Sequence record: MF327008
Origin: Shigella phage Sf24
Reading direction: 5' to 3' (one strand)
Length of the DNA stretch: 64,000 bases
Part shown: positions 1 through 64,000 of the stretch, in pieces
Position numbering within the stretch: position 1 is the first letter of the stretch
Layout of the letters: every line of letters begins with the position of its first letter
Made by a program: the position numbers and the translations under genes
Notes under the pieces: model-generated
Seen by the model: only the letters and a program-made list of their open reading frames with translations
Databases searched by the model: none
Told to the model about the DNA's origin: nothing

Positions 1-1664
1 TCTTTGGCGAGCTTAATGGATGCTTTAATGAGTCCATACTGTAATCTCTCAAATAGCTCATGTGTTAAATCGTTAGCATCTTCATAAGAAGCAAAGTTAC
101 TTGCCAGCCAAGCTGCATAGTTAGTAACACCTACACCAAGGTTTCGACGCTTTTTAGCTTTTTCTGCTTCAGGAACTGGATATCCTTGATAATCCAAAAG
201 ATTATCAAGAGCACGAACTTGAACTTCTGCCAATTCATTAATTTTATCTTGGTCTTGCCAGTCAAAATTATCTAGTACGAATGCAGAGAGAGTACACAAT
301 CCAATTTCAGCATCAGGACTATTCACATCATTTGTTGGAATAGCAATTTCACAGCACAAGTTACTCTGACGAATAGGTGCCTTTTCACGAATAAACGGAG
401 TATAGTTATTCGTATTATCAATGAACTGTACATAAATCCTTGCTGTTCCTGAGCGTTCAGTCATGAGCAATTCAAATAGTTCACGGGCTTTAATACGCTT
501 TTTACGAATATTAGGGTCTTTTTCTGCTGCTTCATATAATTCACGGAAACGGTCTTGGTCTTTAAAATAAGAATAATAAAGCTCGCCACCCATTTCATGC
601 GGACTGAACAAAGTAATGTAATCGTTCTTTCCGAATCGTTCCATCATTAGGTCATTCAGTTGAACGCCATAATCCATATGACGGATACGGTTTTCTTCTA
701 CACCTTTGTTATTTTTCAAAACGAGAAGATTTTCAACTTCCAAATGCCAAATAGGATAATAAGCAGTAGCAGCGCCGCCACGAATTCCACCCTGTGAGCA
801 TGATTTAACAGCAGTCTGAAAATGTTTCCAAAAAGGAATAACACCAGTATGACGCACTTCACCTGTGCCAATCTTAGAACCTTCGGCACGAATCATACCA
901 ACGTTAATACCAATTCCAGCGCGTTTGGAGATATATTCAACAATTGAAGCGGAAGCCTTATTGATAGACTTTAATGAATCACCTGCCTCAATAACAACGC
1001 ATGAACTAAACTGTCGAGTCGGAGTACGACAACCAGCCATAATAGGAGTTGGCAATGAAATCTGTCGAGTAGATACTGCTTCATAAAAACGAATAACATG
1101 TTTTAATCTATCAACAGGTTCATCTTGATGCAGTGCCATTCCAATAGTCATAAATGCAAACTGTGGAGTTTCATAAATTTGACCAGTGGTTTTATCTTTA
1201 ACTAGATATTTTTCTTTTAATTGCATCGCCCCGGAATAAGTAAATTCCATATCCCGCTCATGCTTAATTTTTGATTCTAAAAATGTAATTTCTTCTGCTG
1301 AATATTTTGACAATAATTCAGGGTCGTATTTACCTTCATTTACACAGTAAGAAATATGGTCAATAAATGAACGTGGTTCATACTGCCCGTAAACATGCTT
1401 ACGAAGAGCAAACATTAAACAACGTGCAGCTACATATTGGTAATCAGGCTCTTCAACCGAAATAGAATTCGCAGCGGCCTTAATGACAATAGTTTGAATG
1501 TCATCAGTTGTCATTCCATCACGGAGATATGATTTAATATTTTCATATAATTCATAAGGATCTACAGATGTTCCTTCAGCTGCCCAAGATAAAACTTTAA
1601 TAATTTTTTGTGGGTCAAAGCTCTGAGAAACACCACTACTTTTGATAACATTAATTAATTGCAT
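1..1664 (-). CDS. nrdA: Ribonucleotide reductase large subunit NrdA, N-terminal ~554 codons; 3' end lies beyond window start
   Basis: Minus-strand frame opens with ATG at 1664 ([16 protein letters not shown]...) and stays open to position 1; class Ia RNR alpha-like sequence; absent from ORF track because truncated. Confidence 0.85.
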   Translation of the reverse strand, partial: MQLINVIKSSGVSQSFDPQKIIKVLSWAAEGTSVDPYELYENIKSYLRDGMTTDDIQTIVIKAAANSISVEEPDYQYVAARCLMFALRKHVYGQYEPRSFIDHISYCVNEGKYDPELLSKYSAEEITFLESKIKHERDMEFTYSGAMQLKEKYLVKDKTTGQIYETPQFAFMTIGMALHQDEPVDRLKHVIRFYEAVSTRQISLPTPIMAGCRTPTRQFSSCVVIEAGDSLKSINKASASIVEYISKRAGIGINVGMIRAEGSKIGTGEVRHTGVIPFWKHFQTAVKSCSQGGIRGGAATAYYPIWHLEVENLLVLKNNKGVEENRIRHMDYGVQLNDLMMERFGKNDYITLFSPHEMGGELYYSYFKDQDRFRELYEAAEKDPNIRKKRIKARELFELLMTERSGTARIYVQFIDNTNNYTPFIREKAPIRQSNLCCEIAIPTNDVNSPDAEIGLCTLSAFVLDNFDWQDQDKINELAEVQVRALDNLLDYQGYPVPEAEKAKKRRNLGVGVTNYAAWLASNFASYEDANDLTHELFERLQYGLIKASIKLAK

Positions 1665-1981
1665 AAGTCCTCAACTTGAAAATCGTCTTTAAACAATCGG
1701 TTAACTATATGAGCTATTATATCACCATGACACGGCTTTGGTTTACATGTGCATCCTAGCCTCATTCCACGTAAAGGCTCTAAATGTGCTTTAGTTATTT
1801 CTCCGGATTTAATTCGACGTATAAAATCTTTTTTGAATAATTCAATGGCAGCCTCCCGGCTGCCAGCATCTTTACCGACGTAATTTCCCCAAAATGTACC
1901 GCGGTGAATATTAACATCAAAGTCGGATTTGTATTTATTCACTACCCGGCATAGACGGCCCACGCTGGAATAATTCGTCAT
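1655..1981 (-). CDS. Hypothetical protein, 108 aa, Cys/His motif [12 protein letters not shown] (DUF4326-like)
   Basis: ORF track; overlaps nrdA start by 10 nt; position corresponds to T4 nrdA.x small ORFs. Confidence 0.55.
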
Positions 1982-2198
1982 ATTGTTTTTCCGTTAATAC
2001 AGTAATATCATAGTAACAATCGGAAGAAGTTTTAACTGTGGAAATTTTATTATCAAAATACTCACGAGTCATTTTATGAGTATAGTATTTTTTACCATAA
2101 ATGGTAATAGGCTGTTCTGGTCCTGGAACTTCTAACTCGCTTGGGTTAGGAAGTGTAAAAAGAACAACGCCAGAAGTATCTTTAAATCGTAAAATCAT
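1935..2198 (-). CDS. Hypothetical protein, 87 aa
   Basis: ORF track; tightly packed between td and the 108-aa ORF, stop/start overlaps. Confidence 0.45.
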
Positions 2199-3055
2199 AT
2201 TGCCATTTTCCCTTTAATTACTGGATGCGATTCATAATTTTCAAGGATAAAATCTTTCGGTTTCATGTATTCAGTTAACCAGTAAAGCTGTGTTTCGGTG
2301 TCACAATTTCCAAACTCTATAGGCCAATCAATTTTAAGTTCACATAGTTCTTTAGGCTCACGACGTAAAATTTCTTTACATTGTGCAGTATGATTCATAT
2401 AGATGTGAGTATTACCGCCAGAAAATATCAAATCTCCTGGGATAAGATTACACATCTTAGCCACAATATGCGTCAAGGCAGCGTACGAGGCAATGTTGAA
2501 TGGCAAGCCCAAGAAAACATCTACACTTCTTTGGTACCATTGTAAATCAAGATAACCATTACGCACATTAAACTGATAGAACATATGACAGGGCGGTAAT
2601 GCCATTTGATTGATTTCAGCTGGATTCCATGCTGAAACGATTTGACGTCGATCAGTTGGTAATTTTTTAATACGATCAATAGTTTCAACTAATTGATCCA
2701 CACCACCGAAATCACGCCATTGTTTACCGTATATAGGACCAAGTTCACCACTATGATATCCTAGGTCTTTAGCCTGGTTTTCATAGTTATCGTCCCAAAT
2801 AGTTTTACCTTGAATAAGACTACCATGAGTGCGAAGACGTAAATCATTAACATTGGTAGAACCGGAAATAAACCATAGAAGCTCAGCAATGCATGCATTC
2901 CAGGCGAGCTTTTTAGTTGTTACTGCAGGAAAACCTTTAGTTAAATCCCAGCGTAATTTAGTACCGAACAAAGCAATTGTTCCTGTGCCTGTTCGGTCAT
3001 CGGTTTCATAGCCATTTTCAAAAATGTCTTTAATTAAATCTTGGTATTGTTTCAT
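2195..3055 (-). CDS. td: Thymidylate synthase, 286 aa, uninterrupted
   Basis: ORF track; [17 protein letters not shown]..., active-site region [10 protein letters not shown]; full-length contiguous reading frame. Confidence 0.95.
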
Positions 3056-3099
3056 TTAGTACCTTATATAAATTATAATACACTTTATGAAGCTAATAA

Positions 3100-3459
3100 T
3101 TAATACGGTTTAGCATCAAATTTTCTCTCAATTTCAGGCGTGAAATATAATTCTTTACCGCGTTTGGAAAAGCGACCAATAATATGATAATTATTCTCAT
3201 CAAACGTAATATTACCAATATCCATAGCTTTCAACCAAATATCGATATTTCTATCCAGCTTTATGTCAAAATTCCAATACGGAGAACTATTACCGAAAAT
3301 ACTGCAAGCGGATTCAGTGAAACAACTGCTATAAATCTTGTCTTTAGGAACTACTAATTGATAGACACCTTTAATAAACTGAGGACCCTGCCACTTTGGC
3401 TGTTTCGCGTCTTTTTCTAATAAAATAGGGTAATAATTAAAATTCATATTTTCCGCCAC
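3100..3459 (-). CDS. Hypothetical protein, 119 aa, between frd and td
   Basis: ORF track; no recognisable motif; own sigma70-like -10 (TATAAT) lies between it and td. Confidence 0.45.
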   Translation of the reverse strand: MAENMNFNYYPILLEKDAKQPKWQGPQFIKGVYQLVVPKDKIYSSCFTESACSIFGNSSPYWNFDIKLDRNIDIWLKAMDIGNITFDENNYHIIGRFSKRGKELYFTPEIERKFDAKPY

Positions 3460-3467
3460 GCGTTATT

Positions 3468-4294
<827 letters not shown>

Positions 4295-4305
4295 ATTATC
4301 TCCTA

Positions 4306-4638
4306 TTAAAAAGGATCAGGAACATATCCACTAGCTTTAATCATTTTAACTAATGTTACCATTCCTTTGTTAACTGCTTGTGAGATTTCATCAAAAACTT
4401 CATCATTAAAAAGTTCTAGCACACCCTTCTGAACTTTTAATTTACAGCCAACAATTTCGTCATCGCCTATAGTAAATTCATTACCACCAATTCCACCGAA
4501 AAACTTAATTACACCAGTTAACTGTCTTCCACGAGAATATGGGTCGTGTGATAAAGTAATATGAGTCACCCCGGGTACAGTTTTAAATTGGCAGCGAATA
4601 TTTACTTGTGAAATTCCAGTTACATGAATGTCAGACAT
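4306..4638 (-). CDS. Hypothetical protein, 110 aa
   Basis: ORF track; tight spacing in early operon. Confidence 0.45.
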   Translation of the reverse strand: MSDIHVTGISQVNIRCQFKTVPGVTHITLSHDPYSRGRQLTGVIKFFGGIGGNEFTIGDDEIVGCKLKVQKGVLELFNDEVFDEISQAVNKGMVTLVKMIKASGYVPDPF

Positions 4639-4648
4639 AATATTTTCC

Positions 4649-4891
4649 TCAAATAGACTTTTTCACAATTTTCCAATCAGCTTTAAACTGATCAACGTCA
4701 GAATGATAAATCCAGAATCCTGCGCTTTCTCCATCCTCATAAAGAGGGCATCTATCACATTCATCTTCCCATCCCATATCACGCAAAAGATGTTCAGCTT
4801 TTTCAACAAGTTCAGAATCTTTACCGATGATATTAAAATACCATTTACCTTTAACTTCCGAATCTTTGATGCTCTGACGTTGTAATCTCAT
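4649..4891 (-). CDS. Hypothetical protein, 80 aa
   Basis: ORF track; tight spacing in early operon. Confidence 0.45.
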   Translation of the reverse strand: MRLQRQSIKDSEVKGKWYFNIIGKDSELVEKAEHLLRDMGWEDECDRCPLYEDGESAGFWIYHSDVDQFKADWKIVKKSI

Positions 4892-4989
4892 TTTATTCTC
4901 CTTAGCAAGCTTTAATCAAAAGATATAAACAGACCAACATAACTGCTGCCATAATATAAGGTGCGAACATTTTCTTTTCTCCATTAGTT

Positions 4990-5045
4990 TTGATAGGGTA
5001 ATAGTATCACACTACTACCCTTCTGTAAACTACTTTTTGAAAGTT
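4990..5045 (-). promoter_or_regulatory. T4-type early promoter (sigma70-like)
   Basis: Minus strand reads GTTTACA - 17 bp - TACTAT followed by conserved TACCCTATCAAAAC-like start region; upstream A/T tract. Confidence 0.5.
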
Positions 5046-5410
5046 TTTCGCAAAAGTTCAATGATTTCATCTACATTGTTTTCGTCAACAATGCAGTGAA
5101 TTTTTGTTACGCCAGAAACCTTGTCTTTGACTTCATCTTCTTCAGAAGTCGGTTCTTTATACTCACGAAAACAATGAAATTCATCTTCGCAAATTTCTAA
5201 AAGTCTATCTTTGAGGTAAAAATGCTTTCCATTTGCGCATTCAATGTGTTTTACTGCTTTATATCCATTAGCGACGGAAACTTCTTTAACTTCAAACCAT
5301 CCGCCATTCTCTCGAATGGCTTTAACTATTGATGAATTAGAACGTGGGCTATAATTAATAAATGTATCAATAAGTCTTGGAACAAGTTCATACTTTTTAC
5401 CGGTATACAT
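5030..5410 (-). CDS. Hypothetical protein, 126 aa
   Basis: ORF track. Confidence 0.45.
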   Translation of the reverse strand: MYTGKKYELVPRLIDTFINYSPRSNSSIVKAIRENGGWFEVKEVSVANGYKAVKHIECANGKHFYLKDRLLEICEDEFHCFREYKEPTSEEDEVKDKVSGVTKIHCIVDENNVDEIIELLRKTFKK

Positions 5411-5454
5411 TACGGTTTCCTCATTTTAATAGGGGCTTGATAGCCCCTTGATAA

Positions 5455-5682
5455 TTATTGTTCAATCAATCCCATGTAAAATTCTGCGTCTTCAGAATCC
5501 ATGCCATCACAATATTCATTAGCCATAAAGCGGGTGAGGTCTTCAAGAGGACCTTCAATAACGATTTGAATACTCCAAAACTTAGAATCTTGCACGCTTG
5601 TGATACTAAGTTCAGGATAACGATTACGAATAATTTCTTCAATATATTCAAAATCAACGATGTCAATATCAACTTTAGCCAT
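5455..5682 (-). CDS. Hypothetical protein, ~75 aa; start reassigned to internal Met preceded by AGAGGA
   Basis: ORF track ORF 5455..5745 runs through the early promoter; Met at 5682 has a Shine-Dalgarno 7 nt upstream. Confidence 0.4.
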
Positions 5683-5715
5683 ATTATTTTCCTCTTTAAT
5701 CATCAGCAGTATTGC

Positions 5716-5779
5716 CGATAGTTGTATAGTACCACGGAAGAACAAGGATGTAAACCGTTTTGTGAAAAAAATTTTTGAA
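5716..5779 (-). promoter_or_regulatory. T4-type early promoter with A/T UP element
   Basis: Minus strand AAAAATTTTTTCACAAAACGGTTTACATCCTTGTTCTTCCGTGGTACTATACAACTATC: -35 TTTACA, 17-bp spacer, -10 TACTAT; member of repeated promoter family. Confidence 0.6.
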
Positions 5780-5806
5780 ATAAAAAGGGGACCTCTAGGG
5801 TCCCCA
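5780..5806 (-). terminator. Rho-independent terminator downstream of gene 32
   Basis: GC hairpin GGGGACC-CTAG-GGTCCCC (5787-5805) followed on the minus strand by TTTTTATTT. Confidence 0.7.
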
Positions 5807-5827
5807 ATTAATTAGTAATATAATCTA

Positions 5828-6733
5828 TTAAAGGTCATTCAAAAGGTCATCCAGGTCCGTGTCATCAGCACTAGATGAACTACCAGAGCTTGAGCTCATA
5901 AAATCATCTTCAGTTTTTGTATTGAAGTCATCAACATTGAATGCATCCAAATCATCAGCAACTTTATCAGCTTTCTTAGCAGCAGTTGCAGCGGCACCGC
6001 CCATCACAGCAGTTCCCATAACTTGACCGAATTTAGTATTCAGTTCTTCAAACGATTTGAATTTATCTTTAGAAGTCATTTCAGAAAGGTCAACCATTTG
6101 TTCGAACAGTTCTTTCTGGAAAGATTCATCGTCAATGTTTGGAATCGCAGATTGATTCAGGAATTTAGATTCGTCGTAGTTACTAAATCCAGAAACTTGT
6201 TTAACTTTCAGTACAAAGTTAGCACCTTCCCACGGACAAGTTACATCAACCGGAGTTTCACCCATTTCAACATCAACTGCAATCATTGCATTGATTTTAT
6301 CCCAGATTTTCTTACCGAAACGGTATTTAAATACTTTACCTTCATTTTCTGGAGCAGCTGGGTCTTTTACAACAAGAATGTTAGCCCAGTAAGAAGTTTT
6401 ACGTTTAACAAGACCGTATTCTTTATTGTCAGTGTTGTACAAATCATTTTTACTGATATACTGACATACTGGGCAAGAATCGTAATCACCATGGGTAGAT
6501 GAACATGTTTCAATATACCATTTACCATTTTTCTTGAAACCGTGATTTACAAGAATTGCGAATGGTGCTTGTTCATCATTTTTAGACGGAAGAAAACGAA
6601 TTACTGCTTGACCGTTACCCGCATTATCGAGTTTCAGTTTCCACTCGCCTTTATCTTCAGAAGAAAAACCTTTATTGCCATTCAGTTTAGCCATTTGTGC
6701 AGCAAGTTCAGCAGTAGATTTACGTTTAAACAT
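5828..6733 (-). CDS. 32: Single-stranded DNA-binding protein gp32, 301 aa
   Basis: ORF track; [17 protein letters not shown]..., zinc site [14 protein letters not shown], acidic C-terminus. Confidence 0.95.
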
Positions 6734-6790
6734 TTTATTTCCTTTTTAACTTAATTTAATTAACAGTTGGTGCTATGACACTTTACCTCA
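6734..6790 (-). promoter_or_regulatory. Gene 32 5' leader / putative gp32 translational operator
   Basis: Unstructured A/T-rich leader (minus strand TTAATTAAATTAAGTTAAAAAGGAAATAAAATG) directly upstream of the 32 start; T4 gp32 autoregulates on such a leader. Confidence 0.45.
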
Positions 6791-7420
6791 TAGCTGGCAT
6801 AATTTGCAATACTCTGGGTCTTCGAGAGGTATCCAACCTGAGTTGAAATACTTTACCATCGATTTAGCAGTTGTATCAGTTATATTTATATTACCTTTAA
6901 CTCTTCGCCATCCAGGAGTTTTACCGTACAGATTAGAGGATAATAATAACACATAATTCTCATAAGCAATATGAGATAATTTCCAAGACTCTATATTAGC
7001 TCGTGATGTTTTCCAAGGTCTAAAATCGTCACGGTTCATATAATTAGCCAATCTCATATGCTCTCTAACTTCCGGGTCTTTGGCTGGATGAGTTTCACCA
7101 CTCACACCAAATCCACCACCAGCATATACCAGATTAAAATAGTCTGGATTATCTCTGGCATTTACTTCAAGTTGGTATTTTCGTTCTTCTTCAATAACAT
7201 CCAAGTCATCATCAATTTGAATTATTTTAACACTCGGTTTTTGAAGCATTAGCGCATTCAAAAATCTTTTTTGTTTACATGAGCTCCAGTATTCCTTTCC
7301 GGAAGAGTCATATATTATTCCGTTCTCAAATGAGCAATTTAATTTACTACCGATATAGTAGTATGGTGGAGTCTTATTTTTGACACGGTCTTCAAATGTA
7401 AACCAATATACTATATTCAT
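6788..7420 (-). CDS. segG: GIY-YIG family endonuclease, seg-like (free-standing homing endonuclease), 210 aa
   Basis: ORF track; N-terminal IVYWF...YYIGS resembles GIY-(10-11)-YIG; location between 32 and 59 matches T4 segG. Confidence 0.5.
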   Translation of the reverse strand: MNIVYWFTFEDRVKNKTPPYYYIGSKLNCSFENGIIYDSSGKEYWSSCKQKRFLNALMLQKPSVKIIQIDDDLDVIEEERKYQLEVNARDNPDYFNLVYAGGGFGVSGETHPAKDPEVREHMRLANYMNRDDFRPWKTSRANIESWKLSHIAYENYVLLLSSNLYGKTPGWRRVKGNINITDTTAKSMVKYFNSGWIPLEDPEYCKLCQL

Positions 7421-7421
7421 A

Positions 7422-8075
7422 TCAATACTTACAAGATTTCACAGTTTCAATGAAAACATTTTTAGCTTTCTGTGAATCAATATTTAAAATTTTTCTATAA
7501 GCCTTTAACTTTATAGAATAATTATTCCAGACTAAATTATCAGTCTGTTCATCATGTTTATCAATTATATTTAAAAATGAATCAAGCAAGATAAACGTCT
7601 CAAACGAAATTATGTTCGATTGCAGAAGTTTAAAAATATAACTTGATTGAACTTTTGGATTATACTCAAAGATTTCTTTAAAAGCAGAAACTTCAACTTT
7701 TTTACTAAAATAATAAATGTTGCGAATATCTTCTTCAAACTTAAATTTAATTTGCTTTAAGCGTCCGATATATTCACGATAAAACACAAGTGCATCAGCG
7801 TCAGAGATGTCACCAATCCAAGCATCTTGGTTAGCAACCAAATTGCTTATAAAGATTAAAGCAAGTTCCTTTAATTTATATTTTTCTGATAACTTCTGGA
7901 AAAAATACTTATCCCTTCGCTTTTGATAAGCGGCATCAGACACCCGCATGCACCAATTATACTTAATAACATCATACTTTCCATTCATATGCTGTTTTAT
8001 CATTAAGTATAATTTATAAACTGATTTACCATCAATGTATCTTTCACCACCAGCAGGCATGCGGAGTTTAATCAT
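7422..8075 (-). CDS. 59: Helicase loader gp59, 217 aa
   Basis: ORF track; matches T4 gp59 as recalled; synteny 32-59-33. Confidence 0.9.
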   Translation of the reverse strand: MIKLRMPAGGERYIDGKSVYKLYLMIKQHMNGKYDVIKYNWCMRVSDAAYQKRRDKYFFQKLSEKYKLKELALIFISNLVANQDAWIGDISDADALVFYREYIGRLKQIKFKFEEDIRNIYYFSKKVEVSAFKEIFEYNPKVQSSYIFKLLQSNIISFETFILLDSFLNIIDKHDEQTDNLVWNNYSIKLKAYRKILNIDSQKAKNVFIETVKSCKY

Positions 8076-8410
8076 AGCAGAAAATCTAATGTATTAGTTT
8101 TTTCACAACGAACAACAGAAGGACGTAAAAGATTTTCGTCGATAGCTTCTGACTGAATTTTTTCAATTATACCCGAAGGAATAAATTTAGCAAATTGAGT
8201 TTCAGGAATAGAATTTTCTTCTAAGAACGCTGTTGTAGCTTCAAGATAACTCATTCCAAACTCTTCTACCATTTTTTCAATAATAAATCCATTTTCTTGG
8301 CGGTCAAGAAGCTTTGCTATTTCATCCTTTTCTTTCTTAATTGAAAGTTCTTTTTCTGAAAGACCGGTCTCATCGACCGGACGAATATCATTTAGAGAAA
8401 ACTGTGTCAT
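8072..8410 (-). CDS. 33: Late transcription co-activator gp33, 112 aa
   Basis: ORF track ORF 8072..8419; start placed at MTQFSLND (Met at 8410) by comparison with T4 gp33. Confidence 0.85.
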   Translation of the reverse strand: MTQFSLNDIRPVDETGLSEKELSIKKEKDEIAKLLDRQENGFIIEKMVEEFGMSYLEATTAFLEENSIPETQFAKFIPSGIIEKIQSEAIDENLLRPSVVRCEKTNTLDFLL

Positions 8411-8657
8411 AAAGTTCAACTACCTCTTCAGTTTCAGCTTCAAACACATCACGGTTATCTTTATGATACAAAGCTAACAGACGATTAAACATCTTACCAT
8501 CAACGCCAAGTTCATCTTTGGCACGAATTCGAATATCTTTAATCAATTCATTATAACCAGAAATTTTCAGTTTATGATCAGATGCTTCTTTAATAAATTT
8601 AGCTAAGTCTTCGCCATGGATAGCTTCATCAAATTCAACCATTTCTTTTTTAGCCAT
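8388..8657 (-). CDS. dsbA: dsDNA-binding protein DsbA, 89 aa
   Basis: ORF track; size and position as in T4. Confidence 0.8.
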   Translation of the reverse strand: MAKKEMVEFDEAIHGEDLAKFIKEASDHKLKISGYNELIKDIRIRAKDELGVDGKMFNRLLALYHKDNRDVFEAETEEVVELYDTVFSK

Positions 8658-8665
8658 TATTCACC

Positions 8666-9583
8666 TCAAAATTCATTAATGCTATTAGTTAATTTAGAAA
8701 GACCCGCTTTTACAAAATATGAATAAATTTTGCCACGCGGTGGTAATTTATATGAATTATAGTAATTCACAATGTTTGAAGCAATATTATCAGGAATATA
8801 ATCAAAATCAATTAGAACTAAATTTTCTTTATAACGATTATATTCAGATTCAGTGAGAAGCACCTTAGCTTGCTCACGGTCATTAGCAATAGCTTCAACA
8901 ATAGAGGTTTTCATTGAAGGAGTTCGTTCACCTTCAACTCTAGTAAACCAAAAGTCAGACCGTACTTTAACTGAAGCAACGTTATCCTTTTTGTCACCTT
9001 TAAGGATTTTAGTCATACAGTCAATTTCAGCAGAACCGCTTTTAATTTTAACCCATTTCTTGTGCATCGGTGACCATTGCTTAACATTTGGGTATTTATG
9101 AAGTTGAGTAAAGTCACCATCCGATGAAATGATTAAAATCTTGTGTCCTTCTAAAGAGAACTTTTTAACAAGAACAGCAATATGGTCATCTGCTTCATAC
9201 TTATCAATATCCATAACAATGTATGGCATATAAGCTTTCAATTCATCTATAACTTTATGACTGGATTCAAAATAACCTTCCCAGTCCCAAGTAGATTCTT
9301 CTCGTGCTTTTCCACGGTTTTTCTTATAATAATAAGCAAAATCACGACGCCAATATCCAGATTTCGCGTTATCAATACACAATACAATTTTAGTGTATCC
9401 AAGAGCTTTTGCTTTTTTGACATTAAACTTAATTGAGTTCAATATCAAATGACGAACCATTGATAAATTAATTTTTTCTTTATCTGGAAAGTTTACCAAA
9501 GCAGTTGAAAGCGCAATTTGACTAAAGTCAATTAAGCAGATTCCTTCTTTGTAATCTTCATCCAGCATCATTTCTAAATCCAT
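8666..9583 (-). CDS. rnh: RNase H (FEN-like 5' nuclease), 305 aa
   Basis: ORF track ORF 8666..9598; start taken at MDLEMML (9583) as in T4 RNase H. Confidence 0.9.
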   Translation of the reverse strand: MDLEMMLDEDYKEGICLIDFSQIALSTALVNFPDKEKINLSMVRHLILNSIKFNVKKAKALGYTKIVLCIDNAKSGYWRRDFAYYYKKNRGKAREESTWDWEGYFESSHKVIDELKAYMPYIVMDIDKYEADDHIAVLVKKFSLEGHKILIISSDGDFTQLHKYPNVKQWSPMHKKWVKIKSGSAEIDCMTKILKGDKKDNVASVKVRSDFWFTRVEGERTPSMKTSIVEAIANDREQAKVLLTESEYNRYKENLVLIDFDYIPDNIASNIVNYYNSYKLPPRGKIYSYFVKAGLSKLTNSINEF

Positions 9584-9604
9584 ATGAACCTCGTTCAATT
9601 AGTG

Positions 9605-9645
9605 AGATTTCTATTATATACCATCCGAATCTTAAAGTAAACAAG
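9605..9645 (-). promoter_or_regulatory. Early promoter for rnh
   Basis: Minus strand TTTACT - 17 bp - TATAAT immediately upstream of the rnh leader. Confidence 0.45.
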
Positions 9646-9653
9646 TATAAATA
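9646..9653 (+). promoter_or_regulatory. Late promoter core TATAAATA for gene 34
   Basis: Exact TATAAATA 35 nt upstream of the gene 34 ATG, followed by AGGAG RBS. Confidence 0.6.
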
Positions 9654-9687
9654 CTTATTATTGAAAACACAATAGGAGCCCGGGAGA

Positions 9688-12600
9688 ATGGCCGAGATTA
9701 AAAGAAAGTTCAGAGCAGAAGACGGTCTGGACGCAGGTGGTGATAAAATAATCAACGTAGCTTTAGCTGATCGTGCCGTAGGAACTGACGGTGTTAACGT
9801 TGATTACTTAATTCAAGAAAACACAGTTCAACAATATGATCCAACTCGTGGATATTTAAAAGATTTTGTAATCATTTATGATAACCGCTTTTGGGCTGCT
9901 ATAAATGATATTCCAAAACCAGCAGGAGCTTTTAATAGCGGACGCTGGAGAGCATTACGTACTGATGCTAACTGGATTACAGTCTCATCTGGTTCATATC
10001 AATTAAAATCTGGTGAAGCTATTTCGGTTAACACTGCAGCTGGTAATGATATTACATTTACTTTACCATCTACTCCAATTGACGGTGATACTATCGTTCT
10101 CCAAGATATTGGAGGAAAACCTGGAGTTAACCAAGTTTTAATTGTAGCTCCAGTACAAAGTATTGTAAACTTTAGAGGTGAACAGGTACGTTCAGTACTA
10201 ATGACTCATCCAAAGTCACAGCTAGTTTTAATTTTTAGTAATCGTCTGTGGCAAATGTATGTTGCTGATTATAGTAGAGAAGCTATAGTTGTAACACCAG
10301 CAAGTCTCTATCAGGCGCAATCTAATGATTTTATCGTACGTAGATTTACTTCTGCTGCACCAATTAATGTTAAACTTCCAAGATTTGCTAATCATGGCGA
10401 TATTATTAATTTCGTTGATTTAGATAAACTGAATCCACTTTATCATACAATTGTTACTACATACGATGAAACGACTTCAGTACAAGAAGTTGGAACTCAT
10501 TCCATTGAAGGCCGTACATCGATTGACGGTTTCTTGATGTTTGATGATAATGAGAAATTGTGGAGATTGTTTGACGGGGATAGTAAAGCACGTTTACGTA
10601 TCATAACGACTAATTCAAATATTCGTCCAAACGAAGAAGTTATGGTATTTGGTGCAAATAACGGAACAACTCAAACGATTGAGCTTCAGCTTCCAACTAA
10701 TATTTCTGTTGGTGATACTGTTAAAATTTCCATGAATTACATGAGAAAAGGACAAACAGTTAAAATCAAAGCTGCAGGTGAAGATAAAATTGCTTCTTCA
10801 GTTCAATTGCTGCAATTCCCAAAACGTTCAGAATATCCGCCTGAAGCTGAGTGGGTTACAGTTCAAGAATTAGTTTTTAACGGTGAAACTAATTATGTTC
10901 CAGTTTTACAGCTTGCTTATATAGAAGATTCTGATGGAAAATACTGGGTTGTACAGCAAAATGTTCCAACCGTAGAAAGAGTAGATTCTTTAAATGATTC
11001 TACTAGAGCAAGATTAGGCGTGATTGCTTTAGCTACACAAGCGCAAGCTAATGTCGATTTAGAAAATTCTCCGCAAAAAGAATTAGCAATTACTCCAGAA
11101 ACATTAGCTAACCGTACTGCTACAGAAACTCGTAGAGGTATCGCAAGAATAGCAACTACTGCTCAAGTGAATCAGAACACCACATTCTCTTTTGCTGATG
11201 ATATTATCATTACTCCTAAAAAGCTGAATGAAAGAACTGCTACAGAAACTCGTAGAGGTGTTGCTGAAATTGCTACGCAACAGGAAACTAATGCAGGTAC
11301 TGATGATACTACAATCATCACTCCTAAAAAGCTTCAAGCTCGACAAGGTTCTGAATCATTATCAGGTATTGTAACCTTTGTATCTACCGCGGGAGCTACT
11401 CCAGCTTCTAGTCGTGAATTAAATGGTACAAACGTTTATAATAAAAACACTAATAATTTAGTTGTTTCGCCTAAAGCTCTAGATCAGTATAAAGCTACTC
11501 CAACGCAGCAAGGTGCAGTAATTTTAGCAGTTGAAAGTGAAGTAATTGCTGGACAGAGCCAAGAAGGATGGGCAAATGCGGTTGTAACGCCAGAAACGTT
11601 ACATAAAAAGACATCAACTGATGGAAGAATTGGATTAATTGAAATTGCTACACAGTCTGAAGTTAATACAGGAACTGATTATACTCGTGCAGTCACTCCT
11701 AAAACTTTAAATGATCGTAAAGCAACTGAAAGTTTAAGTGGTATAGCAGAAATAGCAACACAAGTTGAATTCGACGCAGGCGTCGACGATACTCGTATCT
11801 CTACACCATTAAAAATTAAAACCAGATTTAATAGTACTGATCGTACTTCTGTTGTTGCTCTATCTGGATTAGTTGAATCAGGAACTCTCTGGGACCATTA
11901 TACCCTTAATATTCTTGAAGCAAATGAGACACAGCGTGGTACACTTCGTGTGGCTACACAAGTTGAAGCTGCTGCAGGAACATTAGATAATGTTTTAATA
12001 ACTCCTAAAAAGCTTTTAGGTACTAAATCTACCGAATCGCAGGAAGGTGTTATTAAAGTTGCAACACAAACTGAAACTGTTGCTGGTACATCATCTAATA
12101 CTGCTGTATCTCCAAAGAATTTAAAATGGATCGTGCAGAGCGAACCTACTTGGGCAGCTACAACGGCTATAAGAGGATTTGTTAAAACTTCTTCTGGTTC
12201 TATTACTTTCGTTGGTAATGATACTGTTGGTTCAACACAACCTTTAGAATCATATGAAAAAAATAGCTATGCTATATCTCCATATGAATTAAACAGAGTA
12301 TTAGCTAACTATTTACCATTAAAAGCCAAAGCAGTTGATAGTAATTTACTCGATGGTCTAGATTCACTCCAGTTCATTCGTAGGGACATCGCCCAGACAG
12401 TTAATGGATCACTAACCTTAACGCAACAAACGAATCTGAGTGCCCCTCTTGTATCATCTAGTACTGCTACGTTTGGTGGATCAGTTTCTGCTAATAGTAC
12501 ATTGACTATTTCTAACACAGGAACAGCTACTCGACTGATTTTTGAAAAAGGACCTCAGACTGGAACAAATCCGGCTCAAACGATGACTATCAGAGTTTGG

Positions 12601-13557
12601 GGAAATGAGTTTGGAGGTGGTTCTGATACATCACGTTCAACTGTATTTGAAGTTGGTGATGAAACGTCTAATCACTTCTATTCGCAACGTAATAAAGCTG
12701 GTAATATTGTTTTCAGTATTAATGGTACTGTAATGCCAATAAATGTGAATGCTTCGGGTTCATTGAATGCTAATGGTGTTGCAACATTTGGTAGTTCTGT
12801 TACTGCTAATGGTGAATTCATCAGTAAATCAGCAAATGCTTTTAGAGCAATAAATGGTGATTACGGATTCTTCATTCGTAATGATGGTGGAAACACCTAT
12901 TTCATGTTAACTGCTTCTGGTGATCAAACTGGTGGATTTAATGGATTAAGACCTTTAGCAATAAACAATACATCAGGTCAAGTTACAATCGGTGAAGGAT
13001 TAATTGCAGCAAAAGGTGTTACGATAAATTCTGGTGGTTTGACTGTTAACTCGAGAATTCGTTCTCAAGGTTCTAAAACTGCTGATTTATATACTCGTGC
13101 TCCTACTGCTGATACAGTCGGATTCTGGTCAATTGACATTAATGATTCAGCTACATACAACCAATTCCCTGGTTATTTTAAAATGGTTGAAAAAACTAAT
13201 GAAGTGACTGGGCTTCCATACTTAGAACGTGGTGAAGAAGTTAAATCTCCTGGTACTTTGACTCAGTTTGGTAATACTCTTGATTCACTTTACCAAGATT
13301 GGATTACTTATCCAATAACTCCTGAAGCACGTACAACCCGTTGGACACGTACTTGGCAGAAGAATAAAAATTCATGGTCAAGTTTTGTCCAAGTATTTGA
13401 TGGTGGAAACCCTCCTCAACCTTCTGATATTGGTGCTTTACCTTCTGATAATGCAATAATCGGAAACTTGACAATAAGGGATTTCTTAAGGATTGGTAAC
13501 GTCCGCATTATTCCAGATCCTGTGACTAAATCAGTTAAATTCGAGTGGATTGAATAA
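9688..13557 (+). CDS. 34: Long tail fibre proximal subunit gp34, 1289 aa
   Basis: ORF track; length identical to T4 gp34; internal ~40-aa repeats (ATETRRG..IATQ...ITPKKL) typical of fibre proteins. Confidence 0.9.
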   Translation: MAEIKRKFRAEDGLDAGGDKIINVALADRAVGTDGVNVDYLIQENTVQQYDPTRGYLKDFVIIYDNRFWAAINDIPKPAGAFNSGRWRALRTDANWITVSSGSYQLKSGEAISVNTAAGNDITFTLPSTPIDGDTIVLQDIGGKPGVNQVLIVAPVQSIVNFRGEQVRSVLMTHPKSQLVLIFSNRLWQMYVADYSREAIVVTPASLYQAQSNDFIVRRFTSAAPINVKLPRFANHGDIINFVDLDKLNPLYHTIVTTYDETTSVQEVGTHSIEGRTSIDGFLMFDDNEKLWRLFDGDSKARLRIITTNSNIRPNEEVMVFGANNGTTQTIELQLPTNISVGDTVKISMNYMRKGQTVKIKAAGEDKIASSVQLLQFPKRSEYPPEAEWVTVQELVFNGETNYVPVLQLAYIEDSDGKYWVVQQNVPTVERVDSLNDSTRARLGVIALATQAQANVDLENSPQKELAITPETLANRTATETRRGIARIATTAQVNQNTTFSFADDIIITPKKLNERTATETRRGVAEIATQQETNAGTDDTTIITPKKLQARQGSESLSGIVTFVSTAGATPASSRELNGTNVYNKNTNNLVVSPKALDQYKATPTQQGAVILAVESEVIAGQSQEGWANAVVTPETLHKKTSTDGRIGLIEIATQSEVNTGTDYTRAVTPKTLNDRKATESLSGIAEIATQVEFDAGVDDTRISTPLKIKTRFNSTDRTSVVALSGLVESGTLWDHYTLNILEANETQRGTLRVATQVEAAAGTLDNVLITPKKLLGTKSTESQEGVIKVATQTETVAGTSSNTAVSPKNLKWIVQSEPTWAATTAIRGFVKTSSGSITFVGNDTVGSTQPLESYEKNSYAISPYELNRVLANYLPLKAKAVDSNLLDGLDSLQFIRRDIAQTVNGSLTLTQQTNLSAPLVSSSTATFGGSVSANSTLTISNTGTATRLIFEKGPQTGTNPAQTMTIRVWGNEFGGGSDTSRSTVFEVGDETSNHFYSQRNKAGNIVFSINGTVMPINVNASGSLNANGVATFGSSVTANGEFISKSANAFRAINGDYGFFIRNDGGNTYFMLTASGDQTGGFNGLRPLAINNTSGQVTIGEGLIAAKGVTINSGGLTVNSRIRSQGSKTADLYTRAPTADTVGFWSIDINDSATYNQFPGYFKMVEKTNEVTGLPYLERGEEVKSPGTLTQFGNTLDSLYQDWITYPITPEARTTRWTRTWQKNKNSWSSFVQVFDGGNPPQPSDIGALPSDNAIIGNLTIRDFLRIGNVRIIPDPVTKSVKFEWIE

Positions 13558-13565
13558 GAGGTATT

Positions 13566-14681
13566 ATGGAAAAATTTATGGCAGAGTTTGGACAAGGATA
13601 TGTCCAAACGCCATTTTTATCGGAAAGCAATTCAGTAAGATATAAAATAAGTATAGCGGGTTCTTGCCCGCTTTCTACTGCAGGGCCTTATGTTAAATTT
13701 CAAGATAATCCTATTGGAAGTCAAACATTTAATGCAGGTCTTCATTTGAGAGTTTTTGATCCTACATCAGGAGCGTTAGTCGATAGTAAATCATACGCAT
13801 TTTCATCATCTAACGATACGACATCATCTGCTTTTATTGATTTTATGAATTCTATTTCATCTAATAGAATAGTTGCTATATTAACAAGTGGAAAAGTTAA
13901 TTTCCCTCCTGAAGTAGTTTCTTGGTTAAGAACAGCAGGAACATCTGCTTTTCCATCTGATGCTATATTATCTAGATTTGATGTTTCATACGCAGCTTTT
14001 TACACTTCAGTAAAACGGGCAATCGCGTTAGAACACGTTAAATTAAGTAATAGAAAAAGCACAGATGATTATCAAACTATACTAGATGTAGTATTTGATA
14101 GCATAGAAGATGTTGGAGCAACAGGTTTTCCAAAAAGAACTTATGAAAGCGTTGAACAATTTATGTCAGCAGTTGGTGGAACAAATAATGAAATAGCGCG
14201 TTTACCTACTTCAGCTGCAATAAGTAAACTTTCTGACTACAATTTAATTCCTGGCGATGTTCTTTATCTTAAAGCACAGTTATACGCTGACGCAGATTTA
14301 TTAGCGTTAGGAACTACTAATATTTCAATTCGTTTTTATAACTCATCAAACGGATATATTTCTTCAACCCAAGCTGAATTTACAGGACAGGCTGGATCTT
14401 GGGAATTAAAAGAGGATTATGTGGTTGTTCCAGAAAATGCAGTTGGATTTACGATATATGCACAGAGAACTGCTCAAGCAGGACAAGGCGGCATGCGAAA
14501 TTTAAGCTTTTCTGAAGTATCAAGAAATGGTGGAATTTCAAAACCCGCCGAGTTTGGTGTTAATGGTATTAGAGTTAATTATGTCTGTGAATCTGCTTCA
14601 CCTCCTGATATAATGGTACTTCCAACACAATCGTCTACAAATACTGGAAAAGTTTTTGGACAAGAATTTAGAGAAGTTTAA
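13566..14681 (+). CDS. 35: Tail fibre hinge protein gp35, 371 aa
   Basis: ORF track; synteny and size. Confidence 0.85.
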   Translation: MEKFMAEFGQGYVQTPFLSESNSVRYKISIAGSCPLSTAGPYVKFQDNPIGSQTFNAGLHLRVFDPTSGALVDSKSYAFSSSNDTTSSAFIDFMNSISSNRIVAILTSGKVNFPPEVVSWLRTAGTSAFPSDAILSRFDVSYAAFYTSVKRAIALEHVKLSNRKSTDDYQTILDVVFDSIEDVGATGFPKRTYESVEQFMSAVGGTNNEIARLPTSAAISKLSDYNLIPGDVLYLKAQLYADADLLALGTTNISIRFYNSSNGYISSTQAEFTGQAGSWELKEDYVVVPENAVGFTIYAQRTAQAGQGGMRNLSFSEVSRNGGISKPAEFGVNGIRVNYVCESASPPDIMVLPTQSSTNTGKVFGQEFREV

Positions 14682-14685
14682 ATTG

Positions 14686-14710
14686 AGGGAGCCTCCGGGC
14701 TCCCTTTTTC
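14686..14710 (+). terminator. Rho-independent terminator after gene 35
   Basis: Hairpin GGGAGCC-TCCG-GGCTCCC followed by TTTTTCTTT on the plus strand. Confidence 0.6.
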
Positions 14711-14712
14711 TT

Positions 14713-14720
14713 TATAAATA
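14713..14720 (+). promoter_or_regulatory. Late promoter core TATAAATA for gene 36
   Basis: Exact TATAAATA 24 nt upstream of the gene 36 ATG. Confidence 0.6.
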
Positions 14721-14743
14721 TTACTAAAATAAAGGGGCATACA

Positions 14744-15409
14744 ATGGCTGATTTAAAAGTAGGTTCAACAACTGGAGGCTCTGTCATTTGGCATCAAGGA
14801 AATTTTCCATTGAATCCAGCCGGTGACGATGTACTCTATAAATCATTTAAAATATATACAGAATATAATAAACCACAAGCAGCTGATAACGATTTCGTTT
14901 CTAAAGCTAATGGTGGTACTTACGCTTCAAAGGTAACATTTAACGGTGGCGTGCAAATACCATATGCTATAAACAATACAAACCAAAGCGGTATTTTTCC
15001 TGGTAATGGTGATGCTGCTACTTTTGCTACAGCAAATATTGATATTGTTTCATGGTATGGAATTGGTTTTAAATCATCACAAGGATCTGCAGGTAGAACT
15101 GTAGTAATTAATGCACGTAATGGTGATATTAGCACAAAAGGCGTTGTATCTGCTTCAGGACAAGTAAGAAGCGATATGACTGCTCCAGTTGCAGCAAATG
15201 ATCTCACAAGAAAAGATTATGTTGATGGAGCAATAAATATTGTTACGGATAACGCAAATTCACGTGTATTGCGTAGAGGCGATACTATGACTGGAAATTT
15301 AACAGCTCCAAACTTTTTCTCACAGAATCCAGCGTCTCAACCTTCACATGTTCCACGATTTGATCAAATTGTTATTAAGGATTCTGTTCAAGATTTCGGC
15401 TATTATTAA
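14744..15409 (+). CDS. 36: Tail fibre protein gp36, 221 aa
   Basis: ORF track; synteny and size as in T4. Confidence 0.85.
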
Positions 15410-15417
15410 GAGGACTT

Positions 15418-18400
15418 ATGGCTACTTTAAAACAAATACAATTTAAAAGAAGCAAAACTGCAGGTCAACGCCCTGCTGCTTCAGTATTAGCCGAAGGTGA
15501 ATTGGCTATAAACTTAAAAGACCGTACTCTTTTTACTAAAGATGACTCGGGAAATATTATTGATTTAAGCATTTCTGCCGGTGGTAACATTAGTGGAAAT
15601 ATTACTCAAAATGGTGATTATTTACAAAACGGCACGTATAATCTTAATGGAAATCAGTTTGTTTATGCAGGAAAGTATATTGAATTCTTGCCAAAAACTG
15701 CTGGAAATGGTGCTTGGGCAAATCAGCACACAAATAAAGCTCCAATTTTCACCGATTTGAGTTCAACTACTTCAACTTCTGAATATCATCCGCTAATTAA
15801 ACAACGTTATAAAGATGGAACGTTTTCATTAGGGACTTTAGTTTCTGAAGGCTCAATGAAGATACACTATATCGATGAAACTGGCACTTCAAAATATTGG
15901 ACTTTCCGACGTGATGGTGGTTTTGTTGTTGATAGTGGTAGTTTAACTGTTACTGCTGGAAACATATCTGCTTCAGGCAATATTAATTCGGCATCAGGGG
16001 TTGTTTCAGCTCCTCAAATTAATACAAAAACCATTGTTTTAGATACAAAAGCATTTGGACAATATGATTCGCAGTCATTAGTTCAGTATGTTTATCCTGG
16101 CACAGGTGAAACAAACGGTATAAACTATCTTCGTAAAGTTCGCGCAAAATCAGGTGGTACAATTTATCATGAAATAGCTTCAGCTCAAACTGGAAAAAGC
16201 GATGAAATTTCGTGGTGGACTGGAAATACAGCCGTTAATAAACAAATGGGTCTTCGTAATGATGGTGCAATGGTATTACGTCGTTCACTTGCTATTGGCA
16301 CAATTACTACAGATGAAAACGTAAATAACTATGGATCTGCTGGAGCAATGGGAGAAAAATACATTGTTCTTGGAGATGCGTCAACTGGACTAGCTTATAA
16401 AAAGACAGGAGTTTATGACTTAGTTGGTAGTGGTTTATCTGTTGCTTCTATCACTCCCGACAGTTTCCGTAGTACGCGTAAAGCAATTTTTGGACGTTCT
16501 GAAGACCAAGGCGGTACATGGCTTCTTCCTGGTCAAAACGCTGCTCTTCTTTCAGTTCGTACAGATATTGATCAAAATAATAACGGTGATGGTCAAACTC
16601 ATATTGGATATAATAGTAACAGCAAGTTTTATCATTATTTTAGAGGCAGAGGCCGAATGGCTGTTGGAATGGCTGAAGGTCTTATTGTTGAGCCTGGAAT
16701 TTTAGATATTAAAACTGGTTCAAATACTGTTTCTATTAGAGCTGATGGCGGAATTTCATCTACTCAGCGTCTTTCATTGCAGAATGGTATATTTTTATCT
16801 TCTGATGGAAATAACAACGGTATATCGTTTAAAGCTTCTAGCAGTATAGATGGAACTAAAACTCTTAATTGGGATGCTGGTACTCGTGCAGGTCAAAACA
16901 AAAATACAGTAATTTTAAAAGCATGGGGAAATTCATTTAATACAAGTGGTGGAACTGATAGACATACTGTATTTGAAGTTTCTGATTCACAAGGATACTA
17001 CTTTTATGCTCAACGTACTACCCCTGCATCCGGTCAAACAGTAGGTCCTATTAATTTTAAATTTAATGGTACTGTAGAAACCGGTCATATCAATGGATTA
17101 GGTAATATTACTTTATCTGGGGCAGTTATAGCAGATTCTGCTAATATTAAAGGACCGCTAAAAATATCTAATGCTAATACAGCTGATGCTTTTAGAATAT
17201 GGAACGCTGAATATGGAGCCATTTTCCGTCGTTCAGAAACATCATTGCATATTATTCCTACACTTAAAGATGCAGGGGAAAATGGTGGAATAAGTAATCT
17301 TCGCCCATTAAGTATTGATCTTTCAAACGGATTTGTGCAAATGCATCATTCTCTTTCTGTGGGGAATACAGTAAGAACGAATGGATTGTTTGCTGTGGAT
17401 ACTTCAGCTGCTCTTGTTGCAATTAACAGTCACTCTCGTGTTAATGCTAATTTCAGAATGCAATTAGGACAATCATCTTATATTGATGCTGAATGTACTG
17501 ACGCTGTGCGCCCTGCTGGAGCCGGTTCTTTTGCTTCGCAAAATAACGAAAACGTCCGTGCCCCATTCTATATGAATATAGATAGAACTGATACAAGCAC
17601 TTATGTTCCTATTGTGAAACAAAGATACGTGCAAAATAATAGTTGCTATTCTATTGGTACTTTAATTAATGGTGGTAACTTTAGAGTTCATTATCATGAA
17701 GGTGGCGATGGTAGTTCTACAGGCGTAGTTATAAAAGATTTAGGATGGGAATTTAATAAAAACGGTGATTTTTATTCTCCTGGTAAATTAGGCGCTGGAA
17801 ATATTAGAATAGGTACTGATGGTAATATCACGGGTGGTTCTGGTAACTTTGCTAACTTGAATACAACTTTAAACCGTAAAGTTAATTCTGGTTTTATTAC
17901 TTATGGAGCAACTGCAGGTTGGTACAAGTTTGCAACAGTAACAATGCCTCAAGCTACATCAACCGTTTCAATTACAGTCACTGGCGGAAATGGATTTAAT
18001 TCTGGATCATTTAATCAGTGCGCAATTTCTGAAATTGTTCTTCGTACAGGAAACAATAATCCTAAAGGATTAAATGCTGTTCTATATAGAAGAGGACTAA
18101 ATTCATTTAGAGATATTGCTTGGGTTAATACATCTGGTGATACATATGACATTTATGTTAATATGGGAACATATGCTAATCAGTTGATATTTAACTATAG
18201 TTCTGTTGATAATGCCACAGTTCAAATTATTGGCGCATTCAGTTCAGCTCAAAATCCTGTTGATGCATTGCCAGAAACATATGTTAAAGGTCAGGTAGCA
18301 GATGTATTGACTAACTTAGTTGATTCTGGAAAAACGAAGCGTTTTGTTGCTGAATCTGAAATAGCTATTAATAATCAAACTGGATTACGTATTACGAGTA

Positions 18401-19281
18401 ATGGTGATAAATCTGGTTCAAATTCAGTATTATTCAGAAATGATGGATCAGCGTTTTATATTCTTTTAACAGATAAAAACGCAGCAGATGGAAATACGAC
18501 TGCCACAGAAGGAGATTGGAATGGTAAACGTCCTTTCCAAATTAATATGACTTCTGGTGAAGTAACATTCGGAAATAATATTAATATTTATGGAAACGGA
18601 AGCATTACTTGGACAAAAGCCGGAGCAAACCCTAGAAATATGAGAATATTTCATGCAGGTGATGCTTCTCGTGGTAACCGTATTGAAATCGCAGATGATA
18701 CTAATTATATTGCTTACTTTGAAAAAACTCCAGGTGGAGCTAACCGCTTTGTAGTTAATGGTGCTACTGTAGCTGGTGTTAATCAAATGAATTCATTTGG
18801 TATTAACATCAATAACGCGCTTGGTGGAAATAGTATAGCATTTGGTGATAATGACACGGGTATTAAGCAAAACGGCGATGGATTATTAGACATTTATGCG
18901 AATGGTGTGCAAACGTTCCGTTTCCAAAACGGTGATTTGTACTCATATAAAAATATAAATGCCCCAAACGTTTATATTCGTTCTGATATTCGCTTAAAAT
19001 CTAATTTCAAACCTATCGAAAATGCGCTTGATAAAGTTGAAAAACTTACTGGTGTCATTTATGATAAAGCTGAATACATCGGTGGAGAGGCAATTGAAAC
19101 TGAAGCGGGTATTGTGGCTCAAACGTTACAAGACGTTTTACCAGAAGCTGTCCGTGAAACAGAAGACAGCAAGGGTAATAAAATACTCACTGTTTCTTCT
19201 CAAGCCCAGATTGCTCTTCTGGTTGAAGCTGTGAAAACGCTTTCTTCTCGTGTAAAAGAACTTGAATCTAAACTTATGTAA
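15418..19281 (+). CDS. 37: Long tail fibre distal subunit gp37, 1287 aa, with C-terminal intramolecular-chaperone-like domain
   Basis: ORF track; N-terminus [21 protein letters not shown]; C-terminal ~100 aa (RSDIRLKSN...[15 protein letters not shown]...) resemble auto-cleaving chaperone domains of phage fibres. Confidence 0.85.
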
Positions 19282-19282
19282 A

Positions 19283-19310
19283 AGAGGGCTTCGGCCCTCT
19301 AAGGATTTTT
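19283..19310 (+). terminator. CUUCGG-type hairpin between genes 37 and 38 (possible attenuator)
   Basis: AGAGGGC-TTCG-GCCCTCT followed by AAGGATTTTT; T-run is weak. Confidence 0.35.
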
Positions 19311-19311
19311 A

Positions 19312-20097
19312 ATGGCAATTGTAGGTGTTCCTGGCTGGATTGGTGAATCTGCCGTGAATGAAACAGGACAGCGTTGGATGGATGCTGCAATGAGAGCAGT
19401 CCGTGTTTCAGTTCCCGGTTGGATGAGCTCAATGGCCGGACAATCTAAAGAAGTATATTATAGCATTGGTGCTAGTAATTCTTATAATAAAGATACATTA
19501 ATAAACTGGATAAAAGCACAAGGGTCCACGCCTGTTGTTATTACTATTACAGGAAATATCGTTTCTTCATCAGCGGGTCAACCATGTTTAGATTTTCCTA
19601 GTTCATTAACTAACTCATATGTAACGCTTAATATTAATTCGGGTGTACATGTCTGGGGTCGTGGTGGTAATGGCGGAAATAATTCTGCAGGTGGCGCAGG
19701 TGGTACTGCTATAAACAATGCAATAGGAACCAGATTACGTATTAACAACAATGGGGTTATTGCAGGTGGAGGCGGCGGCGGCGGTGGCGGATACTATTCT
19801 CCTTTTTCACAAATGAAATTAACCTTTGGGGGTGGTGGCGGTCGTCCATTTGGTGCTGCTGGCGGGTCTGCTAATATGGAACAGGGCGCTACTGCTGGTA
19901 CTATTTCTGCACCTGGTAAAGGGTCTGTCAATGGTATCTATAATGGCGGGAATGGCGGTGATGCTGGTGCCGCAGGTGGTAAATGTAATATTCGTGGGCA
20001 AGGATCAGAATATAACGGCGGTGCGGCCGGTAAAGCTGTTACTGGTAATGCTCCAACTTGGACTAAGGTTGGTACAATATATGGTTCAAGAGTATAA
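19312..20097 (+). CDS. 38: T2/T6-type receptor-recognising adhesin gp38, 261 aa, glycine-rich motifs
   Basis: ORF track; MAIVGVPGWIG N-terminus; several Gly-rich blocks including a G9 run separated by variable segments. Confidence 0.8.
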   Translation: MAIVGVPGWIGESAVNETGQRWMDAAMRAVRVSVPGWMSSMAGQSKEVYYSIGASNSYNKDTLINWIKAQGSTPVVITITGNIVSSSAGQPCLDFPSSLTNSYVTLNINSGVHVWGRGGNGGNNSAGGAGGTAINNAIGTRLRINNNGVIAGGGGGGGGGYYSPFSQMKLTFGGGGGRPFGAAGGSANMEQGATAGTISAPGKGSVNGIYNGGNGGDAGAAGGKCNIRGQGSEYNGGAAGKAVTGNAPTWTKVGTIYGSRV

Positions 20098-20129
20098 TTT
20101 TTGAATAAATATCCTTAAAAGGAGGGTTT

Positions 20130-20786
20130 ATGGCAGCACCTAGAATATCATTTTCGCCCTCTGATATTCTATTTGGTGTTCTAGATCGCTTGTTCAAAGA
20201 TAACGCTACCGGGAAAGTTCTTGCTTCCCGGGTAGCTGTCGTAATTCTTTTATTTATGATGGCGATTGTTTGGTATAGGGGAGATAGTTTCTTTGAGTAC
20301 TATAAGCAATCAAAGTATGAAACATACAGTGAAATTATTGAAAAGGAAAGAAATGCACGCTTTGAATCTGTCGCCCTGGAACAACTCCAGATAGTTCATA
20401 TATCATCTGAGGCAGACTTTAGTGCGGTGTATTCTTTCCGCCCTAAAAACTTAAACTATTTTGTTGATATTATAGCATACGAAGGAAGATTACCTTCAAC
20501 AATAACTGAAAAATCACTTGGAGGATATCCTGTTGATAAAACTATGGATGAATATATAGTTCATTTAAATGGACGTCATTATTATTCTGACTCAAAATTT
20601 GCTTTTTTACCAACTAAAAAGCCTACTCCCGAAATAAACTACATGTACAGTTGTCCATATTTTAATTTGGATAATATCTATGCTGGAACGATAACCATGT
20701 ACTGGTATAGAAATGATCATATAAGTAATGACCGCCTTGAATCAATATGCGCTCAGGCGGCCAGAATATTAGGAAGGGCTAAATAA
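20130..20786 (+). CDS. t: Holin T, 218 aa
   Basis: ORF track; matches T4 holin T in sequence and length as recalled; single N-terminal TM segment. Confidence 0.9.
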   Translation: MAAPRISFSPSDILFGVLDRLFKDNATGKVLASRVAVVILLFMMAIVWYRGDSFFEYYKQSKYETYSEIIEKERNARFESVALEQLQIVHISSEADFSAVYSFRPKNLNYFVDIIAYEGRLPSTITEKSLGGYPVDKTMDEYIVHLNGRHYYSDSKFAFLPTKKPTPEINYMYSCPYFNLDNIYAGTITMYWYRNDHISNDRLESICAQAARILGRAK

Positions 20787-21059
20787 TTATTTGTTCGTAT
20801 ACATCTCTAGATATCGATATACACCCTCAAAACCCTCGTTGAATTCGTCGATGAGGGTTTTCTTATCTTCTTGAGTTAATTCAGAAACAATTTTACGGAA
20901 TGAATTCTGATTCAACTTTCTACCTTCATGCGTTACTCCAATCTCATTCAGAAATGCAATAAAATTAGCACGATTCTCAACAATATCTTCTCGGGAAAAT
21001 TTAATCAAAATAGACGCAACAGTAATAATTTCACGAACTGTATCAATATTTTTATTCAT
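20787..21059 (-). CDS. asiA: Anti-sigma70 factor AsiA, 90 aa
   Basis: ORF track; MNKNIDTVREIITVASIL... matches T4 AsiA as recalled. Confidence 0.9.
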   Translation of the reverse strand: MNKNIDTVREIITVASILIKFSREDIVENRANFIAFLNEIGVTHEGRKLNQNSFRKIVSELTQEDKKTLIDEFNEGFEGVYRYLEMYTNK

Positions 21060-21071
21060 TAACTATACCAC

Positions 21072-21224
21072 TCAATTAGTTGACTTTGTTATAATATCAT
21101 CAGACGCTTGATTTGTAAACTGGTCTGTGTTATTTTCTTCAAAAATTTTTTCTACGAATTCCTTGAACGACTCGCGTTCCTGAGCTACATTATGCTCGAT
21201 TACCTTTTCAAGATTATGACTCAT
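21072..21224 (-). CDS. Small hypothetical protein, 50 aa
   Basis: Hand-translated; ATG overlaps the arn stop (ATGA); below ORF-track size cut-off. Confidence 0.3.
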   Translation of the reverse strand: MSHNLEKVIEHNVAQERESFKEFVEKIFEENNTDQFTNQASDDIITKSTN

Positions 21225-21499
21225 TCGAAATAATCTTCAATTTCGTAATCATGGACGTAAATCATTATAGTTTTTAATACATCATCAATACTTTTTCCTG
21301 GAGCTGGAATTACGTAAAAATATCCTGCTTTTGAGAGGTCTTTATAAGTTCCAATCAAGAAATCATTATTCTCAAGATGTAGTTCTTCAACTAATTCATT
21401 AACAATTGAGTGGTATAAATTTGGTAGAAACTTATATAGCTTTTCTAGAATATCAATTTTGATTGTGTATTGAACCACGGATTGAGAATCAATAATCAT
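21221..21499 (-). CDS. arn: Anti-restriction nuclease protein Arn, 92 aa
   Basis: ORF track; size and position next to asiA as in T4. Confidence 0.75.
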   Translation of the reverse strand: MIIDSQSVVQYTIKIDILEKLYKFLPNLYHSIVNELVEELHLENNDFLIGTYKDLSKAGYFYVIPAPGKSIDDVLKTIMIYVHDYEIEDYFE

Positions 21500-21582
21500 A
21501 GACCTTCCCCTTATGTTTCTGTTTGCGATTAGATTCTTTAAACGCTTTCTTCTTATCCTTATGAACAGAAGCTTTATTAAAA

Positions 21583-21801
21583 TTATGTTTTGCGACTAAA
21601 TTGTTCATAGTGCTGAATTACCTCTCTCAAACATTTGCATGTGAATGAAAACTTTTTAGCTACACCACATTCAAATATATGTTCTCTTAAATCGCGTGTG
21701 TCAGTATATCCCATCTCAACGATAAAATGCCGTATTAGATTTTTATCTTTATCATTGAGAGAATTAAAATAATCGGATTTTGAATTAATTTCCCTGGCCA
21801 A
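21583..21801 (-). CDS. Hypothetical protein, 72 aa, Cys-containing
   Basis: ORF track; T4 arn.x position. Confidence 0.4.
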   Translation of the reverse strand: MAREINSKSDYFNSLNDKDKNLIRHFIVEMGYTDTRDLREHIFECGVAKKFSFTCKCLREVIQHYEQFSRKT

Positions 21802-22081
21802 ATTGAATCACCTTCAGTTGACGTTTTAATTCTTTTATCATTTCTTCGTTCATCGCAATATAAAGATCGCGTAAAGCAGGTTTTAGCATGTCATTTATTA
21901 TAGAACTAAATGGACACACATAATCTTTTCCTACAAGCTTTTTGGTGAATTCCATATCACAGAACTTAAATCCCGGCTCATTGGCATAAATTCCCCAATT
22001 AGTTGACATCATTTTATTAGCATATTCCAGTGCCTGGATTTGATTCATAATTCCATCAATTTGAAACTTTTTAATATTCAT
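21785..22081 (-). CDS. Hypothetical protein, 98 aa
   Basis: ORF track. Confidence 0.4.
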   Translation of the reverse strand: MNIKKFQIDGIMNQIQALEYANKMMSTNWGIYANEPGFKFCDMEFTKKLVGKDYVCPFSSIINDMLKPALRDLYIAMNEEMIKELKRQLKVIQFGQGN

Positions 22082-22542
22082 TAGTAAAGGTCCTCAGAGT
22101 AAAGTTCTTTTTCACTACCACCACGTTCAATACGTACTTGTCCAGCGTAAGTTGCAATAATCATTGCTTCTTCACGTGTCCAATAATTACTATATTGGTC
22201 AATAAACCCTTGGTCATCATCACAAACTTGTTGAGTAACTAATTGAGGTTTAACTACATCTAAAACTTCTGCCATATCTTTAGAATAATGACGAGCACCT
22301 GGAATAATAAGAGTTCGTCCATCTTTTAATTTAAAACGGTTGGCTGCACAGACAATTCGTCGTTGATACTTTTGGTTTTCATCCCAATATGCAGGCTGCC
22401 AACAGATTTCAGGAACTTCTTTCAGAATATCTTCTTCTGTGCATTTATAACCATGCGCTTTAAATTTTTCAACAAGACTTTCTGGAGTTTCACGAGATAA
22501 AGGAACATTCAGCATTTTTAAACGATTAATAAATGGGTTCAT
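22081..22542 (-). CDS. Hypothetical protein, 153 aa
   Basis: ORF track; start/stop overlaps with neighbours. Confidence 0.45.
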
Positions 22543-22868
22543 TTAAACCATCCTTTAATACGTTGCCACAAAGTTTTCTGCTGAGCTTTGTTAACACCAA
22601 TTGAACGAATAACCGGTTGAGATTCCTGGAATTCTTTATAATCGGCAAGGTAAATTTCGTAAGCTGCATCCGTAAATGAACTTATCGCTGCCATAAAATT
22701 ATTGCGAATACCTACTGGAGCATCTTTACTTTCACGAATAATCATGTATTTACCAGTCTTAATCTTTACGATAGTTCCAAGATAAGCTCCGTGGTACCAA
22801 ATATCCCAACCCTCTTGAGTAGGTTCTGCGCAACGACGAAGTTCATTAACAATTTCTAACTTGTTCAT
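22539..22868 (-). CDS. Hypothetical protein, 109 aa
   Basis: ORF track. Confidence 0.45.
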
Positions 22869-22878
22869 TATTTATTCC

Positions 22879-23514
22879 TCACAGTTCAGATGCTACAGTG
22901 ATTACAGCTTCAATGTTTTCTGCCGAGCGTTTAATGTCAAGATACACATTACCGTTTTTAGCGATTTTACATGACATTCCGATGTCAGTAAATTTCTGAA
23001 TATGATGTTCCATCATTTTGTATCCAAAAATTCGCATGTTTCCATTGTTGTTAATTTCAAAATTGCGAATTCCGTGAGTGCGTTTTTCTAAAATAGCGAG
23101 ATAGTTACTGCGATAAGTTTCAACCTTTTTAAGAACAAATCCATTTTCATCTAAAAGTTTTAACATGAGGTCTTTATCTTCTTCCATATCGGAAGTAATC
23201 TCGCGAGCTTTACGAGTTGCTCGTTTTTTCAGTAGTTCCGGAGCATTTTCTTGTGCGTATAAAGTTGCTGCATTTGAAATAATATCCTGAGCTTCACCAG
23301 TAATGATTAATCCATCACCAGATTTCTCCACCAGGCCTTTTTTAATCAATACCCCAATATTACTATTAACTACTGCGTTACCTAAATCTGGATGCACCTC
23401 ACGAACTTCTGCGGCTGTAATGAAATCTTTCTTAGCAATAGTAATTAAAATCGCAGCTGTTTTTTCATTCAGAACATCGTTAGAAGCTTTGATGATGTAA
23501 GTTACTTTAGACAT
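22879..23514 (-). CDS. motA: Middle-transcription activator MotA, 211 aa
   Basis: ORF track; MSKVTYIIKASNDVLNEKTAAIL... matches T4 MotA as recalled. Confidence 0.9.
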   Translation of the reverse strand: MSKVTYIIKASNDVLNEKTAAILITIAKKDFITAAEVREVHPDLGNAVVNSNIGVLIKKGLVEKSGDGLIITGEAQDIISNAATLYAQENAPELLKKRATRKAREITSDMEEDKDLMLKLLDENGFVLKKVETYRSNYLAILEKRTHGIRNFEINNNGNMRIFGYKMMEHHIQKFTDIGMSCKIAKNGNVYLDIKRSAENIEAVITVASEL

Positions 23515-23537
23515 TTTCTAATCTCCGTAATTCTGTA

Positions 23538-23600
23538 TCAGTAGTTGATAGTTGTATAGTACCACAGTATGCTTTGGTTGTAAACCGTTTTGTGAAAAAA
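23538..23600 (-). promoter_or_regulatory. T4-type early promoter upstream of motA
   Basis: Minus strand TTTACA - 17 bp - TACTAT with conserved GTGGTACTATACAACTATCAACTAC block and A/T UP element. Confidence 0.6.
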
Positions 23601-23609
23601 TTTTTGAAA

Positions 23610-23637
23610 TAAAAAAGGGAGAGCCGAGGCTCTCCCT
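23610..23637 (-). terminator. Rho-independent terminator downstream of gene 52 region
   Basis: Hairpin GGGAGAGCC-GAGGCTCTCCC (23617-23636) followed on the minus strand by TTTTTTATTT. Confidence 0.65.
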
Positions 23638-23787
23638 AAAATTACTGCTCAAACGCGATAACTATCGTGATAACACGTTGAATTCCGAACGCAAGAAGAC
23701 CTCCTGCTACGGCTGGAACAACACCTAAACCAGCCAGTAAAATGCTACCGGATACTAATGCAGCGCTTGTAATACCTATGAATGGAC

Positions 23788-25116
23788 TCATTTGATTTCC
23801 TCTAAATCTTTGGTGTATTCTGTAACTACATCAGTAGTTTTCCAATATTCGTTTTCTTCTTTTTTAGCTTTAGCTTCTTCAGCAAGTTTCTTTGCTTCAT
23901 CAGAAGTCATATGAAAAATATTCATACCAACTAGTTTATCAACATAAGAAGAATACATCTCAATTTTAGAAAGTTCTTCGGTCAGTTCTTTACGAGTTTT
24001 ACCCTGTACAACAATTTCACCTGAAATTACTTTCTTAATGAAATGTGCCTTGGCAAAGGCTAAACGAAAAGCTGACTCAGTTTCTTTGATTTTGTTATCA
24101 ATTCGTTTTTGGACATAAGTTTTACGAATTTCAACAAAGTCTTTAATTAAATCGACTACGTTATCGTAAACTTGTAGTTTTCCTTTCTCATTAATAACCG
24201 TAATATTCTGAGAACGACGCTCAATCAACCCGAAGTCTTTCATAATTTTTGCATGGCGTTCTTCTTCATTATCGCTCAAAGAATATTCTTTACGGAATTT
24301 AACTTTGAAGCCAAAACCATGCTCACCACAAGCATCATCCCACGTAATGAAGCCTTTATCTTCAAGCGGGTCTAAGATTTTACTCACATAAGTTTCACGA
24401 TCATACTTATACGGAATCTCAGTGATATGCATTTGAGTTCGTGAAGTAAACTTGTACGTTCCACGAATTTCATATTGACCGTCAATTTCAACGACTTCAC
24501 CGCGAAATTCTGGGAATTCTACCTTCGGTTTAGTTACTTTCTTTCCTTGAAGAGCTTGCAATACAGCTTTCTTGACAGAAGAAACGCTATGAGGAAGAAT
24601 GTAAGTTGCATAACCAGTTGCAATACCGGAAACACCGTTAAGAAGAACAGTAGGAATAATAGGCAAATAGAAAGCAGGCGGAATGTGTTCTTTATCTTGA
24701 TGTACCGGAGCATATTCAGTATCTTTATATACGTTATAGAAATTTTTACTTACACGAGCAAAAATATAACGACTTGCCGCTGCTTTTTGAACGGTACGAG
24801 AACCAAAGTTTCCTTGACCATCTAACAGAGGAAAGTTATTATTCCAAGTATTAGCCATCAAAGCACCTGCGTCTTGTGCAGAGTTTTCACCATGATGATA
24901 TCCAAGGTCTGCTACACCACCTGCAATAGAAGCGAGTTTGTGAAACTTATCTTTATTTCCTCGTGCCAAATCAAGAGCTCGAGAAATAACAAATCGTTGA
25001 ACTGGCTTAAATCCATCAATCATATTTGGGATAGCACGATTTTCAACCGTGTACATAGCATAAGCCAATGCTTCATTATCAATGATACTTTTTAAATCGC
25101 GATTATTCAGTTGCAT
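23788..25116 (-). CDS. 52: DNA topoisomerase II medium subunit gp52 (GyrA-like), 442 aa
   Basis: ORF track; GyrA/ParC-like N-terminal region; size as in T4 gp52. Confidence 0.9.
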   Translation of the reverse strand: MQLNNRDLKSIIDNEALAYAMYTVENRAIPNMIDGFKPVQRFVISRALDLARGNKDKFHKLASIAGGVADLGYHHGENSAQDAGALMANTWNNNFPLLDGQGNFGSRTVQKAAASRYIFARVSKNFYNVYKDTEYAPVHQDKEHIPPAFYLPIIPTVLLNGVSGIATGYATYILPHSVSSVKKAVLQALQGKKVTKPKVEFPEFRGEVVEIDGQYEIRGTYKFTSRTQMHITEIPYKYDRETYVSKILDPLEDKGFITWDDACGEHGFGFKVKFRKEYSLSDNEEERHAKIMKDFGLIERRSQNITVINEKGKLQVYDNVVDLIKDFVEIRKTYVQKRIDNKIKETESAFRLAFAKAHFIKKVISGEIVVQGKTRKELTEELSKIEMYSSYVDKLVGMNIFHMTSDEAKKLAEEAKAKKEENEYWKTTDVVTEYTKDLEEIK

Positions 25117-25253
25117 AAATTTACCATACTAGTGAATGTAGTGCCATAATAACATCAGAAATGAAAAGCACGACTTGAATTAATCCGAACATTACTCCAT
25201 AATATAGTGCTACCAATAAAGTAGCAAGGGCTAATGAATAGCCCAAGATTTTC

Positions 25254-25412
25254 TTAATCATTAGTAGATAACAACACAAATGTTAAATATGCACACATAC
25301 CCTGGGCTAAAGCTTGTGAAAACACACTGCTAGCATCGATACAGATAGTTAAAACACATGCTACTATCCAACAAATAAATGAAATAACTCCTAATAATTT
25401 TGCGATATTCAT
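25254..25412 (-). CDS. Small hydrophobic membrane protein, 52 aa
   Basis: Hand-translated (MNIAKLLGVISFICWIVACVL...); below ORF-track cut-off; in the T4 ac/stp region. Confidence 0.3.
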   Translation of the reverse strand: MNIAKLLGVISFICWIVACVLTICIDASSVFSQALAQGMCAYLTFVLLSTND

Positions 25413-25419
25413 ATTTTCC

Positions 25420-25500
25420 TCACTGGCGTCCGAAGACGCCTTTGTTTTTAAGATTGTTACGATAGAACTGCATCACATGTTCGTTATGGAAATTACTCAT
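25420..25500 (-). CDS. stp: Stp peptide, 26 aa
   Basis: Hand-translated [26 protein letters not shown], essentially the T4 Stp peptide as recalled; below ORF-track cut-off. Confidence 0.7.
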
Positions 25501-25665
25501 ACACACCACACATTTTGCATAAACGTTCAAAACAGATAAATCCGCCACCTACACACATCACGACAGCCACATTATCATTAAGAGGTAGACCTAAAGCCGT
25601 AAAGATTCCAGTCAATGTGAATAAGGCTAAAACTAATAGGTAACCCATTACAAATAGAGCTTTCA

Positions 25666-26124
25666 TTAGTATGCCTGCAAAACAAATTTAAAGTTATCAG
25701 CCAACATACGGTTCATTTCTTCAAGTGTTTGATACTCAGAATGATGATTACGAGTAAACGCTAAAGCTAACTGACCTTTTCCAAATCCTGTCGTCAAAGG
25801 TTTCATCTTAGAAGCAGGAAGATAAAATACTGCATATGGAACATTGTTATTTGCAATAGTACGCGCAAGCTGAGACCGACGTTGACGAATATGACTTAGA
25901 ACTGCGCTGAATCCTTGCTTAGAACGTTGATTACCTACATAAAATCGTGCAGACACACATGGATTACTAAATGGACGACCATCTAATTTACTTACTAAAA
26001 AGTAAAATCCAGGTTTAGATAAAATATCTTTATGTGGAACTCCCAAAAACCATTCACCACCCTTGATTGTACCAATAACAGTAGCACCTGCATCATTCAG
26101 ATCAGTAACAGTCATATATTTCAT
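25666..26124 (-). CDS. ndd: Nucleoid disruption protein Ndd, 152 aa
   Basis: ORF track; size/position and sequence recalled as T4 Ndd. Confidence 0.8.
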
Positions 26125-26182
26125 ATTAATTTCCTCTAAATTATTTTCTACTCCAAGGCCGCATGAATACGCGGCCGATAAA

Positions 26183-26398
26183 TTAATCGTCGCAGTCGAC
26201 GCTCAATTCCCAAAACTCTTCTACAGTATAAGTTTCAGTATCATTTTCAATACAGAAACGTTCATTACTGTTATTTGTTAAAGTAGCATTAACTGTCGGT
26301 TTCTCGCTAGTGCTCTTAAGAGGTGAAATACGAATTAACTGATCACCGTTATCTAAACAAAAAATTTCACCAACTTTTACATCTTTAAAACTTTTCAT
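26183..26398 (-). CDS. Hypothetical protein, 71 aa
   Basis: ORF track. Confidence 0.4.
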
Positions 26399-26513
26399 AA
26401 TTCACCTCAAGGAGTATAAAATCCAAATGCAGTTGTTGACCATCCCATCCAATATGGAAAATTTGCACCAATGTAAAACATAAGAATATAAAACCAAATG
26501 TTTAGTAAATTCA

Positions 26514-26732
26514 TTATTTTACACCATTCCAAATTGTTTCAACTACAGATTTTAAGCCATTTTGATGAATGTCCATTCCGACTACCGCCATCAAATAGAT
26601 TCCAACTACAACTGAACCTAAGGCAAAAATCAGCATGAAAATGAATAAAGCCGGAAAAATATTATCGAAAAACCATTCAATAAATGTAAAAGCACTGCGT
26701 TTACGCTTCATATTTTCCTCACATAAATCCAA
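26514..26732 (-). CDS. Hypothetical membrane protein, 72 aa
   Basis: ORF track; two hydrophobic segments. Confidence 0.4.
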   Translation of the reverse strand: MDLCEENMKRKRSAFTFIEWFFDNIFPALFIFMLIFALGSVVVGIYLMAVVGMDIHQNGLKSVVETIWNGVK

Positions 26733-26832
26733 AGTAAGCGTTTAATACATCAATCATTAAAACGATTGGGAATATACTCAAAACTACTAGTATTATAACT
26801 ACATTCCATATAGCTTTAATAATCTTTTTCAT
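26719..26832 (-). CDS. Small membrane protein, ~37 aa; start reassigned downstream of promoter
   Basis: ORF track ORF 26719..26967 runs through an early promoter; internal Met at 26832 has a GGAGGA RBS. Confidence 0.3.
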   Translation of the reverse strand: MKKIIKAIWNVVIILVVLSIFPIVLMIDVLNAYFGFM

Positions 26833-26844
26833 TTTCTGTTCCTC

Positions 26845-26905
26845 CGTAGTTGATAGGGTAATAATACCACAGAGGAACAGTCTTGTAAACAACTTTTTTA
26901 AAAAT
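26845..26905 (-). promoter_or_regulatory. T4-type early promoter
   Basis: Minus strand TTTACA - 17 bp - TATTAT, conserved flanks. Confidence 0.5.
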
Positions 26906-27075
26906 ATTCGTAATAAATGTGAATACCAACTACTACTGCTGAAACTTGCGCAACCCACCACGCACAAGCAATAAGCACAGAATTCAAAATTTTCATAATA
27001 ACCTCATCACAAAAGTAAATGTTAAACAAATTAATGGAATACTAATTAACCAAACGAAACACCACCATAATGAAC

Positions 27076-27339
27076 TCATAGTTCAATCTCAGCGATTTCC
27101 AAGTGTTTTTGTTTTATTGCCTTTTTAACACAATCATGGACTAAATATGACCATGAATCATTATATTCTCCATTAACTAATCGTTGGAGATCTTCACGTG
27201 ATGATAAGTAAGGTTGATCTGATTCCCATTTTGATAAAAATACTGCAGTAAAAATATCTCCTTCATCTGTAGTTGAAGTCGTAAATGCAATAAATTCACC
27301 GGTAATTTTATGTTTAGCGTAATAAAATTTAAATTTCAT
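27076..27339 (-). CDS. Hypothetical protein, 87 aa
   Basis: ORF track; GGAG RBS just downstream of the promoter. Confidence 0.45.
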   Translation of the reverse strand: MKFKFYYAKHKITGEFIAFTTSTTDEGDIFTAVFLSKWESDQPYLSSREDLQRLVNGEYNDSWSYLVHDCVKKAIKQKHLEIAEIEL

Positions 27340-27349
27340 TTTTACTCCT

Positions 27350-27415
27350 CCGTAGCTGATAGTTGTATAGTACCACGGTCCTTGTGGTATGTAAACCGTT
27401 TTGTGAAAATTTTTA
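27350..27415 (-). promoter_or_regulatory. T4-type early promoter
   Basis: Minus strand TTTACA - 17 bp - TACTAT with conserved GTGGTACTATACAACTATCAGCTAC block. Confidence 0.6.
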
Positions 27416-27970
27416 AATGGAAAGATACCATCCGTTGTAGTTGCTTTTTCTTACAACCTTACGAAGGTCTTCTCTATCACCGATGAACTTCGGAGTGTAC
27501 TGGATGACACCTGGGTGAATTTCTTTAGTGTTGAATATAATTATACAGTCAGCGACCTGATGATTCAGAATGGGCCCTAGATTTATTCCAGAACCATATG
27601 GATACTCTCCGCTGCATCCTGTTGTTACAGAAATCCAACGTGAGTCAGTTTGATGTGTCTTAACTTCTACACGAAGCCCGCAGTATCTTGGATGCGCCAA
27701 TACATCCCATGCGTATGTATACGGGTCATTAACATCCTCTTGGCCTTTGTTAACATATCCGCTTAGCCAATCTGCTACAAAAAACTCTGCGTACACCGCG
27801 ATACGACATCTTTCAATAACTTCTGCTTTATCCTGATTTGGATTTTGTTTTAAAGAGTATCTTGCTGTATCAGCAATTTTGACCTTCATTTCACTAGTCA
27901 AGTCATTGTTCGATAGGGTAAATGTCGGAATCTGAAATAGTCTCTGTAAACCCGGATTCGTTTTCTGCAT
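27413..27970 (-). CDS. denB: Endonuclease IV DenB, 185 aa
   Basis: ORF track; size and position next to rIIB as in T4; exact start uncertain (68-nt overlap with upstream ORF). Confidence 0.7.
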   Translation of the reverse strand: MQKTNPGLQRLFQIPTFTLSNNDLTSEMKVKIADTARYSLKQNPNQDKAEVIERCRIAVYAEFFVADWLSGYVNKGQEDVNDPYTYAWDVLAHPRYCGLRVEVKTHQTDSRWISVTTGCSGEYPYGSGINLGPILNHQVADCIIIFNTKEIHPGVIQYTPKFIGDREDLRKVVRKSNYNGWYLSI

Positions 27971-28232
27971 TTAGACTTTCCTTTTTACCGCTGAGATAAG
28001 CGTTATATACTTTAAGAGTGCCGTAATAAATTCGGTCATTTTCATCTAAAGACTCACGGTCAAGTTCATCGAGTTCCTTTTTATCCATGACTATAACATC
28101 ATTGCAGTAAAGAAACCCAAGTTTTTCGTGACCAAACTCAAATTTATTGCAATACACAATATTAGCGTGATGATTACCGTGCAGTTTAATCTCTTTTATG
28201 TCGGAATCACCGATATTCATACAATAAATCAT
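27903..28232 (-). CDS. Hypothetical protein, 109 aa; intact copy whose 5' end lies in the duplicated unit
   Basis: ORF track; first 48 codons are repeated verbatim in the 28207..28497 ORF. Confidence 0.45.
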   Translation of the reverse strand: MIYCMNIGDSDIKEIKLHGNHHANIVYCNKFEFGHEKLGFLYCNDVIVMDKKELDELDRESLDENDRIYYGTLKVYNAYLSGKKESLNAENESGFTETISDSDIYPIEQ

Positions 28233-28619
28233 AATTTTTCCTTAAAACAAAAGGGCCGAAGCCCCTTATTTTTATTTGAATTGTGCAATTCTTTTTTCTA
28301 AACAATCTGCGTAAGATTTCATTGAGATGAACTGTGAAAGCAGTAATTCTTGCTACTATAACATCATTGCAGTAAAGAAACCCAAGTTTTTCGTGACCAA
28401 ACTCAAATTTATTGCAATACACAATATTAGCGTGATGATTACCGTGCAGTTTAATCTCTTTTATGTCGGAATCACCGATATTCATACAATAAATCATAAT
28501 TTTTCCTTAAAACAAAAGGGCCGAAGCCCCTTATTTTTATTTGAATTGTGCAATTCTTTTTTCTAAACAATCTGCGTAAGATTTCATTGAGATGAACTGT
28601 GAAAGCAGTAATTCTTGCT
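28090..28619. repeat. Perfect tandem direct duplication, 2 x 265 bp (28090-28354 and 28355-28619)
   Basis: Base-for-base identical on reading the sequence; produces two ORFs with identical 48-aa N-termini. Confidence 0.85.
28207..28497 (-). pseudogene. Chimeric ORF created by the tandem duplication
   Basis: Starts at the duplicated start codon (28497 = 28232 + 265), crosses the repeat junction and terminates out of frame. Confidence 0.4.
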
Positions 28620-28731
28620 CAACTTCATTAATCGTTAGAAACTTTGTGCTTTCTAAAAATTTGCTCAGTGCATTAATTTTGAGCATTAATTGATCGTATT
28701 CTTCTTTTACTCGTGCTTGATAACCTAACAT
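28537..28731 (-). CDS. Hypothetical protein, 64 aa
   Basis: ORF track; 3' end lies in repeat copy 2. Confidence 0.4.
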   Translation of the reverse strand: MLGYQARVKEEYDQLMLKINALSKFLESTKFLTINEVEQELLLSQFISMKSYADCLEKRIAQFK

Positions 28732-28760
28732 AATTTTCCTTAGTTAAGGGCCGAAGCCCC

Positions 28761-29699
28761 TTATTTAAATTGTTCAGTAACGTCTTCAACTACTTCGTAT
28801 TGGCAAGTACGCATTTTAGCATCGTTGTAATCAATCGGAATTGATACTACATCGCGAGGATGTACTTTAACTTTTACAACTCGGCTGGTTGAACTACCAA
28901 AGTGACGAATATAAGATTTAGAACACACATGCAGACCACGAGAACAAGTTTGTGTATCATCGTCATTCACACGAGTACGTGGCATTTTAACTACTTTACC
29001 AGGACTGTTATCAAAAGTATTTGAATGACAGTCAAAGTAATTACTACGAACTACTTTCCAAGCATAGAAGTAGCCATCTTCTGTAATTTCAATATCGTTT
29101 GCTACCAAGAAATCAAAGAGTCGAGATACCGCTTTTTGGCTCGGGTTTTCCAGCAGATTTTCCAAGAACGGAAAATAAAATTCAAAGTTTTCACCTTTTT
29201 CCATCGAATCGAGAATACGATCAACTAAACCAGACCGCAATTCAATATTTTGATAGAACAAGCTTCCACCTTCAATTCGAACATCACCGGAAATATATTT
29301 TTCAACAGCGCGACGAACGTTAATTTTTTGTGCTGCTTCTTCCAATTTATCTGCAACAAGCAGATTAAGAATTTCCTGGAAGTTTGAATGAGTATTAGGA
29401 GTTGCGTTATAAGTTACACCGTCAACAGTAATTGAAATGAATTTTTTAGATGCATTCCAAATAATGTCAGATTTAGCAACTGGAGCAATAACTGCATCGC
29501 TATTAACTTTAACTGTAATATCACCGCTAATAGTAACTTTAGGGCGTTTAGCTTCTTCAGCATTTTTCAAAACACGACGGATTGTGTCAACCGATACATC
29601 CTTCCAATAAGCCAATTCCTGTTGGGTGTAATTACCGCTTGAATACAGTTTAACAATTTCAGCTTGTTCGTTTTTGGTCAGGCATTTAATATTGTACAT
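28761..29699 (-). CDS. rIIB: rIIB protein, 312 aa
   Basis: ORF track; MYNIKCLTKNEQAEIVKLYSSGNYTQQELA... as recalled for T4 rIIB. Confidence 0.9.
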   Translation of the reverse strand: MYNIKCLTKNEQAEIVKLYSSGNYTQQELAYWKDVSVDTIRRVLKNAEEAKRPKVTISGDITVKVNSDAVIAPVAKSDIIWNASKKFISITVDGVTYNATPNTHSNFQEILNLLVADKLEEAAQKINVRRAVEKYISGDVRIEGGSLFYQNIELRSGLVDRILDSMEKGENFEFYFPFLENLLENPSQKAVSRLFDFLVANDIEITEDGYFYAWKVVRSNYFDCHSNTFDNSPGKVVKMPRTRVNDDDTQTCSRGLHVCSKSYIRHFGSSTSRVVKVKVHPRDVVSIPIDYNDAKMRTCQYEVVEDVTEQFK

Positions 29700-29710
29700 A
29701 ATTTTCCTTA

Positions 29711-31888
29711 TTAGGCCGCAAGGGCCTTCATAGTTTTAGCGATTTGGGAAACTTCATCATCACTTAAAGAGCTGCGATATCCGATGAAGTCGGAAACAAT
29801 ACGGAATTTCTTGGTAAACTCAGCAACCATTTTATCACTGTTTTTTGAAGCATTATTTGATAATACATCAAAAAGATTAGTTACTGTCCAGATGTCATGA
29901 CCGATGGTATCTTTTCCACCGTTGAAATATACACCCTGTAATGAACTAACCATATTAGCGAGTCGTGTATATTCTTCAGAAACTTCATCTACACTGAAGT
30001 ACTTCATCATAAAATCTAGCTCAGGATACTTGATAATTTTATCAATATATCGTTTAGCTGAACTTGAATAACCTACGTACTTATCATAATCTACATCATC
30101 AAAAGCATCTACATATAAATCACGCAAAGCTTCAAAAATACATTGGCACTGACCGAGTTCTTTTACCTTTTTCTGTAAAAGCGGACGAATAACATAAAAT
30201 TCATTAATGCCAATAAGATTAGCCATACGAATCAAAATATTCATAGATGGATGACAAAGCGATGTAGTACCATCCATAGAGAAAATATCAGAACGATGCA
30301 TATACGCTACATAACCAGTAATTTCATCTGCTTCTGATGTGAGCGTAAATAGTTCCTCTTTTTCCCAGCGTCCGTCTTTAATTTCAAACTTAAATGCTGT
30401 AGCAGCTTTAGGACGAGGAGCTTTACTTTTAACTACCTTTGGAATATAACTTTTAACCAAAGCTTCAATTTCTGACAAATAGTGAATGTTAACTTCATCA
30501 CTTTCAAACATTGCCATAATATCAGGTAGTAAATCAATCTGCGATTCTACTTCCGGATTAATAAACAGAAGACGCTCATTGTGATGAATATTCAAAGTGT
30601 TATTAAATTCACTATCATCTAGCGCATGTGCTAATCCACGGACAATATTAACACGATTTTTAATATTATCAATAACGATATTAATTTTTGTTGTATTAAT
30701 ACCAAACAGACGATAACTTGATGCAACGGCTGAAGTTTCATGACTTTGCTTAATGCGTTTCAGTCGAGGGTCAAGATTTACTTCATACACCACGCCTGCA
30801 TTACATAACTTACTGTCAGGTTCAAACATGCTCTGCATCTTCTTATATGACAGATTTTTAGTCGTGAATTTGACTGAATTACTAATCATATAATCTCGAG
30901 CAGAATAGCCCATTTTCATTAACTCGCGATACGTATGGCGAGGAGATGTAGATTCTTTAAATCGTTTTACATCTTCATTAAATGCTTTCTCACTAAGCTC
31001 TTTAACTCGTTCAATAATATTTTTACGAGTACGATCATCCAATGAAAGAGCTTCACGTGATGGAGCAATATCAAGTGAACCCATTGGAAACTTAATGTAA
31101 TTTACTTCATTGCGAATGCTTAGCCAGTTACGGTCTCTAATAACACCATCGATAGGATAAACAATACCGCCATAGATAGCATATAATCCACCACGATCAG
31201 GCCAGTATCTTTCTGGATTTACACCGTAATAGTCATCAAAATCCGGAAAATAATCAATTTCGCGGTCAAGACCATTAATGATAGCTAAATCTTTGAAAGG
31301 TCGCATGATATAAGAAACTTCATAAGCAAAGTTTCTAAAGTCTTTTTCTTCAACTGGAACTACGATTTCAATACCAGTTTTATCATCTGGACCCATTTCT
31401 TTTACGAATGTAGGTTTAATCTGTGGACCATCACCATCCATGTAAGCTACATAACCACGAATTTCACCTTTATGATACGAAGTAATACTAAATGTATCAG
31501 TATAACTAAACGGAGATTTAGAACCTAAACCAAATCCGCCAATGAAATCGTTAGATTCAGCCTTAGATGAACTGAAGTATGAATTATACAAACCAGGAGA
31601 ATTATCATCACCCTGAATATCAAAATCACTCATACCCGGACCAAAATCTCGGCAAACAAATCGTGGATCTAAACGTCCAGGAACTTGAATGATAAATTTT
31701 TCAGGATTTCCATTGAGAGCATGGGCATCAATCATGTTGGTAATCAATTCACGAACAACTGCGCGAATCTTATTTGTATACAAATCAGATGATAAGATTT
31801 TAAATACTTTAGGAGATGCTGTGATGCTAAATGCTTTTGATTTAGAACCATTACCAAGAATTGTTTCTTTTTCAGTGGTGATAATCAT
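29711..31888 (-). CDS. rIIA: rIIA protein, 725 aa
   Basis: ORF track; length identical to T4 rIIA; adjacent to rIIB. Confidence 0.9.
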
Positions 31889-31898
31889 AATTTCCTCA

Positions 31899-32102
31899 TT
31901 AATTCATATTACGCTTAATAACTTCAGCAACTTCTAGTAGTTCGTCTTTAGTTGCGGTGTCGGATTGAATTTTATCTCTAATATCTTTAAAGCGGTTTTT
32001 AAATTCTTCGGCTTCTCCCATATCGAAAAAGCGTTGAATGATTCTATATTCTCGATGAACTGCTTTATCAAAAAGTTCTAAATTTACTCTATATGATTTC
32101 AT
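31899..32102 (-). CDS. Hypothetical protein, 67 aa
   Basis: ORF track; T4 rIIA.1 position. Confidence 0.45.
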
Positions 32103-32119
32103 TTCAATATCCTCATTTG

Positions 32120-32160
32120 CCCAATTAATTATACCACATCCTTGTGGTAAAGTAAACTAC
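32120..32160 (-). promoter_or_regulatory. Early promoter inside the 3' end of gene 39
   Basis: Minus strand TTTACT - 17 bp - TATAAT, followed by GAGGA RBS and ATG of the 67-aa ORF. Confidence 0.55.
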
Positions 32161-33977
32161 TGGCTCATCCATTCTTTACGAAGATCAGCATTATCTCCCA
32201 TGAGCATTTCAAAAAGCTCTTTCCAATTCTCAGGAAGTTTAACAACATCATATACTGGATTTTGAATCATCTCACGATATTCAGATTTTTCCAAAGAGCC
32301 AAGTCCTTTAATATAACGGATGCTATGTTTAGGTAGAGCATTTTTGGCACTCTCATATTCAGCGACTGTATAAAACCATTCTTGTTTTTTACCGACCTGA
32401 GCGATGATTACAGGAGTTTTGACAAAGCGAATTCGTCCTTGCTCAAACAGTTCTGGCCAATTACTAAAAAATCCAAGAAGAGAAGGATAAATGCTTCCTA
32501 AACCATCATGGTCAGCATCGGTCATAATAGCAATATTATGATAATTCAAGTTTTCAGCTTTTTCACCAAGAACTAATCCAGTGATTGCGCAAATATCAAA
32601 TAGTTCTTTGTTTTTAAGCATATCAGCATATGACATACCCCAACTGTTGAGAACTTTACCGCGCAATGGATAACCACCATGAAGTTCTTTATCACGAACA
32701 TCAATAAGATATCCGATAGCAGAATCACCCTCAGTCAAGAAAAGAGTAGTGTCAGCATCTTTACCACAAAGATTCGCTTTGATATGTTTATGAACCTTAG
32801 CTTTAGAAGCCTTTTTAGCTGCTTTAGTTTCTGCTGCTTTTTCTGCCGCCAATTTACGAGCCAACGCAGCTTCAATAATTGGCATTAAAATTGCTTCATT
32901 ATTTAGAATAGCGCGTGAAATCTTTTTAGCATCAAGCTGAATATGACTACGAATTTCGCCAAATGGAGAAGTCAAACGCTCTTTAGTTTGAGAATCAAAT
33001 CGCATGTTTTTCATATCACGAACAAACATAACGATAGTCAAACATTCTTTGACACGTGCTTTAGTTACATCAATTTTGAACTTACGTTTGATTTGTGGAA
33101 TAAGGTCTTCACAAATATCATCCATAACACAGTCAATGTGATGGCCACCATTCTTAGTGTGAATGTTATTCACATAAGTTAATTGACGAAATCCATCCGG
33201 TGAACGACCAACAGCAATAGAACAATTTTCTTGTTCTTGAACGATAGCATGTTCATCATACTGTCGTGCATATTTCTTAAAATTGCCCTGAACCTTTTTA
33301 CCATTAAAGGTAAATTGAATATCAGGATAAACTACTGCAAGTGTCTGGAGACGATCGAGTGTAATGTCAAGATAAACCTGAGATAGCTCATTAGTTTCAA
33401 ATGACATAAAATCAGGAATGAAAGTAACACGAGTTCCTTTCCATTTTCCAGGAATATCTTCCCATGATTTATTTTCCATGCCGTTTGAACAACGAACTAC
33501 AATATTATTTTGACCATCACCAGTTTCACCAACAAACATCACAGAAAAAATGTTTGTCAAACTAGAACCAACACCGTTCATACCGCCGGTGACGCGTTCT
33601 TTATCATCACCGAAGTTACCACCTGCTTTTGGAATAGTCCATGCAGCAACAGGACCAGGAATTTCTTCACCGGTAGGTGTTTTAACCATCGCTTGTGGAA
33701 TACCACGACCGTTATCTTCAACTGTTACTTGATTATTTTTAATAGTAACATTAATTTTATTTGCGAATTTAAACTTAGTACGAATACCTTCATCTACTGA
33801 GTTATCAATAATTTCATCAATAAGCTTAACAAGACCAGGTACATACTGAACACTTTCCCATTTACCAAACAGAAAGCGCTCATGCATTTCATTAGCTGAA
33901 GAGCCAATGTACATGCCACTACGCTTTTTGATATGTTCAATATCGCTCAGAATTTTAATTTCATTCTTAATCATCAC
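32157..33977 (-). CDS. 39: DNA topoisomerase II large subunit (GyrB-like), single 606-aa ORF
   Basis: ORF track; MIKNEIKILSDIEHIKKRSGMYIGS N-terminus, GHKL ATPase and Toprim regions; C-terminus ends ...DNADLRKEWMSQ. Confidence 0.9.
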   Translation of the reverse strand: MMIKNEIKILSDIEHIKKRSGMYIGSSANEMHERFLFGKWESVQYVPGLVKLIDEIIDNSVDEGIRTKFKFANKINVTIKNNQVTVEDNGRGIPQAMVKTPTGEEIPGPVAAWTIPKAGGNFGDDKERVTGGMNGVGSSLTNIFSVMFVGETGDGQNNIVVRCSNGMENKSWEDIPGKWKGTRVTFIPDFMSFETNELSQVYLDITLDRLQTLAVVYPDIQFTFNGKKVQGNFKKYARQYDEHAIVQEQENCSIAVGRSPDGFRQLTYVNNIHTKNGGHHIDCVMDDICEDLIPQIKRKFKIDVTKARVKECLTIVMFVRDMKNMRFDSQTKERLTSPFGEIRSHIQLDAKKISRAILNNEAILMPIIEAALARKLAAEKAAETKAAKKASKAKVHKHIKANLCGKDADTTLFLTEGDSAIGYLIDVRDKELHGGYPLRGKVLNSWGMSYADMLKNKELFDICAITGLVLGEKAENLNYHNIAIMTDADHDGLGSIYPSLLGFFSNWPELFEQGRIRFVKTPVIIAQVGKKQEWFYTVAEYESAKNALPKHSIRYIKGLGSLEKSEYREMIQNPVYDVVKLPENWKELFEMLMGDNADLRKEWMSQ

Positions 33978-34001
33978 TTATCCTCGTTTGGTTTCGGGAA
34001 T

Positions 34002-34028
34002 ATTATACTCCGGTAGTCATAAAGCTAA
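34002..34028 (-). promoter_or_regulatory. Candidate MotA-dependent middle promoter for gene 39
   Basis: Minus strand TTAGCTTTA (near MotA box) - 12 bp - TATAAT upstream of the gene 39 start. Confidence 0.4.
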
Positions 34029-34043
34029 AGGCCCGAAGGCCTT

Positions 34044-34313
34044 TTATTTAAAACGAATAGTTGAATCCTTAAAGAACAGCCCAGAACATACTGTTCCTTC
34101 TACTTTCTGCCCAGTAGGTCCAACAGCACGAAATCCAGTGTGTTGGAAATCATTTTCAGAGCAACCGAACCAGTTATATCCAGTGATTTCAATATTAGTA
34201 AAACCACTTGAAGACAAAACTTTAGTTGCATTATCAGCATCAGTACATCCTACTAAAGATACTGCTAATACTAATGCTGCAATAGAACGATTAATATATT
34301 TCATAATTTTCAC
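34044..34313 (-). CDS. Putative lipoprotein, 89 aa
   Basis: ORF track; signal peptide with lipobox LVGC. Confidence 0.5.
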   Translation of the reverse strand: MKIMKYINRSIAALVLAVSLVGCTDADNATKVLSSSGFTNIEITGYNWFGCSENDFQHTGFRAVGPTGQKVEGTVCSGLFFKDSTIRFK

Positions 34314-34681
34314 TTAAATTTAATGGCTTGAAGGAGACTAATAACTCTCAAACGACTTCTTTCATCTTTAACTGTAAAAGAAAGAGGGTCACCAGATTTC
34401 ATAGTAATAGTACATTCAAAATCAAAATCTTCTGTGACTTCTTCGAAGAAGTCAAATTCTTCATCATAAATTAGAACACTACTTTGCAGACTGTGAAGAG
34501 TTTTTCCAGCATTTCCAGATGCTGTACCAATCATTGTAACATTATGACCTTTCATATCTTCAACGATAAATTCACTAGTCAATATTACAGCATTAATAGA
34601 ACTATTCCTATTACTAGCAGAAAGTAGATATTTCTGTTCTTCACCTTCACAAATGCGATATTTCTTACCAATTTTAAACAT
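34310..34681 (-). CDS. Hypothetical protein, 123 aa
   Basis: ORF track. Confidence 0.45.
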   Translation of the reverse strand: MFKIGKKYRICEGEEQKYLLSASNRNSSINAVILTSEFIVEDMKGHNVTMIGTASGNAGKTLHSLQSSVLIYDEEFDFFEEVTEDFDFECTITMKSGDPLSFTVKDERSRLRVISLLQAIKFK

Positions 34682-34683
34682 AA

Positions 34684-34860
34684 TTACCCTTTAAGTAAGT
34701 CGTAAAAACCACCATTCACATGCTTAGGAGCAGAAGGCCGACGAGTAGACAAACGGTGACATTTAGGGCAAACATCATTTTCTCGTTCAGAAATCTTTTT
34801 AATTTTTTCATATTCATGCCCGCAATCTTCGGATTGGCATTTATAATCATACATTGGCAT
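34684..34860 (-). CDS. Small zinc-ribbon protein, 58 aa
   Basis: Hand-translated MPMYDYKCQSEDCGHEYEKIKKISERENDVCPKCHRL...; CxxxxC ... CxxC arrangement (FmdB-like); below ORF-track cut-off. Confidence 0.4.
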   Translation of the reverse strand: MPMYDYKCQSEDCGHEYEKIKKISERENDVCPKCHRLSTRRPSAPKHVNGGFYDLLKG

Positions 34861-34862
34861 AA

Positions 34863-35288
34863 TTATTCCTTAAAGTGTGCTTTCAGCATTTGATACAAGG
34901 ACCATGCCTGTTCATTATTTTCAATAGTAACTTTCATGACTGGGAATTCTGTGAAATCTTCTATTTGTTCTTGCTCTTGCTCTTCCTGCTCTTGCTCTTC
35001 AACTGCCTGATATGGATTTTCCACTTCATCAAAGAACCCAGCTTCGTTAGTAGAAAGCCAGATAAAGTTTTCGTCAAGGATATCACCATGTGTTGCATAT
35101 CCAACTGTGCCAGTAGATGTCACAATTTTAGTAGGACGACCAAGATGGTCAACATCTAAAATTTTAAAAGGATGCATACCTAAACGGCGTGCATAGATTC
35201 CGTTATCAGTATGGTCTTTAATAAAATTTTCTTGAGCTTGTTTATTTTTAAATTGATACCATTTATTAACTTCAAATTTAATAGCCAT
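34863..35288 (-). CDS. Hypothetical protein, 141 aa, with acidic EQ repeat tract
   Basis: ORF track; size/position suggest T4 goF but not verified. Confidence 0.45.
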
Positions 35289-35503
35289 TAATAAATTTCC
35301 TTCCAGTAAGTTGTACCGTCTTCAGTGATTTCACGGAATACACCATAAATCGGTTGTTTATCACCAACCTTTTCATACACATAAACCGAAGTCAAGTGAG
35401 TAAACTTAACGGTATGTTCCTTTTGAACTACTACCAAATCTGGATCGAATAATACATCTTCAAATTCGTCATTAGTGCAGTTCTGAACAATTTTACGTTT
35501 CAT
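35288..35503 (-). CDS. Hypothetical protein, 71 aa
   Basis: ORF track; size/position suggest T4 cef but not verified. Confidence 0.4.
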
Positions 35504-35516
35504 TACAATTTCCTCA

Positions 35517-35798
35517 TTAATTGAACAGTGGAGCGATGCGTTTCAGAAGAGTAGCAGCACCTTTGGCAAATTTTACATCATGAAAAACAGTTTCTTCTTC
35601 CGTTACAACACGAGCTTTAATGTTTTCACAATCCCAATTTTTGCGAACAATCTTCAAAAGCTGCAGTAAATCTTTACATTCAGCAATATCGATAACACAT
35701 CCACGAGGATCTTCCATTATCGCACGATAACCGTAAGCCATACCATAATCATTGAAAGATTGCTCGATGATAATTAAATTTTCCATTTTATTCTCCAA
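35517..35798 (-). CDS. Hypothetical protein, 93 aa
   Basis: ORF track. Confidence 0.4.
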   Translation of the reverse strand: MENKMENLIIIEQSFNDYGMAYGYRAIMEDPRGCVIDIAECKDLLQLLKIVRKNWDCENIKARVVTEEETVFHDVKFAKGAATLLKRIAPLFN

Positions 35799-35809
35799 GT
35801 TGTTTTCTG

Positions 35810-35880
35810 TATCAGTAGTTGATATTGATATAGTACCATAATCAACTACTGATGTATATAGTTTTATGAAAAAATTTTAA
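35810..35880 (-). promoter_or_regulatory. Early promoter variant with 11-bp inverted repeat
   Basis: Conserved TGGTACTATAT start block and A/T UP element; CAGTAGTTGAT ... ATCAACTACTG palindrome flanks the -10. Confidence 0.45.
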
Positions 35881-35893
35881 ACTTTATGCAAAT

Positions 35894-36313
35894 TTATGCT
35901 AAAGCTGCTTCGCACCATTTTTTAATTTGGAATTCAGGAACTACCATGAACTGGCCTGCAAAAACAATATTGTAGAGCTTGACACCATCTTCTACCCAAC
36001 GGTCCGAAATAAAACCAGCGACTTGATTCGTTGTCCATGGAGTTCCATCTGTTGCTGCCGCAATTGTGAATTTATGGTCTTTTACAACTAAAACTGAAGA
36101 ACAAAGTTTCCATTTAAATGCGCTTTCTTCTGGCTCAATGAATTGGCCTGAGACGTAACCAATGTTACCATCGGAGTCACGAACTTTAACCTCGTTACGA
36201 CCAAAAACTGGATCACTTACAGAAAGAACTTCAACCAACTTTCCTGCAACTTTAGAACGAGAAGCAACGGATACATATACGTAATCACCAGTAGAGAGAT
36301 TTACAATATTCAT
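35894..36313 (-). CDS. Hypothetical protein, 139 aa; paralogue family member A
   Basis: ORF track; shares N-terminal ASRSKxAGxLVEV and C-terminal WVEDGxKLYNIVFxGxFxVV motifs with the next ORF. Confidence 0.5.
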   Translation of the reverse strand: MNIVNLSTGDYVYVSVASRSKVAGKLVEVLSVSDPVFGRNEVKVRDSDGNIGYVSGQFIEPEESAFKWKLCSSVLVVKDHKFTIAAATDGTPWTTNQVAGFISDRWVEDGVKLYNIVFAGQFMVVPEFQIKKWCEAALA

Positions 36314-36325
36314 AATAATAATTCC

Positions 36326-36799
36326 TTAAGCTTTACGAGGAGAAGCATAACGAGTGATTTCAGATTCTTCAACAACCCGGAAGTCACCTAAGAATACGAT
36401 ATTGTAGAGCTTTTCACCATCTTCAACCCATTGGTCTGTGATGAAGCCACACATCCTATCAGTTTTACTTGGACCAACGAAATCATCAATATAATCGAAT
36501 TCTTCATCAGTTACAAATTCAACGCCTTTACACAACGCCCATTTAAATTGTGCATTAGACTCAGTGGATTCAACTTCTTCAACAGAAGCAAAATGAGAGC
36601 TAACACGAGTTTCCAGAAATTTAGGACTTACGTAAGCGTACTGAGTTTCAGTTTTTCCAGAACTAGGAATGATTCGAACTTTAACTTCTTTAACACGACC
36701 AGTACCATTAGTACGAAGTCCTACCACTTCAACTAGACGACCTGCAGCTTTAGAACGAGATGCAGATGATACACGCTTAATTTCACCGATAGTAATCAT
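36326..36799 (-). CDS. Hypothetical protein, 157 aa; paralogue family member B
   Basis: ORF track; same motifs as 35894..36313. Confidence 0.5.
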   Translation of the reverse strand: MITIGEIKRVSSASRSKAAGRLVEVVGLRTNGTGRVKEVKVRIIPSSGKTETQYAYVSPKFLETRVSSHFASVEEVESTESNAQFKWALCKGVEFVTDEEFDYIDDFVGPSKTDRMCGFITDQWVEDGEKLYNIVFLGDFRVVEESEITRYASPRKA

Positions 36800-36834
36800 A
36801 ATTTTTCTCTCTTTGTTGTTAAGATTTATTCTCC

Positions 36835-36872
36835 ATGAGAGCCATTATAACAGGCTCTCTATAAAGTAAACT
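36835..36872 (-). promoter_or_regulatory. Early promoter with hairpin over the -10 region
   Basis: Minus strand GTTTAC ... TATAAT; GAGAGCC/GGCTCTC inverted repeat embraces the -10. Confidence 0.45.
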
Positions 36873-37366
36873 TAATTAAGGATATTAATTACTGCACTAC
36901 GTGGAACTACACTAAAATCACCTGCATGAACAACGTTCAGAAGTTCAACACCGTCTTCAATCCACTGATCAGTTACCCATCCACTCACTGGACCTGCGAA
37001 CGGACGTCGAATTGAAACAGCTTTACACAACAAATCAGTAGGCTCAATAGGCTTAACCAGAGTACCGTACATACAAGCGATATCCATATCAATACAGATG
37101 TCTTTAACGGGTTCTACTTCTTCAATCAACAGTTCAAAGTCGGTGCTTGGAAGGGCGGTAGTAGAAATTGTACCGTATGAATTTTTAATTTCTAAGAATA
37201 ACCAAGGGCCTTCAGCTTGTTTGATGAAGTTAACAATAGTGAAACTATTACCTTGAGTGGCGCCTAAAATTTCACAAAACTTTTCATAAGCTCGCACTGA
37301 AGCACCATACCAGTTGATTTGCTTTTCGTCTTTCAGGATGTAAGTAGCTGTAGTACTGATATTCAT
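36872..37366 (-). CDS. Hypothetical protein, 164 aa; paralogue family member C (C-terminal domain only)
   Basis: ORF track; C-terminal WIEDGVELLNVVHAGDFSVV matches the motif of the two preceding ORFs. Confidence 0.5.
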   Translation of the reverse strand: MNISTTATYILKDEKQINWYGASVRAYEKFCEILGATQGNSFTIVNFIKQAEGPWLFLEIKNSYGTISTTALPSTDFELLIEEVEPVKDICIDMDIACMYGTLVKPIEPTDLLCKAVSIRRPFAGPVSGWVTDQWIEDGVELLNVVHAGDFSVVPRSAVINILN

Positions 37367-37378
37367 GATGTTTTCCCC

Positions 37379-37882
37379 TTAATCTAAGGTAATAAAGCCT
37401 TTTAATTCGGCATGTGACTTGCGGAACATTACTTGATGACCGCCAATGATAACTTGGTCATCAGGTACTTCGTATACAGCGAGATAAAATCCTTTAGAAG
37501 CTAATTCTTCACGCTCTTCTCGTGTGAACCATCTCATCATATCATATTCGCTAGCGAAAGCAAAATGATAAAGAGCTATAAACCATCCTGGAATATAGTG
37601 ATCTACGCCTACATATTCTTCTTTCTCAAAATTAGTATTAATTGCTATATTAGCATTTTTAACTAATAATTTGTCTTCATGCGGCACAGGAATTCTTTTA
37701 TTATCATTACTATGATGCATAAAATTGGGTCTGTCATAACCTACGCGTAATAACCACTCTTCACTCCATGAATCTATTATACTCCTGTACGGAGTTATTT
37801 GAACACAAAGATCTCGACGTATTGTTATAGCATCTTCATAATTAAGAATACTAAACGATGATTCAACACGATAAATTTTCAT
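37379..37882 (-). CDS. Hypothetical protein, ~167 aa; start reassigned to Met with GAGGA RBS
   Basis: ORF track ORF 37379..37921 starts inside the promoter; Met at 37882 has a Shine-Dalgarno. Confidence 0.45.
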   Translation of the reverse strand: MKIYRVESSFSILNYEDAITIRRDLCVQITPYRSIIDSWSEEWLLRVGYDRPNFMHHSNDNKRIPVPHEDKLLVKNANIAINTNFEKEEYVGVDHYIPGWFIALYHFAFASEYDMMRWFTREEREELASKGFYLAVYEVPDDQVIIGGHQVMFRKSHAELKGFITLD

Positions 37883-37894
37883 TTTATTATCCTC

Positions 37895-37950
37895 AGTAGC
37901 TATGGTGTTATAGTACCACAACTAACCGAGGAAGTAAACAACTTTTTATC
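37895..37950 (-). promoter_or_regulatory. T4-type early promoter
   Basis: Minus strand TTTACT - 17 bp - TACTAT. Confidence 0.55.
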
Positions 37951-38629
37951 GTTTTGTTGGAAGAGATAGAGGATCGCAATCTTCCTCTGATGGAGCATCT
38001 TCAAGACCCATAGCATATCGCAAAGCGTACTTCATCATCAGGATGTCTTTCGCACAGTCATGAATAGAATCATGTGCAACGAATCCATCTAAAGTTCCCT
38101 TTGGAAGAGGACATGTGGTCATATCACGAACAAGCAGAAGTGCTTCAATTCTGGTACGAATATCACGCTGATTCCAAAATTTACAAGGTTCTAACTTAAA
38201 TGTATCAAGCTCATTCTCGGAAACGCCGTTAAGACGTTGAATATCGCGAATGAGATCGACTAAAATTGGAAAATCAAACGACATTCCACGGCACCAGCCT
38301 TGAGATTTCCAAGGATCGATATTATGCGCATTGATGTAATCATTAAATTTTGCAATACCATCGATAGTGCTTACATCTTCATCTGATGGCGCAATATTTT
38401 TTCGAGCTTCAGGAGATTGATTCTTCCACCATTCGATAGTGCTTTTAGTAAAAAGACGATGTCCTTTTTGGCTTTTTAAATCAAATTTGATTTTAATGCC
38501 ACGTGAAACTAATTCATCAAATGTTTCAACGACTTCTGGATTAGGGTCAAAAGCAATTACAGCCAAATCAATAACAGCTGCTTTTTCACCGCTTCCCATT
38601 GTTTCAAAATCTATAATAAAATCAAACAT
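37946..38629 (-). CDS. dexA: Exonuclease A (DnaQ-like 3'-5' exonuclease), 227 aa
   Basis: ORF track; MFDFIIDFETMGSGEK (DEDD exo I motif) and HDSIHDC (exo III); size as in T4 DexA. Confidence 0.85.
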   Translation of the reverse strand: MFDFIIDFETMGSGEKAAVIDLAVIAFDPNPEVVETFDELVSRGIKIKFDLKSQKGHRLFTKSTIEWWKNQSPEARKNIAPSDEDVSTIDGIAKFNDYINAHNIDPWKSQGWCRGMSFDFPILVDLIRDIQRLNGVSENELDTFKLEPCKFWNQRDIRTRIEALLLVRDMTTCPLPKGTLDGFVAHDSIHDCAKDILMMKYALRYAMGLEDAPSEEDCDPLSLPTKR

Positions 38630-38904
38630 TAAATTTTCCTTGCTAAATCGCGAATTTGACCTACAGTATAATCTTGGATATAAACTTTATTAATAGGCTC
38701 ATCAATAAATTTTGCCATAGATTCAATATCTTTTTGTATCTCTTCAAGACTGTATACTATCTTTAAAGCTTTTTCGCGAATAGTAATATTTTCAGGACTA
38801 GAATTTTCCTCAATGACAGCTTTAACATTTGTCATAAGAGATTTAAACTGATGCAAACTTAATTCAATCATTAATAACCGCCTTATAAAGATGGCTAATT
38901 TCAC
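38629..38904 (-). CDS. Hypothetical protein, 91 aa
   Basis: ORF track. Confidence 0.4.
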   Translation of the reverse strand: MKLAIFIRRLLMIELSLHQFKSLMTNVKAVIEENSSPENITIREKALKIVYSLEEIQKDIESMAKFIDEPINKVYIQDYTVGQIRDLARKI

Positions 38905-39124
38905 CTAAAACATAATCACTGATTGTGACAGTTTTCACTTCACCACAAAAGAATTCTAACGCAATTAAATCTCGTTCAATTTCTTCTAATTGAAGCATTA
39001 ACTTGCCAGATTCAATTTTTACATTTCTACGATTTTTACTATAAGCTATTTCATAAATTTCGCTCACTTTATCTTGAAGCAGATAAAACTGGTCTTTAGT
39101 TATTTCCACGAATAGCTTCCTCAA
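38864..39124 (-). CDS. Hypothetical protein, 86 aa
   Basis: ORF track. Confidence 0.4.
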   Translation of the reverse strand: MRKLFVEITKDQFYLLQDKVSEIYEIAYSKNRRNVKIESGKLMLQLEEIERDLIALEFFCGEVKTVTISDYVLGEISHLYKAVIND

Positions 39125-39356
39125 ATTTAATTAGTAATTTACAGACACTTTCATCTAGTGTAATTACCGTATCTGTATTACTGTGATATGATTGTTTTTC
39201 AATTCGTTTAATTGCTAATATAGTATCACTTATAAGATAAAGCTTATGAAGGAGCTCAGCTCCTGTTACCATAACATCGAGATTATCTTGCTTATTAGTA
39301 TGCTTCCTTATACCATCTATTAGACGATTTAAATATTTTGAATTGATGTTAATCAT
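39096..39356 (-). CDS. Hypothetical protein, 86 aa
   Basis: ORF track. Confidence 0.4.
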   Translation of the reverse strand: MININSKYLNRLIDGIRKHTNKQDNLDVMVTGAELLHKLYLISDTILAIKRIEKQSYHSNTDTVITLDESVCKLLIKFEEAIRGNN

Positions 39357-39362
39357 ATAGCC

Positions 39363-40682
39363 TCACACATAAAACACATCATAACGACCACGTGTTACAC
39401 CAACATAAAGAAGCTGCTGAGCTAGTTCAGCATCTGCATAATGAATACAAGGCGTATAAATGAAAGCACGGTCTACAGACATACCCTGAGCTTTATGGAA
39501 TGTTGATGCAGGAAGTGCTTTCACTTTACTAAACTGTGATTTAGCATCCCAAAAATCACTCCACGGAGCCTTTCCGCCTTTATTCCAATTTTTATAAGTT
39601 TCTGCCGTTTTACCTAAAAACAGGTTAAACTTATATAGCTCTTCATCAGATGAAATTATTTTAATCTTTTCACGATAATATTCATCATCGCCGTAAGTTT
39701 CTACTGTTAAATCCCAATGACGAATTAAGTATTCTCCAGGAACACCACGAGCTTTAACAAACGTTGATGTATACTCTGCTTCTATAATACGAACTAATTG
39801 TCCATTATTAAAAATAATTTCTGATACAGGCTTTCCATCAATTTTATATGTTTTAATTAATGGTTCCTGCATTACAATAATTTCACCAACAATAAAATCT
39901 TTATCAGTTTCAAAAATCTTTTTACGAATAATATTGTTTAACTTGTCAACAGATTTATTCGTAAATGCCATTACGCGATTTTCAAACAAATCATCTAGTG
40001 ATTTGACGATTGAAAAATAATTTACCATAAAATCGCGTAAAGCGGTATCACCAGTAAATCCACGTACTCCATGCCCGTCAACAACTTTATCATAAATCCA
40101 CTTACCATTACGAACATCAGTAGCTACATCAATAATAGGAGCATTACTGCGTTTAACTTCAGTAAGTTCACACTGATAAAAATCTTTGTGTGTAAAGAAT
40201 GGACTGATATAAGCAGTATTTTCTCCTGGGTCAACAGGTCTAATTTGCTTATTATCACCTATTCCAATTATAGTACACCACGGCGGGATAGTTGAAAGCA
40301 GAATTTTAAATAGCTTTCTATCATACATTGACACTTCATCGCAGATTAATACTCTGCATTTAGCTAAATCTGGTACTTCTTTTTGTTCAAAAAGAACGTT
40401 TTCTTCATATGTTACCGGGTTAATTTTAAGAATGCTGTGAATAGTACTCGCTTCTTTCCCTGATAGTTTTGAAAGAATCTTTTTAGCTGCATGTGTAGGA
40501 GCTGCTAAAATAATACCAGTTTCACCCGTAGATATTAAAGCTTCAATGATGAATTTAGTAAGAGTAGTCTTACCGGTACCAGCAGGTCCATTAATAGTTA
40601 CATGATGTTTCTTTTCTTTAATAGCCTTCATAACAATGTTAAAGGCATTTTTCTGGCCTTCGGTCAAATCATCAAATGTCAT
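39363..40682 (-). CDS. dda: Dda DNA helicase (SF1B), 439 aa
   Basis: ORF track; Walker A GPAGTGKT; length identical to T4 Dda. Confidence 0.9.
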   Translation of the reverse strand: MTFDDLTEGQKNAFNIVMKAIKEKKHHVTINGPAGTGKTTLTKFIIEALISTGETGIILAAPTHAAKKILSKLSGKEASTIHSILKINPVTYEENVLFEQKEVPDLAKCRVLICDEVSMYDRKLFKILLSTIPPWCTIIGIGDNKQIRPVDPGENTAYISPFFTHKDFYQCELTEVKRSNAPIIDVATDVRNGKWIYDKVVDGHGVRGFTGDTALRDFMVNYFSIVKSLDDLFENRVMAFTNKSVDKLNNIIRKKIFETDKDFIVGEIIVMQEPLIKTYKIDGKPVSEIIFNNGQLVRIIEAEYTSTFVKARGVPGEYLIRHWDLTVETYGDDEYYREKIKIISSDEELYKFNLFLGKTAETYKNWNKGGKAPWSDFWDAKSQFSKVKALPASTFHKAQGMSVDRAFIYTPCIHYADAELAQQLLYVGVTRGRYDVFYV

Positions 40683-40990
40683 CGGAAAGTCCCTGCAATT
40701 GGAATACTAACAATACGCCCAGTATCTAGAATTCGTTGATATAATCTTTGTGTATCTACATCAGGCTTAACATGTTTAACTTCTATTTTATTAAACCAAA
40801 ACTTGCGTGGAGTCTCAACTAGTCTTGGAATTCCCATACCTAAAGCTAGTTTATATTGGTCTTTGAGAGTAGTAAAAACTCTATCAGCAATCTCTCTTTC
40901 AAAAAACACAGCAGGACGATGTTCATCAAGTGGAACTGGCGCAGTAAATCCATCTTTGTCTCGGTAAACTATCGCATATACATAAACCAT
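40679..40990 (-). CDS. Hypothetical protein, 103 aa
   Basis: ORF track; T4 dda.1 position. Confidence 0.45.
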   Translation of the reverse strand: MVYVYAIVYRDKDGFTAPVPLDEHRPAVFFEREIADRVFTTLKDQYKLALGMGIPRLVETPRKFWFNKIEVKHVKPDVDTQRLYQRILDTGRIVSIPIAGTFR

Positions 40991-40991
40991 A

Positions 40992-41738
40992 TTATCCTCG
41001 GATAAGTTTAAAAATTGAACAATTTAGCGGGTATCCTCTTTTCAGTTTAAGTTTATCAATAAAAGACAAGTTTTGATACCGCTCTACACCTTGAATAATT
41101 TTATCACACATATCATATTGCATTTCTGCTTCTGACAACTTTTTCACAATTTTCCAATCCGAGCCTTTAAGAAGAACGTTCAGTTTAACAACTTCAGCGC
41201 CTTCTGCTATGCGAGAACCATCAATACGAGCTTTAAGTGCTATAATTCTTAGCTTAATGTCAGAGGTCTGTTTTGATTTAGAAAGCTGAGAAATGTGTTC
41301 AATTCGGTTTTCACGTTTTTTCTGTATAGCTTTAATTTGATTATAAGTCTTTTTGATTTTAGCCCATTTCTTTTCATCTAAATTTAGTTTATGAACTTTT
41401 TTCGCAGATGAACGACCAATTCGCAAAGCAAATAAATCACGCTTTTCAATCAACTCTTCTAAAGTGTAATCAGAACGAAATGTATTATACTTTTTCTTTA
41501 CTGCAATAACATTCCCTTTAATGTATCCAACGTTATTATCAAAACGTTCTAATGATAATTTCTCTCCTTCAATACGATTATCAAAAGGTTCTCCCGAGTA
41601 AGCACAAACTTTCTGATCTAAAATGTTCTTAATGTAATTGAAGTCTAAGTTAAAATCTTTAGAACGTCTTTTTGCAGATGCCTGAGTATGCTCTAAACGA
41701 CGTTTAATTTTACGAATTTGGTTATTAGACAGCTTCAT
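40992..41738 (-). CDS. srd: Srd-like protein (sigma-related), 248 aa
   Basis: ORF track; assignment by position between dda and modA and by size only. Confidence 0.5.
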   Translation of the reverse strand: MKLSNNQIRKIKRRLEHTQASAKRRSKDFNLDFNYIKNILDQKVCAYSGEPFDNRIEGEKLSLERFDNNVGYIKGNVIAVKKKYNTFRSDYTLEELIEKRDLFALRIGRSSAKKVHKLNLDEKKWAKIKKTYNQIKAIQKKRENRIEHISQLSKSKQTSDIKLRIIALKARIDGSRIAEGAEVVKLNVLLKGSDWKIVKKLSEAEMQYDMCDKIIQGVERYQNLSFIDKLKLKRGYPLNCSIFKLIRG

Positions 41739-41861
41739 ATTTTTCTCACATCTTACGGACGGTTAACTACTTATACTATAACATTTTTACTTTAACTTGT
41801 AAACAACTTTATGTAAAAATGCTTTAAAAATTTCATGGTATAATGAATCTAAGTCCTTCCG

Positions 41862-42464
41862 TTATAGATTAAATCCTTCAAAATCAAGAGTATAGATAGT
41901 GTATGTTGAATACTTTTTGTACTCATATCTATCTGCAATTCTAAATACACTTCCAGCCGGTATCATTACTTCTTGTTCATCTGAAACTAATTCCATATTA
42001 CGATAACGATGGCTATCCGGAAACTTAAAGTTTGGATTGTATTCTTTACAGCGTAGAGCTTTTATAGCATACTCCTGGAAATTGAATACCATAGGAGCTT
42101 TGAATTCAAAAATAACCTGTGTGTTATACTCTAAACCGGAAGCAAAATGTAGAGCTATATTTTTATCATATGAAGCTGATACGACTTTATCAAATGTAAT
42201 AATATCAATTCCTTGATTTAATACTTGCTTAGTCTCAGCTGGAACACCTCTCCAAAGAGGTTTATCGTTTGGAACCAAACGAGATTTGATTATTTCATTT
42301 AACCAAGTATGGTCATCTGGCTTATTAGTAATACAATGAATTAAAAGTTCAATTTCAGATAAATTAAACCCTTCAGAAAGCAATTCTTCACGAATAGAAG
42401 CACGCACCGATGCATCCATTGATTTTATTTTAAAATCTTTTAGTTGCATTACTGAGTATTTCAT
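41862..42464 (-). CDS. modA: ADP-ribosyltransferase ModA, 200 aa
   Basis: ORF track; size/position as T4 ModA; R...S...E-x-E style ART residues. Confidence 0.75.
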   Translation of the reverse strand: MKYSVMQLKDFKIKSMDASVRASIREELLSEGFNLSEIELLIHCITNKPDDHTWLNEIIKSRLVPNDKPLWRGVPAETKQVLNQGIDIITFDKVVSASYDKNIALHFASGLEYNTQVIFEFKAPMVFNFQEYAIKALRCKEYNPNFKFPDSHRYRNMELVSDEQEVMIPAGSVFRIADRYEYKKYSTYTIYTLDFEGFNL

Positions 42465-43084
42465 TCAACTACCTCAATATCATAAACTTTAAATGTTCCA
42501 AATGAATCGTGTAATTTTTCTTTTGAAATAGAAGTTATTTTATACTTTCCAATTGGAATCATCCATTCTTGTTCATGCACAATCATCATTAAGTTATCAG
42601 TACGCTCTGAATCTAATCCATCAGTATCTTCATATGTATACTTAAACTCAGTATTAGGAGAAGAAAGTATAATATCGCTGATATGGTCAGAATAATTAAA
42701 AGCTTTATCAGTTTTTAAACGAAGTATTGTTTCAGTGAAATATTCAGCATAAGAAAAAGAACACGCTGTATGCAAACTAGTAGTAAATGAATCTACTCTG
42801 TTCGTTGAAAACACTTCTCCAACTTGTAAATCTTTAATAAGTTCTTTTGTCGATTTTGATATACCACGATATAATTGATAAGGCGATTTAGTTAAATGCT
42901 TTTTAATGATTTTATTCAACTGTCTGTGAAGAGCTTCATTCTTTTTGGCTTCCATACATTGCCAAAGAACAGACTGCTCAAAGTCAGTAAATTTTTCACA
43001 GACTTTTTTATACATATCATATTGAAAATCAACGCTTTCAGCTTTTATAGATAACTGTTCAACATCTGCAGGATTAATAATCAT
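42461..43084 (-). CDS. modB: ADP-ribosyltransferase ModB, 207 aa
   Basis: ORF track; paralogous to ModA; size as T4 ModB. Confidence 0.75.
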   Translation of the reverse strand: MIINPADVEQLSIKAESVDFQYDMYKKVCEKFTDFEQSVLWQCMEAKKNEALHRQLNKIIKKHLTKSPYQLYRGISKSTKELIKDLQVGEVFSTNRVDSFTTSLHTACSFSYAEYFTETILRLKTDKAFNYSDHISDIILSSPNTEFKYTYEDTDGLDSERTDNLMMIVHEQEWMIPIGKYKITSISKEKLHDSFGTFKVYDIEVVE

Positions 43085-43094
43085 GATAGCCTCC

Positions 43095-43150
43095 GTATAC
43101 TTCAGAAGCTATCATATCATCGTTAGAAAGGAAAGTAAACAACTTTTTGA
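43095..43150 (-). promoter_or_regulatory. T4-type early promoter upstream of modB
   Basis: Minus strand TTTACT - 17 bp - TATGAT then GGAGG RBS. Confidence 0.55.
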
Positions 43151-43151
43151 A

Positions 43152-43334
43152 TTATTTTGCCCAGGGAGCCCAAGGCGGAGGGTCAAGATGGTATGAAGCT
43201 AGTTCTTCTAGAAGAGCATCTGGGGCTTCAATTCCATAATTCTGTAATACTATACGGTACTCTTTCTTATAATCACTAGAATCATTCTGGTTATTCGTAG
43301 AATGATTATCTTCTAACATCTCAAATAAATCCAT
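43152..43334 (-). CDS. Hypothetical protein, 60 aa
   Basis: ORF track. Confidence 0.4.
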   Translation of the reverse strand: MDLFEMLEDNHSTNNQNDSSDYKKEYRIVLQNYGIEAPDALLEELASYHLDPPPWAPWAK

Positions 43335-43342
43335 ATTAATTC

Positions 43343-43813
43343 CTAGCGATAAAAACCAAAGTGACGATTAGCTTCAACAATCTTTCTTTCTTCTTCGGAC
43401 ATTCTCCAGCGTAGTCCAACATCAAAATGAGCCCAGACCATCTTAACAAATGCGTTTATATCTTTAATATCTTCAATAATGAATGTTTTACTTTTAGAAG
43501 GTTGACTCGCTAATTTAACTTTATCGTCTTCAAACATGTCAAAAAGACCATATTCATGAGCTCTTTTATAGCCTTTAATAGTTAAAGCTTCAGAAGAAGA
43601 AAATGGTGAATCTGTATTCTGCAAAATATCTTCAGTATGCTTTATAATTAGAATAACATTTTCTGGATATTTTCTTTCTTTTATATCTTTAATTAAAATA
43701 TCCGGATTTTCTGCTAAAGGAATAATTAACGAGCATTTTTTATCAAGTGTATTTACTGATTTACCTTCTTTAGACATAAATTCTATTGAATATAATTTTG
43801 CTACTTCAATCAT
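43343..43813 (-). CDS. Hypothetical protein, 156 aa
   Basis: ORF track. Confidence 0.45.
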
Positions 43814-43966
43814 GTGATTTCCTTTTGCCTACTAATGGACCGTCAGGAATTTTGTTTTCCTGAATGTATTTCTCATTTTCTTCCATCATTTTACTACCGA
43901 TTTTAAGAAGCAAATCTAAGGCTTCATTTGCTTTAGCTTTAGCCTCTTCTAACGTCATGTTCTTGT

Positions 43967-44170
43967 TCATGATTTATCCCCATAGATATCTCTCATCAAT
44001 TTAAGTGCTGAGCGTTCTAATTTCTTTTCTTTCTCAGCACTAATCATTGATTTCATCCATTCTTCCGATTCGTTCTGCATTTCTTTATTTGCCTGTTCAA
44101 CCCAACCATCGTCAATATACATTGAGTTTGGTCTATTGAACCATTCAAACATTTTCTTCAGAACTTTCAT
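43967..44170 (-). CDS. Hypothetical protein, 67 aa
   Basis: ORF track. Confidence 0.4.
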
Positions 44171-44663
44171 TTATTTTACCTAAAACAACAGTAGGAGCAT
44201 CATCAAATTCATGAATTTTTAGCAAATTTGGATGTAAACTATTCCATACAGAAGAAATAAAGTATGATAAAGCATCTTCACTCACAATTATAAATTTATT
44301 TCCTTTATCTATTTTCCAGCTATATACTGAATCATACGAATAGAAAGATAGAGGATTATCATTATATTGTTCTGCGCTAACATTAATGTATTCGGATTTA
44401 GTAAATGCTTCAATTGCTCTAAATGGAATATTTGGTACAGTTTCAATAATTCCGATCTTTTTAAGTTTTATTTCAGCATCTTCTGGAACTGGCATTGAAA
44501 CAAAATTTTCTACGAGATACATTGGGTCACAATAACCCTTATCAATCATTACTGCTACGGTAATTGGAACGTCTTTAGCAAACGACATACTATTACTGCT
44601 AATATACATTTCAAACAAAATCGCTTCCATAATTTTCCTCAATCGCAAGATGTAGATGAACAA
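44145..44663 (-). CDS. Hypothetical protein, 172 aa
   Basis: ORF track. Confidence 0.45.
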
Positions 44664-45133
44664 CCAGAATCACAAGAACTTCCACATGAATCACCAGTCC
44701 AAGAACTAACAGCCGTGACTGTTATAATAGGAGCGGTATCGATATAGCTTTCTGAACGTCTTGAATCTAAATGTTCTTTTAACTTTTTAGAATTCAATGG
44801 AAGCGCACCTGCACCAACATTACCAGCTTTTTCTGGTTGACGAATAATTTCTTCCATCGTATCGTCGCTCGCATAAACATTAGTATCATATGAATCAGAA
44901 CTAGACTGTGTATTAGATGATGTAGTAGGTGTTGACCAGCGCCAAGGATTTTTATAATATTCTTGGGCTTCTTCATAAGTCATAGTAACTGCTTCTACTG
45001 TTCCATCTCCCATATAAACATACTCAACTACAGTTAAAGGAAGGTAGTCATTTGAAATAGGAACTACACCTTCCCCAGGAGTCGTAGAGAAAAAATCTGT
45101 AAAGAAACTTTTAAACCAATTAAAGATAAACAT
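44639..45133 (-). CDS. Hypothetical protein, 164 aa, hydrophobic N-terminus and Cys/Ser-rich C-terminus
   Basis: ORF track. Confidence 0.45.
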
Positions 45134-45339
45134 TACAAAAAGCCTCTCTTAAATTCGACTTGCTTCTCGCCATAATCATATCGAATCTCTGCATTAAATT
45201 CGACAGAACCATCTGCGTACATCATAAATGAATGCACAACAACTTCTGTAGACCATGGCTGTAGTTCATATTTCTTCATTACATGCCGTGAAATGATAAT
45301 ATCTAAATCTTCATTTGGTTTAATCCAGCGATTTAACAT
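45133..45339 (-). CDS. Hypothetical protein, 68 aa
   Basis: ORF track. Confidence 0.4.
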   Translation of the reverse strand: MLNRWIKPNEDLDIIISRHVMKKYELQPWSTEVVVHSFMMYADGSVEFNAEIRYDYGEKQVEFKRGFL

Positions 45340-45360
45340 AGTGCTCTCCTCTATAAGATA

Positions 45361-45400
45361 ATTCTATTATACCATACTCATTTTGGAAAGTAAACCATTT
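45361..45400 (-). promoter_or_regulatory. T4-type early promoter
   Basis: Minus strand TTTACT - 17 bp - TATAAT. Confidence 0.55.
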
Positions 45401-45403
45401 AAA

Positions 45404-45431
45404 TGAAAAAAGGACTCCCGAAGGAGTCCTT
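45404..45431 (-). terminator. Rho-independent terminator downstream of soc
   Basis: Hairpin AGGACTCC-TTCG-GGAGTCCT on the minus strand followed by TTTTTTCATTT. Confidence 0.6.
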
Positions 45432-45435
45432 GAAT

Positions 45436-45681
45436 TTATTCACCAGTTACTTTCCACAAATCTTCATTTGCAGCAATCCATTCAGTACGTTGATTTTCTT
45501 CATATACTGTAGAATATGCTGCTTTTTCTGAAGGGAATGTCTGATAATGAGCACCAGAAATTTTGTGAACGTCAGAATAAAGAGGGAAAGCTACAGAAAT
45601 TTCCTTTCCTTCAATTTTCTTATTTCCATCTAATTTCTGCTCAAATGTTTTGATATTAACATAACCGCGAGTACTAGCCAT
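45436..45681 (-). CDS. soc: Small outer capsid protein Soc, 81 aa
   Basis: ORF track; MASTRGYVNIKTFEQKLDGNKKIEGKEISVAF... as recalled for T4 Soc. Confidence 0.85.
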   Translation of the reverse strand: MASTRGYVNIKTFEQKLDGNKKIEGKEISVAFPLYSDVHKISGAHYQTFPSEKAAYSTVYEENQRTEWIAANEDLWKVTGE

Positions 45682-45697
45682 GTAATTCTCCTTTTAT

Positions 45698-45907
45698 TTA
45701 AATTACATGATTATTTATAATAAATTCTCGCGGAACGTTAAAATACCCAATTTTAGTTAATATAACAATATCGCCGTTAATAATTACCGGAGAATAATCT
45801 TCTGGAGCATTAAATTTCCAATGGGCTCTAATATTATATCCATCAGAACCAAATGCTCGAGTAGCCGGTCTCCCGGCTTTTTGCCACGCGTAGAAATCAA
45901 ATTTCAT
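45698..45907 (-). CDS. Hypothetical protein, 69 aa
   Basis: ORF track; T4 soc.x position. Confidence 0.4.
   Translation of the reverse strand: MKFDFYAWQKAGRPATRAFGSDGYNIRAHWKFNAPEDYSPVIINGDIVILTKIGYFNVPREFIINNHVI
45712..45719 (-). promoter_or_regulatory. Late promoter core TATAAATA for soc
   Basis: Exact TATAAATA on the minus strand ~30 nt upstream of the soc ATG. Confidence 0.55.
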
Positions 45908-46104
45908 TTTGAATGCTCTATAATTAATTTTAAGGCTTCTTCGCTGACAAAAATTTCATCAAGACCTTCTTCTATAACCCAATCAACCATACGAAGTTGA
46001 TTAGTTAAGAGCTCACATACGAGCTCCTTGTTATAATCTTTAAATAGCTGGTCAATACGTTTCTTATGGGCTTTCTTAAGCTGACGCTTATTTAAACGAG
46101 CCAT
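45904..46104 (-). CDS. Hypothetical protein, 66 aa
   Basis: ORF track. Confidence 0.4.
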   Translation of the reverse strand: MARLNKRQLKKAHKKRIDQLFKDYNKELVCELLTNQLRMVDWVIEEGLDEIFVSEEALKLIIEHSK

Positions 46105-46622
46105 TAATAACCTCGGTCTTGACGAGCGAAGTTTTCAGCATTTTTCAGGTAATAAAGTTTAAAGATTTCTTCAGCTGACATTCCAAGAGCAATAAATTTA
46201 TTCATGAAAAAGTGAAATTGGTCAATCAGTTCAAATTTAATTTCAAGCTGATCTTCGGGAGATAAATCTTGAATTTTCTTGGATTGCATTTCAGAATAAC
46301 GTTTCTTCCAAGGTTTCCATACAGCAGAAGCTTCTTTTTCACCATTACTCATACCACCAAGAGAAGTATATAGTTCGCGAGTTTCATCTGCGATATAATC
46401 GTCTTGGTTTCGCAACCAAGCAAGAACTTCTCCTGCGGTTTCAAGTGAATCAGGATGACGATTTGTTTCTGGTTTATCATTAGCCAAACGAATCTGTAAA
46501 TGCCGCTGCATGTCAAGCATAACCTGCAATGGGTCAATACTGTGCATAATATACTCAGCATATGCACGATTTGCTTTATCAACACCTTCGATCAAATGAG
46601 CACATTCATTAAAGTGAGCCAT
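46104..46622 (-). CDS. 56: dCTP pyrophosphatase gp56 (MazG-like), ~172 aa
   Basis: ORF track ORF 46104..46637; start taken at MAHFNECAHLIEG as in T4 gp56. Confidence 0.85.
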   Translation of the reverse strand: MAHFNECAHLIEGVDKANRAYAEYIMHSIDPLQVMLDMQRHLQIRLANDKPETNRHPDSLETAGEVLAWLRNQDDYIADETRELYTSLGGMSNGEKEASAVWKPWKKRYSEMQSKKIQDLSPEDQLEIKFELIDQFHFFMNKFIALGMSAEEIFKLYYLKNAENFARQDRGY

Positions 46623-46682
46623 TATTTTTCCTTTCAATTCATTAATAAGTTAAATAATTATATCATTTGAGTATGTAAGCAA

Positions 46683-48022
<1,340 letters not shown>

Positions 48023-48039
48023 TATATCATCCTCAGCAA

Positions 48040-48085
48040 TTTGTTTTATAATACCATAACAAGCTGAGAAAGTAAACAAATTTAT
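48040..48085 (-). promoter_or_regulatory. T4-type early promoter driving the nuclease-like ORF and dam
   Basis: Minus strand TTTACT - 17 bp - TATTAT. Confidence 0.55.
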
Positions 48086-48115
48086 GATAAATATTAATTT
48101 AAAGGAGGACGACGC

Positions 48116-48316
48116 ATGGTACAAAAATTAATGGCAATTGTTAATGCCATCAAAGGTAATAAAAAACGTATAGCTTTTACTATTTCTGCTATGGTAGGAA
48201 TTTTACTCTGGAACTTTATTTTATCACCTGTTGCAATTGCACATGGTATTAATATTCCAGTAGTTACTCTTGATACATTCGTAGATTTAGCATTTGCTTT
48301 AGTTGGGTTAATTTAA
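48116..48316 (+). CDS. Small two-TM membrane protein, 66 aa, on opposite strand to all neighbours
   Basis: ORF track; strong RBS AGGAGG 7 nt upstream of the ATG; hydrophobic; 3' end overlaps the gene 61 stop. Confidence 0.35.
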   Translation: MVQKLMAIVNAIKGNKKRIAFTISAMVGILLWNFILSPVAIAHGINIPVVTLDTFVDLAFALVGLI

Positions 48317-49341
48317 ATCTTAGCATATTTAGATAACCTCATTTTAGCCATCAACCCCTGGGCAATATTATTTTTCATATATTCCATAATTTGTTCAGGG
48401 GTTGCACCTTCCTTTCTAATCATATCATTAACATCTTTTGATTTCCAGGGAGATTTATCCCAAAACATAACTCTTTCTCCTGCATCAACTAATTTAGTCA
48501 TTCGTTTGATAGTGTCAGGGTGACGAGGTTCATTATCTAAAACCCACACTCGTCTATCTTTAAATGGAACAACTTCTAGGTCTAATTGACCACCCGTAAT
48601 AGCTATACCATTTTCAATAAAAAGTGAATCTATAGGTCCTTCTAGAACATATACATCACCATCTTTAACTCGTTCAACACCGTAAATTTTTGTTGCCTCA
48701 GGATAAGCTTTGATGGTGATATACTTTTGTGGAGCATCTTTCTTTAATGCACGTCCTTGAAAAGACTCAGCTTTTCCGTTAGCATTATAAATTGGAATAA
48801 CAAGACGAGGCTCAGAAATTTCCTTTTTGTATGTTCCCGGTGCTATGCTATTAACTAATTTAGGCCATTCGGTTGTAAACCAAAGATATTTCCATTTATC
48901 CTTTGGAATACAACGAGCTTTTACATATTTTATAATTGGATGGTCTTCCGCCAGTTTATCTAATCTAACGCATGACGGAAGAGATTTAATTATTTTCTTC
49001 TCAGGCTGTTTAGGAAGTTCTTTAGGTTTTTCTACTGGACGACTTTTACCTTTTTCTTTTCTTATTTCAAAGATATACTCACGATATAAATCAGGTTCAA
49101 ACTCCTTTAAATATATTCCGATTGGTGCATGATAGTTACAGTTATAACAATGAATATTTCCTTCATTATTATCACCATAATACCATCCACGGGCTTTATT
49201 TTGGTCGGTTTTTGAATCTCCACAAACAGGGCATCTAAACCGCAACTTAAAGGTTGAACTATTATTTACTTGTGTAAATTTAGGTAAATGAGCTAATGCA
49301 CGGTATGCAAACTCATTATCAATCCAAGGTATTGATGACAT
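48313..49341 (-). CDS. 61: DNA primase gp61, 342 aa
   Basis: ORF track; zinc ribbon CPVCGD...CYNC; length as T4 gp61. Confidence 0.9.
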   Translation of the reverse strand: MSSIPWIDNEFAYRALAHLPKFTQVNNSSTFKLRFRCPVCGDSKTDQNKARGWYYGDNNEGNIHCYNCNYHAPIGIYLKEFEPDLYREYIFEIRKEKGKSRPVEKPKELPKQPEKKIIKSLPSCVRLDKLAEDHPIIKYVKARCIPKDKWKYLWFTTEWPKLVNSIAPGTYKKEISEPRLVIPIYNANGKAESFQGRALKKDAPQKYITIKAYPEATKIYGVERVKDGDVYVLEGPIDSLFIENGIAITGGQLDLEVVPFKDRRVWVLDNEPRHPDTIKRMTKLVDAGERVMFWDKSPWKSKDVNDMIRKEGATPEQIMEYMKNNIAQGLMAKMRLSKYAKI

Positions 49342-49343
49342 TT

Positions 49344-49508
49344 TTACTCTTCTTTTTCTTTAGATTCCTCTTTCTTCTTTTTAGGAATCTGTTCAGGACC
49401 TTTATTTACTACAGCACCTGACGTTGTTCCAGTAGAGATATTTTCAGGATTACCACCTGAATCTCCAGCGACCATATCTTCTTTAATAAATTCTTTATAT
49501 GTTTTCAT
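49344..49508 (-). CDS. Small lysine-rich hypothetical protein, 54 aa
   Basis: Hand-translated MKTYKEFIKEDMVAGDSGG...; below ORF-track cut-off. Confidence 0.3.
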   Translation of the reverse strand: MKTYKEFIKEDMVAGDSGGNPENISTGTTSGAVVNKGPEQIPKKKKEESKEKEE

Positions 49509-49509
49509 A

Positions 49510-50136
49510 TTAACCTCTATTCATAAAAGCATTAAAAATTTGGTCATCAATAGAAACATTTACTTTAGACTGTTTTTCTGATGGTAATTCATATCCACAT
49601 ATCACAATTTTATGATCAATATCAAAATACACAGAAGCAATATGATTAATGATATTTTCAGTGAAGTCTAAATCGACATCAATATCTTTTTGACCAAAGC
49701 CCAAAGGATAAATAATGCGAGTAATTCGATTATCTTTAACAAAGATTCCACCGACATACTCTGTACTGCGTTTAAAGTCTACACGCCGACGAAATGAAAA
49801 ATATTCAGGCTCTTTATGAGCTCGGCTCATAGGACACAACGAATAACTAGAATAAGAGATGTCAAATCCTACGCCTTCAATATGAGCCAAAGTGTCATGA
49901 TTAAACCAATTATAATCGTACGCCAAATCCATTAGATTATAATATGTAAAAGGCACCGGATTAACATCATTAGTCACAAGCATGTAATTAGCAACTGCTA
50001 TAATTTCATTGTTTTTAACGAATACAAACCGTGATTGATGCGAATGACCTGGACCCGCGTTTTCACGATTAATGATATAACACTGGGCACCTTTATATTT
50101 GTATGTATCTTTGCACTTGTGCATTTGATAGAGCAT
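49510..50136 (-). CDS. Hypothetical protein, 208 aa
   Basis: ORF track; T4 61.x position. Confidence 0.45.
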   Translation of the reverse strand: MLYQMHKCKDTYKYKGAQCYIINRENAGPGHSHQSRFVFVKNNEIIAVANYMLVTNDVNPVPFTYYNLMDLAYDYNWFNHDTLAHIEGVGFDISYSSYSLCPMSRAHKEPEYFSFRRRVDFKRSTEYVGGIFVKDNRITRIIYPLGFGQKDIDVDLDFTENIINHIASVYFDIDHKIVICGYELPSEKQSKVNVSIDDQIFNAFMNRG

Positions 50137-50429
50137 TATTCACCTACCACTTCAGCGATGATATTTTTGTTATTAAAGTTTTTATCGCAATACAGAACAT
50201 AATTATACTGCATTACACCACCAGACTTAAGCTGTTTTTGCACTTCAGCTTTCATTTCAGGACGATCGCGCTCAACAATATTCATAATATCCGCTTCAAT
50301 TTGAGTTTCAACCTCAGTCTGATCAGCAGTCATAGACCATTCGCACAAATCTTTATCATAACCTGCCATAGCAGGCTGAGCAGCACAAGAAGCTAAAGCA
50401 AAAATTGTAGCAAAGATAAATTTTTTCAT
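50136..50429 (-). CDS. sp: Periplasmic protein with signal peptide, 97 aa (Spackle-like by size and position)
   Basis: ORF track; MKKFIFATIFALASCAAQPAMA signal sequence; T4 Sp/61.3 is a 97-aa periplasmic protein. Confidence 0.5.
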   Translation of the reverse strand: MKKFIFATIFALASCAAQPAMAGYDKDLCEWSMTADQTEVETQIEADIMNIVERDRPEMKAEVQKQLKSGGVMQYNYVLYCDKNFNNKNIIAEVVGE

Positions 50430-50441
50430 GATAATCTCCTC

Positions 50442-50495
50442 AGTAGTTTATGTTTATATAGTATCTCAATTTCCAACAAAAGTAAACAGTTATTT
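50442..50495 (-). promoter_or_regulatory. T4-type early promoter
   Basis: Minus strand TTTACT - 17 bp - TACTAT. Confidence 0.55.
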
Positions 50496-50789
50496 TAAAA
50501 CTTCTGTGTAATCACATGTTACAAACTGTTTCTCTAGCTTGACGATTTTACGAAAGTATCTTTTACATTGACGAATCTGTCGCTTAGTAGGGCGCACAGC
50601 AAACTTAATAAATTCCACTCGACCAAATGGAGGGCTTTCTTCTGATGGAATATCTAACACCAATTCCCACGTATCTGCAATAAGTGCTTTGAATTGAGTA
50701 TTTTTCCTAACGTTATACGGAGTAGGTTTAAATAAAACAATATGCATATTATCCTCGGCAATCCACTTCACATACTTTCTTGTCATCAA
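50490..50789 (-). CDS. Hypothetical protein, 99 aa
   Basis: ORF track. Confidence 0.4.
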   Translation of the reverse strand: MMTRKYVKWIAEDNMHIVLFKPTPYNVRKNTQFKALIADTWELVLDIPSEESPPFGRVEFIKFAVRPTKRQIRQCKRYFRKIVKLEKQFVTCDYTEVLK

Positions 50790-50931
50790 TGAAAGCTTTA
50801 ACTAATGCTTTATTAACTTCAGCATACTGAGTAGTAGCCCATTGAACGTCATCTTTCATCATTGTGGTTTCTTTAGTAAACATGCTTTCATTCTTAAACC
50901 ACCCCATAAAAACTACCTTTACCAATTCCAT
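50749..50931 (-). CDS. dmd: Dmd antitoxin-like protein, 60 aa
   Basis: ORF track; 60 aa, MELVKVVFMGWFKNESMFTKE..., adjacent to gene 41 as T4 dmd (61.5). Confidence 0.65.
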   Translation of the reverse strand: MELVKVVFMGWFKNESMFTKETTMMKDDVQWATTQYAEVNKALVKAFIDDKKVCEVDCRG

Positions 50932-50989
50932 AACAATCTCCTCATTTAACCAACAAGATTACTATACCATAGTCTTGTCAGCTTGTAAA

Positions 50990-52417
50990 CTAAAATTTTA
51001 ATTCATTTGCCAAAGCATCTAACTGAGCTCGAGTAGATTCATTTCTTTGATAGCGATTCTGCTCAGCCTGAATCTGTTGTGAACCTGCTACTTCGTTCAC
51101 TTCAGTTGGAGTAGAATCTTGTTCAATTTCTACCCATTTCTGATTTCCTTTTTGAACACCCATCAAAAACTTATTCCATTTATTCTTATCGCCATATCGT
51201 GATTTGATTTGCTTAATGAGTTGTTGTTCAGCAGCTGCTAGCTCCTCGGTTTCAATGACCGCAAGCATAAAATCAGCTGTTGCTGGAAGACCAGCAGATT
51301 CTGCAATATCGCTCATGTTAACATCGGAAGAGTCCCAAGCTTGTTTACCAACCTGCGCTGCGGTCCAAAGAACAGTTTCGGTTTCAACAGCAAGAGCACG
51401 CAATTCCTCTGCAATAGCTTTAACAGTTGTGTAACTATTTTCTGAATAAACTCTAATGCGGCAAGATTTACAAATACCTAGATAGTCGACAATAATGATT
51501 GTTGGAACAAAATTCTTCTTGAGCTTCAATTCATTCAAGAGAGACCTGAATGTATTAGCGTCTGCTCCACCAGTAGGATATTGCTTAACGATTAAACGAC
51601 CGAGAGTAGATTTCTCACGCCATTTTTCCATTTTTCCTTTATATTCGGCGTAAGAAATATGTCCATCATCAATATCGTCAAGAGAAACATCGAGCATGTT
51701 AGCATCAATACGTTTAGCACAGACTTCTTCTGCCATTTCCATGGAGATATAAAGAACGTTATGACCAAGCTGCAAATAATCTGCTGCTAATGAGCAAAGT
51801 CCTAATGATTTACCAACGTTAACGCCAGCCATTAAAACGTTCAGTGTTCCTGTTTCAGCTCCGCCTTTTGTAATTTTATTCAAAATACGAAGTTTAAATG
51901 GAACCTTACGAGCTTTATTCATATAAGATAGCCAGCGTGCTTCGTAGTCATCCATCCAATCATGACCAACGTAGCTATCAAATGAAATTGATAATGCTTG
52001 GCGCATGATGTCAGGAATAGCACCTACATCTGGCATTTTCTTATTTCGTTTTTCCGGAGGAAGCTCAGCATTAGTTTGAATTTCGATTATTTTAGACGTA
52101 GCATTAAACATCGCCCTTTGCTGAACATATTTTTCTGTTTCTTTTACTAACCAACTATGGTCTTCCGGAGAATCAGCTAGTTTTGAAATAAGTGTTTTTA
52201 CACCAGAATATTCTGTTTCAGTAAATGAACTATTTTCTAATGCAACATTTAACGCATTAATAGATGGAACGCTATGATACTCATTAACATGAGATTTAAT
52301 TAATTTGAATGTATTTTTAGCTGGACCACTTTCAAAATATTCTGAATCCATATATGGCCAAACTTTTGAAAAATAAGCTTGATCAAATATGAGATGAGAA
52401 AGAATAATTTCTACCAC
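50990..52417 (-). CDS. 41: Replicative DNA helicase gp41 (DnaB-like), 475 aa
   Basis: ORF track; Walker A GVNVGKS; length as T4 gp41. Confidence 0.9.
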   Translation of the reverse strand: MVEIILSHLIFDQAYFSKVWPYMDSEYFESGPAKNTFKLIKSHVNEYHSVPSINALNVALENSSFTETEYSGVKTLISKLADSPEDHSWLVKETEKYVQQRAMFNATSKIIEIQTNAELPPEKRNKKMPDVGAIPDIMRQALSISFDSYVGHDWMDDYEARWLSYMNKARKVPFKLRILNKITKGGAETGTLNVLMAGVNVGKSLGLCSLAADYLQLGHNVLYISMEMAEEVCAKRIDANMLDVSLDDIDDGHISYAEYKGKMEKWREKSTLGRLIVKQYPTGGADANTFRSLLNELKLKKNFVPTIIIVDYLGICKSCRIRVYSENSYTTVKAIAEELRALAVETETVLWTAAQVGKQAWDSSDVNMSDIAESAGLPATADFMLAVIETEELAAAEQQLIKQIKSRYGDKNKWNKFLMGVQKGNQKWVEIEQDSTPTEVNEVAGSQQIQAEQNRYQRNESTRAQLDALANELKF

Positions 52418-52426
52418 ACTTACTCC

Positions 52427-52783
52427 TTAAAAGAATTTAAATTTTTTCTTTGACCTTTTATTAAATGCATCTTGCAGTTGCATTGTAATACATTTTTCTA
52501 CATGAGGAGCTAACTCAGCTTTTCTTTCTTGGTCAAGAACAGCAAAGTCCATTACAACCTTTCCATCAACCCAATCCAGTTTAGTTACATACACTATATG
52601 TGTAGAACCATCTTCTAGTTTAATGACAATCTCCTGGATAACATTTTCCATAGCGGATTTAATTATCTTAAGAGACTCATTAAAAAGACGTTCTTTTCTT
52701 TCTTTTTCCCCCTCCGAAGAGGGGGATTCATCGATAATTTCTAAATCTAAATCATCTTTACTCATTAAATTCTTCCATATCAC
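52427..52783 (-). CDS. 40: gp40-like head assembly protein, 118 aa
   Basis: ORF track; assigned by position between 41 and uvsX and by size. Confidence 0.55.
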   Translation of the reverse strand: MIWKNLMSKDDLDLEIIDESPSSEGEKERKERLFNESLKIIKSAMENVIQEIVIKLEDGSTHIVYVTKLDWVDGKVVMDFAVLDQERKAELAPHVEKCITMQLQDAFNKRSKKKFKFF

Positions 52784-53939
52784 TTAACTGCTCGAGGTCA
52801 GTTTCTAAATCAGCTGCTGATTTACTTTTACTTTCTGGAGATTTAAATTTTTCAACCTTTGAGTTAATCAATTCATCAACTTCAGCTTCAACAATTTCAT
52901 TACTATCAATAGCACCTAACTGATAAGCACGTTTAATAGCATCTCGGAATGGCTGATGCTTAAATAAAGGACCCCAGAATGTAGTGCAGTTGGTATCTTT
53001 TGCACGCCAAGATTTTTCTTCGCGAATCATCTCACCGGTTTCTTCGTCAAGAAATTCACGAGCATACCAGCCATTTTTAGGTTTTACCACAAATCCTAAT
53101 TCAAGAGCCATATCTAACAATCCAGAATAAGGATCGATGCCACCGTCAAATTTAACATCAATAAAGAATTTACTTTTTTCTTTAACGGTACGAGATTTTT
53201 CTACATTTAGAACAAATTGATACCCCTGAAGATCAGAACCATCTTTAATCTGGCGCTTACCGATAATGAATACAGTATCAGCCGAATACATTACGCCTGT
53301 ACCACCTGTCATCACGGTTTTACTAAACATTTCAATTGTTTCAATTGTATGGTTAACCGCAACACATGGAATATTTTTAATGCTAAAGTAAGGAGTAACA
53401 ATACGGAATAATGACTTCAGTGATTTAGCACGAGTCATATCTGCCACAGATTTTTCATTCAAGGCATCTTCAGTTTCTTTCTTAGAAGCCATATTACCGA
53501 TTGAGTCGATGAATACAATAACTTTTTCACCGCGCTCAATAGCTTCAAGCTGATTCACCATATCAATTTTTAGCTGTTCAACTGACTGAATCGGCGTATG
53601 AATTACTCGTTCTGGGTCAACCCCCATGGATCGCAAATAAGCTGGAGTAATACCAAATTCGCTATCATAGAATAGACAAACCGCGTCAGGATATTTGTTC
53701 AAATATGCCGCAACCATAGTCAAAGACATATTTGATTTAAAGTGTTTAGAAGGCCCTGCGAAAATAGTTAAACCAGACTGCATACCGCCATCAATCGCAC
53801 CAGAAATAGCAATATTAAGCATTGGAATTTTTGTACGAATTACATCCTTTTCATTAAAGAATTTAGATGTAGTCAGTTCAGCAGTCATTTTAGAAGTGGA
53901 AGCTTTAATCAAACGGGATTTTAAATCTGCAATAGACAT
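52758..53939 (-). CDS. uvsX: UvsX recombinase (RecA-like), 393 aa
   Basis: ORF track; Walker A GPSKHFKS; C-terminal half as recalled for T4 UvsX. Confidence 0.9.
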   Translation of the reverse strand: MSIADLKSRLIKASTSKMTAELTTSKFFNEKDVIRTKIPMLNIAISGAIDGGMQSGLTIFAGPSKHFKSNMSLTMVAAYLNKYPDAVCLFYDSEFGITPAYLRSMGVDPERVIHTPIQSVEQLKIDMVNQLEAIERGEKVIVFIDSIGNMASKKETEDALNEKSVADMTRAKSLKSLFRIVTPYFSIKNIPCVAVNHTIETIEMFSKTVMTGGTGVMYSADTVFIIGKRQIKDGSDLQGYQFVLNVEKSRTVKEKSKFFIDVKFDGGIDPYSGLLDMALELGFVVKPKNGWYAREFLDEETGEMIREEKSWRAKDTNCTTFWGPLFKHQPFRDAIKRAYQLGAIDSNEIVEAEVDELINSKVEKFKSPESKSKSAADLETDLEQLSDMEEFNE

Positions 53940-54016
53940 TCATTTTTTCCATAGGCATCATTATATTTTCCTCACTGGTTAAAGATAGAGTAATTATAAC
54001 ACAATAAATTTAGGCA

Positions 54017-54865
54017 TTAATCAACTGCTATTGGATGAATAACATTAAACTTATGAAATGCTTCTGATTTTTCTTTACGTGAAACGCACATGCGAAGAAC
54101 CTTTAATGGTTCGTCTTCTTCACCCAACGATTTTCGTTTTTCAATATTAGAAGTTTTCCAACGAGCTTGCTCTGGAAACTCTCTATTGATTTGCTCAAGC
54201 GCTCTATTATGTTTAGAATTACTACGAATTGAACTGCACCCGCCAGGAGCTTGTGCTTTTCCAGATACAACCAGATATTTGAACAAGGCCAAATGCGGAT
54301 AACCTTGATTAATTAAATTGAGAAATGCATACATATCTTCGCACAAATCAATTTTTCCATACCCAATTTGTTCTGTCGTAAGTTTTCCAAGGTCATACCA
54401 TGTATTCGTGAATCCATATGAATTTTCACGATAATTACCCCAAGATGAAGTAATTTTAAAAATTGGTAGGCGAGCATGACCATGATAATACCCGCAATCC
54501 ATGGCATCCTCAACGTATTGAATCAATTCATAGAACTGTTCACGGGTTAATTGATTAATTTTATCTACGCAGCGACGATCATCTTTCTTTCGCATTGAGC
54601 TCATACGAATAGTAGTATCATCGTCAATCATCCAGATTCGTTGACCTGCATACATATCAGTAATTGCTTTACGAGTACCGGCAATTCCGTTTACATCATC
54701 AGGAATAGTTATAATTTTAGCTCTAGACCCATAGGCATCATAATAAGCTTTTTCTTCATGTTCACGCACTACAATATGGGGTTCATAATCAGTCGGAAAC
54801 ATATCAAGGGCAGAAACTGCCCCGACACGCTGATAACTTGGAATTACGAATTGAATCATTTCCAC
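54017..54865 (-). CDS. Putative glycosyltransferase (DxD motif), 282 aa, at the beta-gt locus
   Basis: ORF track; WMIDDDTTI acidic motif typical of GT-A enzymes; not the T4 beta-glucosyltransferase sequence I recall. Confidence 0.5.
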   Translation of the reverse strand: MEMIQFVIPSYQRVGAVSALDMFPTDYEPHIVVREHEEKAYYDAYGSRAKIITIPDDVNGIAGTRKAITDMYAGQRIWMIDDDTTIRMSSMRKKDDRRCVDKINQLTREQFYELIQYVEDAMDCGYYHGHARLPIFKITSSWGNYRENSYGFTNTWYDLGKLTTEQIGYGKIDLCEDMYAFLNLINQGYPHLALFKYLVVSGKAQAPGGCSSIRSNSKHNRALEQINREFPEQARWKTSNIEKRKSLGEEDEPLKVLRMCVSRKEKSEAFHKFNVIHPIAVD

Positions 54866-55596
54866 TCACCTTTATAGTCTTTTTTCACAATATGAGTTTC
54901 GCCAGTATTCCACCAATGATCAACCAAGTAAAAATGACGAGAATATACATGAAGACTTCCGACATTCCATATAATAGAACCTGCTTTATACTGACGAGTT
55001 GAATCGCCTGCATTCAAATCAGATACTAATTTATCTAATACGTATTTTTGCCATGCATAATCATTACGGAATCCGAAGACCACGTCATTTGAGCGCATGC
55101 TTACTACTGCATTGACTTTCTTATCACGAATCAGGTACTGTACTGTATTAGTACACATGAAATCTGACATACCATCTTTATTGTAGTCAAATTGCATGGA
55201 TGGACGAGTATAAATCATGATACCACGTCGAGAATCAGGATTTTGACCAAGTTCAGCTAAACACATATCATACTGGGCATAGTTATCTTCTGACCAAATA
55301 GCCCAACCATAATTCGAGTTAATTTCGCCTTTAGAAGATGCTACTTGTTGCCAAATCTTCGGTGTTTCACCTGGAATATCTTTAACAAACAAACTCTTAG
55401 ATTTATACCATTCAAGTTCGCGCTGAATGTATTCATCATTAAGAGCGCCAAAAATAAACGGTTCATCTGCTACAAATGATGCGCCAATAATTTCAATAGT
55501 TTTAACACCGGTTTTATCAACTACGAAATCTTTTTCCTTTAATGCAAGCCCCAAATGAAGACGGATTTCTCCAACTGTCATATAATCGTTAATCAT
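54856..55596 (-). CDS. 42: dCMP hydroxymethylase gp42, 246 aa
   Basis: ORF track; thymidylate-synthase-like fold sequence; length as T4 gp42. Confidence 0.9.
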   Translation of the reverse strand: MINDYMTVGEIRLHLGLALKEKDFVVDKTGVKTIEIIGASFVADEPFIFGALNDEYIQRELEWYKSKSLFVKDIPGETPKIWQQVASSKGEINSNYGWAIWSEDNYAQYDMCLAELGQNPDSRRGIMIYTRPSMQFDYNKDGMSDFMCTNTVQYLIRDKKVNAVVSMRSNDVVFGFRNDYAWQKYVLDKLVSDLNAGDSTRQYKAGSIIWNVGSLHVYSRHFYLVDHWWNTGETHIVKKDYKGEWK

Positions 55597-55749
55597 TTAA
55601 ACCTCAATTGATGCATTCATATTTAATTTGTAACAGTAATAAACTCCAACCTATAATAAGTGGCGGAATCATAAGAGGAACTGTTACGCTATAGTATATA
55701 CTTATTATAATCATCAAGATTAAAAGCAACACTGCTATAATTTTGCTTT

Positions 55750-56001
55750 TCATTCCTTCTCTCTGATGATAATTACCTGATTTGGTTGTGCAGACTTTTT
55801 AGTTTCACCCGCAATTGACCAAATAAATGTAATAAACCAACCAATAATTGACCAGTTAAACAGTAAAGATGTGAAAAAGATTCCTACTGTCGATTTTGAC
55901 CCACGCATCAAGGCGATAAACCATGGAAGCATGTATATAATAATAGCCAACACACCTGAAACTAAAACCATAAAAATTGAACCTGCTACTAAAGTTTCCA
56001 T
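55750..56001 (-). CDS. imm: Superinfection immunity protein Imm, 83 aa
   Basis: ORF track; two TM segments; size and position as T4 Imm. Confidence 0.8.
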   Translation of the reverse strand: METLVAGSIFMVLVSGVLAIIIYMLPWFIALMRGSKSTVGIFFTSLLFNWSIIGWFITFIWSIAGETKKSAQPNQVIIIREKE

Positions 56002-56008
56002 GTTTTCC

Positions 56009-56389
56009 TCACTTAGTCAAATTTTTTACACATGAATTATAAGAATTCACTACATACTCCATCGGAGCATTTTTACCGGTACGCCATTGGTAATTATTAG
56101 CCCAATTAGCCCAAATTTCGGCGCAGTAGTTTTCAATTTTTTCTTCGCGTGTAATTACATCAGAATTACGATATGCTTGAGCAGATTCATCTGGACGAAT
56201 AGCTTCGTCAAAATTCGCCTGCATTTGTTCGACTGTTTGCTTTGGAGCTTCTTTATAACACTTGACATTAGGATTATAAAATTTGCTTGAACAGTTTACA
56301 ATTTTTCCTACATCAGACTGATTTACTACCGGTCCTTGAGCTACACAACCAGTAAGACCTAATGCAATAACCAAAATAGCGATTTTCAT
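56009..56389 (-). CDS. Putative lipoprotein, 126 aa
   Basis: ORF track; signal peptide with lipobox LTGC. Confidence 0.45.
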   Translation of the reverse strand: MKIAILVIALGLTGCVAQGPVVNQSDVGKIVNCSSKFYNPNVKCYKEAPKQTVEQMQANFDEAIRPDESAQAYRNSDVITREEKIENYCAEIWANWANNYQWRTGKNAPMEYVVNSYNSCVKNLTK

Positions 56390-56399
56390 AATAATTTCC

Positions 56400-56648
56400 T
56401 CAAATGCAAGTAGTAATTACTCCAGTAGTGCTTATGCAGGTATTACCCATTTGCACACCTAAAGATCCATTTGTATTCACATGAAGATTATCATCAATTT
56501 TAACTGATATTTTACCATTAGTGTGAATAACGGTGCTAGATTCAATCACAGGTTGAGTATCATTTTCAACACTAACAAATGGAACTGCTGCTAATGCAAC
56601 TAAACAAACTGCTAAGCATCCCATAACAATTTTCATTTTATTCTCCAA
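56400..56648 (-). CDS. Small secreted/membrane protein, 82 aa
   Basis: ORF track; N-terminal hydrophobic signal-like segment. Confidence 0.4.
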   Translation of the reverse strand: MENKMKIVMGCLAVCLVALAAVPFVSVENDTQPVIESSTVIHTNGKISVKIDDNLHVNTNGSLGVQMGNTCISTTGVITTCI

Positions 56649-56654
56649 ATCCGT

Positions 56655-56720
56655 ATTAGTTGATAGTTGTATAGTACCATGGAAGAACAGGGATGTAAAC
56701 AGTTTTGTGAAAAATTTTTA
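56655..56720 (-). promoter_or_regulatory. T4-type early promoter
   Basis: Minus strand TTTACA - 17 bp - TACTAT with conserved TGGTACTATACAACTATCAACTAATAC block. Confidence 0.6.
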
Positions 56721-56781
56721 ATGAATTTACAGGACCTAGAATCATCTGTTTTTCATAAGTATAGATTTATATTACTTGTAT

Positions 56782-56804
56782 GAAAAAGGGACCAGGAGGT
56801 CCCT
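56782..56804 (-). terminator. Rho-independent terminator downstream of gene 43
   Basis: Hairpin GGGACC-TCCT-GGTCCC on the minus strand followed by TTTTTCATAC. Confidence 0.6.
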
Positions 56805-56816
56805 AGATTTATTCTA

Positions 56817-59513
56817 TCAGCCAAACAGGAAGTCTAACGAAGCTTTTTCTTCATAGTCCATACCAGCCGATTCACACATGCCTGCAAGCGGTTTAACAAA
56901 CGATTTTTGGAACAAAGTTGAGTAGTCAATCCAAGACAGTACGTCAGAACGAATTTCTTTTGGAAGTTCTGTACCCGACGGCCAAGCAATGCATTTGTCA
57001 CCAAATGGATTTCCTTCACGCAATGGAAGAACCATTACTTTATTTCCATCCAAAATTGGAGCTACACCTAAACCGCTAACAGCTCGACGATAAGTTAGCA
57101 CACCACGAATATGGAACGGACATTTAAATCCTGGCCAACCTTTATCATCATATTTCGCTATATCGTTCGCAGTTTTTACTTCAGCAATAACTTTATAGTC
57201 AAGTTGACGATATTCTTTCTCGAAGTTCTTGTAATATTCTTGGACAGACTCTTCACCTTCCTGAAGAATACGACGAATACTTTCTTCGAGAGCTTCTTGG
57301 ACCGCTTTAGGCGTTGAACTCTGCTGAGTTTCCATACCCATGATTTTTAGATGCGGTTCAGCAAATCGCTTATCTTCCATATCATAAACGTTCAGAGCAT
57401 AACGCTTTTTCGCTTTCCAAAATCCACCAACGCCCTTTGAACCAAGTGGAGGGCAAGAAATAGCTTCACGGTCCATATGCATCAGATGCTCGCGGTTATT
57501 CATATAATCACATAACTCACGATATGCAACATCAATCATAGGTTCCATCTTTTTCTTACCAAACTGATTCATGAATTCAACTAAATCATTTTGTTCTTTA
57601 AAGCGATCAAGACCTACTTTTTCAATAACTTTATCTACACAAACATATACCGAATCAGTATCACCTGCTGCGATGAAATCTTCACCATTAGTTCCACATA
57701 CTTTATTCAGATATTCATTAATTTTGCGAGCAATCCACTGAATACCGACTTGACCGAAAATTGTGATAGCAGTAGCATTTCGCAAATCATAGTAGCGGAA
57801 ATGAATATTACCAAGAGCACCATAAAGACTGTTAATAAGAATTTTACGGTTCAGCTGATTTGTGTTAGCAAGTGTAGCTGCTTTTTCACATTCTTCAATC
57901 AGACTATTGAGAACAGATTCGGTGTAATTCGATAATTCATTTAAGAAATCATCACTGAACTTAACATATCGTTCAACTTCTGGTTTAGTTGAGCAAGACC
58001 CTGCACCTTTCATAATAATCTTTTTAATAGCTTCGGCATTCATTTCTTCCGCGAACATTTTCTTTTTCCAATCTTTACGCTGGAAAAATACTTTAGCGAT
58101 TTCCTTTGGAATGATACCTTCTTGGTGCTTATCATACATCCATCCATTCGGAGAGCAAGAATATTCATCACTTGGCTTAGGAGCTGTTCCTGTGATATAT
58201 TCATGAATTGGATGAACTTTAAACTGCCCGCGAATAGTCTCAGGACTAATGTTAACCTGACGAATAATGCTAGGATACAGAGACGTCAAGTCAAAACTCA
58301 TAATGTATCGACGAGCAATCGGTTTAGGTTCAAACACAAATGCACCTGGAAAACTCTGTTTAACATGCGAACCTTGTTGAGGAATAACCTTATGTTCACC
58401 TTTAAGTGAGTTAAAAATAATAGCGTCCCAAGTTTTAATAGGACTCATTACACCAGAAAAAGGCATTTTAGCGTAATAAGACATACTTAAAACTAGATCG
58501 ATAAACCCACGAATTTTATCAATTGCTTGAACTGATTCTACGTCAATGATGTTATAACTAATGTATCGTTGATGATTAGTCTCACGAAGTTTATTAATAG
58601 GACCATCGTACGGCAATTTACCTTTTTTGGTTTCATGTTGAGCAACTGATTCCAAAGAGAACGATGGCAAATTAGTAAATGCGAATTTCTTGTACAAATC
58701 TAAATAATCAAGAATAGACACGCCATCAATAGAATAAATTTCTTTGCTACCGTACATATTTTGAATTAGTTTAGATTTTACCCGACCGATTGGAGAGAAG
58801 CGTTTCATACTACGTTCACCGAGAACCATTTTAACGCGATTCATGATATACGGAACGTCAAATCCCTCAATATTCCAACCAGTAAAAATAGCAGGTCGTT
58901 TCTGTTCCCAGAGATTAATATATTCCATGAGCATATCGCGCTCATTATCAAATGGCATATAAATTACTCGGTCAAGAATTTCTTGAGGAACTTCATCACC
59001 ACCTTCACAGTCAAGCTTAGCAGCTAACTTTGCATCCCATTTTGATACTGAACCATACATTGAATTCAAAAGGTCGAAAACATAAAAACGATCATCAATT
59101 GAATCGTAATGAGTGATAGCATCAATTTCATATTCAGCTTTCATTGGGTCAGGAAATTTATCACCAGTAACCTCAATGTCACAGTTAGCTACACGAACAA
59201 ATTTTCGGTCATAAACAATTTCTGAACCGTATGTATCACTGATATAAGCGAGTTTAAAATCGTTCATACCGAGAGCTTCGAGACCGATGTCTTCCATTCG
59301 TTTCATCCAATCTCGAGCATCTTTCATTGATGGAAATTTTTGAGGAGCGCAGTTTTTACCATAGATGTCTTTGTATTTTGACTCTTCCTTACAATGCCTA
59401 AACATAGTCGGAAGATATTCTACTTCACGAGTACGTTCCTTTCCGTTTTCATCAATATAACGTTCAACAATGTTATTTCCAACTGTTTCGATAGAGATAT
59501 AAAATTCTTTCAT
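56817..59513 (-). CDS. 43: DNA polymerase gp43 (family B), 898 aa
   Basis: ORF track; exo motif CDIEV, polymerase motif AAGDTDSVYV; length as T4 gp43. Confidence 0.95.
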   Translation of the reverse strand: MKEFYISIETVGNNIVERYIDENGKERTREVEYLPTMFRHCKEESKYKDIYGKNCAPQKFPSMKDARDWMKRMEDIGLEALGMNDFKLAYISDTYGSEIVYDRKFVRVANCDIEVTGDKFPDPMKAEYEIDAITHYDSIDDRFYVFDLLNSMYGSVSKWDAKLAAKLDCEGGDEVPQEILDRVIYMPFDNERDMLMEYINLWEQKRPAIFTGWNIEGFDVPYIMNRVKMVLGERSMKRFSPIGRVKSKLIQNMYGSKEIYSIDGVSILDYLDLYKKFAFTNLPSFSLESVAQHETKKGKLPYDGPINKLRETNHQRYISYNIIDVESVQAIDKIRGFIDLVLSMSYYAKMPFSGVMSPIKTWDAIIFNSLKGEHKVIPQQGSHVKQSFPGAFVFEPKPIARRYIMSFDLTSLYPSIIRQVNISPETIRGQFKVHPIHEYITGTAPKPSDEYSCSPNGWMYDKHQEGIIPKEIAKVFFQRKDWKKKMFAEEMNAEAIKKIIMKGAGSCSTKPEVERYVKFSDDFLNELSNYTESVLNSLIEECEKAATLANTNQLNRKILINSLYGALGNIHFRYYDLRNATAITIFGQVGIQWIARKINEYLNKVCGTNGEDFIAAGDTDSVYVCVDKVIEKVGLDRFKEQNDLVEFMNQFGKKKMEPMIDVAYRELCDYMNNREHLMHMDREAISCPPLGSKGVGGFWKAKKRYALNVYDMEDKRFAEPHLKIMGMETQQSSTPKAVQEALEESIRRILQEGEESVQEYYKNFEKEYRQLDYKVIAEVKTANDIAKYDDKGWPGFKCPFHIRGVLTYRRAVSGLGVAPILDGNKVMVLPLREGNPFGDKCIAWPSGTELPKEIRSDVLSWIDYSTLFQKSFVKPLAGMCESAGMDYEEKASLDFLFG

Positions 59514-59593
59514 AGATATTCCTTAGTTTATAGCCCGAGTTATTAGGCTCTTGATATATTATACTCCAAATAAGGGGCCGAAGCCCCTTTGCT

Positions 59594-59881
59594 TTAAATT
59601 TCTACTGTACAACGCGATATAACGGACTTGCCATCTTTATTTGTGGTTTTGATAATCGCATGAAATGCGCGTTGGCGTGGGTAAACTAATCGTTGGAATT
59701 CTTTTTGGAATTCTATTTGTTTATCTTCCGGGAGGTCAAAAACCAGTTGGGTAGAAGACAGACCATATGTTTGTTTTAGATTTTCGAATATTAGAAAAGC
59801 TTCGGTAAACTGAATCTCTGATTGTGTCATATAATTTACCTTAATTACCAATCGTATATTTAGGAACGAGTTTCCATTCAT
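59594..59881 (-). CDS. Hypothetical protein, 95 aa
   Basis: ORF track; followed by CUUCGG-type hairpin at 59572-59589. Confidence 0.4.
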   Translation of the reverse strand: MNGNSFLNIRLVIKVNYMTQSEIQFTEAFLIFENLKQTYGLSSTQLVFDLPEDKQIEFQKEFQRLVYPRQRAFHAIIKTTNKDGKSVISRCTVEI

Positions 59882-60209
59882 GTTTTTGTTTAAAAGAAAT
59901 AACTCGGAAGTTATTAGTTAAATCTTTCATAAAAGTTCTTTGACCAGGAACGATTTCAATCAGTCCCCAATCTTCTAACAGCCATGCAATCGAATCACGA
60001 CGAACTTCATCTTCTTCTGTCATTTCAACTTGACGGCCATCCATACGAAGCATTTCTTTAAAATGAACGATATAGTATAGTCCTTTTTTCTGAAGAATAT
60101 GACAGGACTGATACAGAACTTTATCTTTATTATTAGCAATTCCCATACGAGTCAAAGTTTCTTTTACTTTCAGAAAATCTTCAGGTTTTTTAAGAGTAAT
60201 TTCAATCAT
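59841..60209 (-). CDS. regA: Translational repressor RegA, 122 aa
   Basis: ORF track; MIEITLKKPEDFLKVKETLTRMG... as recalled for T4 RegA. Confidence 0.85.
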   Translation of the reverse strand: MIEITLKKPEDFLKVKETLTRMGIANNKDKVLYQSCHILQKKGLYYIVHFKEMLRMDGRQVEMTEEDEVRRDSIAWLLEDWGLIEIVPGQRTFMKDLTNNFRVISFKQKHEWKLVPKYTIGN

Positions 60210-60210
60210 T

Positions 60211-60774
60211 TTACCATTCCAATGCTAGTTTTTTGAGTTGTTTCTGTTCTTTTACGTTCTTAGTCACTTCTTTCAAAAAATCATCCGTGACTAATCCTTT
60301 AAGTTCTTTTAATACTAAAGGTAGTTTTCCATTTTTAGTAAGAATTGATTTATAGTTAATTGCATCATTTGTATTAACTTGATACCGCTTAGCAAGTAAC
60401 TTAATAATCAATACTTCGGTGGAATCTTCGACCAGTTTTGCCCATTTACCATATCTTTTACCCCGAGGAACTGCAGCCATCAGATAATTAAAATGAGCTT
60501 CATCACTTAAGCCTGATCCAATTAAATTCATAGCATATACAGCTGGCATGCACTCTGGAAATTGTGATAATGCATTTTCAACCATGAATTTTGAATAATC
60601 TTTTTGAGCAATAGAGCATTTAGTTTTATTATTAATAGCTCCAATTATTTCAAAAAATTCATTTTCAGCTTTTTCTTTAAAAGAATCAGCAGCAGATTGG
60701 ACAGCTGTCCAATCTTTTGAATACCAAGCAACTTGATGCTCGTTTAATTGAATATCATCTTCAAATAAGCTCAT
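60211..60774 (-). CDS. 62: Clamp loader small subunit gp62, 187 aa
   Basis: ORF track ORF 60211..60795; start taken at MSLFEDD as in T4 gp62. Confidence 0.85.
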
Positions 60775-60775
60775 A

Positions 60776-61735
60776 TCACTTCCACTGCATTTCACATGCT
60801 AATTGAATGAAAAGATAAGCTAAATGTAATTCAGTGTTAGCTGCAATACCATGATACTGATTATTTTCACCAACAATTTCGTACATACGAATAATACTTT
60901 GCGGAGTTACACGTGAATAGATTTCTTCGGCAAGTTTACCCACGAACCACGAATAATCAGCTGCATATTTTGGTGCTAAAGCTCTGAGTTGTTTAACATC
61001 TTTATTTTTGAGAGACTCAAGAACATCATCAATAGCACCACGATCGTTAGTAACCAGTGATAAAATACCAGCATCCAAAACACCTTTAGATGAATAACTA
61101 TCGAGCTCACCAATAGTTTTACGAAAATCAGGAAAATTCTTTTTAACCAAAGCTGCTACAACTTTCATATCAGCTATAGCAATTCCTTCATGCTTGCAGA
61201 TTTCAGTCAATCGACGAATCATCTGCTTCATCATTTCAATTTTATCTTCATCGGTCGGTTGACCGAATGTAATAACTCGGCAGCGTGACTGGAGAGGTTT
61301 AATAATACCATCAATATTGTTAGCAGTAATAATAATACTACAGTTTGAACTATAAGCTTCCATAAAGGAACGAAGATGTCGCTGAGACTCTGCTAACCCT
61401 GAGCGGTCAAATTCATCAATAACGATTACTTTTTGACGACCATCAAATGAAGCGGCGCTGGCAAAATTAGTCAAAGGACCACGAACGAAATCAATTTTAC
61501 AATCTGACCCATTCACAAACATCATATCAGCATTTACATCATGACACAATGCTTTCGCTACAGTTGTTTTACCTGTTCCTGGAGAAGGAGAATGAAGAAT
61601 AATATGTGGAATCTTACCTTTACTTGTAATAGATTTAAAGGTTTCTTTATCAAAGGCGGGAAGAATACATTCATCGATAGTAGATGGACGATATTTCTGT
61701 TCAAGAATGTGTTCTTTTTCATTTACGGTAATCAT
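60776..61735 (-). CDS. 44: Clamp loader large subunit gp44 (AAA+), 319 aa
   Basis: ORF track ORF 60776..61750; start taken at MITVNEKEH; Walker A SPGTGKTT. Confidence 0.9.
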
Positions 61736-61786
61736 AATTTCCTCATTCAAGTTTTAGTGTAAATTATAAAGGGCCGAAGCCCTCTA

Positions 61787-62473
61787 TTAAAAATCGTGGG
61801 TAGAATCAGCTTCAAGAGCTACTACATAATTCGCATGTTCACCTTCAAATTTAGCAGCGCCTTGTTTACCTTTTGCCCAAAGCAGAAGTTTATAATTTCC
61901 TGGTTGCATTTTCATATTTGCCATATTGATAATGAAATTAAATGTATTTTCACCATCATAATCACCAAGAGTCAAAGAATATTTAACACGGGTAAGAGCA
62001 GAATCTTCTACTTTATTAAAACCGTTAATTACGATTTTACCTTCTTTTACCGTGATAGCAATTGTATCAATTTGCAGACCACGAGATACACGCAACAGCT
62101 GTTGAAGGTCTTCAGCTTTAATTTCAGTAACAACAGATGCTACCGGGAATGGAATTGGTTTATTAGGAGCAACTACTGTACTCGGATCGGCTGCTGGCCA
62201 AAAAATTGTTGAACGAGCATCAGCAATTTTAATATTTCCATCTTCTGACTGGGAAATTTCTGCATCATCATTAACTAGAGACAGAATACCGAGAAAACCG
62301 TTCAAATCGTAAATTGCTACATCAAAATCAATAACGTCAGAAATATTTGCTTCCGCATAAGTTGTACCATTAACTGCGCGAGTCATAATAAATTGACCGG
62401 ATTTAAGCATAATACCGGAGTTAATAGTAGCGAAATTTTTAAGCAGAGCAGTAGTATCTTTAGACAGTTTCAT
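61787..62473 (-). CDS. 45: Sliding clamp gp45, 228 aa
   Basis: ORF track; length and synteny as T4 gp45. Confidence 0.9.
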   Translation of the reverse strand: MKLSKDTTALLKNFATINSGIMLKSGQFIMTRAVNGTTYAEANISDVIDFDVAIYDLNGFLGILSLVNDDAEISQSEDGNIKIADARSTIFWPAADPSTVVAPNKPIPFPVASVVTEIKAEDLQQLLRVSRGLQIDTIAITVKEGKIVINGFNKVEDSALTRVKYSLTLGDYDGENTFNFIINMANMKMQPGNYKLLLWAKGKQGAAKFEGEHANYVVALEADSTHDF

Positions 62474-62504
62474 GTAATTTCCTTCAATTCAAATGAGATT
62501 TAAT

Positions 62505-62529
62505 TTTATAACTAATTTAATAAAGCAAT
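62505..62529 (-). promoter_or_regulatory. MotA-dependent middle promoter for gene 45
   Basis: Minus strand ATTGCTTTA (MotA box) - 10 bp - TATAAA upstream of the gene 45 ATG. Confidence 0.5.
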
Positions 62530-62918
62530 TAACGATTAAAATCAGCCGCAATTGTTTCAGCAACAATTTGAGCAGCAACAATTAGGCGTTCATCTGCATT
62601 ACCGCAATATTCATCTTCTAAACGTTCACCGCATGAAGTCATAATAAATTTAGCACCGGCGTTTAGGGATTCTGCAGTATGTTTGCGCATTAGTTCAATC
62701 CATTTATTACTTACTTCACGATCGATAGCTTCATAATACGCATGACGAGCAGGTGCAGATTTAATTTTGTTCTGAATAACTTCCATTGCGTTATCAGAAA
62801 GAGACAAAACCCATGCGCGACGAATTTTATTTTGGTTTTGCGGATTTGAGTCAGAACGCACGTGTTTTGGCTGAATATCTTTTACATCAACAGTATAATT
62901 CACAGTAATTTTAGTCAT
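62529..62918 (-). CDS. rpbA: RNA polymerase binding protein RpbA-like, 129 aa
   Basis: ORF track; assigned by size and position between 45 and 46. Confidence 0.6.
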
Positions 62919-62927
62919 AATACACCT

Positions 62928-63116
62928 TTAGTCATAATAATCAGTAACAGTCCAAGCTTCATTTCTATTGGACATTATTTTTGTATATTCTGCTTTAAAT
63001 GCATTCCTAAGCATAGATTCAGTAACTATATGCTCTTCATTAGAAAAATTATTTCTCAGAATATATCGTTTTATTTCAGGAAAAGTTAATAGATGCTGTC
63101 CAGTTGAATATTCCAT
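62928..63116 (-). CDS. Hypothetical protein, 62 aa
   Basis: ORF track; T4 45.2 position. Confidence 0.35.
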   Translation of the reverse strand: MEYSTGQHLLTFPEIKRYILRNNFSNEEHIVTESMLRNAFKAEYTKIMSNRNEAWTVTDYYD

Positions 63117-63171
63117 GTTTTTCCTCCATAGAGATTATACTCTAATAAATTAAAGCATAATCTCTTATAAA

Positions 63172-64000
63172 TTAAACCATTACAGTAAATCGACCAACTT
63201 TCTTCATTTGAAGATGCTGACCATATTCTTGCGGGTCATGGTCTTTATGCGAAATTATAAAAACATTAGTGTTTTTCATTGAATTTATAATATTAGCTAC
63301 ACCTTTAATACCTTCGGCATCAAATGACCCATCAAACACTTCATCGAGTATTAACGTACTAATACTAACACCAGATACAATAGAAGCAATATCACGCCAA
63401 GTAAATAAAAGAGCAATATCAATTCGTGCTTTTTCACCTTCACTAAATGAAGCATAACTAAAATCTTCACGACCACGGGATTTAATTGTCTCATTAAATT
63501 CTTCATCTAATGTAAACACATAATCCGCTTCCATTATTTTAAGATAATGGTTAATCTGCTTATTAAATAATGGAACGTACTTTTTAATAATAGCACCTTT
63601 AATACCAGAATCTTTGAGCATATCAGTCAAAATTCCTCGGTGGTATTTTTCCATTACTAAATTAGTTTTTGTCTTAACAATTTTATCAAGTTCTTCTTGA
63701 AGCAGTGCTATTTCATCAGCATGGTCAATAAACTCAGAAGATGCTTTTTCTATAGCTGCTTTAACTTTTTTAGCTTTATCTACCGTCGTGATTAGAGATT
63801 GCTTTTTATTGCGAATATCATTTGCCAACGACTGCTGAGTTTTAATATTATCTCGGTATTCATCAACAAGAACTTTTAAATTATCACGGTGTGTTGAAAG
63901 CTGTTCAAACGAATGCGTACATTCAGAAACTTTATCTTTAATTTTAGAAACAACTTTATCACCGGAACTTAATTGTGACAAACAGGTTGGACATAATCCA
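63172..64000 (-). CDS. 46: Recombination endonuclease subunit gp46 (SbcC/Rad50-like), C-terminal part; 5' end beyond window
   Basis: ORF track 63172..63981, frame stays open to the window end; ABC signature FSEGEK and Walker B LILDEV. Confidence 0.8.
   Translation of the reverse strand, partial: GLCPTCLSQLSSGDKVVSKIKDKVSECTHSFEQLSTHRDNLKVLVDEYRDNIKTQQSLANDIRNKKQSLITTVDKAKKVKAAIEKASSEFIDHADEIALLQEELDKIVKTKTNLVMEKYHRGILTDMLKDSGIKGAIIKKYVPLFNKQINHYLKIMEADYVFTLDEEFNETIKSRGREDFSYASFSEGEKARIDIALLFTWRDIASIVSGVSISTLILDEVFDGSFDAEGIKGVANIINSMKNTNVFIISHKDHDPQEYGQHLQMKKVGRFTVMV

Follow-up and report, generated by a model that had tools for sequence, protein, structure and literature searches.

A recombinant gp38 tail fibre tip adhesin of the T2/T6 type in Shigella phage Sf24, with Tsx as its probable receptor

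The stretch of Shigella phage Sf24 DNA analysed here (64,000 nucleotides, sequence record MF327008; called the window below) carries on its + strand gene 37 (15418..19281), gene 38 (19312..20097) and the holin gene t (20130..20786). Gene 37 was identified from its open reading frame, Pfam matches and the annotation of homologues as the distal long tail fibre subunit, a protein of 1287 aa whose trimer would be capped by gp38. Gene 38 begins 30 nt after gene 37 and ends 32 nt before t, which was recognised by its match to Phage_holin_T (E 5.4e-116). Beyond t, on the opposite strand, lie homologues of asiA, arn and motA, as in T4, T2, T6 and the BASEL phages, and the gene order 37-38-t-asiA matches that of T2, T6 and eight BASEL phages. 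A gene 38 immediately behind gene 37 is canonical for Tequatrovirus and Mosigvirus. No tRNA genes turned up when the window was scanned for them.

Genes 37 and 38 are separated by a GC-rich hairpin (19283..19300, +) of 7 bp closed by a UUCG tetraloop, AGAGGGC-UUCG-GCCCUCU, which sits 1 nt past the gene 37 stop and immediately ahead of the ribosome-binding site of gene 38, where the Shine-Dalgarno sequence AAGGA occupies 19301-19305 (+). Its minimum free energy is -13.4 kcal/mol (z -2.07) and it gave a terminator-like match. Hairpins stand in the same place in T4, T6, Bas35 and Bas38 with other stem sequences, reflecting compensatory changes. Presumably it belongs with the stable C(UUCG)G intercistronic hairpins familiar from T4, and it might serve to stabilise the mRNA or to bring about partial termination. 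Apart from this intergenic hairpin, a scan for sigma-70 promoters and terminators around gene 38 returned counts that were not above those of shuffled sequence.

The gene 38 reading frame is intact, with an ATG start and 261 codons followed by a stop. Its product is markedly two-sided in composition, glycine making up 32% of aa 113-261 compared with 10% of aa 1-112, and the glycine-rich half of the gene reaches 49% GC against 34.9% across the whole window. Two Pfam families cover the protein almost end to end, each over the full length of its profile and each well beyond the curated cut-off of 25 bits: Gp38_N (PF21721) at aa 1-42 (E 8.2e-18, 64.6 bits, profile positions 1-40 of 40) and GP38 (PF05268) at aa 47-261 (E 1.3e-71, 241.3 bits, profile positions 1-218 of 218). 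Among proteins of known structure, the gp38 of phage S16 (PDB 6F45_D) aligns with aa 8-259 at 46% identity over 242 residues (E 1.6e-48), and the receptor-binding domain of PP01 gp38 (PDB 9V85) matches with E 8.4e-33. By tblastn, homologues were found in 757 of 50,697 phage records; about 25-27 of these encode a gp38 at least 95% identical to ours, the best at 99.6%, and nearly all carriers of such near-identical proteins (95-99.6%) are Tequatrovirus phages infecting E. coli or Shigella. Judged by these matches, gene 38 is a full-length member of the family of T2/T6/S16-type tail fibre tip adhesins, and since the GP38 profile scores 241 bits over its entire length, the resemblance of its glycine runs to those of the family is read as homology and not chance. 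An earlier note, made from the letters of the window, had proposed precisely this assignment for a 261-aa protein with several glycine-rich blocks. Both the observation and its interpretation in that note are borne out, save for two corrections given below, on HVS1 and on the receptor.

To place the domains, we aligned 13 gp38 proteins, namely the window protein and those of phages whose receptors are known: T2, T6, seven BASEL phages, S16, PP01 and Bas39. The published design of gp38 has five glycine-rich motifs (GRMs) and four hypervariable segments (HVSs) in a fixed order (Trojet 2011), and this layout is reproduced in the window protein, with GRM1 to GRM5 in sequence and HVS1 to HVS4 between them. 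The N-terminal attachment domain, which would dock on the gp37 trimer's tip, corresponds to the Gp38_N match (aa 1-42, 19312..19437, +) and belongs to the T2 class of alleles. Tryptophans W9, W22 and W37 are invariant in all 12 sequences, that of S16 among them, in which the alignment reaches this domain, and are the equivalents of the anchoring tryptophans of S16 gp38, where three Trp residues insert into pockets of gp37 (PMC6851490). The first part of the central beta-helix follows (aa 43-115, 19438..19656, +), assigned by its alignment to the beta-helix region of S16 gp38.

From there to the C-terminus, all on the + strand, conserved and variable blocks alternate. GRM1, GRGGNGGNNSAGGAGG (aa 116-131, 19657..19704), takes in the counterpart of PP01 loop A (aa 122-126) and leads into HVS1, TAINNAIGTRLRINNNGVIA (aa 132-151, 19705..19764), which contains A137, a glycine in Bas39 and JK38. 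GRM2, GGGGGGGGG (aa 152-160, 19765..19791), was located by motif search and alignment; it is a run of nine consecutive glycines equivalent to polyglycine-II (PGII) helix 3 of S16 (151-GGGGGGGG-158; PMC6851490). HVS2, YYSPFSQMKLTF (aa 161-172, 19792..19827), is of the T6/Tsx class and is the equivalent of PP01 receptor loop B. Next come GRM3, GGGGGRPFGAAGG (aa 173-185, 19828..19866), and HVS3, SANMEQGATAGTISAPGKGSVNGIYN (aa 186-211, 19867..19944), the latter holding the segments that correspond to loops C and D of PP01, then GRM4, GGNGGDAGAAGG (aa 212-223, 19945..19980), again delimited by motif search and alignment, and HVS4, KCNIRGQGSEYN (aa 224-235, 19981..20016), which corresponds to PP01 loop E. 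The series closes with GRM5, GGAAG (aa 236-240), and a conserved C-terminal strand returning to the beta-helix (together 20017..20094); the conserved C-terminal motif of gp38 was already remarked by Trojet 2011. The four glycine blocks quoted in the earlier note are present exactly as written there, and the fifth, GGAAG, had escaped it.

Alignment with T2, T6 and other gp38 adhesins, the check which that note recommended, thus delimited conserved and variable blocks across the 13 sequences. Mean column entropy was 1.37-1.63 bits in HVS2-4 as against 0.36-0.75 bits in GRM1-4; GRM2 and GRM3 stood at 0.4 bits, and GRM3, at 0.36 bits, was the lowest of all regions. HVS1 proved only moderately variable in this sample (0.71 bits), so that the notion of variable segments between the glycine motifs holds for HVS2-4 and less so for HVS1. 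The five receptor loops of the PP01 crystal structure map to aa 122-126, 162-171, 185-190, 206-210 and 226-233 of the window protein, that is, to GRM1, HVS2, both ends of HVS3, and HVS4.

For the fold itself, a single-sequence AlphaFold2 model reached a mean pLDDT of only 30.2 and was discarded as unusable. By homology to the two crystal structures, in particular the 46% identity over 242 residues to 6F45_D, the window protein would adopt three domains with a polyglycine-II sandwich.

The partner protein fits an adhesin of this kind. Besides a Gp34_trimer match, gp37 carries a Peptidase_S74 match at aa 1189-1246, and over its C-terminal 287 aa it aligns with chain 6F45_A, the gp37 of S16 (E 5.5e-12). 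The Peptidase_S74 match and an SD.R.K motif mark an intramolecular chaperone domain at its C-terminus (aa 1190-1287, 18985..19278, +), and autocleavage is likely after S1189, in the motif IRS|DIRLK at S1189/D1190, with the 98-aa domain then discarded; both the cleavage and its position are predicted from the sequence. This domain is 98% identical to that of T2, 99% to that of Bas39 and 37% to that of T6. The gp37 proteins of T2 and T6 also have a Peptidase_S74 chaperone domain, whereas T4 gp37 lacks one and has a Collar domain instead. On the combined evidence of the S74 match, the 6F45_A match and the SDIRLK motif, the gp37 of the window has a blunt tip of the S16/T2 type with a removable chaperone domain, not the receptor-binding tip of T4. 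A gp37 that brings its own chaperone domain explains why a T2-type system can do without a chaperone of the T4 gp38 type. Among phages whose gp38 and gp37 tip are nearly alike, gp37 ranges widely in length, with 1260 aa in Bas39, 1287 in the window, 1302 in Bas45, 1312 in Bas43 and 1341 in T2, and of 721 phage records no more than 7 match 80% or more of the 8-kb region. The shaft of the fibre, too, is a mosaic.

Could gp38 nevertheless serve solely as an assembly chaperone for gp37 and be missing from the virion, as in T4? The idea draws on an identical gene name and an identical position between 37 and t. T4 gene 38 (NC_000866 159649..160200) is 552 nt long and encodes 183 aa, the length given in the earlier note, and its product has no Pfam match. 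A BLASTP comparison of the window protein with T4 gp38 (NP_049864) gave E=20 over 23 residues, which is no detectable similarity, and a tblastn search with T4 gp38 against the whole window had a best E of 4.3, so no T4-type gp38 is encoded there. The RefSeq note on T4 gene 38 itself describes the "gp38" of the T2 subfamily as an unrelated adhesin. The intramolecular chaperone domain of the window gp37 further weighs against such a role, as does the S16 homologue, which was crystallised on the gp37 tip (6F45). T6 phages with amber mutations in gene 38 have virions of normal morphology that have lost adsorption (Trojet 2011), in agreement with a gp37 that is chaperone-independent. By analogy with these homologues, for which the S16 gp37-gp38 structure and the T6 amber phenotype place the protein at the fibre tip, gp38 of the window would be a virion component, and we consider a purely chaperone function extremely improbable.

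Just as little weight is given to the idea that gene 38 is a decayed, non-functional copy whose glycine runs are low-complexity noise. Its one attraction is the odd composition, 32% glycine and 49% GC within a window of 35% GC. Against this stand the intact full-length frame, the coverage of both complete Pfam profiles and the conservation of all GRMs; moreover, gene 38 differs from its counterparts in JK38 and Bas39 at 49-56 nucleotides while the proteins differ by just 5 aa, a pattern that speaks for purifying selection.

With the adhesin assignment in place, the allele itself is by sequence comparison a recombinant that joins a T2-class attachment module to a T6-class specificity module. 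Over residues 1-42 identity reaches 98% with T2 as against 67% with T6, and at the DNA level nt 1-150 of the gene are 85-95% T2-like. By comparison, most of nt 450-730 is 73-88% T6-like and 37-60% T2-like, the switch falling between about aa 115 and 150, from GRM1 to GRM2. That a T2-class attachment module should accompany a T2-class gp37 tip is to be expected if one has to fit the other. The combination is not new, as Bas39, JK38 and some 25 further phages already have it.

A second, smaller layer of mosaicism was seen within the gene. Nucleotides 180-540 of gene 38 (window 19490-19850) form a segment of divergent ancestry, whose differences are mostly synonymous. It holds 46-53 of the 49-56 nucleotides at which the gene departs from JK38 and Bas39, and this clustering points to a short recombinant stretch within gene 38. 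Phage PinkRuby is 98.7% identical to the window over the surrounding 8 kb and only 91.7% within gene 38. Taken together, the patch and the drop in PinkRuby have the signature of typical patchwork recombination under purifying selection.

That the variable segments determine host range, as the earlier note supposed, agrees with the literature, which places receptor choice there. Replacing the part of gp38 that begins at HVS2 suffices to change the porin used (bioRxiv 10.64898/2026.04.02.716166), nearly all Tsx-binding gp38 proteins have one common HVS set (Trojet 2011), and the receptor is predictable from gp38 phylogeny (Lutz 2025). We compared HVS2, HVS3 and HVS4 of the window protein with those of phages of assigned receptor. 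Taken together, the three segments are 100% identical to those of Bas39, which is Tsx-dependent (BASEL supplementary Table S5, PMC8594841), and likewise 100% identical to those of JK38, which was assigned Tsx/Kdo by RB-TnSeq (bioRxiv 10.64898/2026.04.02.716166). Other Tsx binders follow, with 86% for Bas36 and Bas37, 84% for Bas35 and 78% for T6. Identity then falls to 56% for Bas45 (OmpA; 84% over the whole protein), 44% for Bas43 (Tsx, bound by another HVS set), 22% for PP01 (OmpC), 20% for S16 (OmpC), 18% for T2 (FadL) and 16% for Bas38 and Bas47 (OmpF). Segment by segment, beside the complete identity to Bas39/JK38, HVS2 is 83-92% identical to T6 and Bas35-37 and 0% to T2; HVS3 is 73-81% identical to T6 and Bas35-37 and 19-35% to the FadL, OmpF and OmpC binders; and for HVS4 the corresponding values are 83-92% and 8-25%. 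Because all three segments are identical to Bas39/JK38 and close to T6, the receptor is very probably Tsx. The mutants suggested in the earlier note for host-range assays (ompF, fadL and ompA) would therefore have passed over the likely receptor.

Two other specificities were considered and set aside. FadL or OmpF came into question on account of the 98% T2-like N-terminus and was dropped, as HVS2-4 are only 18% identical to T2. OmpA as the primary receptor came into question through Bas45, the next closest allele, and was dropped on 25% identity in HVS2 and 58% in HVS4, compared with 100% to Tsx-verified phages.

The correspondence between segments and receptors is not perfectly simple. Bas43 (TadeuszReichstein; gp38 at L010:5753-6541) is Tsx-dependent according to BASEL Table S5, and HVS4 of its gp38 is only 25% identical to the T6/Bas39 class. 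With 44% identity over HVS2-4, this protein implies that at least two distinct HVS sets bind Tsx, and hence that the mapping of HVS to receptor is not one-to-one. A single substitution in an HVS can also switch the receptor, as Q206L did in RB68 (OmpF to OmpW; bioRxiv 10.64898/2026.04.02.716166).

It is in this light that a receptor other than Tsx alone should be weighed, be it OmpA or, after the pattern of phage PST, Tsx together with OmpA or LPS, brought about by the five substitutions that lie outside HVS2-4 or by effects of the gp37 context. PST shows that HVS substitutions can add receptors: three of its HVS residues differ from T6, recognition of OmpA and of Yersinia was gained, and the N-terminal part of gp38 may contribute to or modulate specificity (Trojet 2011). 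Type 1 OmpA adhesins are phylogenetically near the Tsx adhesins (PMC12032242), Bas45, an OmpA phage, carries the next most similar allele, and one of the five residues, A137, sits in HVS1. However, HVS2-4, which have been shown to carry porin specificity, do not differ at all from those of two Tsx-verified phages. Residues 167/168 of HVS2, the positions altered in the PST host-range variant (Trojet 2011), are Q and M in the window protein, as in T6, where PST has R and I; T2 likewise has A137, which lies in a weakly variable segment. We consequently regard a departure from Tsx alone as improbable. Rather less probable still is the particular route by which the patch S86/A88/Q90/S102/A137, encoded within the segment of divergent ancestry (nt 180-540), could alter loop presentation and so extend receptor use past Tsx or redirect it, say to OmpA or a variant Tsx; if true, it would mean that host-range determinants exist outside HVS2-4.

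Our preferred reading, to which we assign a probability of roughly 90%, is that gp38 of the window is a Tequatrovirus adhesin that caps the gp37 trimer as a monomer, binds Tsx and is encoded by a T2/T6 recombinant allele. The mechanism is drawn by homology to S16, PP01, T2 and T6. On every long tail fibre, a single gp38 would cap the tip that the gp37 trimer forms. Folding of gp37 would be assisted by the intramolecular chaperone domain at its own C-terminus, which would then be cut off after about S1189, and aa 1-42 of gp38 would dock on the tip so exposed by way of W9, W22 and W37. The remainder of gp38 would form the beta-helix, on which the five GRMs would build the polyglycine-II sandwich and the HVSs would serve as distal loops contacting an outer-membrane protein, most probably the nucleoside channel Tsx.

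Gene 38 of Sf24 is accordingly an ordinary and correctly identified gene of a kind already known, and no discovery. The modularity of GRMs and HVSs, the structure and the receptor logic of gp38 adhesins have been described since 1987 and have lately been mapped at scale, and our analysis adds nothing to the understanding of these adhesins in general. Its practical value lies in the right label, "tail fibre tip adhesin gp38" and not "assembly catalyst". Several GenBank homologues are still named "distal long tail fiber assembly catalyst" or "tail assembly protein", while others are "tail fiber adhesin"; the outdated labels carry the function of T4 gp38 over onto an unrelated protein. The predicted use of Tsx would be of service in the design of phage cocktails and in anticipating resistance through loss of tsx.

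Among known systems, the closest record found is that of Escherichia phage SholemSchwarzbard (PP925840), whose gp38 is 99.6% identical in protein and 97.8% in nucleotide sequence and differs by one substitution, K169R in HVS2, the arginine being found in T6 and Bas35-37 as well. Bas39 (Escherichia phage FriedrichMiescher, MZ501066) and Shigella phage JK38 (MK962755) encode gp38 proteins of 261 aa that are identical to each other and 98.1% identical to that of the window (92.8-93.7% for the gene), and share with it HVS2-4, GRM1-5, the gene order and the T2-class gp37 tip with its chaperone domain. They are set apart by S86Q, A88T, Q90V and S102A in the beta-helix and A137G in HVS1.

T6 and T2 each resemble a different part of the protein. 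T6 gp38 (AP018814), the classical Tsx binder, is of the same family and architecture, with an identical GRM2 and with 83%, 73% and 83% identity in HVS2, HVS3 and HVS4, but its N-terminal half is of another allele class (67% over aa 1-42, 34% over aa 43-115) and its gp37 tip is different too, as reflected in the 37% identity of the chaperone domains. In AP018814 the annotated T6 gene 38 begins (L003:6711-6722) four codons upstream of the conserved MAVVGVPGW with which the gene opens in all the other phages, which is likely a mis-annotation of the start codon. T2 gp38 (AP018813), a FadL binder of the same family, is the reverse case: its attachment domain and the gp37 chaperone domain are each 98% identical to those of the window, whereas its specificity module differs, with 0%, 23% and 25% identity in HVS2, HVS3 and HVS4. 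The OmpC binders S16 gp38 (Salmonella phage, 6F45) and PP01 gp38 (E. coli phage, 9V85) are alignable over the full length and conserve the three tryptophans, the GRMs and poly-Gly helix 3, but their HVS loops are only 20-22% identical to ours and their receptor is different. T4 gp38, in sharp contrast, has in common with the window protein its gene name and its place between 37 and t; it is an assembly chaperone of 183 aa, unrelated in sequence and not a component of the virion, in a phage whose gp37 itself carries the receptor-binding tip.

Follow-up and report, generated by a model that had tools for sequence, protein, structure and literature searches.

Between the rIIB and denB genes of Shigella phage Sf24 (sequence record MF327008), a segment of 265 nucleotides occurs twice in direct succession, and the question arises whether this perfect tandem duplication belongs to the DNA of the phage or to the deposited record. 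A first reading of the locus, made from its letters and open reading frames (hereafter the sequence-only reading), had left open whether it is a real, very recent rearrangement or an assembly artefact. In the present work, the whole stretch of 64,000 nucleotides that contains the repeat (the window) was analysed, together with related Tequatrovirus genomes and with the records of the sister phages Sf21 (MF327007) and Sf25 (MF327009). The phages Sf21, Sf24 and Sf25 were reportedly isolated and sequenced in one study, said to be that of Doore and colleagues from 2018.

Results

Geometry of the repeat and its junction

The repeat search of the window revealed two copies of a 265-nt unit arranged head-to-tail with 100% identity (Table 1). 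Tandem Repeats Finder described the same interval with a period of 265, 2.0 copies, 100% matches and a score of 1060, and a direct string comparison found copies 1 and 2 to be identical, with the match extending 0 bases past either edge. The limits of the two copies and the zero divergence between them, both described in the sequence-only reading, were thus reproduced by independent means over the full 265 nt. The repeat is the sole direct repeat of at least 50 nt with at least 95% identity in the 64-kb window, and a chance origin is therefore excluded. The microhomology at the junction between copy 1 and copy 2 is 0 bp. A search for offset microhomology near the breakpoints gave nothing better than an 8/9 match that is out of register, and this match was treated as chance.

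Gene anatomy of the duplicated interval

Every gene of the locus is located on the minus strand, and the placement of the repeat between denB and rIIB, as read earlier, is correct. The order of transcription is rIIA, rIIB, a hairpin, the gene of a 64-aa protein, a hairpin with a ribosome binding site (RBS), a 96-aa ORF, a second instance of this hairpin and RBS, the gene of a 109-aa protein and denB. The unit comprises 83 nt at the 3' terminus of the 64-aa gene, a 39-nt spacer with the hairpin and the RBS, and 143 nt of the 5' part of the 109-aa gene, and it contains no complete gene. The gene map agrees in this respect with the earlier description of the unit, which had listed the 109-aa gene with its RBS and 48 initial codons, a CUUCGG hairpin and the 3' terminal part of the 64-aa gene. 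The 64-aa and 109-aa genes are both left unbroken by the duplication, as is always so when a tandem duplication spans a gene boundary.

The second copy of the start codon opens the 96-aa ORF, and the translations bear out the claim that this ORF is an out-of-frame chimera standing beside the intact 109-aa gene. Residues 1-48 of the ORF are those of the 109-aa protein, and the other 48 residues are read out of frame because 265 = 3 x 88 + 1. This second half corresponds to the duplicated tail of the 64-aa gene, the hairpin and the RBS, all read in the wrong frame, and the ORF ends 26 nt within the intact 109-aa gene. The match of the ORF to the profile of DUF7418, the family of the 109-aa protein, is limited to residues 1-50.

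Both copies of the unit carry a C(UUCG)G hairpin with a predicted energy of -13.3 kcal/mol and a U-tract behind it, and the AAGGA...ATG segments that lie 3' of the two hairpins (28532-28515 and 28267-28250) are alike. Several RefSeq relatives annotate this hairpin as a 'terminator', and by its sequence the duplicated element would be both terminator-like and RNA-stabiliser-like. The third hairpin, outside the duplication, is similar to the other two (repeat family, 92%). Recombination between the three CUUCGG hairpins, in the manner of PeSL-like shuffling, was considered as a source of the repeat and rejected, as the hairpins are 230 bp apart with the breakpoints outside them and cannot give a period of 265 bp.

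In the vicinity of the repeat, the 185-aa denB ORF and the 3' end of the DUF7418 gene share 68 nt in different frames (27903-27970), and the start of denB is annotated inconsistently (185 aa, versus 158 or 163 aa in DUF7418-carrying genomes). The window also contains dispersed elements of ~70-100 nt, 61-78% identical, which were read as T4 early-promoter cassettes. Behind some of them stands a GC-rich stem-loop, an arrangement that resembles the PeSL cassettes of T4-type phages, and one adjoins denB directly downstream.

Table 1. Positions of the features of the Sf24 locus and of the tandem duplications in the sister records
Record	Feature	Position	Strand	Remarks
Sf24	rIIA	29711-31888	minus	
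Sf24	rIIB	28761-29699	minus	upstream flank
Sf24	Hairpin 3, CUUCGG	28745..28763	minus	without U-tract; between rIIB and the 64-aa gene; outside the duplication
Sf24	64-aa gene, DenB.1/Y16O homologue	28537..28731	minus	intact; last 83 nt inside copy 2
Sf24	Copy 2 of the 265-bp unit	28355..28619		100% identical to copy 1
Sf24	Copy 2 hairpin, C(UUCG)G tetraloop	28515..28532	minus	AAGGGGCUUCGGCCCUU then UUUGUUUU then AAGGA-N-ATG
Sf24	96-aa chimeric ORF	28207..28497	minus	ATG at 28497; deposited as Sf24_gp122
Sf24	Novel junction	28354/28355		...GCAGTAATTCTTGCT / ACTATAACATCATTG...; 0 nt microhomology on either side
Sf24	Junction of copy 1 and copy 2, second rendering of the letters			...GAAAGCAGTAATTCTTGCT / ACTATAACATCATTGCAGT...
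Sf24	Copy 1 of the 265-bp unit	28090..28354		promoter-distal with respect to the coding (minus) strand; 100% identity with copy 2
Sf24	Copy 1 hairpin	28250..28267	minus	AAGGGGCUUCGGCCCUU then UUUGUUUU; 5' of the intact DUF7418 start
Sf24	109-aa DUF7418 gene	27903..28232	minus	intact; ATG at 28232; first 143 nt in copy 1
Sf24	denB (endonuclease IV), 185-aa ORF	27413..27970	minus	downstream flank; phrog_1360, E=1.8e-97
Sf24	Dispersed promoter-cassette elements	5701-5814, 23531-23644, 26836-26913, 27342-27419, 35805-35878, 56646-56759	minus	
Sf21	Duplication in gene 53	74544-75118		period 285/286 bp
Sf25	Duplication	3531-4152		period 310
Sf25	Duplication	32923-33326		period 202
Sf25	Duplication	54472-54802		period 165
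Sf25	Duplication	60314-60621		period 153
Sf25	Duplication	65651-66151		period 249
Sf25	Duplication	66916-67272		period 178
Sf25	Duplication	94631-95130		period 249
Sf25	Duplication	106811-107230		period 208
Sf25	Duplication	109699-110187		period 244
Sf25	Duplication	118767-118994		period 114
Sf25	Duplication	122837-123131		period 147
Sf25	Duplication	135874-136227		period 177
Sf25	Duplication	141903-142401		period 249
Sf25	Duplication	143142-143641		period 249
Sf25	Duplication	144337-144835		period 249

The flanking gene products and the chimeric protein

The 64-aa protein matches the Pfam family PF21825 with E=1.9e-19 (69.7 bits against a gathering cut-off of 24.8) and shares 58 of its 64 residues (91%) with T4 DenB.1. 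PF21825 has lately been given the name Sequestin, for viral sponges that take up the Thoeris signal 3'cADPR, and its T4 member, under the name Y16O, blocked type I Thoeris when knocked into phage SBSphiJ (bioRxiv 10.1101/2025.07.12.664507). The Y16O primers printed in the same preprint match the 64-aa gene of the window. The residues reported there as essential in SequestinB (R7, E11, Q45 and R59) are all present in the 64-aa protein, the correspondence to SequestinB being one of position only. The 64-aa gene is thus a predicted Sequestin-family anti-Thoeris sponge for 3'cADPR, an activity that is known from T4 Y16O, while the allele of the window is known from its sequence. The duplication left the sequence of this gene unaltered.

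The 109-aa protein belongs to Pfam DUF7418 (phrog_2237), a family without assigned function, of which no mention was found in the literature searched. The presence of its gene is polymorphic in Tequatrovirus, with an intact form in 230 of ~500 records. T4 and many relatives retain only the start and the end of the gene, with an internal deletion of ~195 bp, and at least three deletion alleles can be distinguished, in which the matches begin at unit positions 91, 104 and 137/138.

In a search of a protein collection, the chimera had a single full-length partner of 100% identity (all 96 residues), namely 'hypothetical protein Sf24_gp122 [Shigella phage Sf24]', which forms a singleton cluster and comes from a contig of 168,112 bp. 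As the deposited Sf24 annotation already holds this chimera, the duplication is internal to the GenBank record itself. Sf24_gp122 is also listed in NCBI nr and UniRef as 'DUF7418 domain-containing protein', and it is probably a spurious protein that has been propagated into the databases.

Distribution of the junction among related genomes

The window belongs to Tequatrovirus, and the record closest to it in the phage collection is that of Shigella phage Sf25 (97-98%). A probe of 200 nt centred on the junction matched 342 records, and among the matches listed it was always split into two pieces that map to opposite ends of one unit of ~264 bp. The 5' region of the DUF7418 gene was found in 230 records at exactly 230 places, one copy in each. 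All 32 related loci that were retrieved, whether through an exact-protein look-up or out of the phage collection, hold one copy as well, and the closest haplotype among them is 98.5% identical. The comparison with related T-even genomes, which the sequence-only reading had proposed as a check, gives a single copy in these records and loci. The exact 109-aa protein occurs in 394 blocks of a contig collection and was in single copy at all 10 places listed. Neither the exact junction 38-mer nor a SNP-tolerant 24-mer had a match in IMG/VR, JGI metagenomes or GTDB genomes, a search of low power, in which the parental boundary itself, taken as a positive control, was present in just 2 IMG/VR contigs. 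The 265-bp duplication is private to Sf24.

When the two parts of the unit were taken separately, none of 493 phage records had two matches to the 5' part of DUF7418. One of the 493 had two substantial matches (E <= 1e-30) to the part with the sequestin tail and the hairpin.

The description of this interval as a hotspot of deletion and duplication is supported in part, by the natural DUF7418 deletion alleles between denB.1 and denB, and no other duplication was found there in the 230 records.

Tandem duplications in the sister records

The record of Sf25, which comes from the same laboratory, study and species as Sf24, was scanned by self-BLAST as a whole stitched record of 168,573 bp. It contains 15 perfect tandem duplications with periods of 114-310 bp, which together amount to ~3.1 kb. 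In five of the 15 the period is exactly 249 bp, and this recurrence points to a technical length, for example read length minus one, rather than to biology. The homology at the 15 junctions is 0-3 nt, which corresponds to chance level. The duplications alter the products of several genes: rIIA is enlarged to 808 aa, compared with 725 aa in the Sf24 window; DNA polymerase is enlarged to 948 aa, compared with 898 aa in the Sf24 window and in Sf21; NrdA, NrdC.4, NrdC.5 and NrdC.6 are also lengthened; and 'partial plus full-length' pairs are created, among them those of gp5.1 and ModA.2. Every Sf25 duplication is private to Sf25. All seven units that map into the Sf24 window are in single copy there, and 14 of the 15 are in single copy in Sf21. 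The 15 duplications of Sf25 are almost certainly contig-join artefacts.

Sf21 has exactly one tandem duplication (Table 1), with ~100% identity between its copies. It is situated inside gene 53, an essential baseplate gene whose annotation is split into gp144 and gp145, and no intact frame of gene 53 remains in the record. This duplication is an artefact of the same kind as those of Sf25.

The first base of the Sf25 record is precisely the last one of the gene 2 CDS (1..825), and that of the Sf21 record is precisely the last one of rIIA (1..2178). Since both start exactly at a gene boundary, both records were deliberately re-oriented. The numbering of genes in Sf24 (gp122, compared with gp124/125 in Sf25) and the coordinate offset between the records are, once the upstream duplications of Sf25 have been removed, consistent with the origin used for Sf25. 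It was observed post hoc that the Sf24 duplication is 1.1-1.6 kb from the rIIA/rIIB junction, the origin used by Sf21, and that the Sf21 duplication is 1.5-2.0 kb from the end of the gene 2 CDS, the origin of Sf25 and probably of Sf24. These crossed distances may be a trace of the cutting and re-joining of the assemblies at a change of origin.

Records from other sources

No direct repeat of at least 60 nt was found in 33 Tequatrovirus loci (348 kb) from other laboratories and metagenomes. The complete genome of LF73P3 has no tandem duplication, and that of HEMP5 has no internal one. In HEMP5 (OR424388, flagged circular), positions 1-127 are identical to positions 166251-166377. This identity of the ends is an untrimmed overlap of the SPAdes type with k=127. 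It shows the artefact in its raw state, which a rotation of the record would turn into a perfect tandem duplication inside the sequence. Artificial overlaps of this sort have been described previously, as has the habit of re-orienting phage genomes that are circularly permuted (Philipson et al., 2018, PMC5923482).

Discussion

Origin of the duplication

The presented results strongly indicate that the 265-bp duplication is an untrimmed overlap at a contig join, that is, a feature of the deposited record and very probably not of the phage DNA, a conclusion which is drawn for Sf24 from its sister records. It follows from the presence of the same signature 15 times in Sf25 and once in Sf21, in some cases within essential genes, from the re-orientation of both these records, from the lack of a 2-10 bp homology at the Sf24 junction and from the finding of this junction in no other genome. 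Of the two origins between which the sequence-only reading had not decided, the assembly artefact is thus strongly favoured by the sister records, the 0-bp junction and the privacy of the repeat, and the real rearrangement is disfavoured. The genomes of T4-like phages are circularly permuted, so that an assembler gives a linear contig with overlapping ends. The assembly of Sf24 may have been re-oriented to a chosen gene boundary, by which the former contig ends would have been joined, and an overlap of 265 bp, either at the circularisation join or between two overlapping contigs, would have been left untrimmed and concatenated instead of merged. Such a join would leave two identical head-to-tail copies with no junction homology at an arbitrary position. 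In Sf24 it would have fallen by accident across the boundary between the Sequestin and DUF7418 genes and duplicated an RBS and an ATG, which gene callers would have taken as the start of the spurious 96-aa Sf24_gp122. We infer that Sf24 was handled like its sister records, that the repeat marks a join and that no read supports the junction. Some observations speak against an artefact. The length of 265 bp does not correspond to a standard de Bruijn k-mer overlap, for example one of 127, and in the visible 64 kb of Sf24 there is one duplication only, with core genes that are intact and a sequence that is otherwise clean. Moreover, the duplication disrupts no gene and would be viable, and tandem duplications do arise in T-even phages within rII and in its vicinity.

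The principal alternative is a real, very recent tandem duplication, which would have arisen between the genes of Sequestin (denB.1) and DUF7418 through illegitimate recombination or replication slippage and been fixed by the bottleneck of plaque purification, and which would have put a second hairpin or terminator and a translated chimera of 96 aa upstream of the intact DUF7418 gene. This origin is unlikely. The natural indel polymorphism of the denB.1-denB interval agrees with it, as do the viability of an arrangement in which both flanking genes are intact, the well-assembled appearance of the remaining window and the ability of T4 to form tandem duplications and amplifications, the rII region included, as described in the T4 literature. 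However, a perfect tandem homology of 265 bp should be segregated out quickly in an active recombiner like the T4-type phages, and the unit, being devoid of a complete gene, offers no dosage benefit. A real event would also have to be private to one record out of 230, and an identical signature is seen 15 times in Sf25 and once in Sf21, with essential genes affected and a period of 249 bp recurring. Finally, the junction homology is 0 bp, compared with the 2-10 bp typical of T4 events; for sequenced junctions of T4 duplications and amplifications, homologies of 2-10 bp (or 6-10 bp) are given by Srikant et al. (2022), with reference to Kumagai (1993) and Wu (1991). A just-born duplication without junction homology, for example a topoisomerase-mediated or end-joining-like event directly downstream of the Sequestin gene, is likewise improbable. 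If it were real, the CUUCGG terminator or stabiliser hairpin would be doubled, and the N-terminal half of DUF7418 with a novel out-of-frame tail would be translated as a 96-aa protein. The locus would then capture the de novo birth of an ORF, together with a rewiring of regulation, in an anti-defence neighbourhood of a phage, and would be a modest example of homology-independent duplication that creates a new ORF beside an anti-defence gene.

It is very unlikely that the duplication is real in a sub-population of the lysate and that the assembler wrote this minority form into the consensus. Duplications arise continually in T4 populations, and the sequence as such is compatible with a minority variant. 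Nevertheless, the objections to a real duplication apply equally to a minority one, a minority junction is rarely picked by an assembler, and the pattern in the sister records would be left unexplained. The formation of the repeat during the excision of the 64-kb window, as through wrap-around of a circular record with overlapping ends such as the 127 bp left untrimmed in HEMP5 of the same genus, has next to no probability and is refuted by the deposited Sf24 annotation, which already holds the chimera gp122, identical over 96 residues.

Consequences for the records

The repeat is most likely not a real feature of the phage and carries little biological weight, and its significance is one of curation. 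Sf24 serves as exemplar for the species Tequatrovirus sf24, and curation flags are due for Sf24_gp122 and for the Sf25 and Sf21 records. The Sf25 record needs correction, as rIIA, DNA polymerase, NrdA, NrdC.4-6, gp5.1 and ModA.2 are lengthened or split in it. Comparative, pangenome and protein-family work that uses these records inherits false indels, false paralogues and false domain architectures.

Comparison with known systems

The microhomology-mediated tandem duplications and segmental amplifications known from T4, namely those of rII (Kumagai et al., 1993), Hp17 (Wu et al., 1991) and dmd-tifA (Srikant et al., 2022), are head-to-tail like the repeat of Sf24. The Sf24 repeat also shares with them its occurrence in a T-even phage, its position adjoining rII and its location in non-essential accessory DNA. 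It differs from them in the lack of microhomology, in the lack of a complete gene and in the number of copies, of which there are two only, and it is accompanied by neither a compensating deletion nor a selective rationale.

The duplications of Sf25 and Sf21 resemble that of Sf24 in their size class, in a junction homology of 0-3 nt, in their privacy and in the spurious split or extended genes to which they give rise. Several of them are situated inside single genes, some of these essential, whereas that of Sf24 spans a gene boundary and breaks nothing, and for this reason it cannot be shown to be impossible from its letters by themselves. In comparison with the untrimmed overlaps at contig ends and joins (Philipson et al., 2018, PMC5923482), the 265 bp of Sf24 do not match a k-mer size, and the repeat lies inside the record rather than at its ends, a position that would require either rotation or the concatenation of contigs. 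The Sf24 repeat and these overlaps are nevertheless alike in the identity of the copies, in the absence of junction homology, in their arbitrary position and in their restriction to a single record.

Follow-up and report, generated by a model that had tools for sequence, protein, structure and literature searches.

The motB.1–motB–motB-like gene cluster of Shigella phage Sf24 very probably encodes modular proteins with a shared C-terminal barrel

Three neighbouring ORFs on the minus strand of Shigella phage Sf24 DNA (record MF327008), 35894-36313 (139 aa), 36326-36799 (157 aa), and 36872-37366 (164 aa), end with the same block of residues. What are these genes, and what might the part that they share contribute to their products? 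We addressed these questions in a stretch of 64,000 nucleotides, referred to here as the window, in which a sequence-only reading had described the ORFs, at exactly these positions, as a tandem family of paralogues. They are very probably the motB.1–motB–motB-like cluster of a T4-like phage, whose modular products combine a shared C-terminal barrel with differing N-terminal heads. The members of the cluster are listed below in the order of transcription.

36872..37366, minus strand: motB.1 orthologue, 164 aa (PHROG 2333, PF17613 on the C-terminal domain, position as in RB51)
36326..36799, minus strand: motB orthologue, 157 aa (PF17613, PHROG 1671, T4 MotB, RB51 annotation)
35894..36313, minus strand: second motB-like copy of the RB51ncORF010c / RB69p010 type, 139 aa (PF17613, PHROG 1671)

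The proposal that the three ORFs have a common C-terminal domain was borne out far beyond chance by BLASTP, PF17613, and a profile search. In BLASTP, the 139-aa and 157-aa proteins matched each other over their full length (E=3e-29, 40% identity), and the 164-aa protein matched each of the other two in the C-terminal domain only (E=6e-11 and 7e-11, i.e., about 1e-10), which gives the shared motifs clear statistical support. When the six-frame translation of the 64-kb window was searched with a C-terminal-domain profile, exactly these three ORFs were retrieved, with E-values of 6e-36, 1.5e-33, and 1e-26; no further copy of the domain was found elsewhere in the window, the next-best profile match being at 0.25. 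The three-way alignment gave the C-terminal blocks GFISDRWVEDGVKLYNIVFAGQFMVV, GFITDQWVEDGEKLYNIVFLGDFRVV, and GWVTDQWIEDGVELLNVVHAGDFSVV for the 139-, 157-, and 164-aa proteins, respectively, and the core pattern of the domain was G[FWY][IV][ST]D[QR]W[VI]EDG..L.N[IV]V..G.[FY].V[VI]. The motif quoted in the earlier reading was thus present in all three proteins, but its initial GF is GW in the 164-aa protein. The homologous region exceeded this motif, extending over 56 aa in MotB.1 and 73–75 aa in the MotB types, the latter having a hairpin insertion of 16–19 residues relative to MotB.1.

The N-terminal block ASRSK[VA]AG[KR]LVEV was found in the 139-aa and 157-aa proteins only. The 164-aa protein has a different N-terminus, and alignment and BLASTP agreed with the earlier reading on this point. 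At the DNA level, similarity between the paralogues within the window amounted to 71–77% over 48–93 nt. Recent gene conversion between the copies was rejected, because identity at this level was confined to short stretches, and the low DNA similarity indicates that the duplication is old. Judged from their sequences, the three ORFs are genuinely paralogous and have the C-terminal domain in common.

Over the 3.2 kb around the trio, identity was 98.6% with Escherichia phage teqhad and 95.5% with RB51, and 693 T4-like phage records matched this region; the window is accordingly classed as Tequatrovirus (T4-like) DNA. The gene order, cef / ORF / motB-like / motB / motB.1 / motB.2 / dexA, was that of RB51, in which the trio is flanked by motB.2/dexA upstream and by an unnamed ORF and then cef downstream, and is labelled, in transcription order, motB.1, motB, and 'RB51ncORF010c, similar to motB'. 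The trio is annotated in RB68, teqhad, and Sf23 as well as in RB51; in T4, motB.1 and motB are present and the third copy is absent. The trio thus lies between cef and dexA, where genes of the MotB family are located in Tevenvirinae, in an early, non-essential host-takeover region of the genome. All three proteins exceeded the gathering score of 25 bits for Pfam PF17613 (motB), with 72.3 bits for the 139-aa protein, 140.3 bits for the 157-aa protein, and 35.0 bits for the 164-aa protein. In addition, phrog_1671 (MotB-like transcriptional regulator) matched the 157-aa protein at E=5e-68 and the 139-aa protein at E=1e-50, and phrog_2333 covered residues 1–164 of the 164-aa protein at E=1.1e-82.

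The RB51/T4 annotation, PF17613, and the PHROGs therefore identify the ORFs as known T4 proteins, an outcome that the earlier reading had itself named as refuting it, and the earlier label "unknown function" has to be withdrawn for motB.1, motB, and the motB-like copy, since properties of T4 MotB are known from experiments (PMC6070864, PMC7827196). The gene family, the sharing of the domain, and the occurrence of multiple copies are already published, and the name MotB-like is already used in public genome records. In a survey of 102 phage homologues, MotB and MotB.1 were reported to have a common C-terminal domain and different N-terminal domains (Patterson-West et al. 2021, PMC7827196), and genomes with extra copies, such as RB69 with two motB genes, were noted (PMC7827196). 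Because the trio consists of known T4 proteins and their domain sharing has been published, the core observation is a rediscovery. It is of little weight as a discovery, and its practical value for workers on MotB proteins lies in three corrections, which are given below at the points concerned. The additions to the published work are the SH3/Tudor-like models, the charge contrast between the domains, and the narrow distribution of the family.

The 157-aa MotB consists of a basic KOW-like N-terminal domain (residues 1–62), an acidic disordered linker (63–84), and a C-terminal barrel with the hairpin insertion (85–157). It covered positions 2–158 of the 162 positions of the PF17613 profile, that is, the full MotB architecture, and was collinear with T4 MotB (46% identity, E=2e-47). 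The two genes occupy the same genomic position on the same strand, with an early promoter directly upstream, and their products have in common the KOW-like N-terminal domain with SRSKAAG, the acidic linker, and the C-terminal domain with a DQWVEDG core. They differ in length (157 aa in the window and 162 aa in T4) and in pI, which is 5.4 for the window protein and 9.2 for T4 MotB; the window protein is acidic overall because its C-terminal domain is much more acidic than that of T4 MotB. T4 MotB, which is made early and in abundance, attaches tightly to host DNA as well as to modified phage DNA, irrespective of their sequence. H-NS and StpA co-purify with it via DNA, its expression alone is toxic, and a doubling of the burst size has been described (Patterson-West et al. 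2018 and 2021; PMC6070864, PMC7827196). MotB also alters the H-NS footprint and relieves the repression of part of the H-NS regulon; about 75 host genes, one third of them in this regulon, are upregulated (PMC7827196). By analogy, the function of T4 MotB may carry over to the window MotB, at an identity of only 46%. DNA compaction by MotB has reportedly been described by Son et al. in 2021 (NAR).

In the 139-aa copy, the KOW-like N-terminal domain retains the SRSK motif but has a net charge of -1, the linker is almost absent, and the C-terminal domain is of the MotB type. The copy matched PF17613 in two stretches with the SRSK motif kept, and the full MotB architecture was recognised. Its identity to T4 MotB was 37% with 28 gap positions, and it differs from T4 MotB in lacking the linker and the IIPxxGK loop and in having an N-terminal domain that is not basic. 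The head of this copy may thus be weakened or altered in nucleic-acid binding. The direct counterpart of the ORF is RB69p010 / RB51ncORF010c ('MotB-like transcriptional regulator'): RB69p010 lies directly downstream of motB, is equal in length to the window ORF, shares 84.5% nucleotide and 85.6% amino-acid identity with it, and shows no notable difference.

The absence of this copy from T4, together with the interrupted motB.1 frames in the T4 and RB69 reference records, would fit a view of the extra copies as redundant or decaying duplicates without a function of their own. We consider this highly improbable. The 139-aa ORF was intact and full-length in 161 phage records, Mosigvirus RB69 included, nearly all of its close homologues (81–99% identical) were constant at 139 aa, and comparison with the RB69 copy gave a dN/dS of 0.18; these results argue that the copy is not decaying. 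Furthermore, motB.1 was intact in 13 other T4-type records, and the C-terminal core of MotB.1 was nearly invariant.

The 164-aa MotB.1 consists of an LSm/SH3-like N-terminal domain (residues 1–83), an acidic disordered linker (84–108), and the shared C-terminal barrel (109–164). Its match to PF17613 was limited to profile positions 78–153 and did not comprise the full MotB architecture, which places it in the MotB.1 branch. The gene was 100% identical in nucleotide sequence to that of Shigella phage Sf23. The protein is the positional orthologue of T4 MotB.1 / PHROG 2333, lying between motB.2 and motB, and has the same LSm/SH3-like type of N-terminal domain and the same C-terminal core, which was near-invariant in an alignment of MotB.1-type proteins. 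The AlphaFold2 model showed strands at residues 8–11, 42–49, 55–61, 67–73, and 80–82 and a helix at 26–37, with pLDDT values of 83–88. The full-length PHROG 2333 match and the N-terminal domain with a five-stranded bent beta-sheet, assigned from the predicted strand and helix elements alone, are the characteristics of the MotB.1 subfamily, which corresponds to Categories 2 and 4 of PMC7827196 and to the LSm-like family of PMC12152347. In the latter study, the N-terminal domain of MotB.1 was placed in an LSm-like fold family together with GoF and Frd.2 (Kim et al. 2025, PMC12152347). The linker of the window protein contains the following element.

37049..37093, minus strand: conserved peptide motif IDMDIACMYGTLVKP, MotB.1 residues 92–106, in the disordered linker (alignment)

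The IDMDIACMYGTLVKP region had low pLDDT and a short helix at residues 94–97. Related motifs were found in 85 of the 227 cluster representatives that bear the C-terminal domain, at varying positions in the protein. T4-type MotB.1 has 143 aa and is without IDMDIACMYGTLVKP, whereas the window MotB.1 is of the 164-aa RB69/Sf23 type with the motif in its linker.

The reading frame of motB.1 was also compared among relatives. The annotation of motB.1 in the T4 reference (119 aa, 13.8 kDa) was the product of a frameshift by a 1-nt insertion, and the '29-aa peptide' of RB69 was the product of a single-base insertion, the intact protein having about 164 aa. The gene was intact in eleven T4 genome records and in RB55 and RB59, which make up the 13 T4-type records mentioned above. 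On comparison of these frames, the T4 reference MotB.1 and the '29-aa peptide' both go back to an intact gene and reflect either indel artefacts or variants of the stocks. One of the three corrections is therefore that intact MotB.1 has 143 aa in T4 and about 164 aa in RB69, not 119 and 29 aa. Because the T4 reference carries the 1-nt insertion, functional tests of MotB.1 to date may have used a protein without most of the C-terminal module.

The fold of the shared domain was examined in AlphaFold2 models of MotB.1 and MotB that were built from family alignments and had a mean pLDDT of 80 each. Both models contained two confident all-beta domains and, between them, a linker whose pLDDT fell below 50 (residues 86–107 in MotB.1 and 66–83 in MotB). 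In both, the C-terminal domain was made up of five strands, with a helix of three residues between the fourth and the fifth, which suggests an SH3-like topology, and the conserved motif mapped to strands 2–4 and their tight turns (DG, AG). In an OB-fold, the helix is expected between strands 3 and 4 (beta1-beta2-beta3-helix-beta4-beta5). The models accordingly spoke against an OB-fold / cold-shock domain (SCOPe b.40.4.5) in the C-terminal part, as their topology did not conform to it. The models suggest that the domain is a five-stranded SH3/Tudor-like barrel and not the OB-fold that has been published. Its likeness to SH3-like small beta-barrels, such as the KOW domain of NusG/Spt5 and the Tudor, PWWP, chromo, and Sm/LSm domains, is at the level of the fold only and establishes neither homology nor a shared ligand. 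Searches of all PDB sequences with the C-terminal profile and the full MotB profile yielded nothing better than E = 1, and in a BFVD fold search the top matches were family members, with no informative matches after these.

The net charge of the MotB N-terminal domain was +8 (pI 10.7) in the window and +6 in T4. That of the C-terminal domain was -7 in the window MotB, +1 in T4 MotB, +1 in the 139-aa copy, and -2 in MotB.1, the pI of the whole MotB.1 protein being 4.5. We propose that each product consists of an N-terminal small beta-barrel, a disordered acidic linker, which is nearly absent from the 139-aa copy, and the shared C-terminal five-stranded barrel; the N-terminal barrel would be KOW-like with SRSKxAG in MotB and the motB-like copy and LSm/SH3-like in MotB.1. 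From the distribution of charge, we infer that MotB would contact DNA mainly through its N-terminal domain, which is KOW-like and strongly basic. Because the charge of the C-terminal domain ranges from acidic to neutral among the three window proteins, this domain may be a common module for protein interaction or self-association and not a DNA-binding OB-fold. The paralogues would join this module to different heads, directed to DNA in MotB and perhaps to RNA in the LSm-like MotB.1.

A different reading is that all three proteins are nucleoid-associated DNA binders, in which a cold-shock-like C-terminal OB-fold binds DNA and the paralogues are variants of a single DNA-coating activity that differ in dosage or specificity. 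It draws on the tight binding of DNA by T4 MotB (PMC6070864) and on HHpred results that assigned the C-terminal domain of MotB to the OB-fold with matches to eIF5A, either domain being seen as a possible DNA binder (PMC7827196). The C-terminal domain of T4 MotB is, in addition, slightly basic and not acidic, and could itself contact DNA. With the modelled topology and the charges described above, we regard this reading as rather unlikely. A second correction for workers on these proteins is thus that, with a C-terminal domain that looks acidic and SH3/Tudor-like, DNA binding is more likely to reside in the basic KOW domain, and a protein partner is suggested for the shared domain.

The distribution of the C-terminal domain was analysed by searching 1.84 billion representative proteins with a profile of 21 sequences. 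The search retrieved 30 clusters at E <= 0.001, 23 of which were at E <= 1e-10; two of the 30, of 842 and 1393 aa, showed repeated short matches. The divergent small members that were inspected had the C-terminal domain together with a KOW-like head, and the two that were traced came from enterobacterial T4-like phages, namely Yersinia phage MHG19 and Enterobacter phage Entb_43. Across the 30 clusters and these two members, there was no sign of spread beyond T4-like phages. Relatives of about 143–145 aa had an LSm-like head and the C-terminal domain, and those of 164–169 aa had the linker motif as well. In relatives of 177–183 aa, the motif lay N-terminal to the head, and those of 245–250 aa apparently had two LSm-like heads. 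As a tentative extension of the module reading, the C-terminal domain could be a phage-specific Tudor/SH3-like module for partner binding or oligomerisation that has been recombined with a KOW head or with one or two LSm-like heads and with a movable D-x-D-[IV]-A-[SC]-x-Y motif, forming a combinatorial toolkit for one host target.

The same shuffling of domains among relatives, in genes that are early, non-essential, duplicated, and modular, could also be expected of an anti-defence arsenal, which the sequence-only reading had named as a possibility, if its copies diversified to neutralise one host immune system each; silencing by H-NS can itself be viewed as a defence that MotB counters (PMC7827196). 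We regard this explanation as improbable. The near-invariant C-terminal core of MotB.1-type proteins is not the pattern of rapid, target-driven diversification, and the family is limited to a narrow group of phages. There is no experimental link to any dedicated defence system; the published data on MotB point to remodelling of the nucleoid and of H-NS, and deletion of motB.1 from T4 gave no laboratory phenotype, with burst size and latent period unchanged (PMC12152347). A PADLOC scan, whose library is without anti-defence genes, was empty.

The three genes had been credited with an early promoter each. The minus strand of positions 35200-39200 was scanned with the T4 early consensus (GTTTAC, a spacer of 15–18 nt, and TATAAT), and a single perfect site was found.

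36871..36844, minus strand: GTTTAC and TATAAT separated by 16 nt, the cluster's sole strong promoter of the T4 early type, placed 45 nt before the motB ATG (own scan)

RB51 shares the conserved sequence of this promoter, and in T4 a TATAAT is retained at the corresponding position of the alignment. The 139-aa ORF starts 12 nt past the motB stop, and motB.1 starts 12 nt past the motB.2 stop. As these gaps leave no room for a promoter before the 139-aa ORF or motB.1, both genes are most simply co-transcribed with the preceding gene, and the third correction is that a single strong early promoter, instead of three, is present in the cluster. In the arrangement that we propose, motB and the motB-like copy would be transcribed together from the promoter at 36871-36844, and motB.1 would be transcribed with motB.2 from promoters further upstream. 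The next-best early-type site, GTTCAA-17-TATAAT at 37804-37776, had two mismatches and lay inside motB.2, about 410 nt upstream of motB.1; this weaker site could give motB.1 a start of its own. A generic sigma-70 scan gave 15 sites against 13.8 expected from shuffled sequence, showing no excess.

Two RNA structures were predicted in the cluster.

36837..36859, minus strand: 7-bp stem GAGAGCC/GGCTCTC, with the -10 hexamer of the motB promoter in its loop (RNA fold -19.1 kcal/mol, z = -3.7)
35811..35853, minus strand: 13-bp hairpin, 41 nt downstream of the stop of the 139-aa ORF (RNA fold -20.7 kcal/mol, z = -4.6)

The first stem would form only in RNA that reads through from motB.1. T4 has an equivalent stem, GGGACC/GGTCCC, at the same place, also with z = -3.7. 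The second hairpin was not followed by a U-run, and the terminator scan did not report an intrinsic terminator at its position; it possibly forms the 3' end of the motB / motB-like transcript or contributes to its stability.

The T4 locus (L002; NC_000866.4) and the RB69 locus (L004; NC_004928.1) were compared with the window, and in both reference records the reading frame of motB.1 was found to be disturbed.

L002:2292-2651, record 7291-7650 of NC_000866.4: T4 motB.1, the counterpart of window 36872-37366.
L004:3443-3939, record 8376-8872 of NC_004928.1: RB69 motB.1.

In the T4 reference (AF158101 / NC_000866), one surplus G lies within the codons for W-I-E-D-G, the core of the C-terminal domain shared by MotB.1, MotB and the 139-aa product of the second motB-like gene; the site reads ATTGGAAGATGG in this reference versus ATTGAAGATGG. 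The surplus G cuts MotB.1 to 119 aa (13.80 kDa), and the remainder of the C-terminal domain is conserved but in another frame. It is absent from 13 other records, namely 11 T4 genome records, including T4T, in which MotB.1 is annotated as 143 aa, and the RB55 and RB59 records. The MotB.1 constructs of Kim et al. 2025 were made by gene synthesis based on NC_000866.4, and MotB.1 was described there as a 13.8-kDa monomer (PMC12152347). Because of this template and this mass, the protein assayed in that study was probably truncated and devoid of most of the shared domain.

Compared with the window gene, RB69 reference motB.1 has a single extra T at each of two places within homopolymer runs, which breaks it into a 132-aa ORF and the 29-aa ORF RB69p012. 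Since these insertions split the gene, the 29-aa "Category 3 peptide" (PMC7827196) is the frame-shifted end of motB.1 and not the product of a separate mini-gene.

Among metagenomic relatives, three chimeric proteins (P0148, P0149, and P0151) combine the N-terminal domain and linker of MotB, of the T4 or RB51 type, with a C-terminal domain of the type found in the 139-aa copy, suggesting that the tandem paralogues have recombined with each other. The alignable part of motB.1 also varied among the phage records.

Window 36891-36984 (plus-strand coordinates): motB.1 C-terminal core, an alignable stretch of about 94 nt.

About half of the 339 matching records, as inferred from a spread sample of the ranking, align to the window motB.1 over this core only (about 94 nt), with nucleotide identities of about 89-94%, and the remainder of the gene cannot be aligned in these records. 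This pattern is consistent with a strongly constrained core or with modules being exchanged at its boundary.

The N-terminal part of the 139-aa copy was compared with that of the adjacent MotB.

Within 35894-36313, minus strand: KOW-like N-terminal domain of the 139-aa copy, residues 1-60.

The domain retains the SRSKVAG motif. Its net charge is -1 versus +8 in MotB, and the protein has neither the IIPxxGK loop nor the linker, which suggests that its DNA-binding capacity has been changed or lost.

The disordered linker of MotB.1 contains a short conserved peptide.

Window 37049-37093, minus strand: IDMDIACMYGTLVKP, MotB.1 residues 92-106.

A related motif, D.D[ILV][AVTE][SCH].Y, was found at varying positions in 85 of the 227 cluster representatives bearing the C-terminal domain (63 have it ahead of the N-terminal head, 13 immediately in front of the C-terminal domain, and 9 at other sites). 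T4-type MotB.1 and the majority of MotB proteins do not have it. It has the appearance of a short linear motif that can change its place in the protein.

Two RNA hairpins were predicted around these genes.

Window 35811-35853, minus strand: 13-bp hairpin with an internal 5-bp extension.
Window 36837-36859, minus strand: stem-loop at the motB promoter; T4 equivalent at about L002:2175-2200.

The former, with a folding energy of -20.7 kcal/mol (z = -4.6), sits between the 139-aa ORF, which ends 41 nt upstream of it, and the ORF at 35517-35798, which begins just after it. Because it lacks a trailing U-tract, it was rejected as a canonical intrinsic terminator. The loop of the latter holds the -10 hexamer of the motB early promoter. 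Its stem is GAGAGCC/GGCTCTC in the window versus GGGACC/GGTCCC in T4, differing on both sides, and the pairing has thus been kept through the changes (z = -3.7 in each). This stem-loop could form only in RNA reading through from motB.1, where it may act in processing, stability or attenuation.

Follow-up and report, generated by a model that had tools for sequence, protein, structure and literature searches.

A conserved plus-strand gene between dam and the primase gene of T-even phages, with a late-type promoter box and a predicted small membrane protein product

In Shigella phage Sf24, an open reading frame (ORF) of 66 codons is read from the plus strand in the midst of genes that lie on the minus strand (soc, soc.1, soc.2, 56, dam, a 186-aa ORF, 61, 61.1, 61.2, sp and 41), which raises the question of whether it is a gene at all and, if so, when it would be expressed and what kind of protein it would encode. 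We analysed this locus within a stretch of 64,000 nucleotides of sequence record MF327008 (the window, in whose coordinates all positions are given unless another genome is named), which by sequence comparison is from a T-even phage: positions 47300-48500 are 99.9% identical to Shigella phage Sf25 and approximately 98% identical to phage T2 and many Tequatrovirus genomes. The features of the locus are collected in Table 1. We consider it highly probable that the ORF is a genuine, self-contained late gene of the Tevenvirinae, comprising a gp55-type promoter with the box GATAAATA, a 17-nt leader and 66 codons arranged tail to tail with gene 61.

Table 1. Positions of the features at and around the 66-aa ORF in the window.
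Feature	Position	Strand	Remarks
186-aa ORF, restriction-endonuclease fold, phrog_8706	47462..48022	-	Divergent from the 66-aa ORF; abuts dam
T4-type early promoter, GTTTAC-N14-atgg-TATTAT	48048..48077	-	Serves the 186-aa ORF; equivalent annotated in phage ASO78A
Late-promoter box GATAAATA (T4 consensus TATAAATA, positions -13 to -6)	48086..48093	+	Identified from sequence
Shine-Dalgarno AGGAGG	48103..48108	+	7-nt spacer ACGACGC, then ATG
CDS of 66-aa protein, dam.1 family, phrog_2024	48116..48316	+	ATG start
Terminator-like hairpin and T-run	48121..48153	-	Within dam.1 codons 3-13; predicted end of gene-61 transcripts
Predicted transmembrane helix, codons 19-42	48170..48241	+	Carries W32-N33 (48209-48214) and P38; hydropathy, AlphaFold, conserved columns
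Primase gene 61, 342 aa	48313..49341	-	Convergent with the 66-aa ORF

Databases already list the product of this ORF as a hypothetical protein, and the architecture of the gene is ordinary T4 biology. Sf24 gp160 is the identical 66-aa protein, and the product is annotated as hypothetical in T2 (where the accompanying text reads 'similar to RB69ORF029w; RB32030w'), in ASO78A and in many other phages; among its homologues, one is labelled 'putative membrane protein' and one UniRef entry is labelled 'Holin'. The name dam.1, which we use here, comes from the phage T4T record HM137666 (protein ADJ39749.1). Dam.1 of T4T, RB69ORF029w, RB32ORF030w and PHROG 2024 represent the same gene, and the protein of Sf24 has 95-97% identity to the T4/T4T protein; relative to T4T, position and strand between dam/56 and primase gene 61 are the same, and the proteins differ by one to three conservative substitutions. 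We found no mention of Dam.1 or RB69ORF029w in the literature searched, and nothing relevant to dam.1 in the literature on T4 ribosome profiling and small proteins. The T4 RefSeq record NC_000866 has a 309-bp gap between dam and gene 61 that carries no feature of any kind. The dam.1 ORF (17738-17938, plus strand), its Shine-Dalgarno sequence and the GATAAATA box are nonetheless all intact in this record though unannotated, and the encoded protein differs from that of the window by three conservative substitutions.

Conservation of the reading frame in related genomes was part of the test that the original prediction had set for this ORF, and the frame proved to be conserved well beyond the closest relatives of Sf24. 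Searching with the 66-aa protein by tblastn returned 695 phage records, 684 of which had at least 80% query coverage; approximately 500 matched at 87% identity or more and 194 at below 60%, and among the matches listed all adjoin a primase gene. The phrog_2024 profile matched the protein over its full length (E = 8.3e-31, residues 2-66 against positions 1-65 of 65) and was also matched by 20/20 diverse relatives. Values of dN/dS for dam.1 were 0.1-0.6 in all informative Tequatrovirus pairs, and approximately 0.12-0.24 in the most diverged of them. As no other coding frame overlaps the region, we attribute this conservation to selection on the peptide. Relatives that share just 18-30% identity are 57-74 aa long and retain the basic N-terminus together with W32, N33, P38 and P48, residues that are nearly invariant across the family. 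The location on the plus strand between gene 56/dam and the primase gene is likewise kept down to approximately 20-25% identity, and in the most distant metagenomic relatives dam.1 is alone on the plus strand in the interval from gene 56 to the primase gene.

The family is narrow: a profile search with word seeds, followed by an exhaustive profile search of 1.84 billion representatives, identified 14 clusters only. It comprises two paralogous subtypes, of which type A (M.KL..L..AIKGNKKR...) is found in Tequatrovirus, Mosigvirus and Gaprivervirus, and type B (MGxxFYQIWKL...) in Kanagawavirus, Marfavirus and other Klebsiella phages, Pectobacterium/Salmonella phages, Dhakavirus and Gaprivervirus. 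The two types occur in tandem on the plus strand in VR26 (L021 1295-1701), where A precedes B, and in ESCO47 (L007 1799-2192), where B precedes A; in both tandems a late-type box is found before the first copy only. In the T4 mutant clone T4_583L (MZ375356.1), a 2-bp deletion shifts the frame of dam.1 at approximately codon 22, and a 4-bp deletion is present in the spacer between its Shine-Dalgarno sequence and ATG. These deletions represent either tolerated loss of the gene or sequencing error, and if the frameshift is not an error, it hints that dam.1 is dispensable in the laboratory; a search for a paper on MZ375356 returned none.

The layout and translation signals described in the original prediction were all present in the window. 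The ORF is divergent from the nuclease-like 186-aa ORF, for which the ATG at 48022 is the true start, and converges on gene 61 with an overlap of 4 nt, in which TTAA at 48313-48316 provides the stop codon on both strands; the same 4-nt overlap of stops with the primase gene is found in Mosigvirus, Gaprivervirus, Marfavirus and the lineage L027. The near-perfect Shine-Dalgarno sequence and its 7-nt spacing are as had been claimed, GGAGG is kept upstream of the dam.1 homologues of related phages, and folding of the predicted 5' end of the RNA left both the Shine-Dalgarno sequence and the AUG unpaired; on the plus strand, the hairpin at the 5' end of the ORF does not occlude either of them. With four plus-strand ORFs of at least 60 aa between 45.5 and 51 kb, the length of dam.1 alone is within chance. 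Its signals are far rarer: AGGAGG-N4-9-ATG occurs at two sites only on both strands of the 64 kb, namely at the holin gene t and at the 66-aa ORF, and the late-promoter motif ATAAATA occurs 13 times only on both strands. In combination, the signals at the 66-aa ORF are beyond chance. The holin gene t (20104-20786, plus strand), at which the other AGGAGG-N4-9-ATG site lies, is itself preceded by a variant late box, AATAAATA.

We then considered how dam.1 would be transcribed. The box GATAAATA matches seven of the eight positions of TATAAATA and is located at -30 from the ATG; as noted in the original prediction it differs from the consensus by a single mismatch, which lies at -13 (G for T). Within the late box, which extends from -13 to -6, T(-13) shows little conservation among T4-like phages (PMC1524935), A(-13) is found at 9 of 50 T4 late promoters and other sites carry single deviations (PMC2988020), and the bases that gp55 flips into pockets are -12, -9 and -8, with -13 not among them (PMC7892883). 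The one-mismatch box is credible because its mismatch falls at this poorly conserved, unflipped position, although G(-13) is a rarer variant than A(-13). Extracting the 60-70 nt upstream of each dam.1 homologue, we found that in 10 of 11 lineages NATAAATA precedes the ATG by 16-41 nt, amid flanks that could not be aligned. The sole exception is L027, in which ACTAAATA replaces NATAAATA; the (a/g)CTAAATA form of the late promoter has been reported in Aeromonas phage Aeh1 (PMC2988020). The base at -13 is G in the window, T2, T4, L011, L017 and L019, A in Mosigvirus and L012-L014, C in CJ20, VR26 and ESCO47, and T in Q7622, L010, PWKp16 and L026.

The probability of finding ATAAATA by chance in a 31-nt stretch of the Sf24 genome is 0.003. 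Of 152 ATG-initiated ORFs of at least 50 aa in the window, five have this motif 10-46 nt upstream: dam.1 and the genes for gp34 (tail fibre), gp36, holin T and Soc, the latter four being classical late genes. Like the T4 late genes soc, t, 34 and 36, which are served by TATAAATA and gp55/gp33/gp45, dam.1 has ATAAATA at the usual distance from its ATG, an A/T-rich stretch downstream of the box, a strong Shine-Dalgarno sequence and a polarity opposite to that of early and middle genes; unlike canonical T4 late genes, it has G rather than T at -13 and stands alone inside an early/middle cluster. In T4, all early and middle transcripts run in the same direction as the genes around them, the opposite polarity being confined to late transcripts (PMC2988020); a T4 dRNA-seq preprint counts 150 phage transcription start sites (TSSs), 22 of them antisense (bioRxiv 10.1101/2024.04.04.588121). 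We found no convincing early or middle promoter on the plus strand near dam.1. Taken together, these features point to late expression of dam.1 from its own late promoter, with a predicted start near 48099, a 17-nt leader and, in T4 NC_000866, a counterpart start near 17722. A second copy of GATAAATA lies at 49707-49714 on the plus strand, antisense within a 208-aa ORF (49510-50136) at the position of gene 61.2; it has no plausible ORF downstream; a 34-aa ORF starts immediately after the box.

Comparison of the upstream DNA shows that the box, the Shine-Dalgarno sequence and the ORF are kept together as one cassette. In Tequatrovirus, three unrelated upstream haplotypes all meet the conserved block at precisely the same point, [G/A]ATAAATAT: a T2-type with the 186-aa ORF and its early promoter, a T4-type in which the 186-aa ORF is deleted, and an L012-type in which gene 56 is adjacent. 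In T4 and L015 the early promoter and most of the 186-aa ORF are lost by a deletion whose end is the late box, T4 keeping a C-terminal remnant of the ORF, and in L012, Mosigvirus and other genera the upstream DNA and genes are different; the cassette is intact in each. The idea that the nuclease-like ORF and dam.1 form one unit was rejected because their occurrence differs, the full T2-type stretch with the nuclease ORF being present in 144 of 502 matching Tequatrovirus records and dam.1 being near-universal.

These comparisons also bear on the original suggestion that the start region of the ORF shares DNA with the early promoter firing in the opposite direction, making expression of the two mutually exclusive or temporally switched. 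The early promoter (GTTTAC at 48077-48072, N14, atgg, and TATTAT ending at 48048) is a good one of the T4 type. Its -35 hexamer comes within 8 bp of the late box and 38 bp of the dam.1 ATG, and it overlaps neither the Shine-Dalgarno sequence nor the start codon, so that the two promoters are back to back with cores that do not overlap. Any overlap with the late box and the 5' untranslated region would be limited to the A/T-rich stretch upstream of the early promoter. As the early promoter is missing from T4 and other lineages while the cassette is kept, a dedicated switch is unsupported, and the temporal pattern would simply be the phage-wide change from sigma70-type to gp55 promoters.

At the 3' end, three lineages in which dam.1 has no overlap with the stop codon of a convergent gene, L019, CJ20 (L005) and L017, carry a plus-strand hairpin and downstream T-run after the dam.1 stop, which is strong in L019 (CTCTAGAGC-TTCG-GCTCTAGAG, then T6) and CJ20 and weaker in L017. 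These predicted hairpins fit a monocistronic unit. In the window there is no canonical plus-strand terminator downstream of dam.1, and therefore the late transcript would probably extend for some distance into gene 61 in antisense orientation. The minus-strand terminator-like hairpin within dam.1 (stem TTGATGGCATTAACAATTGCCATTAA plus TTTTTGT) is annotated as a rho-independent terminator in phage ASO78A, and the I8L codon difference between the window and T4 leaves its stem paired; were it used, the gene-61 mRNA is predicted to have a 3'UTR of approximately 190 nt that is antisense to the whole of dam.1. This hairpin is confined to Tequatrovirus, and hence we do not regard it as part of the core design of the family.

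The 3' end of gene 61 contains a further inverted repeat of approximately 19 bp at 48351-48404 (CAACCCCTGGGCAA...TTGTTCAGGGGTTG), which corresponds to the codons for gp61 residues ATPEQ...AQGL, lies in a region with a fold z-score of -4.4 against shuffled sequences, and recurs in Mosigvirus, Kanagawavirus and Gaprivervirus but is absent from the most distant relatives. As a terminator for dam.1 this hairpin was rejected: it is also present in CJ20, which has its own dam.1 terminator and a gap of 119 nt, and its stabilities on the plus and minus strands show no consistent difference.

Turning to the protein, hydropathy, charge bias and modelling all agree with the original reading of dam.1 as a small membrane-protein gene. 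Residues 19-42 and 46-66 are hydrophobic (mean Kyte-Doolittle values of 2.01 and 1.73, respectively), residues 1-18 contain five K/R and no D/E, and the C-terminal part contains two D and no K/R; the 66-aa protein thus shows both the hydrophobic helix, 19 residues or longer, and the positive-inside bias that are expected of a bitopic protein. An AlphaFold model built with the family alignment (pLDDT 82) has helices at residues 2-11, 15-42 (pLDDT approximately 90) and 52-63. The two hydrophobic segments that had been proposed are both present in the Sf24 sequence, but the second does not hold up across the family, where the C-terminal helix is amphipathic and often polar (e.g. LEHIMSIISAFGG and IEKVVSFLMLGL). 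For this reason a single-pass arrangement is more likely than a double-pass one, and dam.1 probably encodes a small, single-pass membrane protein with a cytoplasmic N-terminus; a helical hairpin in which residues 46-66 form a second transmembrane segment is possible for the A-type protein of Sf24. A conserved Asn and Pro within a transmembrane helix usually indicate helix-helix association or a kink.

The sequence of events that we envisage is as follows. Early in infection dam.1 would be silent, as the plus strand offers no convincing early or middle promoter. After the onset of replication, RNA polymerase with gp55/gp33/gp45 would initiate near 48099, and the resulting mRNA would be translated efficiently into a small inner-membrane protein, whose basic N-terminus (five K/R) would remain in the cytoplasm, whose helix 19-42 would span the membrane and whose acidic, amphipathic C-terminal helix would be periplasmic. 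The W-N-x4-P motif suggests that the helix may associate with another, be it a second copy of itself, the tandem paralogue or a different membrane protein, and the protein's site of action would then be the envelope, at a late stage of infection. Late timing, membrane insertion, topology and mode of action are all what we infer from comparison and modelling.

Several other readings place the function of this DNA in the nucleic acid rather than in the peptide. One could regard the ORF as a chance frame within promoter DNA and the 3'UTR and terminator of gene 61, conserved through those signals; its length is unexceptional for an A+T-rich genome, a minus-strand terminator-like hairpin lies inside it and T4 RefSeq has no annotation for it. 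However, the amino-acid motif is kept to approximately 20% identity, where the DNA can no longer be aligned, dN/dS is below 1, the Shine-Dalgarno sequence is conserved, query coverage reaches at least 80% in almost all tblastn records, and the ORF is distributed more widely than the Tequatrovirus-only hairpin. The comparative data thus strongly disfavour this reading, which we find barely credible. Control through DNA shared with the divergent early promoter derives some appeal from the late box lying 8 bp upstream of the early -35 hexamer, in the region expected for an UP-like element of that promoter, yet with cores that do not overlap and a cassette kept in all genomes in which the early promoter and its ORF have been lost (T4, L015) or the upstream DNA differs (L012, Mosigvirus and others), mutually exclusive firing appears very unlikely. 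We judged scarcely better a cis-antisense or convergent-transcription device in which the peptide is secondary, whether late plus-strand transcription into gene 61 lowers primase mRNA or, conversely, early gene-61 read-through to the terminator at 48128-48153 masks dam.1 mRNA; taken jointly, the two forms are distinctly improbable. The convergent layout with its overlapping stops, the window's lack of a canonical plus-strand terminator downstream and a predicted gene-61 3'UTR antisense to the entire ORF would all suit such a device. Against it, the protein is clearly under selection, phages other than Tequatrovirus lack the terminator inside the ORF, and the plus-strand hairpin and T-run of L019, L005 and L017 precede or overlap the next convergent gene; since these hairpins follow the ORF, antisense read-through is not conserved.

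Other readings accept the peptide but assign it a different fate or function. Cleavage of residues 1-42 as a signal peptide would free a hydrophobic, acidic peptide of 24 residues, and SPVAIA/HG does resemble a cleavage site (P at -5, A-I-A at -3 to -1) that follows a basic n-region and a hydrophobic core. This is most improbable given that the core, at approximately 24 residues, is long by the standards of cleaved signals and contains a nearly invariant W-N, that -1 is F in some members (P0091, P0092), and that the AlphaFold model has one continuous helix. A holin, pinholin or antiholin-like lysis protein is also unlikely, if not to that degree. Dam.1 is small, predicted to be embedded in the membrane and probably late, one member bears the name 'Holin' in UniRef, AGGAGG-N4-9-ATG is common only to holin t and dam.1, and the late box varies at -13 in both. 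Yet the 'Holin' name is a single record with no accompanying evidence, the best Pfam match (GTA_holin_3TM, E = 0.081, in 2 of 20 members) is far below the cut-off, and there are no NCBIfam matches to holins. Moreover, the C-terminus (...FALVGLI) lacks K/R and hence the charged cytoplasmic tail of a holin, the charge cluster being N-terminal, and dam.1 lies outside any lysis cluster, the canonical holin T being encoded at 20130-20786. More broadly, no homology of dam.1 to a characterised family was found in Pfam, NCBIfam or a PDB sequence profile search, and Foldseek searches against PDB and BFVD returned noise or the dam.1 family itself only.

Among known systems, dam.1 resembles a type I toxin-antitoxin pair in being a small hydrophobic peptide whose mRNA would be fully complementary to the predicted gene-61 3'UTR; unlike such a pair, its sole toxin match is to Ldr_toxin (E = 0.1, in 1 of 20 members) and the overlap is not conserved outside Tequatrovirus, so that neither toxin homology nor a conserved antisense overlap was found. 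Imm, Sp and the antiholin RI are small T4 envelope proteins encoded by short ORFs and carrying an N-terminal membrane segment, and Imm and Sp are made early. By analogy dam.1, also short and with an N-terminal membrane segment, may plausibly reside at the inner membrane or in the periplasm, although it has no detectable sequence or profile similarity to these proteins. An accessory role in the timing of lysis or in protection of the envelope is a weak guess. A more specific proposal, in which the W-N-x4-P helix of a late envelope factor binds part of the machinery of lysis, lysis inhibition or superinfection (for example T, RI, Imm or a host inner-membrane protein) and the complete antisense overlap with the gene-61 3'UTR sharpens timing in Tequatrovirus, is speculative, and we would put little weight on it.

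The importance of dam.1 as a self-contained late gene may go little beyond annotation hygiene, and any modulation of lysis or superinfection exclusion by it would add only modestly to a system already studied in depth. Nevertheless, NC_000866 omits a gene that is conserved in T4-like enterobacterial phages of at least six genera, and studies based on that record, including proteomics, CRISPRi screens and transcriptomics, would miss it. With its predicted late expression and membrane location, dam.1 would be among the few late membrane-directed products of T4 without an assigned role. The comparative case for a dedicated late promoter, which supports and extends the original reading of a membrane-protein gene behind a late-type box, yields a prediction that is cheap to test, namely a plus-strand TSS near T4 position 17722.

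Follow-up and report, generated by a model that had tools for sequence, protein, structure and literature searches.

A C(UUCG)G hairpin within gene 40 of Shigella phage Sf24 belongs to the 3' end of uvsX and is a candidate boundary element of the uvsX message

In Shigella phage Sf24, a very stable RNA hairpin is written into the coding sequence of gene 40, and the locus raises the question of why such a structure lies inside a gene and which of the neighboring genes it serves. The DNA analyzed here (the window; 64,000 nucleotides of record MF327008) is that of a T4-type phage, Tequatrovirus, and across region 52300-53000 it matches Shigella phage Sf25 at 100% identity and T4 at about 98%. Three genes are concerned, all on the minus strand. 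uvsX (52758..53939) encodes a RecA-like recombinase of 393 aa, identified from the open reading frame (ORF) list and the annotation in Sf25 and T4; gene 40 (52427..52765) encodes a head vertex assembly chaperone of 112 aa, counted from the ATG at 52765; and gene 41 (50990..52417), the downstream cistron, encodes the replicative helicase from a GTG start. The last 8 nt of uvsX are shared with gene 40. The hairpin (52707..52726, minus strand) begins 32 nt past the uvsX stop codon, which ends 31 nt ahead of it, and corresponds to gp40 codons 15-21. Directly 3' of the stem is a purine-rich tail without a U-run, AAAAAGAAAGAAAAGAA (52690..52706, minus strand). No regulatory feature is annotated at the uvsX/gene 40 site in the GenBank and RefSeq records of T4.

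A preliminary description of this DNA had placed an extremely stable, GC-rich 8-bp stem with a UUCG loop at 52707-52726 and had read the sequence in frame as SPSSEGE; coordinates, sequence, and reading proved exact. The minus strand from 52726 to 52707 is TCCCCCTCTTCGGAGGGGGA, or as RNA UCCCCCUC-UUCG-GAGGGGGA, and a repeat search returned 8-nt arms, 100% complementary and 4 nt apart, which form a perfect 8-bp stem. The folding energy of the 20-mer is -15.9 kcal/mol, and the same hairpin was recovered in a 120-nt context, bearing out the stability that had been claimed. With its UUCG loop and closing C-G pair on a Watson-Crick stem, the structure is a C(UUCG)G tetraloop hairpin. The codons are TCC CCC TCT TCG GAG GGG GAA, and 14/20 bases are G or C (70%, versus 35% for the window), as the remark on composition had implied. 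A search of Rfam over 52300-53100 at E <= 1 gave as its sole match an 11-bit chance one (E = 0.87), and over the whole window nothing reached the gathering score.

Hairpins of this strength are rare in coding sequence, with only 5 at -15 kcal/mol or below in the 56.8 kb of sense coding sequence of the window. The CTTCGG hexamer occurs 32 times in the window against 12.9 expected. C(UUCG)G hairpins with a stem of at least 5 bp number 11, of which 9 are intergenic, in agreement with the earlier remark that such hairpins are normally intercistronic in this genome. One other (28250) lies within an ORF, a doubtful one of 96 aa, and the hairpin at 52707-52726 is the only one of the 11 inside a well-supported coding sequence. 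Intercistronic C(UUCG)G hairpins of T4 were reportedly described by Tuerk et al. in 1988 (PNAS 85:1364). The gene 40 hairpin shares with that group the loop, the closing C-G pair, and a G/C-rich stem in an A/T-rich genome (summarized in PMC4371310), as well as placement a short distance past a stop codon, and about 10 such hairpins occur in the window. Unlike them, it is translated within the next gene, with no spacer.

Other hairpins of the window are recorded here in their own right. Three C(UUCG)G hairpins on the minus strand (28250-28267, 28515-28532, and 28746-28761) are spaced about 230-265 nt apart; the first two match exactly in both stem and 12-nt tail (AAGGGGCTTCGGCCCTTT TGTTTTAAGGAA), a pattern that suggests a duplicated small-gene cassette. 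Strong perfect hairpins also lie in ORFs at 1846-1865 (minus strand; TGGCAGCCGGGAGGCTGCCA, -15.9 kcal/mol) and at 20205-20236 (plus strand; GCTACCGGGAAAG...CTTCCCGGGTAGC, -16.9 kcal/mol).

The gene 40 hairpin is clearly under selection and more than a product of chance, because it is built from the rarest codons and few encodings of its peptide are as stable. Five of its seven codons rank among the least used in the window. Within their synonymous families there, TCC accounts for 4.3%, CCC for 2.8%, TCG for 5.6%, GAG for 14%, and GGG for 4.6%. SPSSEGE can be encoded in 13,824 synonymous ways; when these are weighted by codon usage, those that fold as stably hold only 1.9e-6 of the probability mass. 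The preliminary description had suggested that synonymous sites be compared in related phages, and this comparison came out in favor of the stem: between T4 and Gelderlandvirus/Karamvirus, synonymous differences occur at 46-55% of the conserved gene 40 codons outside the stem and at 0/5 of those inside it. The Mosigvirus stem carries exactly two synonymous changes, CCC>CCT and GAG>GAA, which fall at partner positions and together convert a C-G pair to U-A. The loop varies (UUCG, UUUG, UCAG, and UAAG, encoding S, L, Q, and K, respectively), and the stems remain paired.

It is accordingly highly improbable that the palindrome has no function as RNA and is a by-product of the gp40 peptide or acts at the level of DNA or of an antisense transcript. 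Such an origin would fit the invariance of P, S, E, G, and E in four Tevenvirinae gp40 proteins and the antisense strand, which folds almost equally well (-15.0 kcal/mol), but the codons chosen are the rarest ones (P = 2e-6), the stem is kept across genera and the peptide is not, and the region lies outside the Pfam domain of gp40. Several versions of the stem contain G-U pairs, which the opposite strand would render as C-A mismatches. In 14/20 hairpins, the sense strand is the more stable one (p = 0.058), by a weak and biased test whose hairpin boundaries were chosen on the sense strand. At 8 bp, the arms fall short of what a cruciform or RNase III requires. An RNase III site was rejected on that ground, and a DNA cruciform on that ground and on the use of G-U pairs by the homologues.

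The part of gp40 that carries the hairpin appears free to accommodate it. The stem lies in a tolerant extension of the protein, because the Pfam domain (PF11113) covers residues 42-97 only, leaving the hairpin codons outside, and the variable N terminus carries indels upstream of the hairpin that are all in frame. One of these is a 6-nt in-frame deletion relative to T4 (52735-52750, minus strand; one Asp-Leu repeat) just upstream of the hairpin. It accounts for the T4 hairpin beginning +38 nt from the uvsX stop rather than +32 as in Sf24; the hairpins themselves are identical (20/20). The first codon past the stem encodes Lys in Sf24 gp40 and Glu in T4.

To which gene the hairpin belongs was asked across Straboviridae. 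An IMG/VR search with gp40 returned 11 loci, and the sample was built from annotated phage records, genus by genus, to comprise 20 phages with a locatable uvsX. Within Tevenvirinae it covers Tequatro-, Mosig-, Gelderland-, Karam-, Gapriver-, Dhaka-, Mosuguk-, Teguna-, Kanagawa-, and Winklervirus; the other T4-like lineages are Marfavirus, Klebsiella phage Lion_ER11, Gualtarvirus, Krischvirus, JC221, Pseudotevenvirus RB43, a KVP40-like Vibrio phage, and Menderavirus. At every junction (20/20), the strongest local hairpin (-10.7 to -21 kcal/mol) begins 0 to +63 nt past the uvsX stop. In 14/20 phages, it lies within gene 40, 36-61 nt from the gene start, and uvsX and gene 40 overlap or abut there. 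In five (a Providencia phage, Skers, JC221, RB43, and Vibrio QD01), it occupies a spacer of 33-58 nt, and in the remaining one it falls in another overlapping ORF. In Sf24, the stem is intragenic because the 8-nt overlap leaves no spacer.

Both the stem sequence and the peptide that it encodes differ between genera, and the intragenic designs are unrelated to one another. The design CCCCCUC/GAGGGGG encodes PS.EG (SPSSEGE in Sf24), GCGGAGGGAGC/GCUCCUUCUGU encodes EGAKAPS, GAGGGUC/GACCCUC encodes EGPSDPR, GAGGCUCC/GGAGCUUC encodes EAPKGAS, and GGAAUCCUC/GAGGAUUCC encodes ESSDEDS (within EESSDEDSR). MAFFT aligned the hairpins by sequence and split versions of reversed polarity, and pairs were instead counted by position from the loop. 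These pair counts are biased by the choice of hairpin; the real test is the frequency of hairpins at this position against background. Hairpins of -10.7 kcal/mol or below occur at 0.65 per kb in the sense coding sequence of the window and at 1.05 per kb in the flanks of the sampled loci, and the coding background predicts about 0.05-0.07 per 72-nt target. ORF stops in the window are followed by such a hairpin in 26/91 cases. By our own arithmetic on these background rates, counting about 10 sequence-unrelated designs, presence in all of them has p ~4e-6 at the 26/91 (0.29) rate and p ~4e-12 at the coding-background rate.

Gene 40 also occurs downstream of genes other than uvsX. In the four such phages sampled (three Acinetobacter phages and Aeromonas AP1), the internal hairpin is absent from gene 40 (4/4), and the upstream genes have neither a PF21134 domain nor similarity to UvsX. 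The hairpin thus belongs to the 3' end of uvsX rather than to gp40, because it is kept with the uvsX stop and is absent from gene 40 elsewhere. This assignment was missed in the preliminary description, as was the prior description of the element in T4.

Two further observations concern the flanks of these loci. In Acinetobacter phages AbTZA1, Abraxas, and LemonAid, gene 40 is preceded by a gene annotated as an alpha-glucosyltransferase, and a C(UUCG)G stem lies in the spacer between genes 40 and 41, directly past the stop of gene 40 (706-741 in locus L022, 880-899 in L031, and 853-872 in L032). Pectobacterium phage PM2 (locus L018, about 811-837) and Escherichia phage VR26 (locus L020, about 813-841) have in common a hairpin, GAAAAGGGUCC-NNNNN-GACCCUUUUU, about 80 nt into gene 41, where it encodes E-K-G-P-A-K-T-L-F; judged from its sequence, it may be another conserved coding-embedded stem.

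The position of the hairpin also bears on translational pausing, one of the roles offered in the preliminary description. A translational element of gene 40 might slow early ribosomes or tune the coupling between uvsX and gene 40, with gp40 kept low before the late period. In T4, gp40 serves a late function, and its gene lies between two middle genes. That arrangement, the high stability of the stem, and its location 36-61 nt into gene 40 in 14 genomes would suit such an element. The offset of the hairpin from the gene 40 start varies from -51 to +61 nt, however, and its offset from the uvsX stop is conserved. In 5 genomes, the stem precedes the ribosome-binding site; it is also missing from gene 40 where the upstream gene is not uvsX, and it lies beyond the footprint of an initiating ribosome. 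A frameshift or pausing stimulator was rejected, as AAAUUAUCGAUGAA, upstream of the stem, contains no slippery X XXY YYZ heptamer. We therefore regard a translational role as improbable. A target for RegB was likewise set aside, the GGAG being buried in the stem.

The T4 gene 40 stem-loop and an in vivo RNA 3' end there are reportedly the subject of Hinton 1989 (J Biol Chem 264:14432 and 14440). Later work from the Hinton laboratory (Kim et al. 2025, PMC12152347) deals with the 358 nt upstream of T4 gene 41, called the '41 5'UR', which is essentially gene 40. According to the legend of its Fig. 5B, which cites Hinton 1989, an RNA 3' end is found in vivo immediately downstream of a stem-loop in this segment. 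The strongest stem-loop in the 358 nt is the C(UUCG)G hairpin (-15.9 kcal/mol; the runner-up, at -11.2 kcal/mol, is imperfect), and it is the only perfect one to reach -12 kcal/mol. Judging from the sequence and from that legend, the stem-loop boxed at the T4 3' end is very probably this hairpin. Gene and position are the same as in Sf24, and nothing material differs. The hairpin is almost certainly a known T4 feature that has already been described, and by homology an Sf24 RNA 3' end is expected in vivo within the tail at 52690..52706. The preliminary description held that a lack of transcript ends near the hairpin would speak against a role for it; in T4, an end is reported at this place (PMC12152347). 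Of the roles that it had offered, processing or 3'-end formation is thus supported by the T4 end, and translational pausing is disfavored by a hairpin that tracks the uvsX stop.

The same passages of PMC12152347, again citing Hinton 1989, state that more RNA ends at the '41 5'UR' site in rho(nusD) mutant hosts and that GoF(D25Y) restores RNA reaching into gene 41. In that text, the gene 41 mRNA level depends on RNA continuing beyond the stem-loop. The goF mutation was first interpreted as causing anti-termination (PMC2988021 and PMC12152347). The Hinton 2010 review (PMC2988021) now prefers a nuclease-protection model to anti-termination and notes that growth is also rescued by Rop; the 2025 text describes the action of GoF(D25Y) as post-transcriptional, with RNA half-life raised.

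These observations frame the main rival to an exonuclease barrier, namely a weak transcriptional attenuator in which pausing or termination at the hairpin, possibly influenced by Rho, halts some of the RNA polymerases directly past the stem and sets transcription into genes 40 and 41. The T4 3' end directly past the stem-loop and its altered abundance in rho(nusD) hosts would be expected of an attenuator, as would the first interpretation of goF. In three of the five phages with a spacer-located stem (Krischvirus Skers, Yersinia phage JC221, and Vibrio phage QD01), the stem is followed by a U-run and resembles an intrinsic terminator that is G/C-rich and has the same placement after the uvsX stop. 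Their sequences favor termination as at least an ancestral role, and an attenuator role at this site may be ancestral. Unlike these terminators, the Tequatrovirus stem has no U-run, its tail being AAAAAGAAAG, and a U-run is absent after the stem in all intragenic versions (14/14). Consensus scans near the site called no terminator and no promoter, and the late-promoter motif TATAAATA was not found near gene 40.

Published T4 RNA-seq gives a quantitative view of the junction. At 5 min, in the first condition, coverage in reads/nt is 46.0 over uvsX, 39.8 over gene 40, and 43.1 over gene 41 (PMC6024815 supplement). Across the six conditions at 5 min, gene 40/uvsX is 0.77-0.88 and gene 41/uvsX is 0.88-1.06, ratios that are our own divisions for a single time point at which other promoters may feed gene 41. 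Coverage therefore falls by at most 12-23% across the site. Thus, a truncated uvsX-proximal RNA is a minor species in the wild type at 5 min, and the near-flat coverage indicates that the stem is not an efficient terminator there. As a candidate intrinsic terminator, the site has the G/C-rich hairpin but neither a U-run (tail AAAAAGAAAGAA) nor a clear drop in downstream RNA. Given also the post-transcriptional mode of GoF(D25Y), we consider attenuation possible but considerably less likely than a barrier. Our literature search found no genome-wide mapping of T4 3' ends and no published test of whether the half-life of upstream mRNA depends on the stem.

On balance, we think it somewhat probable that the hairpin is a 3' boundary element of the uvsX message, a barrier to 3' exonucleases that leaves a stable mRNA end. 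This reading is preferred to an efficient terminator because the stem lacks a U-run, the RNA-seq coverage is flat, and the genetics of GoF are post-transcriptional. A stable stem-loop shortly past the uvsX stop, conserved with uvsX at 20/20 junctions, is what a barrier would look like. In the proposed mechanism, transcripts from upstream promoters would span uvsX-40-41. Once the 40-41 part is cut or decaying, host 3'->5' exonucleases would halt at the C(UUCG)G stem, which lies 32-51 nt beyond the uvsX stop, and the halted decay would leave uvsX mRNA translatable and its 3' end protected. Any RNA not caught by this decay would extend into gene 41. The stem would be encoded, through rare G/C-rich codons, in the non-domain N-terminal extension of gp40, and the benefit would be a level of uvsX mRNA uncoupled from that of gene 40-41 mRNA. 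We infer both the barrier mechanism and the uncoupling. Two considerations run counter to the barrier model: ribosomes on gene 40 would melt the stem, and ribosomes on RNA terminated at the stem would meet a non-stop end.

Intercistronic hairpins that stabilize mRNA and make operon expression unequal are familiar from the E. coli malE-malF REP and from Rhodobacter puf. By analogy, the uvsX hairpin may act as they do, being a stable stem-loop past the upstream cistron, with RNA ending at the stem and less protection expected further downstream. It differs from them in that the stem is embedded in coding sequence and its stabilizing role is predicted, and in that upstream and downstream RNA are nearly equal in T4 at 5 min.

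A similar layout occurs elsewhere in the window. A hairpin of -18.1 kcal/mol at 54799-54830 (minus strand; core GGGGCAG-UUU-CUGCCCU) lies 29 nt into a 282-aa gene (54017-54865, minus strand) that overlaps the end of gene 42 (dCMP hydroxymethylase), so that, as at uvsX/gene 40, a post-stop hairpin is carried by the next ORF. This gene encodes a single protein matching Pfam PF20691 (TET-associated glycosyltransferase), and segA is absent; the gene 42-uvsX interval of T4, unlike that of Sf24, holds segA and the beta-glucosyltransferase. Four further embedded post-stop hairpins, at 13579-13613 (plus strand), 15449-15482 (plus strand), 45855-45889 (minus strand), and 60694-60715 (minus strand), have energies of -11.9 to -16.1 kcal/mol and start 14-60 nt past an ORF stop, in the next abutting ORF. 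With ORF starts taken as crude longest-ATG calls, the window holds 6 embedded post-stop hairpins against roughly 3-4 expected, and no general rule is established.

What the comparison adds to the T4 work is that a stem is present past the uvsX stop in all sampled lineages, sometimes in the spacer and sometimes in the coding sequence that follows, and that it has been reinvented, with sequences that differ among genera, and imposes its amino acids on a permissive segment of gp40. The comparison thus appears to add to a known element and not to reveal a new kind. It illustrates cleanly how an RNA element can override both codon choice and peptide sequence. The '41 5'UR' was still in use in 2025 for studying the effects of GoF(D25Y) and rho mutations on gene 41 mRNA (PMC12152347), and the comparison argues that the GoF/Rho/gene 41 phenotype is better analyzed as a problem of the uvsX 3' end. 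A bolder proposal, which we consider unlikely, is that the post-uvsX stem, instead of being a passive barrier, is a regulated checkpoint across Straboviridae that dictates the mirror-image E-G and P-S peptides of gp40 and serves as a cis-target through which the LSm-like GoF family or host Rho decides the survival of RNA into gene 41. If this were true, the checkpoint would set the ratio of recombinase to helicase.

Follow-up and report, generated by a model that had tools for sequence, protein, structure and literature searches.

[quoted passage not shown] This activity is presumably EC 2.4.1.28. All positions given here refer to the window, i.e. the whole stretch of 64,000 nucleotides that was analyzed. 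The window gene is an already characterized enzyme in its usual place and nothing new in itself; all of this is already on record for T2, T6, and hundreds of relatives, so that an annotation is confirmed here and nothing is discovered. Its value is practical, as the presence of ba-gt tells annotators which hmC decoration to expect on the phage DNA.

Gene boundaries and genomic context

The ORF is found on the minus strand between positions 54017 and 54865, where it would code for 282 amino acids if started at the GTG. The first-pass annotation had described a protein of that length between uvsX and gene 42; the ORF and its flanks were confirmed, but the length has to be corrected to 280 aa. 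Translation almost certainly begins with the ATG at 54859, 6 bases downstream of the GTG at 54865. The GTG was dropped because the spacing of a Shine-Dalgarno-like AAGGTGA (∼6 nt upstream of the ATG), the ATGA overlap formed with the stop codon of gene 42, and the annotation of orthologues (T2, QOTSP, and Geo are each deposited with an 843-nt CDS that begins at this ATG) point to the ATG. On sequence grounds, the ORF is a real gene, a chance ORF being excluded by its match to PHROG 842 ("beta-glucosyl-HMC-alpha-glucosyltransferase"; E 1.6e-88, residues 1-275) together with a nucleotide identity of 95-99% in 440 phage records. Promoter-like sites showed no excess in the interval 52700-56900, with 15 occurrences versus 16.1 in shuffles. 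A terminator scan also flagged a GC-rich hairpin, GGGGCAGTTTCTGCCCT, on the minus strand at 54807..54823 (ba-gt codons 13-18). It has no convincing T tract, its sequence is the same in T2 and T6, and it may be due to chance.

Table 1. Positions in the window of ba-gt, its key codons, and the neighboring features
Feature	Position	Strand	Evidence or remark
ba-gt / ggt CDS, beta-glucosyl-HMC-alpha-glucosyltransferase (very probable), TAGT family, GT-A fold (structure model)	54017..54859	-	280 aa + stop
Codons D79-D80-D81, DxD motif, putative divalent metal / UDP diphosphate site	54617..54625	-	Sequence; after strand 74-78 in model
Codon D175 of the ED motif, putative catalytic base (inverting GT-A mechanism)	54335..54337	-	D175 in 69/69 homologues, E174 in 57/69
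Codon R11, family-invariant arginine, intact here, His in T2	54827..54829	-	R in 68/68 aligned homologues
uvsX recombinase, downstream neighbor	52758..53939	-	Pfam T4_UVSX_C (E 4.7e-39) and RecA
Gene 42, dCMP hydroxymethylase, makes hmC precursor	54856..55596	-	Pfam Thymidylat_synt (E 1.1e-15); PHROG 160; so annotated in matching phage records
Probable gene 56, dCTPase/dUTPase, start codon uncertain	46104..46637	-	PHROG 173 (nucleoside triphosphate pyrophosphohydrolase; E 3.1e-44) and a dUTPase PHROG
Cassette without homology to T4	53928..54873		946 nt; stands for T4 23556-25496 (1941 nt, segA + beta-gt)

The order uvsX / ba-gt / gene 42 is common to the window and to the genome records of T2 and T6 that were compared. 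The gene at 46104..46637 that we take to be gene 56 was named on its position and on established knowledge of T4. The limits of the cassette that has no counterpart in T4 were set by blastn of window 52001-57000 against T4 20500-26400: the homology on the uvsX side (91.5%) breaks off at window 53927, just within the 5' end of that gene, and the homology on the gene 42 side (94.2%) restarts at 54874, where that gene ends. It was claimed earlier that T4 carries beta-gt between uvsX and gene 42, with a length of about 351 aa. Both hold for the T4 record (351 aa exactly), with the correction that the interval in T4 also contains segA, a homing-endonuclease gene sitting between uvsX and beta-gt. 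The window is devoid of segA, and the gap separating ba-gt from uvsX measures only 77 nt (53940..54016; compared with T4 23562..24399).

Family assignment, fold, and conserved residues

Along its full length of 280 aa, the window protein is 98% identical to the T2 enzyme (three records) and 98% identical to ba-gt of T6, which supports the T2/T6-style second-glucose enzyme proposed in the first-pass annotation. The identity reaches 99% with the enzyme of QOTSP (4 differences) and 97% with that of Geo (8 differences), and the gene occupies the same locus in these two phages. In addition, residues 3-207 match the Pfam family PF20691 (TAGT, for TET-associated glycosyltransferase) over profile positions 2-205 of 205, with a score of 38.8 bits for a gathering cutoff of 27.5, and the nearest database homologues carry the same domain. 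The T2 and T6 genes share with the window gene the length (280 aa), the location between uvsX and gene 42, and the ATGA overlap with gene 42, while the DDD, D175, and GGCS motifs of their products are the same as in the window protein. Five substitutions distinguish the T2 enzyme (window to T2: R11H, K92R, I101V, P251S, and V273A) and six that of T6, lesions of two T6 records not counted.

A full-length similarity to T4 beta-gt, which had been named beforehand as an argument against this assignment, was searched for by BLASTP, and nothing significant was found (best E 3.4 over 8 residues). In the same vein, a Pfam scan of the window protein returned no beta-gt domain. T4 beta-gt resembles the window gene in its genomic slot, its use of UDP-glucose, its action on modified cytosine in duplex DNA, and its role in restriction evasion. 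However, it is a protein of 351 aa with a GT-B fold (PF09198) that acts on bare hmC, whereas the class of the window enzyme is GT-A, with 280 aa and alpha-glucosyl-hmC as expected acceptor. Searches with the window protein for solved structures by sequence in the PDB (best E 0.76, spurious) and for NCBIfam families gave no significant relative and no family, respectively. Finally, a second TAGT was sought in the window with an HMM built from 69 homologues, which matched only the ba-gt ORF among 356 stop-to-stop ORFs.

In the structure model, the window protein has a GT-A fold made of one Rossmann-like alpha/beta/alpha domain that resembles solved GT-A enzymes. The TAGT of T6 was similarly modeled as GT-A, sister to GT2, in a 2026 NAR paper (PMC13216743). 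The motif WMIDDDTTI, taken in the first-pass annotation as the mark of a GT-A glycosyltransferase, spans residues 76-84 when numbered on the 280 aa (window 54608..54634) and lives up to that reading, since the modeled fold is GT-A and the DDD triplet directly follows beta-strand 4 (residues 74-78) and is nearly invariant among homologues. An exhaustive HMMER search collected 337 representatives at E <= 0.001, many of them 20-35% identical, and conservation was scored on an alignment of 69 full-length homologues, some only ∼20% identical to the window protein. In this alignment, the three aspartates D79, D80, and D81 are found in 68, 69, and 68 of the 69 sequences, respectively. Besides D80, the residues D175, G186, and G207 are invariant, and I6, P7, R11, D79, D81, G206, and R212 are conserved at 90% or more.

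These positions suggest how the enzyme may work. Since the product of ba-gt would be beta-linked and the donor is UDP-alpha-glucose, the configuration would be inverted at the anomeric carbon, which, for a GT-A enzyme, calls for both a general base and a metal bound at the DxD motif. According to the model, the UDP diphosphate may be bound through a divalent metal coordinated by D79 and D81, and D175, judging from GT2-type enzymes, could be the general base of a single-displacement inverting mechanism. The GT2-like inverting GT-A enzymes used for comparison (SpsA 1h7l, TarP 6h1j, AvpGT 9jma, and the catalytic domains of cellulose and hyaluronan synthases) are only 7-16% identical in sequence to the window protein. 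The latter also differs from them by its expected acceptor, a sugar on DNA, and by the lack of a membrane or carrier-lipid context.

Expected DNA modification and alternative explanations

In T-even phages, the pathway leading from hmC to alpha-glucosyl-hmC and gentiobiosyl-hmC is established. In Sf24, the product of gene 42 would make hm-dCMP and that of gene 56 would remove dCTP, so that replication would build hmC-DNA. The phage alpha-glucosyltransferase would then add an alpha-linked glucose to most hmC residues, and ba-gt, with UDP-glucose as donor, would attach a further glucose to the 6-OH of this alpha-glucose, yielding beta-1,6-glucosyl-alpha-glucosyl (gentiobiosyl)-hmC. The alpha-gt gene is expected beyond the high-coordinate end of the window; in the closest relative, slur03, it is present ∼2.5-3.7 kb past the matching point.

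The composition of the virion DNA has been published for relatives whose enzymes are 97-99% identical to the window protein, and this LC-MS work bears out the earlier proposal of a hypermodification pattern different from that of T4 (PMC13390438). For Geo, EL, and BGP, whose genomes rank among those nearest to the window (97% over 24 kb), HPLC/MS gave hmC, alpha-glucosyl-hmC, and gentiobiosyl-hmC in a ratio of ∼1:2:2, while QOTSP and six other phages of the Durham Collection contained ∼1/3 hmC and ∼2/3 gentiobiosyl-hmC; no beta-glucosyl-hmC was found in any of these Durham phages (PMC13390438). The QOTSP and Geo groups thus differ in their gentiobiosyl fraction (∼2/3 versus ∼2/5) with enzymes that are nearly the same as that of the window. 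Another difference is seen between T2 and T6, whose DNA contains ∼5% and 72% gentiobiosyl-hmC, respectively (PMC6024577). By homology with these enzymes, the virion DNA of Sf24 is expected to contain hmC, alpha-glucosyl-hmC, and gentiobiosyl-hmC, and no beta-glucosyl-hmC. The gentiobiosyl fraction is probably high, because the family-invariant R11 is kept, as in QOTSP.

The residue R11 deserves attention with respect to T2. The R11H substitution is present in all three T2 records that were translated (AP018813 included). The 66-nt 5' allele of T2 was found by megablast in only 8 of the 440 phage records, i.e. seven T2 records and SV76, and it differs from the alleles of RB32 and EC.W14-2 by one base change (CGT>CAT). 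Exact-pattern scans of IMG/VR, which gave few matches, returned 0 contigs with the H allele and 3 with the R allele. Given the ∼5% gentiobiosyl-hmC of T2 DNA versus 72% in T6, R11H is a plausible hypomorphic mutation that may explain the low content of T2. In T6, the two deposited genomes bear different lesions in ba-gt. In MH550421, an amber codon replaces codon 10 (CAG>TAG), and Met20 serves as the annotated start of the CDS. In AP018814, a 3-nt deletion removes one GAT from GATGATGAT and shortens DDD to DD; the motif of the window reads GACGATGAT. These two lesions suggest that laboratory stocks can do without the gene and may have lost it repeatedly.

Such alleles raise the question of whether the Sf24 enzyme could be a ba-gt orthologue that is weak or inactive, leaving the DNA almost wholly mono-alpha-glucosylated, as in T2 with its ∼5% of gentiobiosyl-hmC. 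The enzymes of T2 and T6 are ∼98% identical, yet they are associated with the contrasted contents mentioned above (PMC6024577), and the disabling lesions of the laboratory T6 records imply that a loss of function is tolerated. Moreover, the window protein contains three residues (K92, I101, and V273) that are absent from the compared T2, T6, QOTSP, and Geo sequences, except for I101, which is shared by Geo. However, these residues, like the window differences in general, are located at variable positions of the alignment, the ORF is intact, the residues I6, P7, R11, D79-81, D175, G186, G206, G207, and R212 are all present, the R11H substitution of T2 is not found, and only 4 differences separate the window protein from the enzyme of QOTSP, a phage that is ∼2/3 gentiobiosylated. 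A weak allele is therefore improbable. A related idea is that the allele combining R11, K92, I101, and V273 could set a mono-/di-glucosyl ratio unlike those of T2 and T6 and, more broadly, that the gentiobiosyl content of T-even phages might be tuned by individual ba-gt positions (R11H, for instance) and not by expression or alpha-gt. We consider this rather doubtful and, if true, single-residue tuning would be the fine-tuning of a known enzyme and not a new system.

Two other explanations depart further from a T2/T6-type activity. The functional diversity of the TAGT family leaves room for a transferase with another donor or acceptor, e.g. arabinose or another sugar, bare hmC, or beta-glucosyl-hmC. 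Indeed, many phages have a solitary TAGT without alpha- or beta-gt, the substrate range of the family is incompletely defined (PMC13216743), and many of the 337 representatives collected here share only 20-35% identity. Nevertheless, this is very unlikely for the window protein, given its 97-99% identity to enzymes of phages that were chemically shown to contain gentiobiosyl-hmC and none of the alternatives, the phenotype of the T6 ba-gt deletion (PMC11078745), and a locus with the same neighbors as in T2 and T6. The genomic slot shared with T4 beta-gt could also point to a functional analogue that beta-glucosylates the hmC left free by alpha-gt. This is hardly conceivable: besides the lack of sequence similarity and the opposition of GT-A and GT-B folds, relatives endowed with ba-gt keep between ∼1/5 and 1/3 of unmodified hmC, and beta-glucosyl-hmC is not detectable in them (PMC13390438).

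With a T2/T6-type ba-gt as the preferred assignment, predictions can be made about phage defense. The function of ba-gt has been proven genetically in T6: once the gene is deleted, the DNA contains alpha-glucosyl-hmC only and its sensitivity to Brig1 increases (PMC11078745, Nature 2024). In addition, the BapA enzyme releases no glucose from T6 DNA but does so from the DNA of the T6 ba-gt deletion mutant (bioRxiv 10.64898/2026.02.25.707755). The gentiobiosyl pattern is thus predicted to partly shield the DNA from two enzymes specific for alpha-glucosyl-hmC, the Brig1 glycosylase and the BapA deglucosylase. The phage is predicted to remain sensitive to GmrSD/BrxU-type enzymes and, as some hmC would stay naked, also to Brig3 and other enzymes directed against hmC. 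This information may be used for phage typing and for the choice of therapy phages.

Prevalence of ba-gt and additional observations

A megablast search with the ba-gt region retrieved 566 phage records; the match extends over 80% or more of the query in 471 of them, and 440 show 95-99% nucleotide identity. Many of the matching Tequatrovirus records annotate ba-gt between dCMP hydroxymethylase and UvsX. In comparison with the ∼470 records that contain ba-gt, T4 beta-gt is present in only 29, all from T4 or near-identical phages. Similarly, the combination of alpha-GT and TAGT has been reported as the usual one, alpha- and beta-GT occurring together in only 6 of 753 phage genomes (PMC13216743). 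The presence of ba-gt is therefore the common and well-known state in Tequatrovirus, and T4 is the exception.

Three additional observations were made in the window. The plus-strand region 15418..20097 encodes a long tail fiber distal subunit of 1287 aa followed by a gp38-type adhesin of 261 aa (PHROG 2056, host specificity), which is the receptor-recognition arrangement of T2 and T6 and is consistent with a T2/T6-like rather than a T4-like phage. Between imm.1 and gene 43, a minus-strand ORF of 82 aa (56400..56648) matches PHROG 4189, of unknown function; annotated in T2 as RB51ORF048 and not annotated in T6 MH550421, it is a variable small gene. Finally, a very hydrophobic ORF of 49 aa (55604..55753, minus strand) fills the 153 nt that separate gene 42 from imm and matches PHROG 3610 (E 1.1e-24). 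Geo has it annotated, whereas this gap has no CDS annotation in the inspected records of T4, T2 (AP018813), and T6 (MH550421), and it probably encodes a real small membrane protein.
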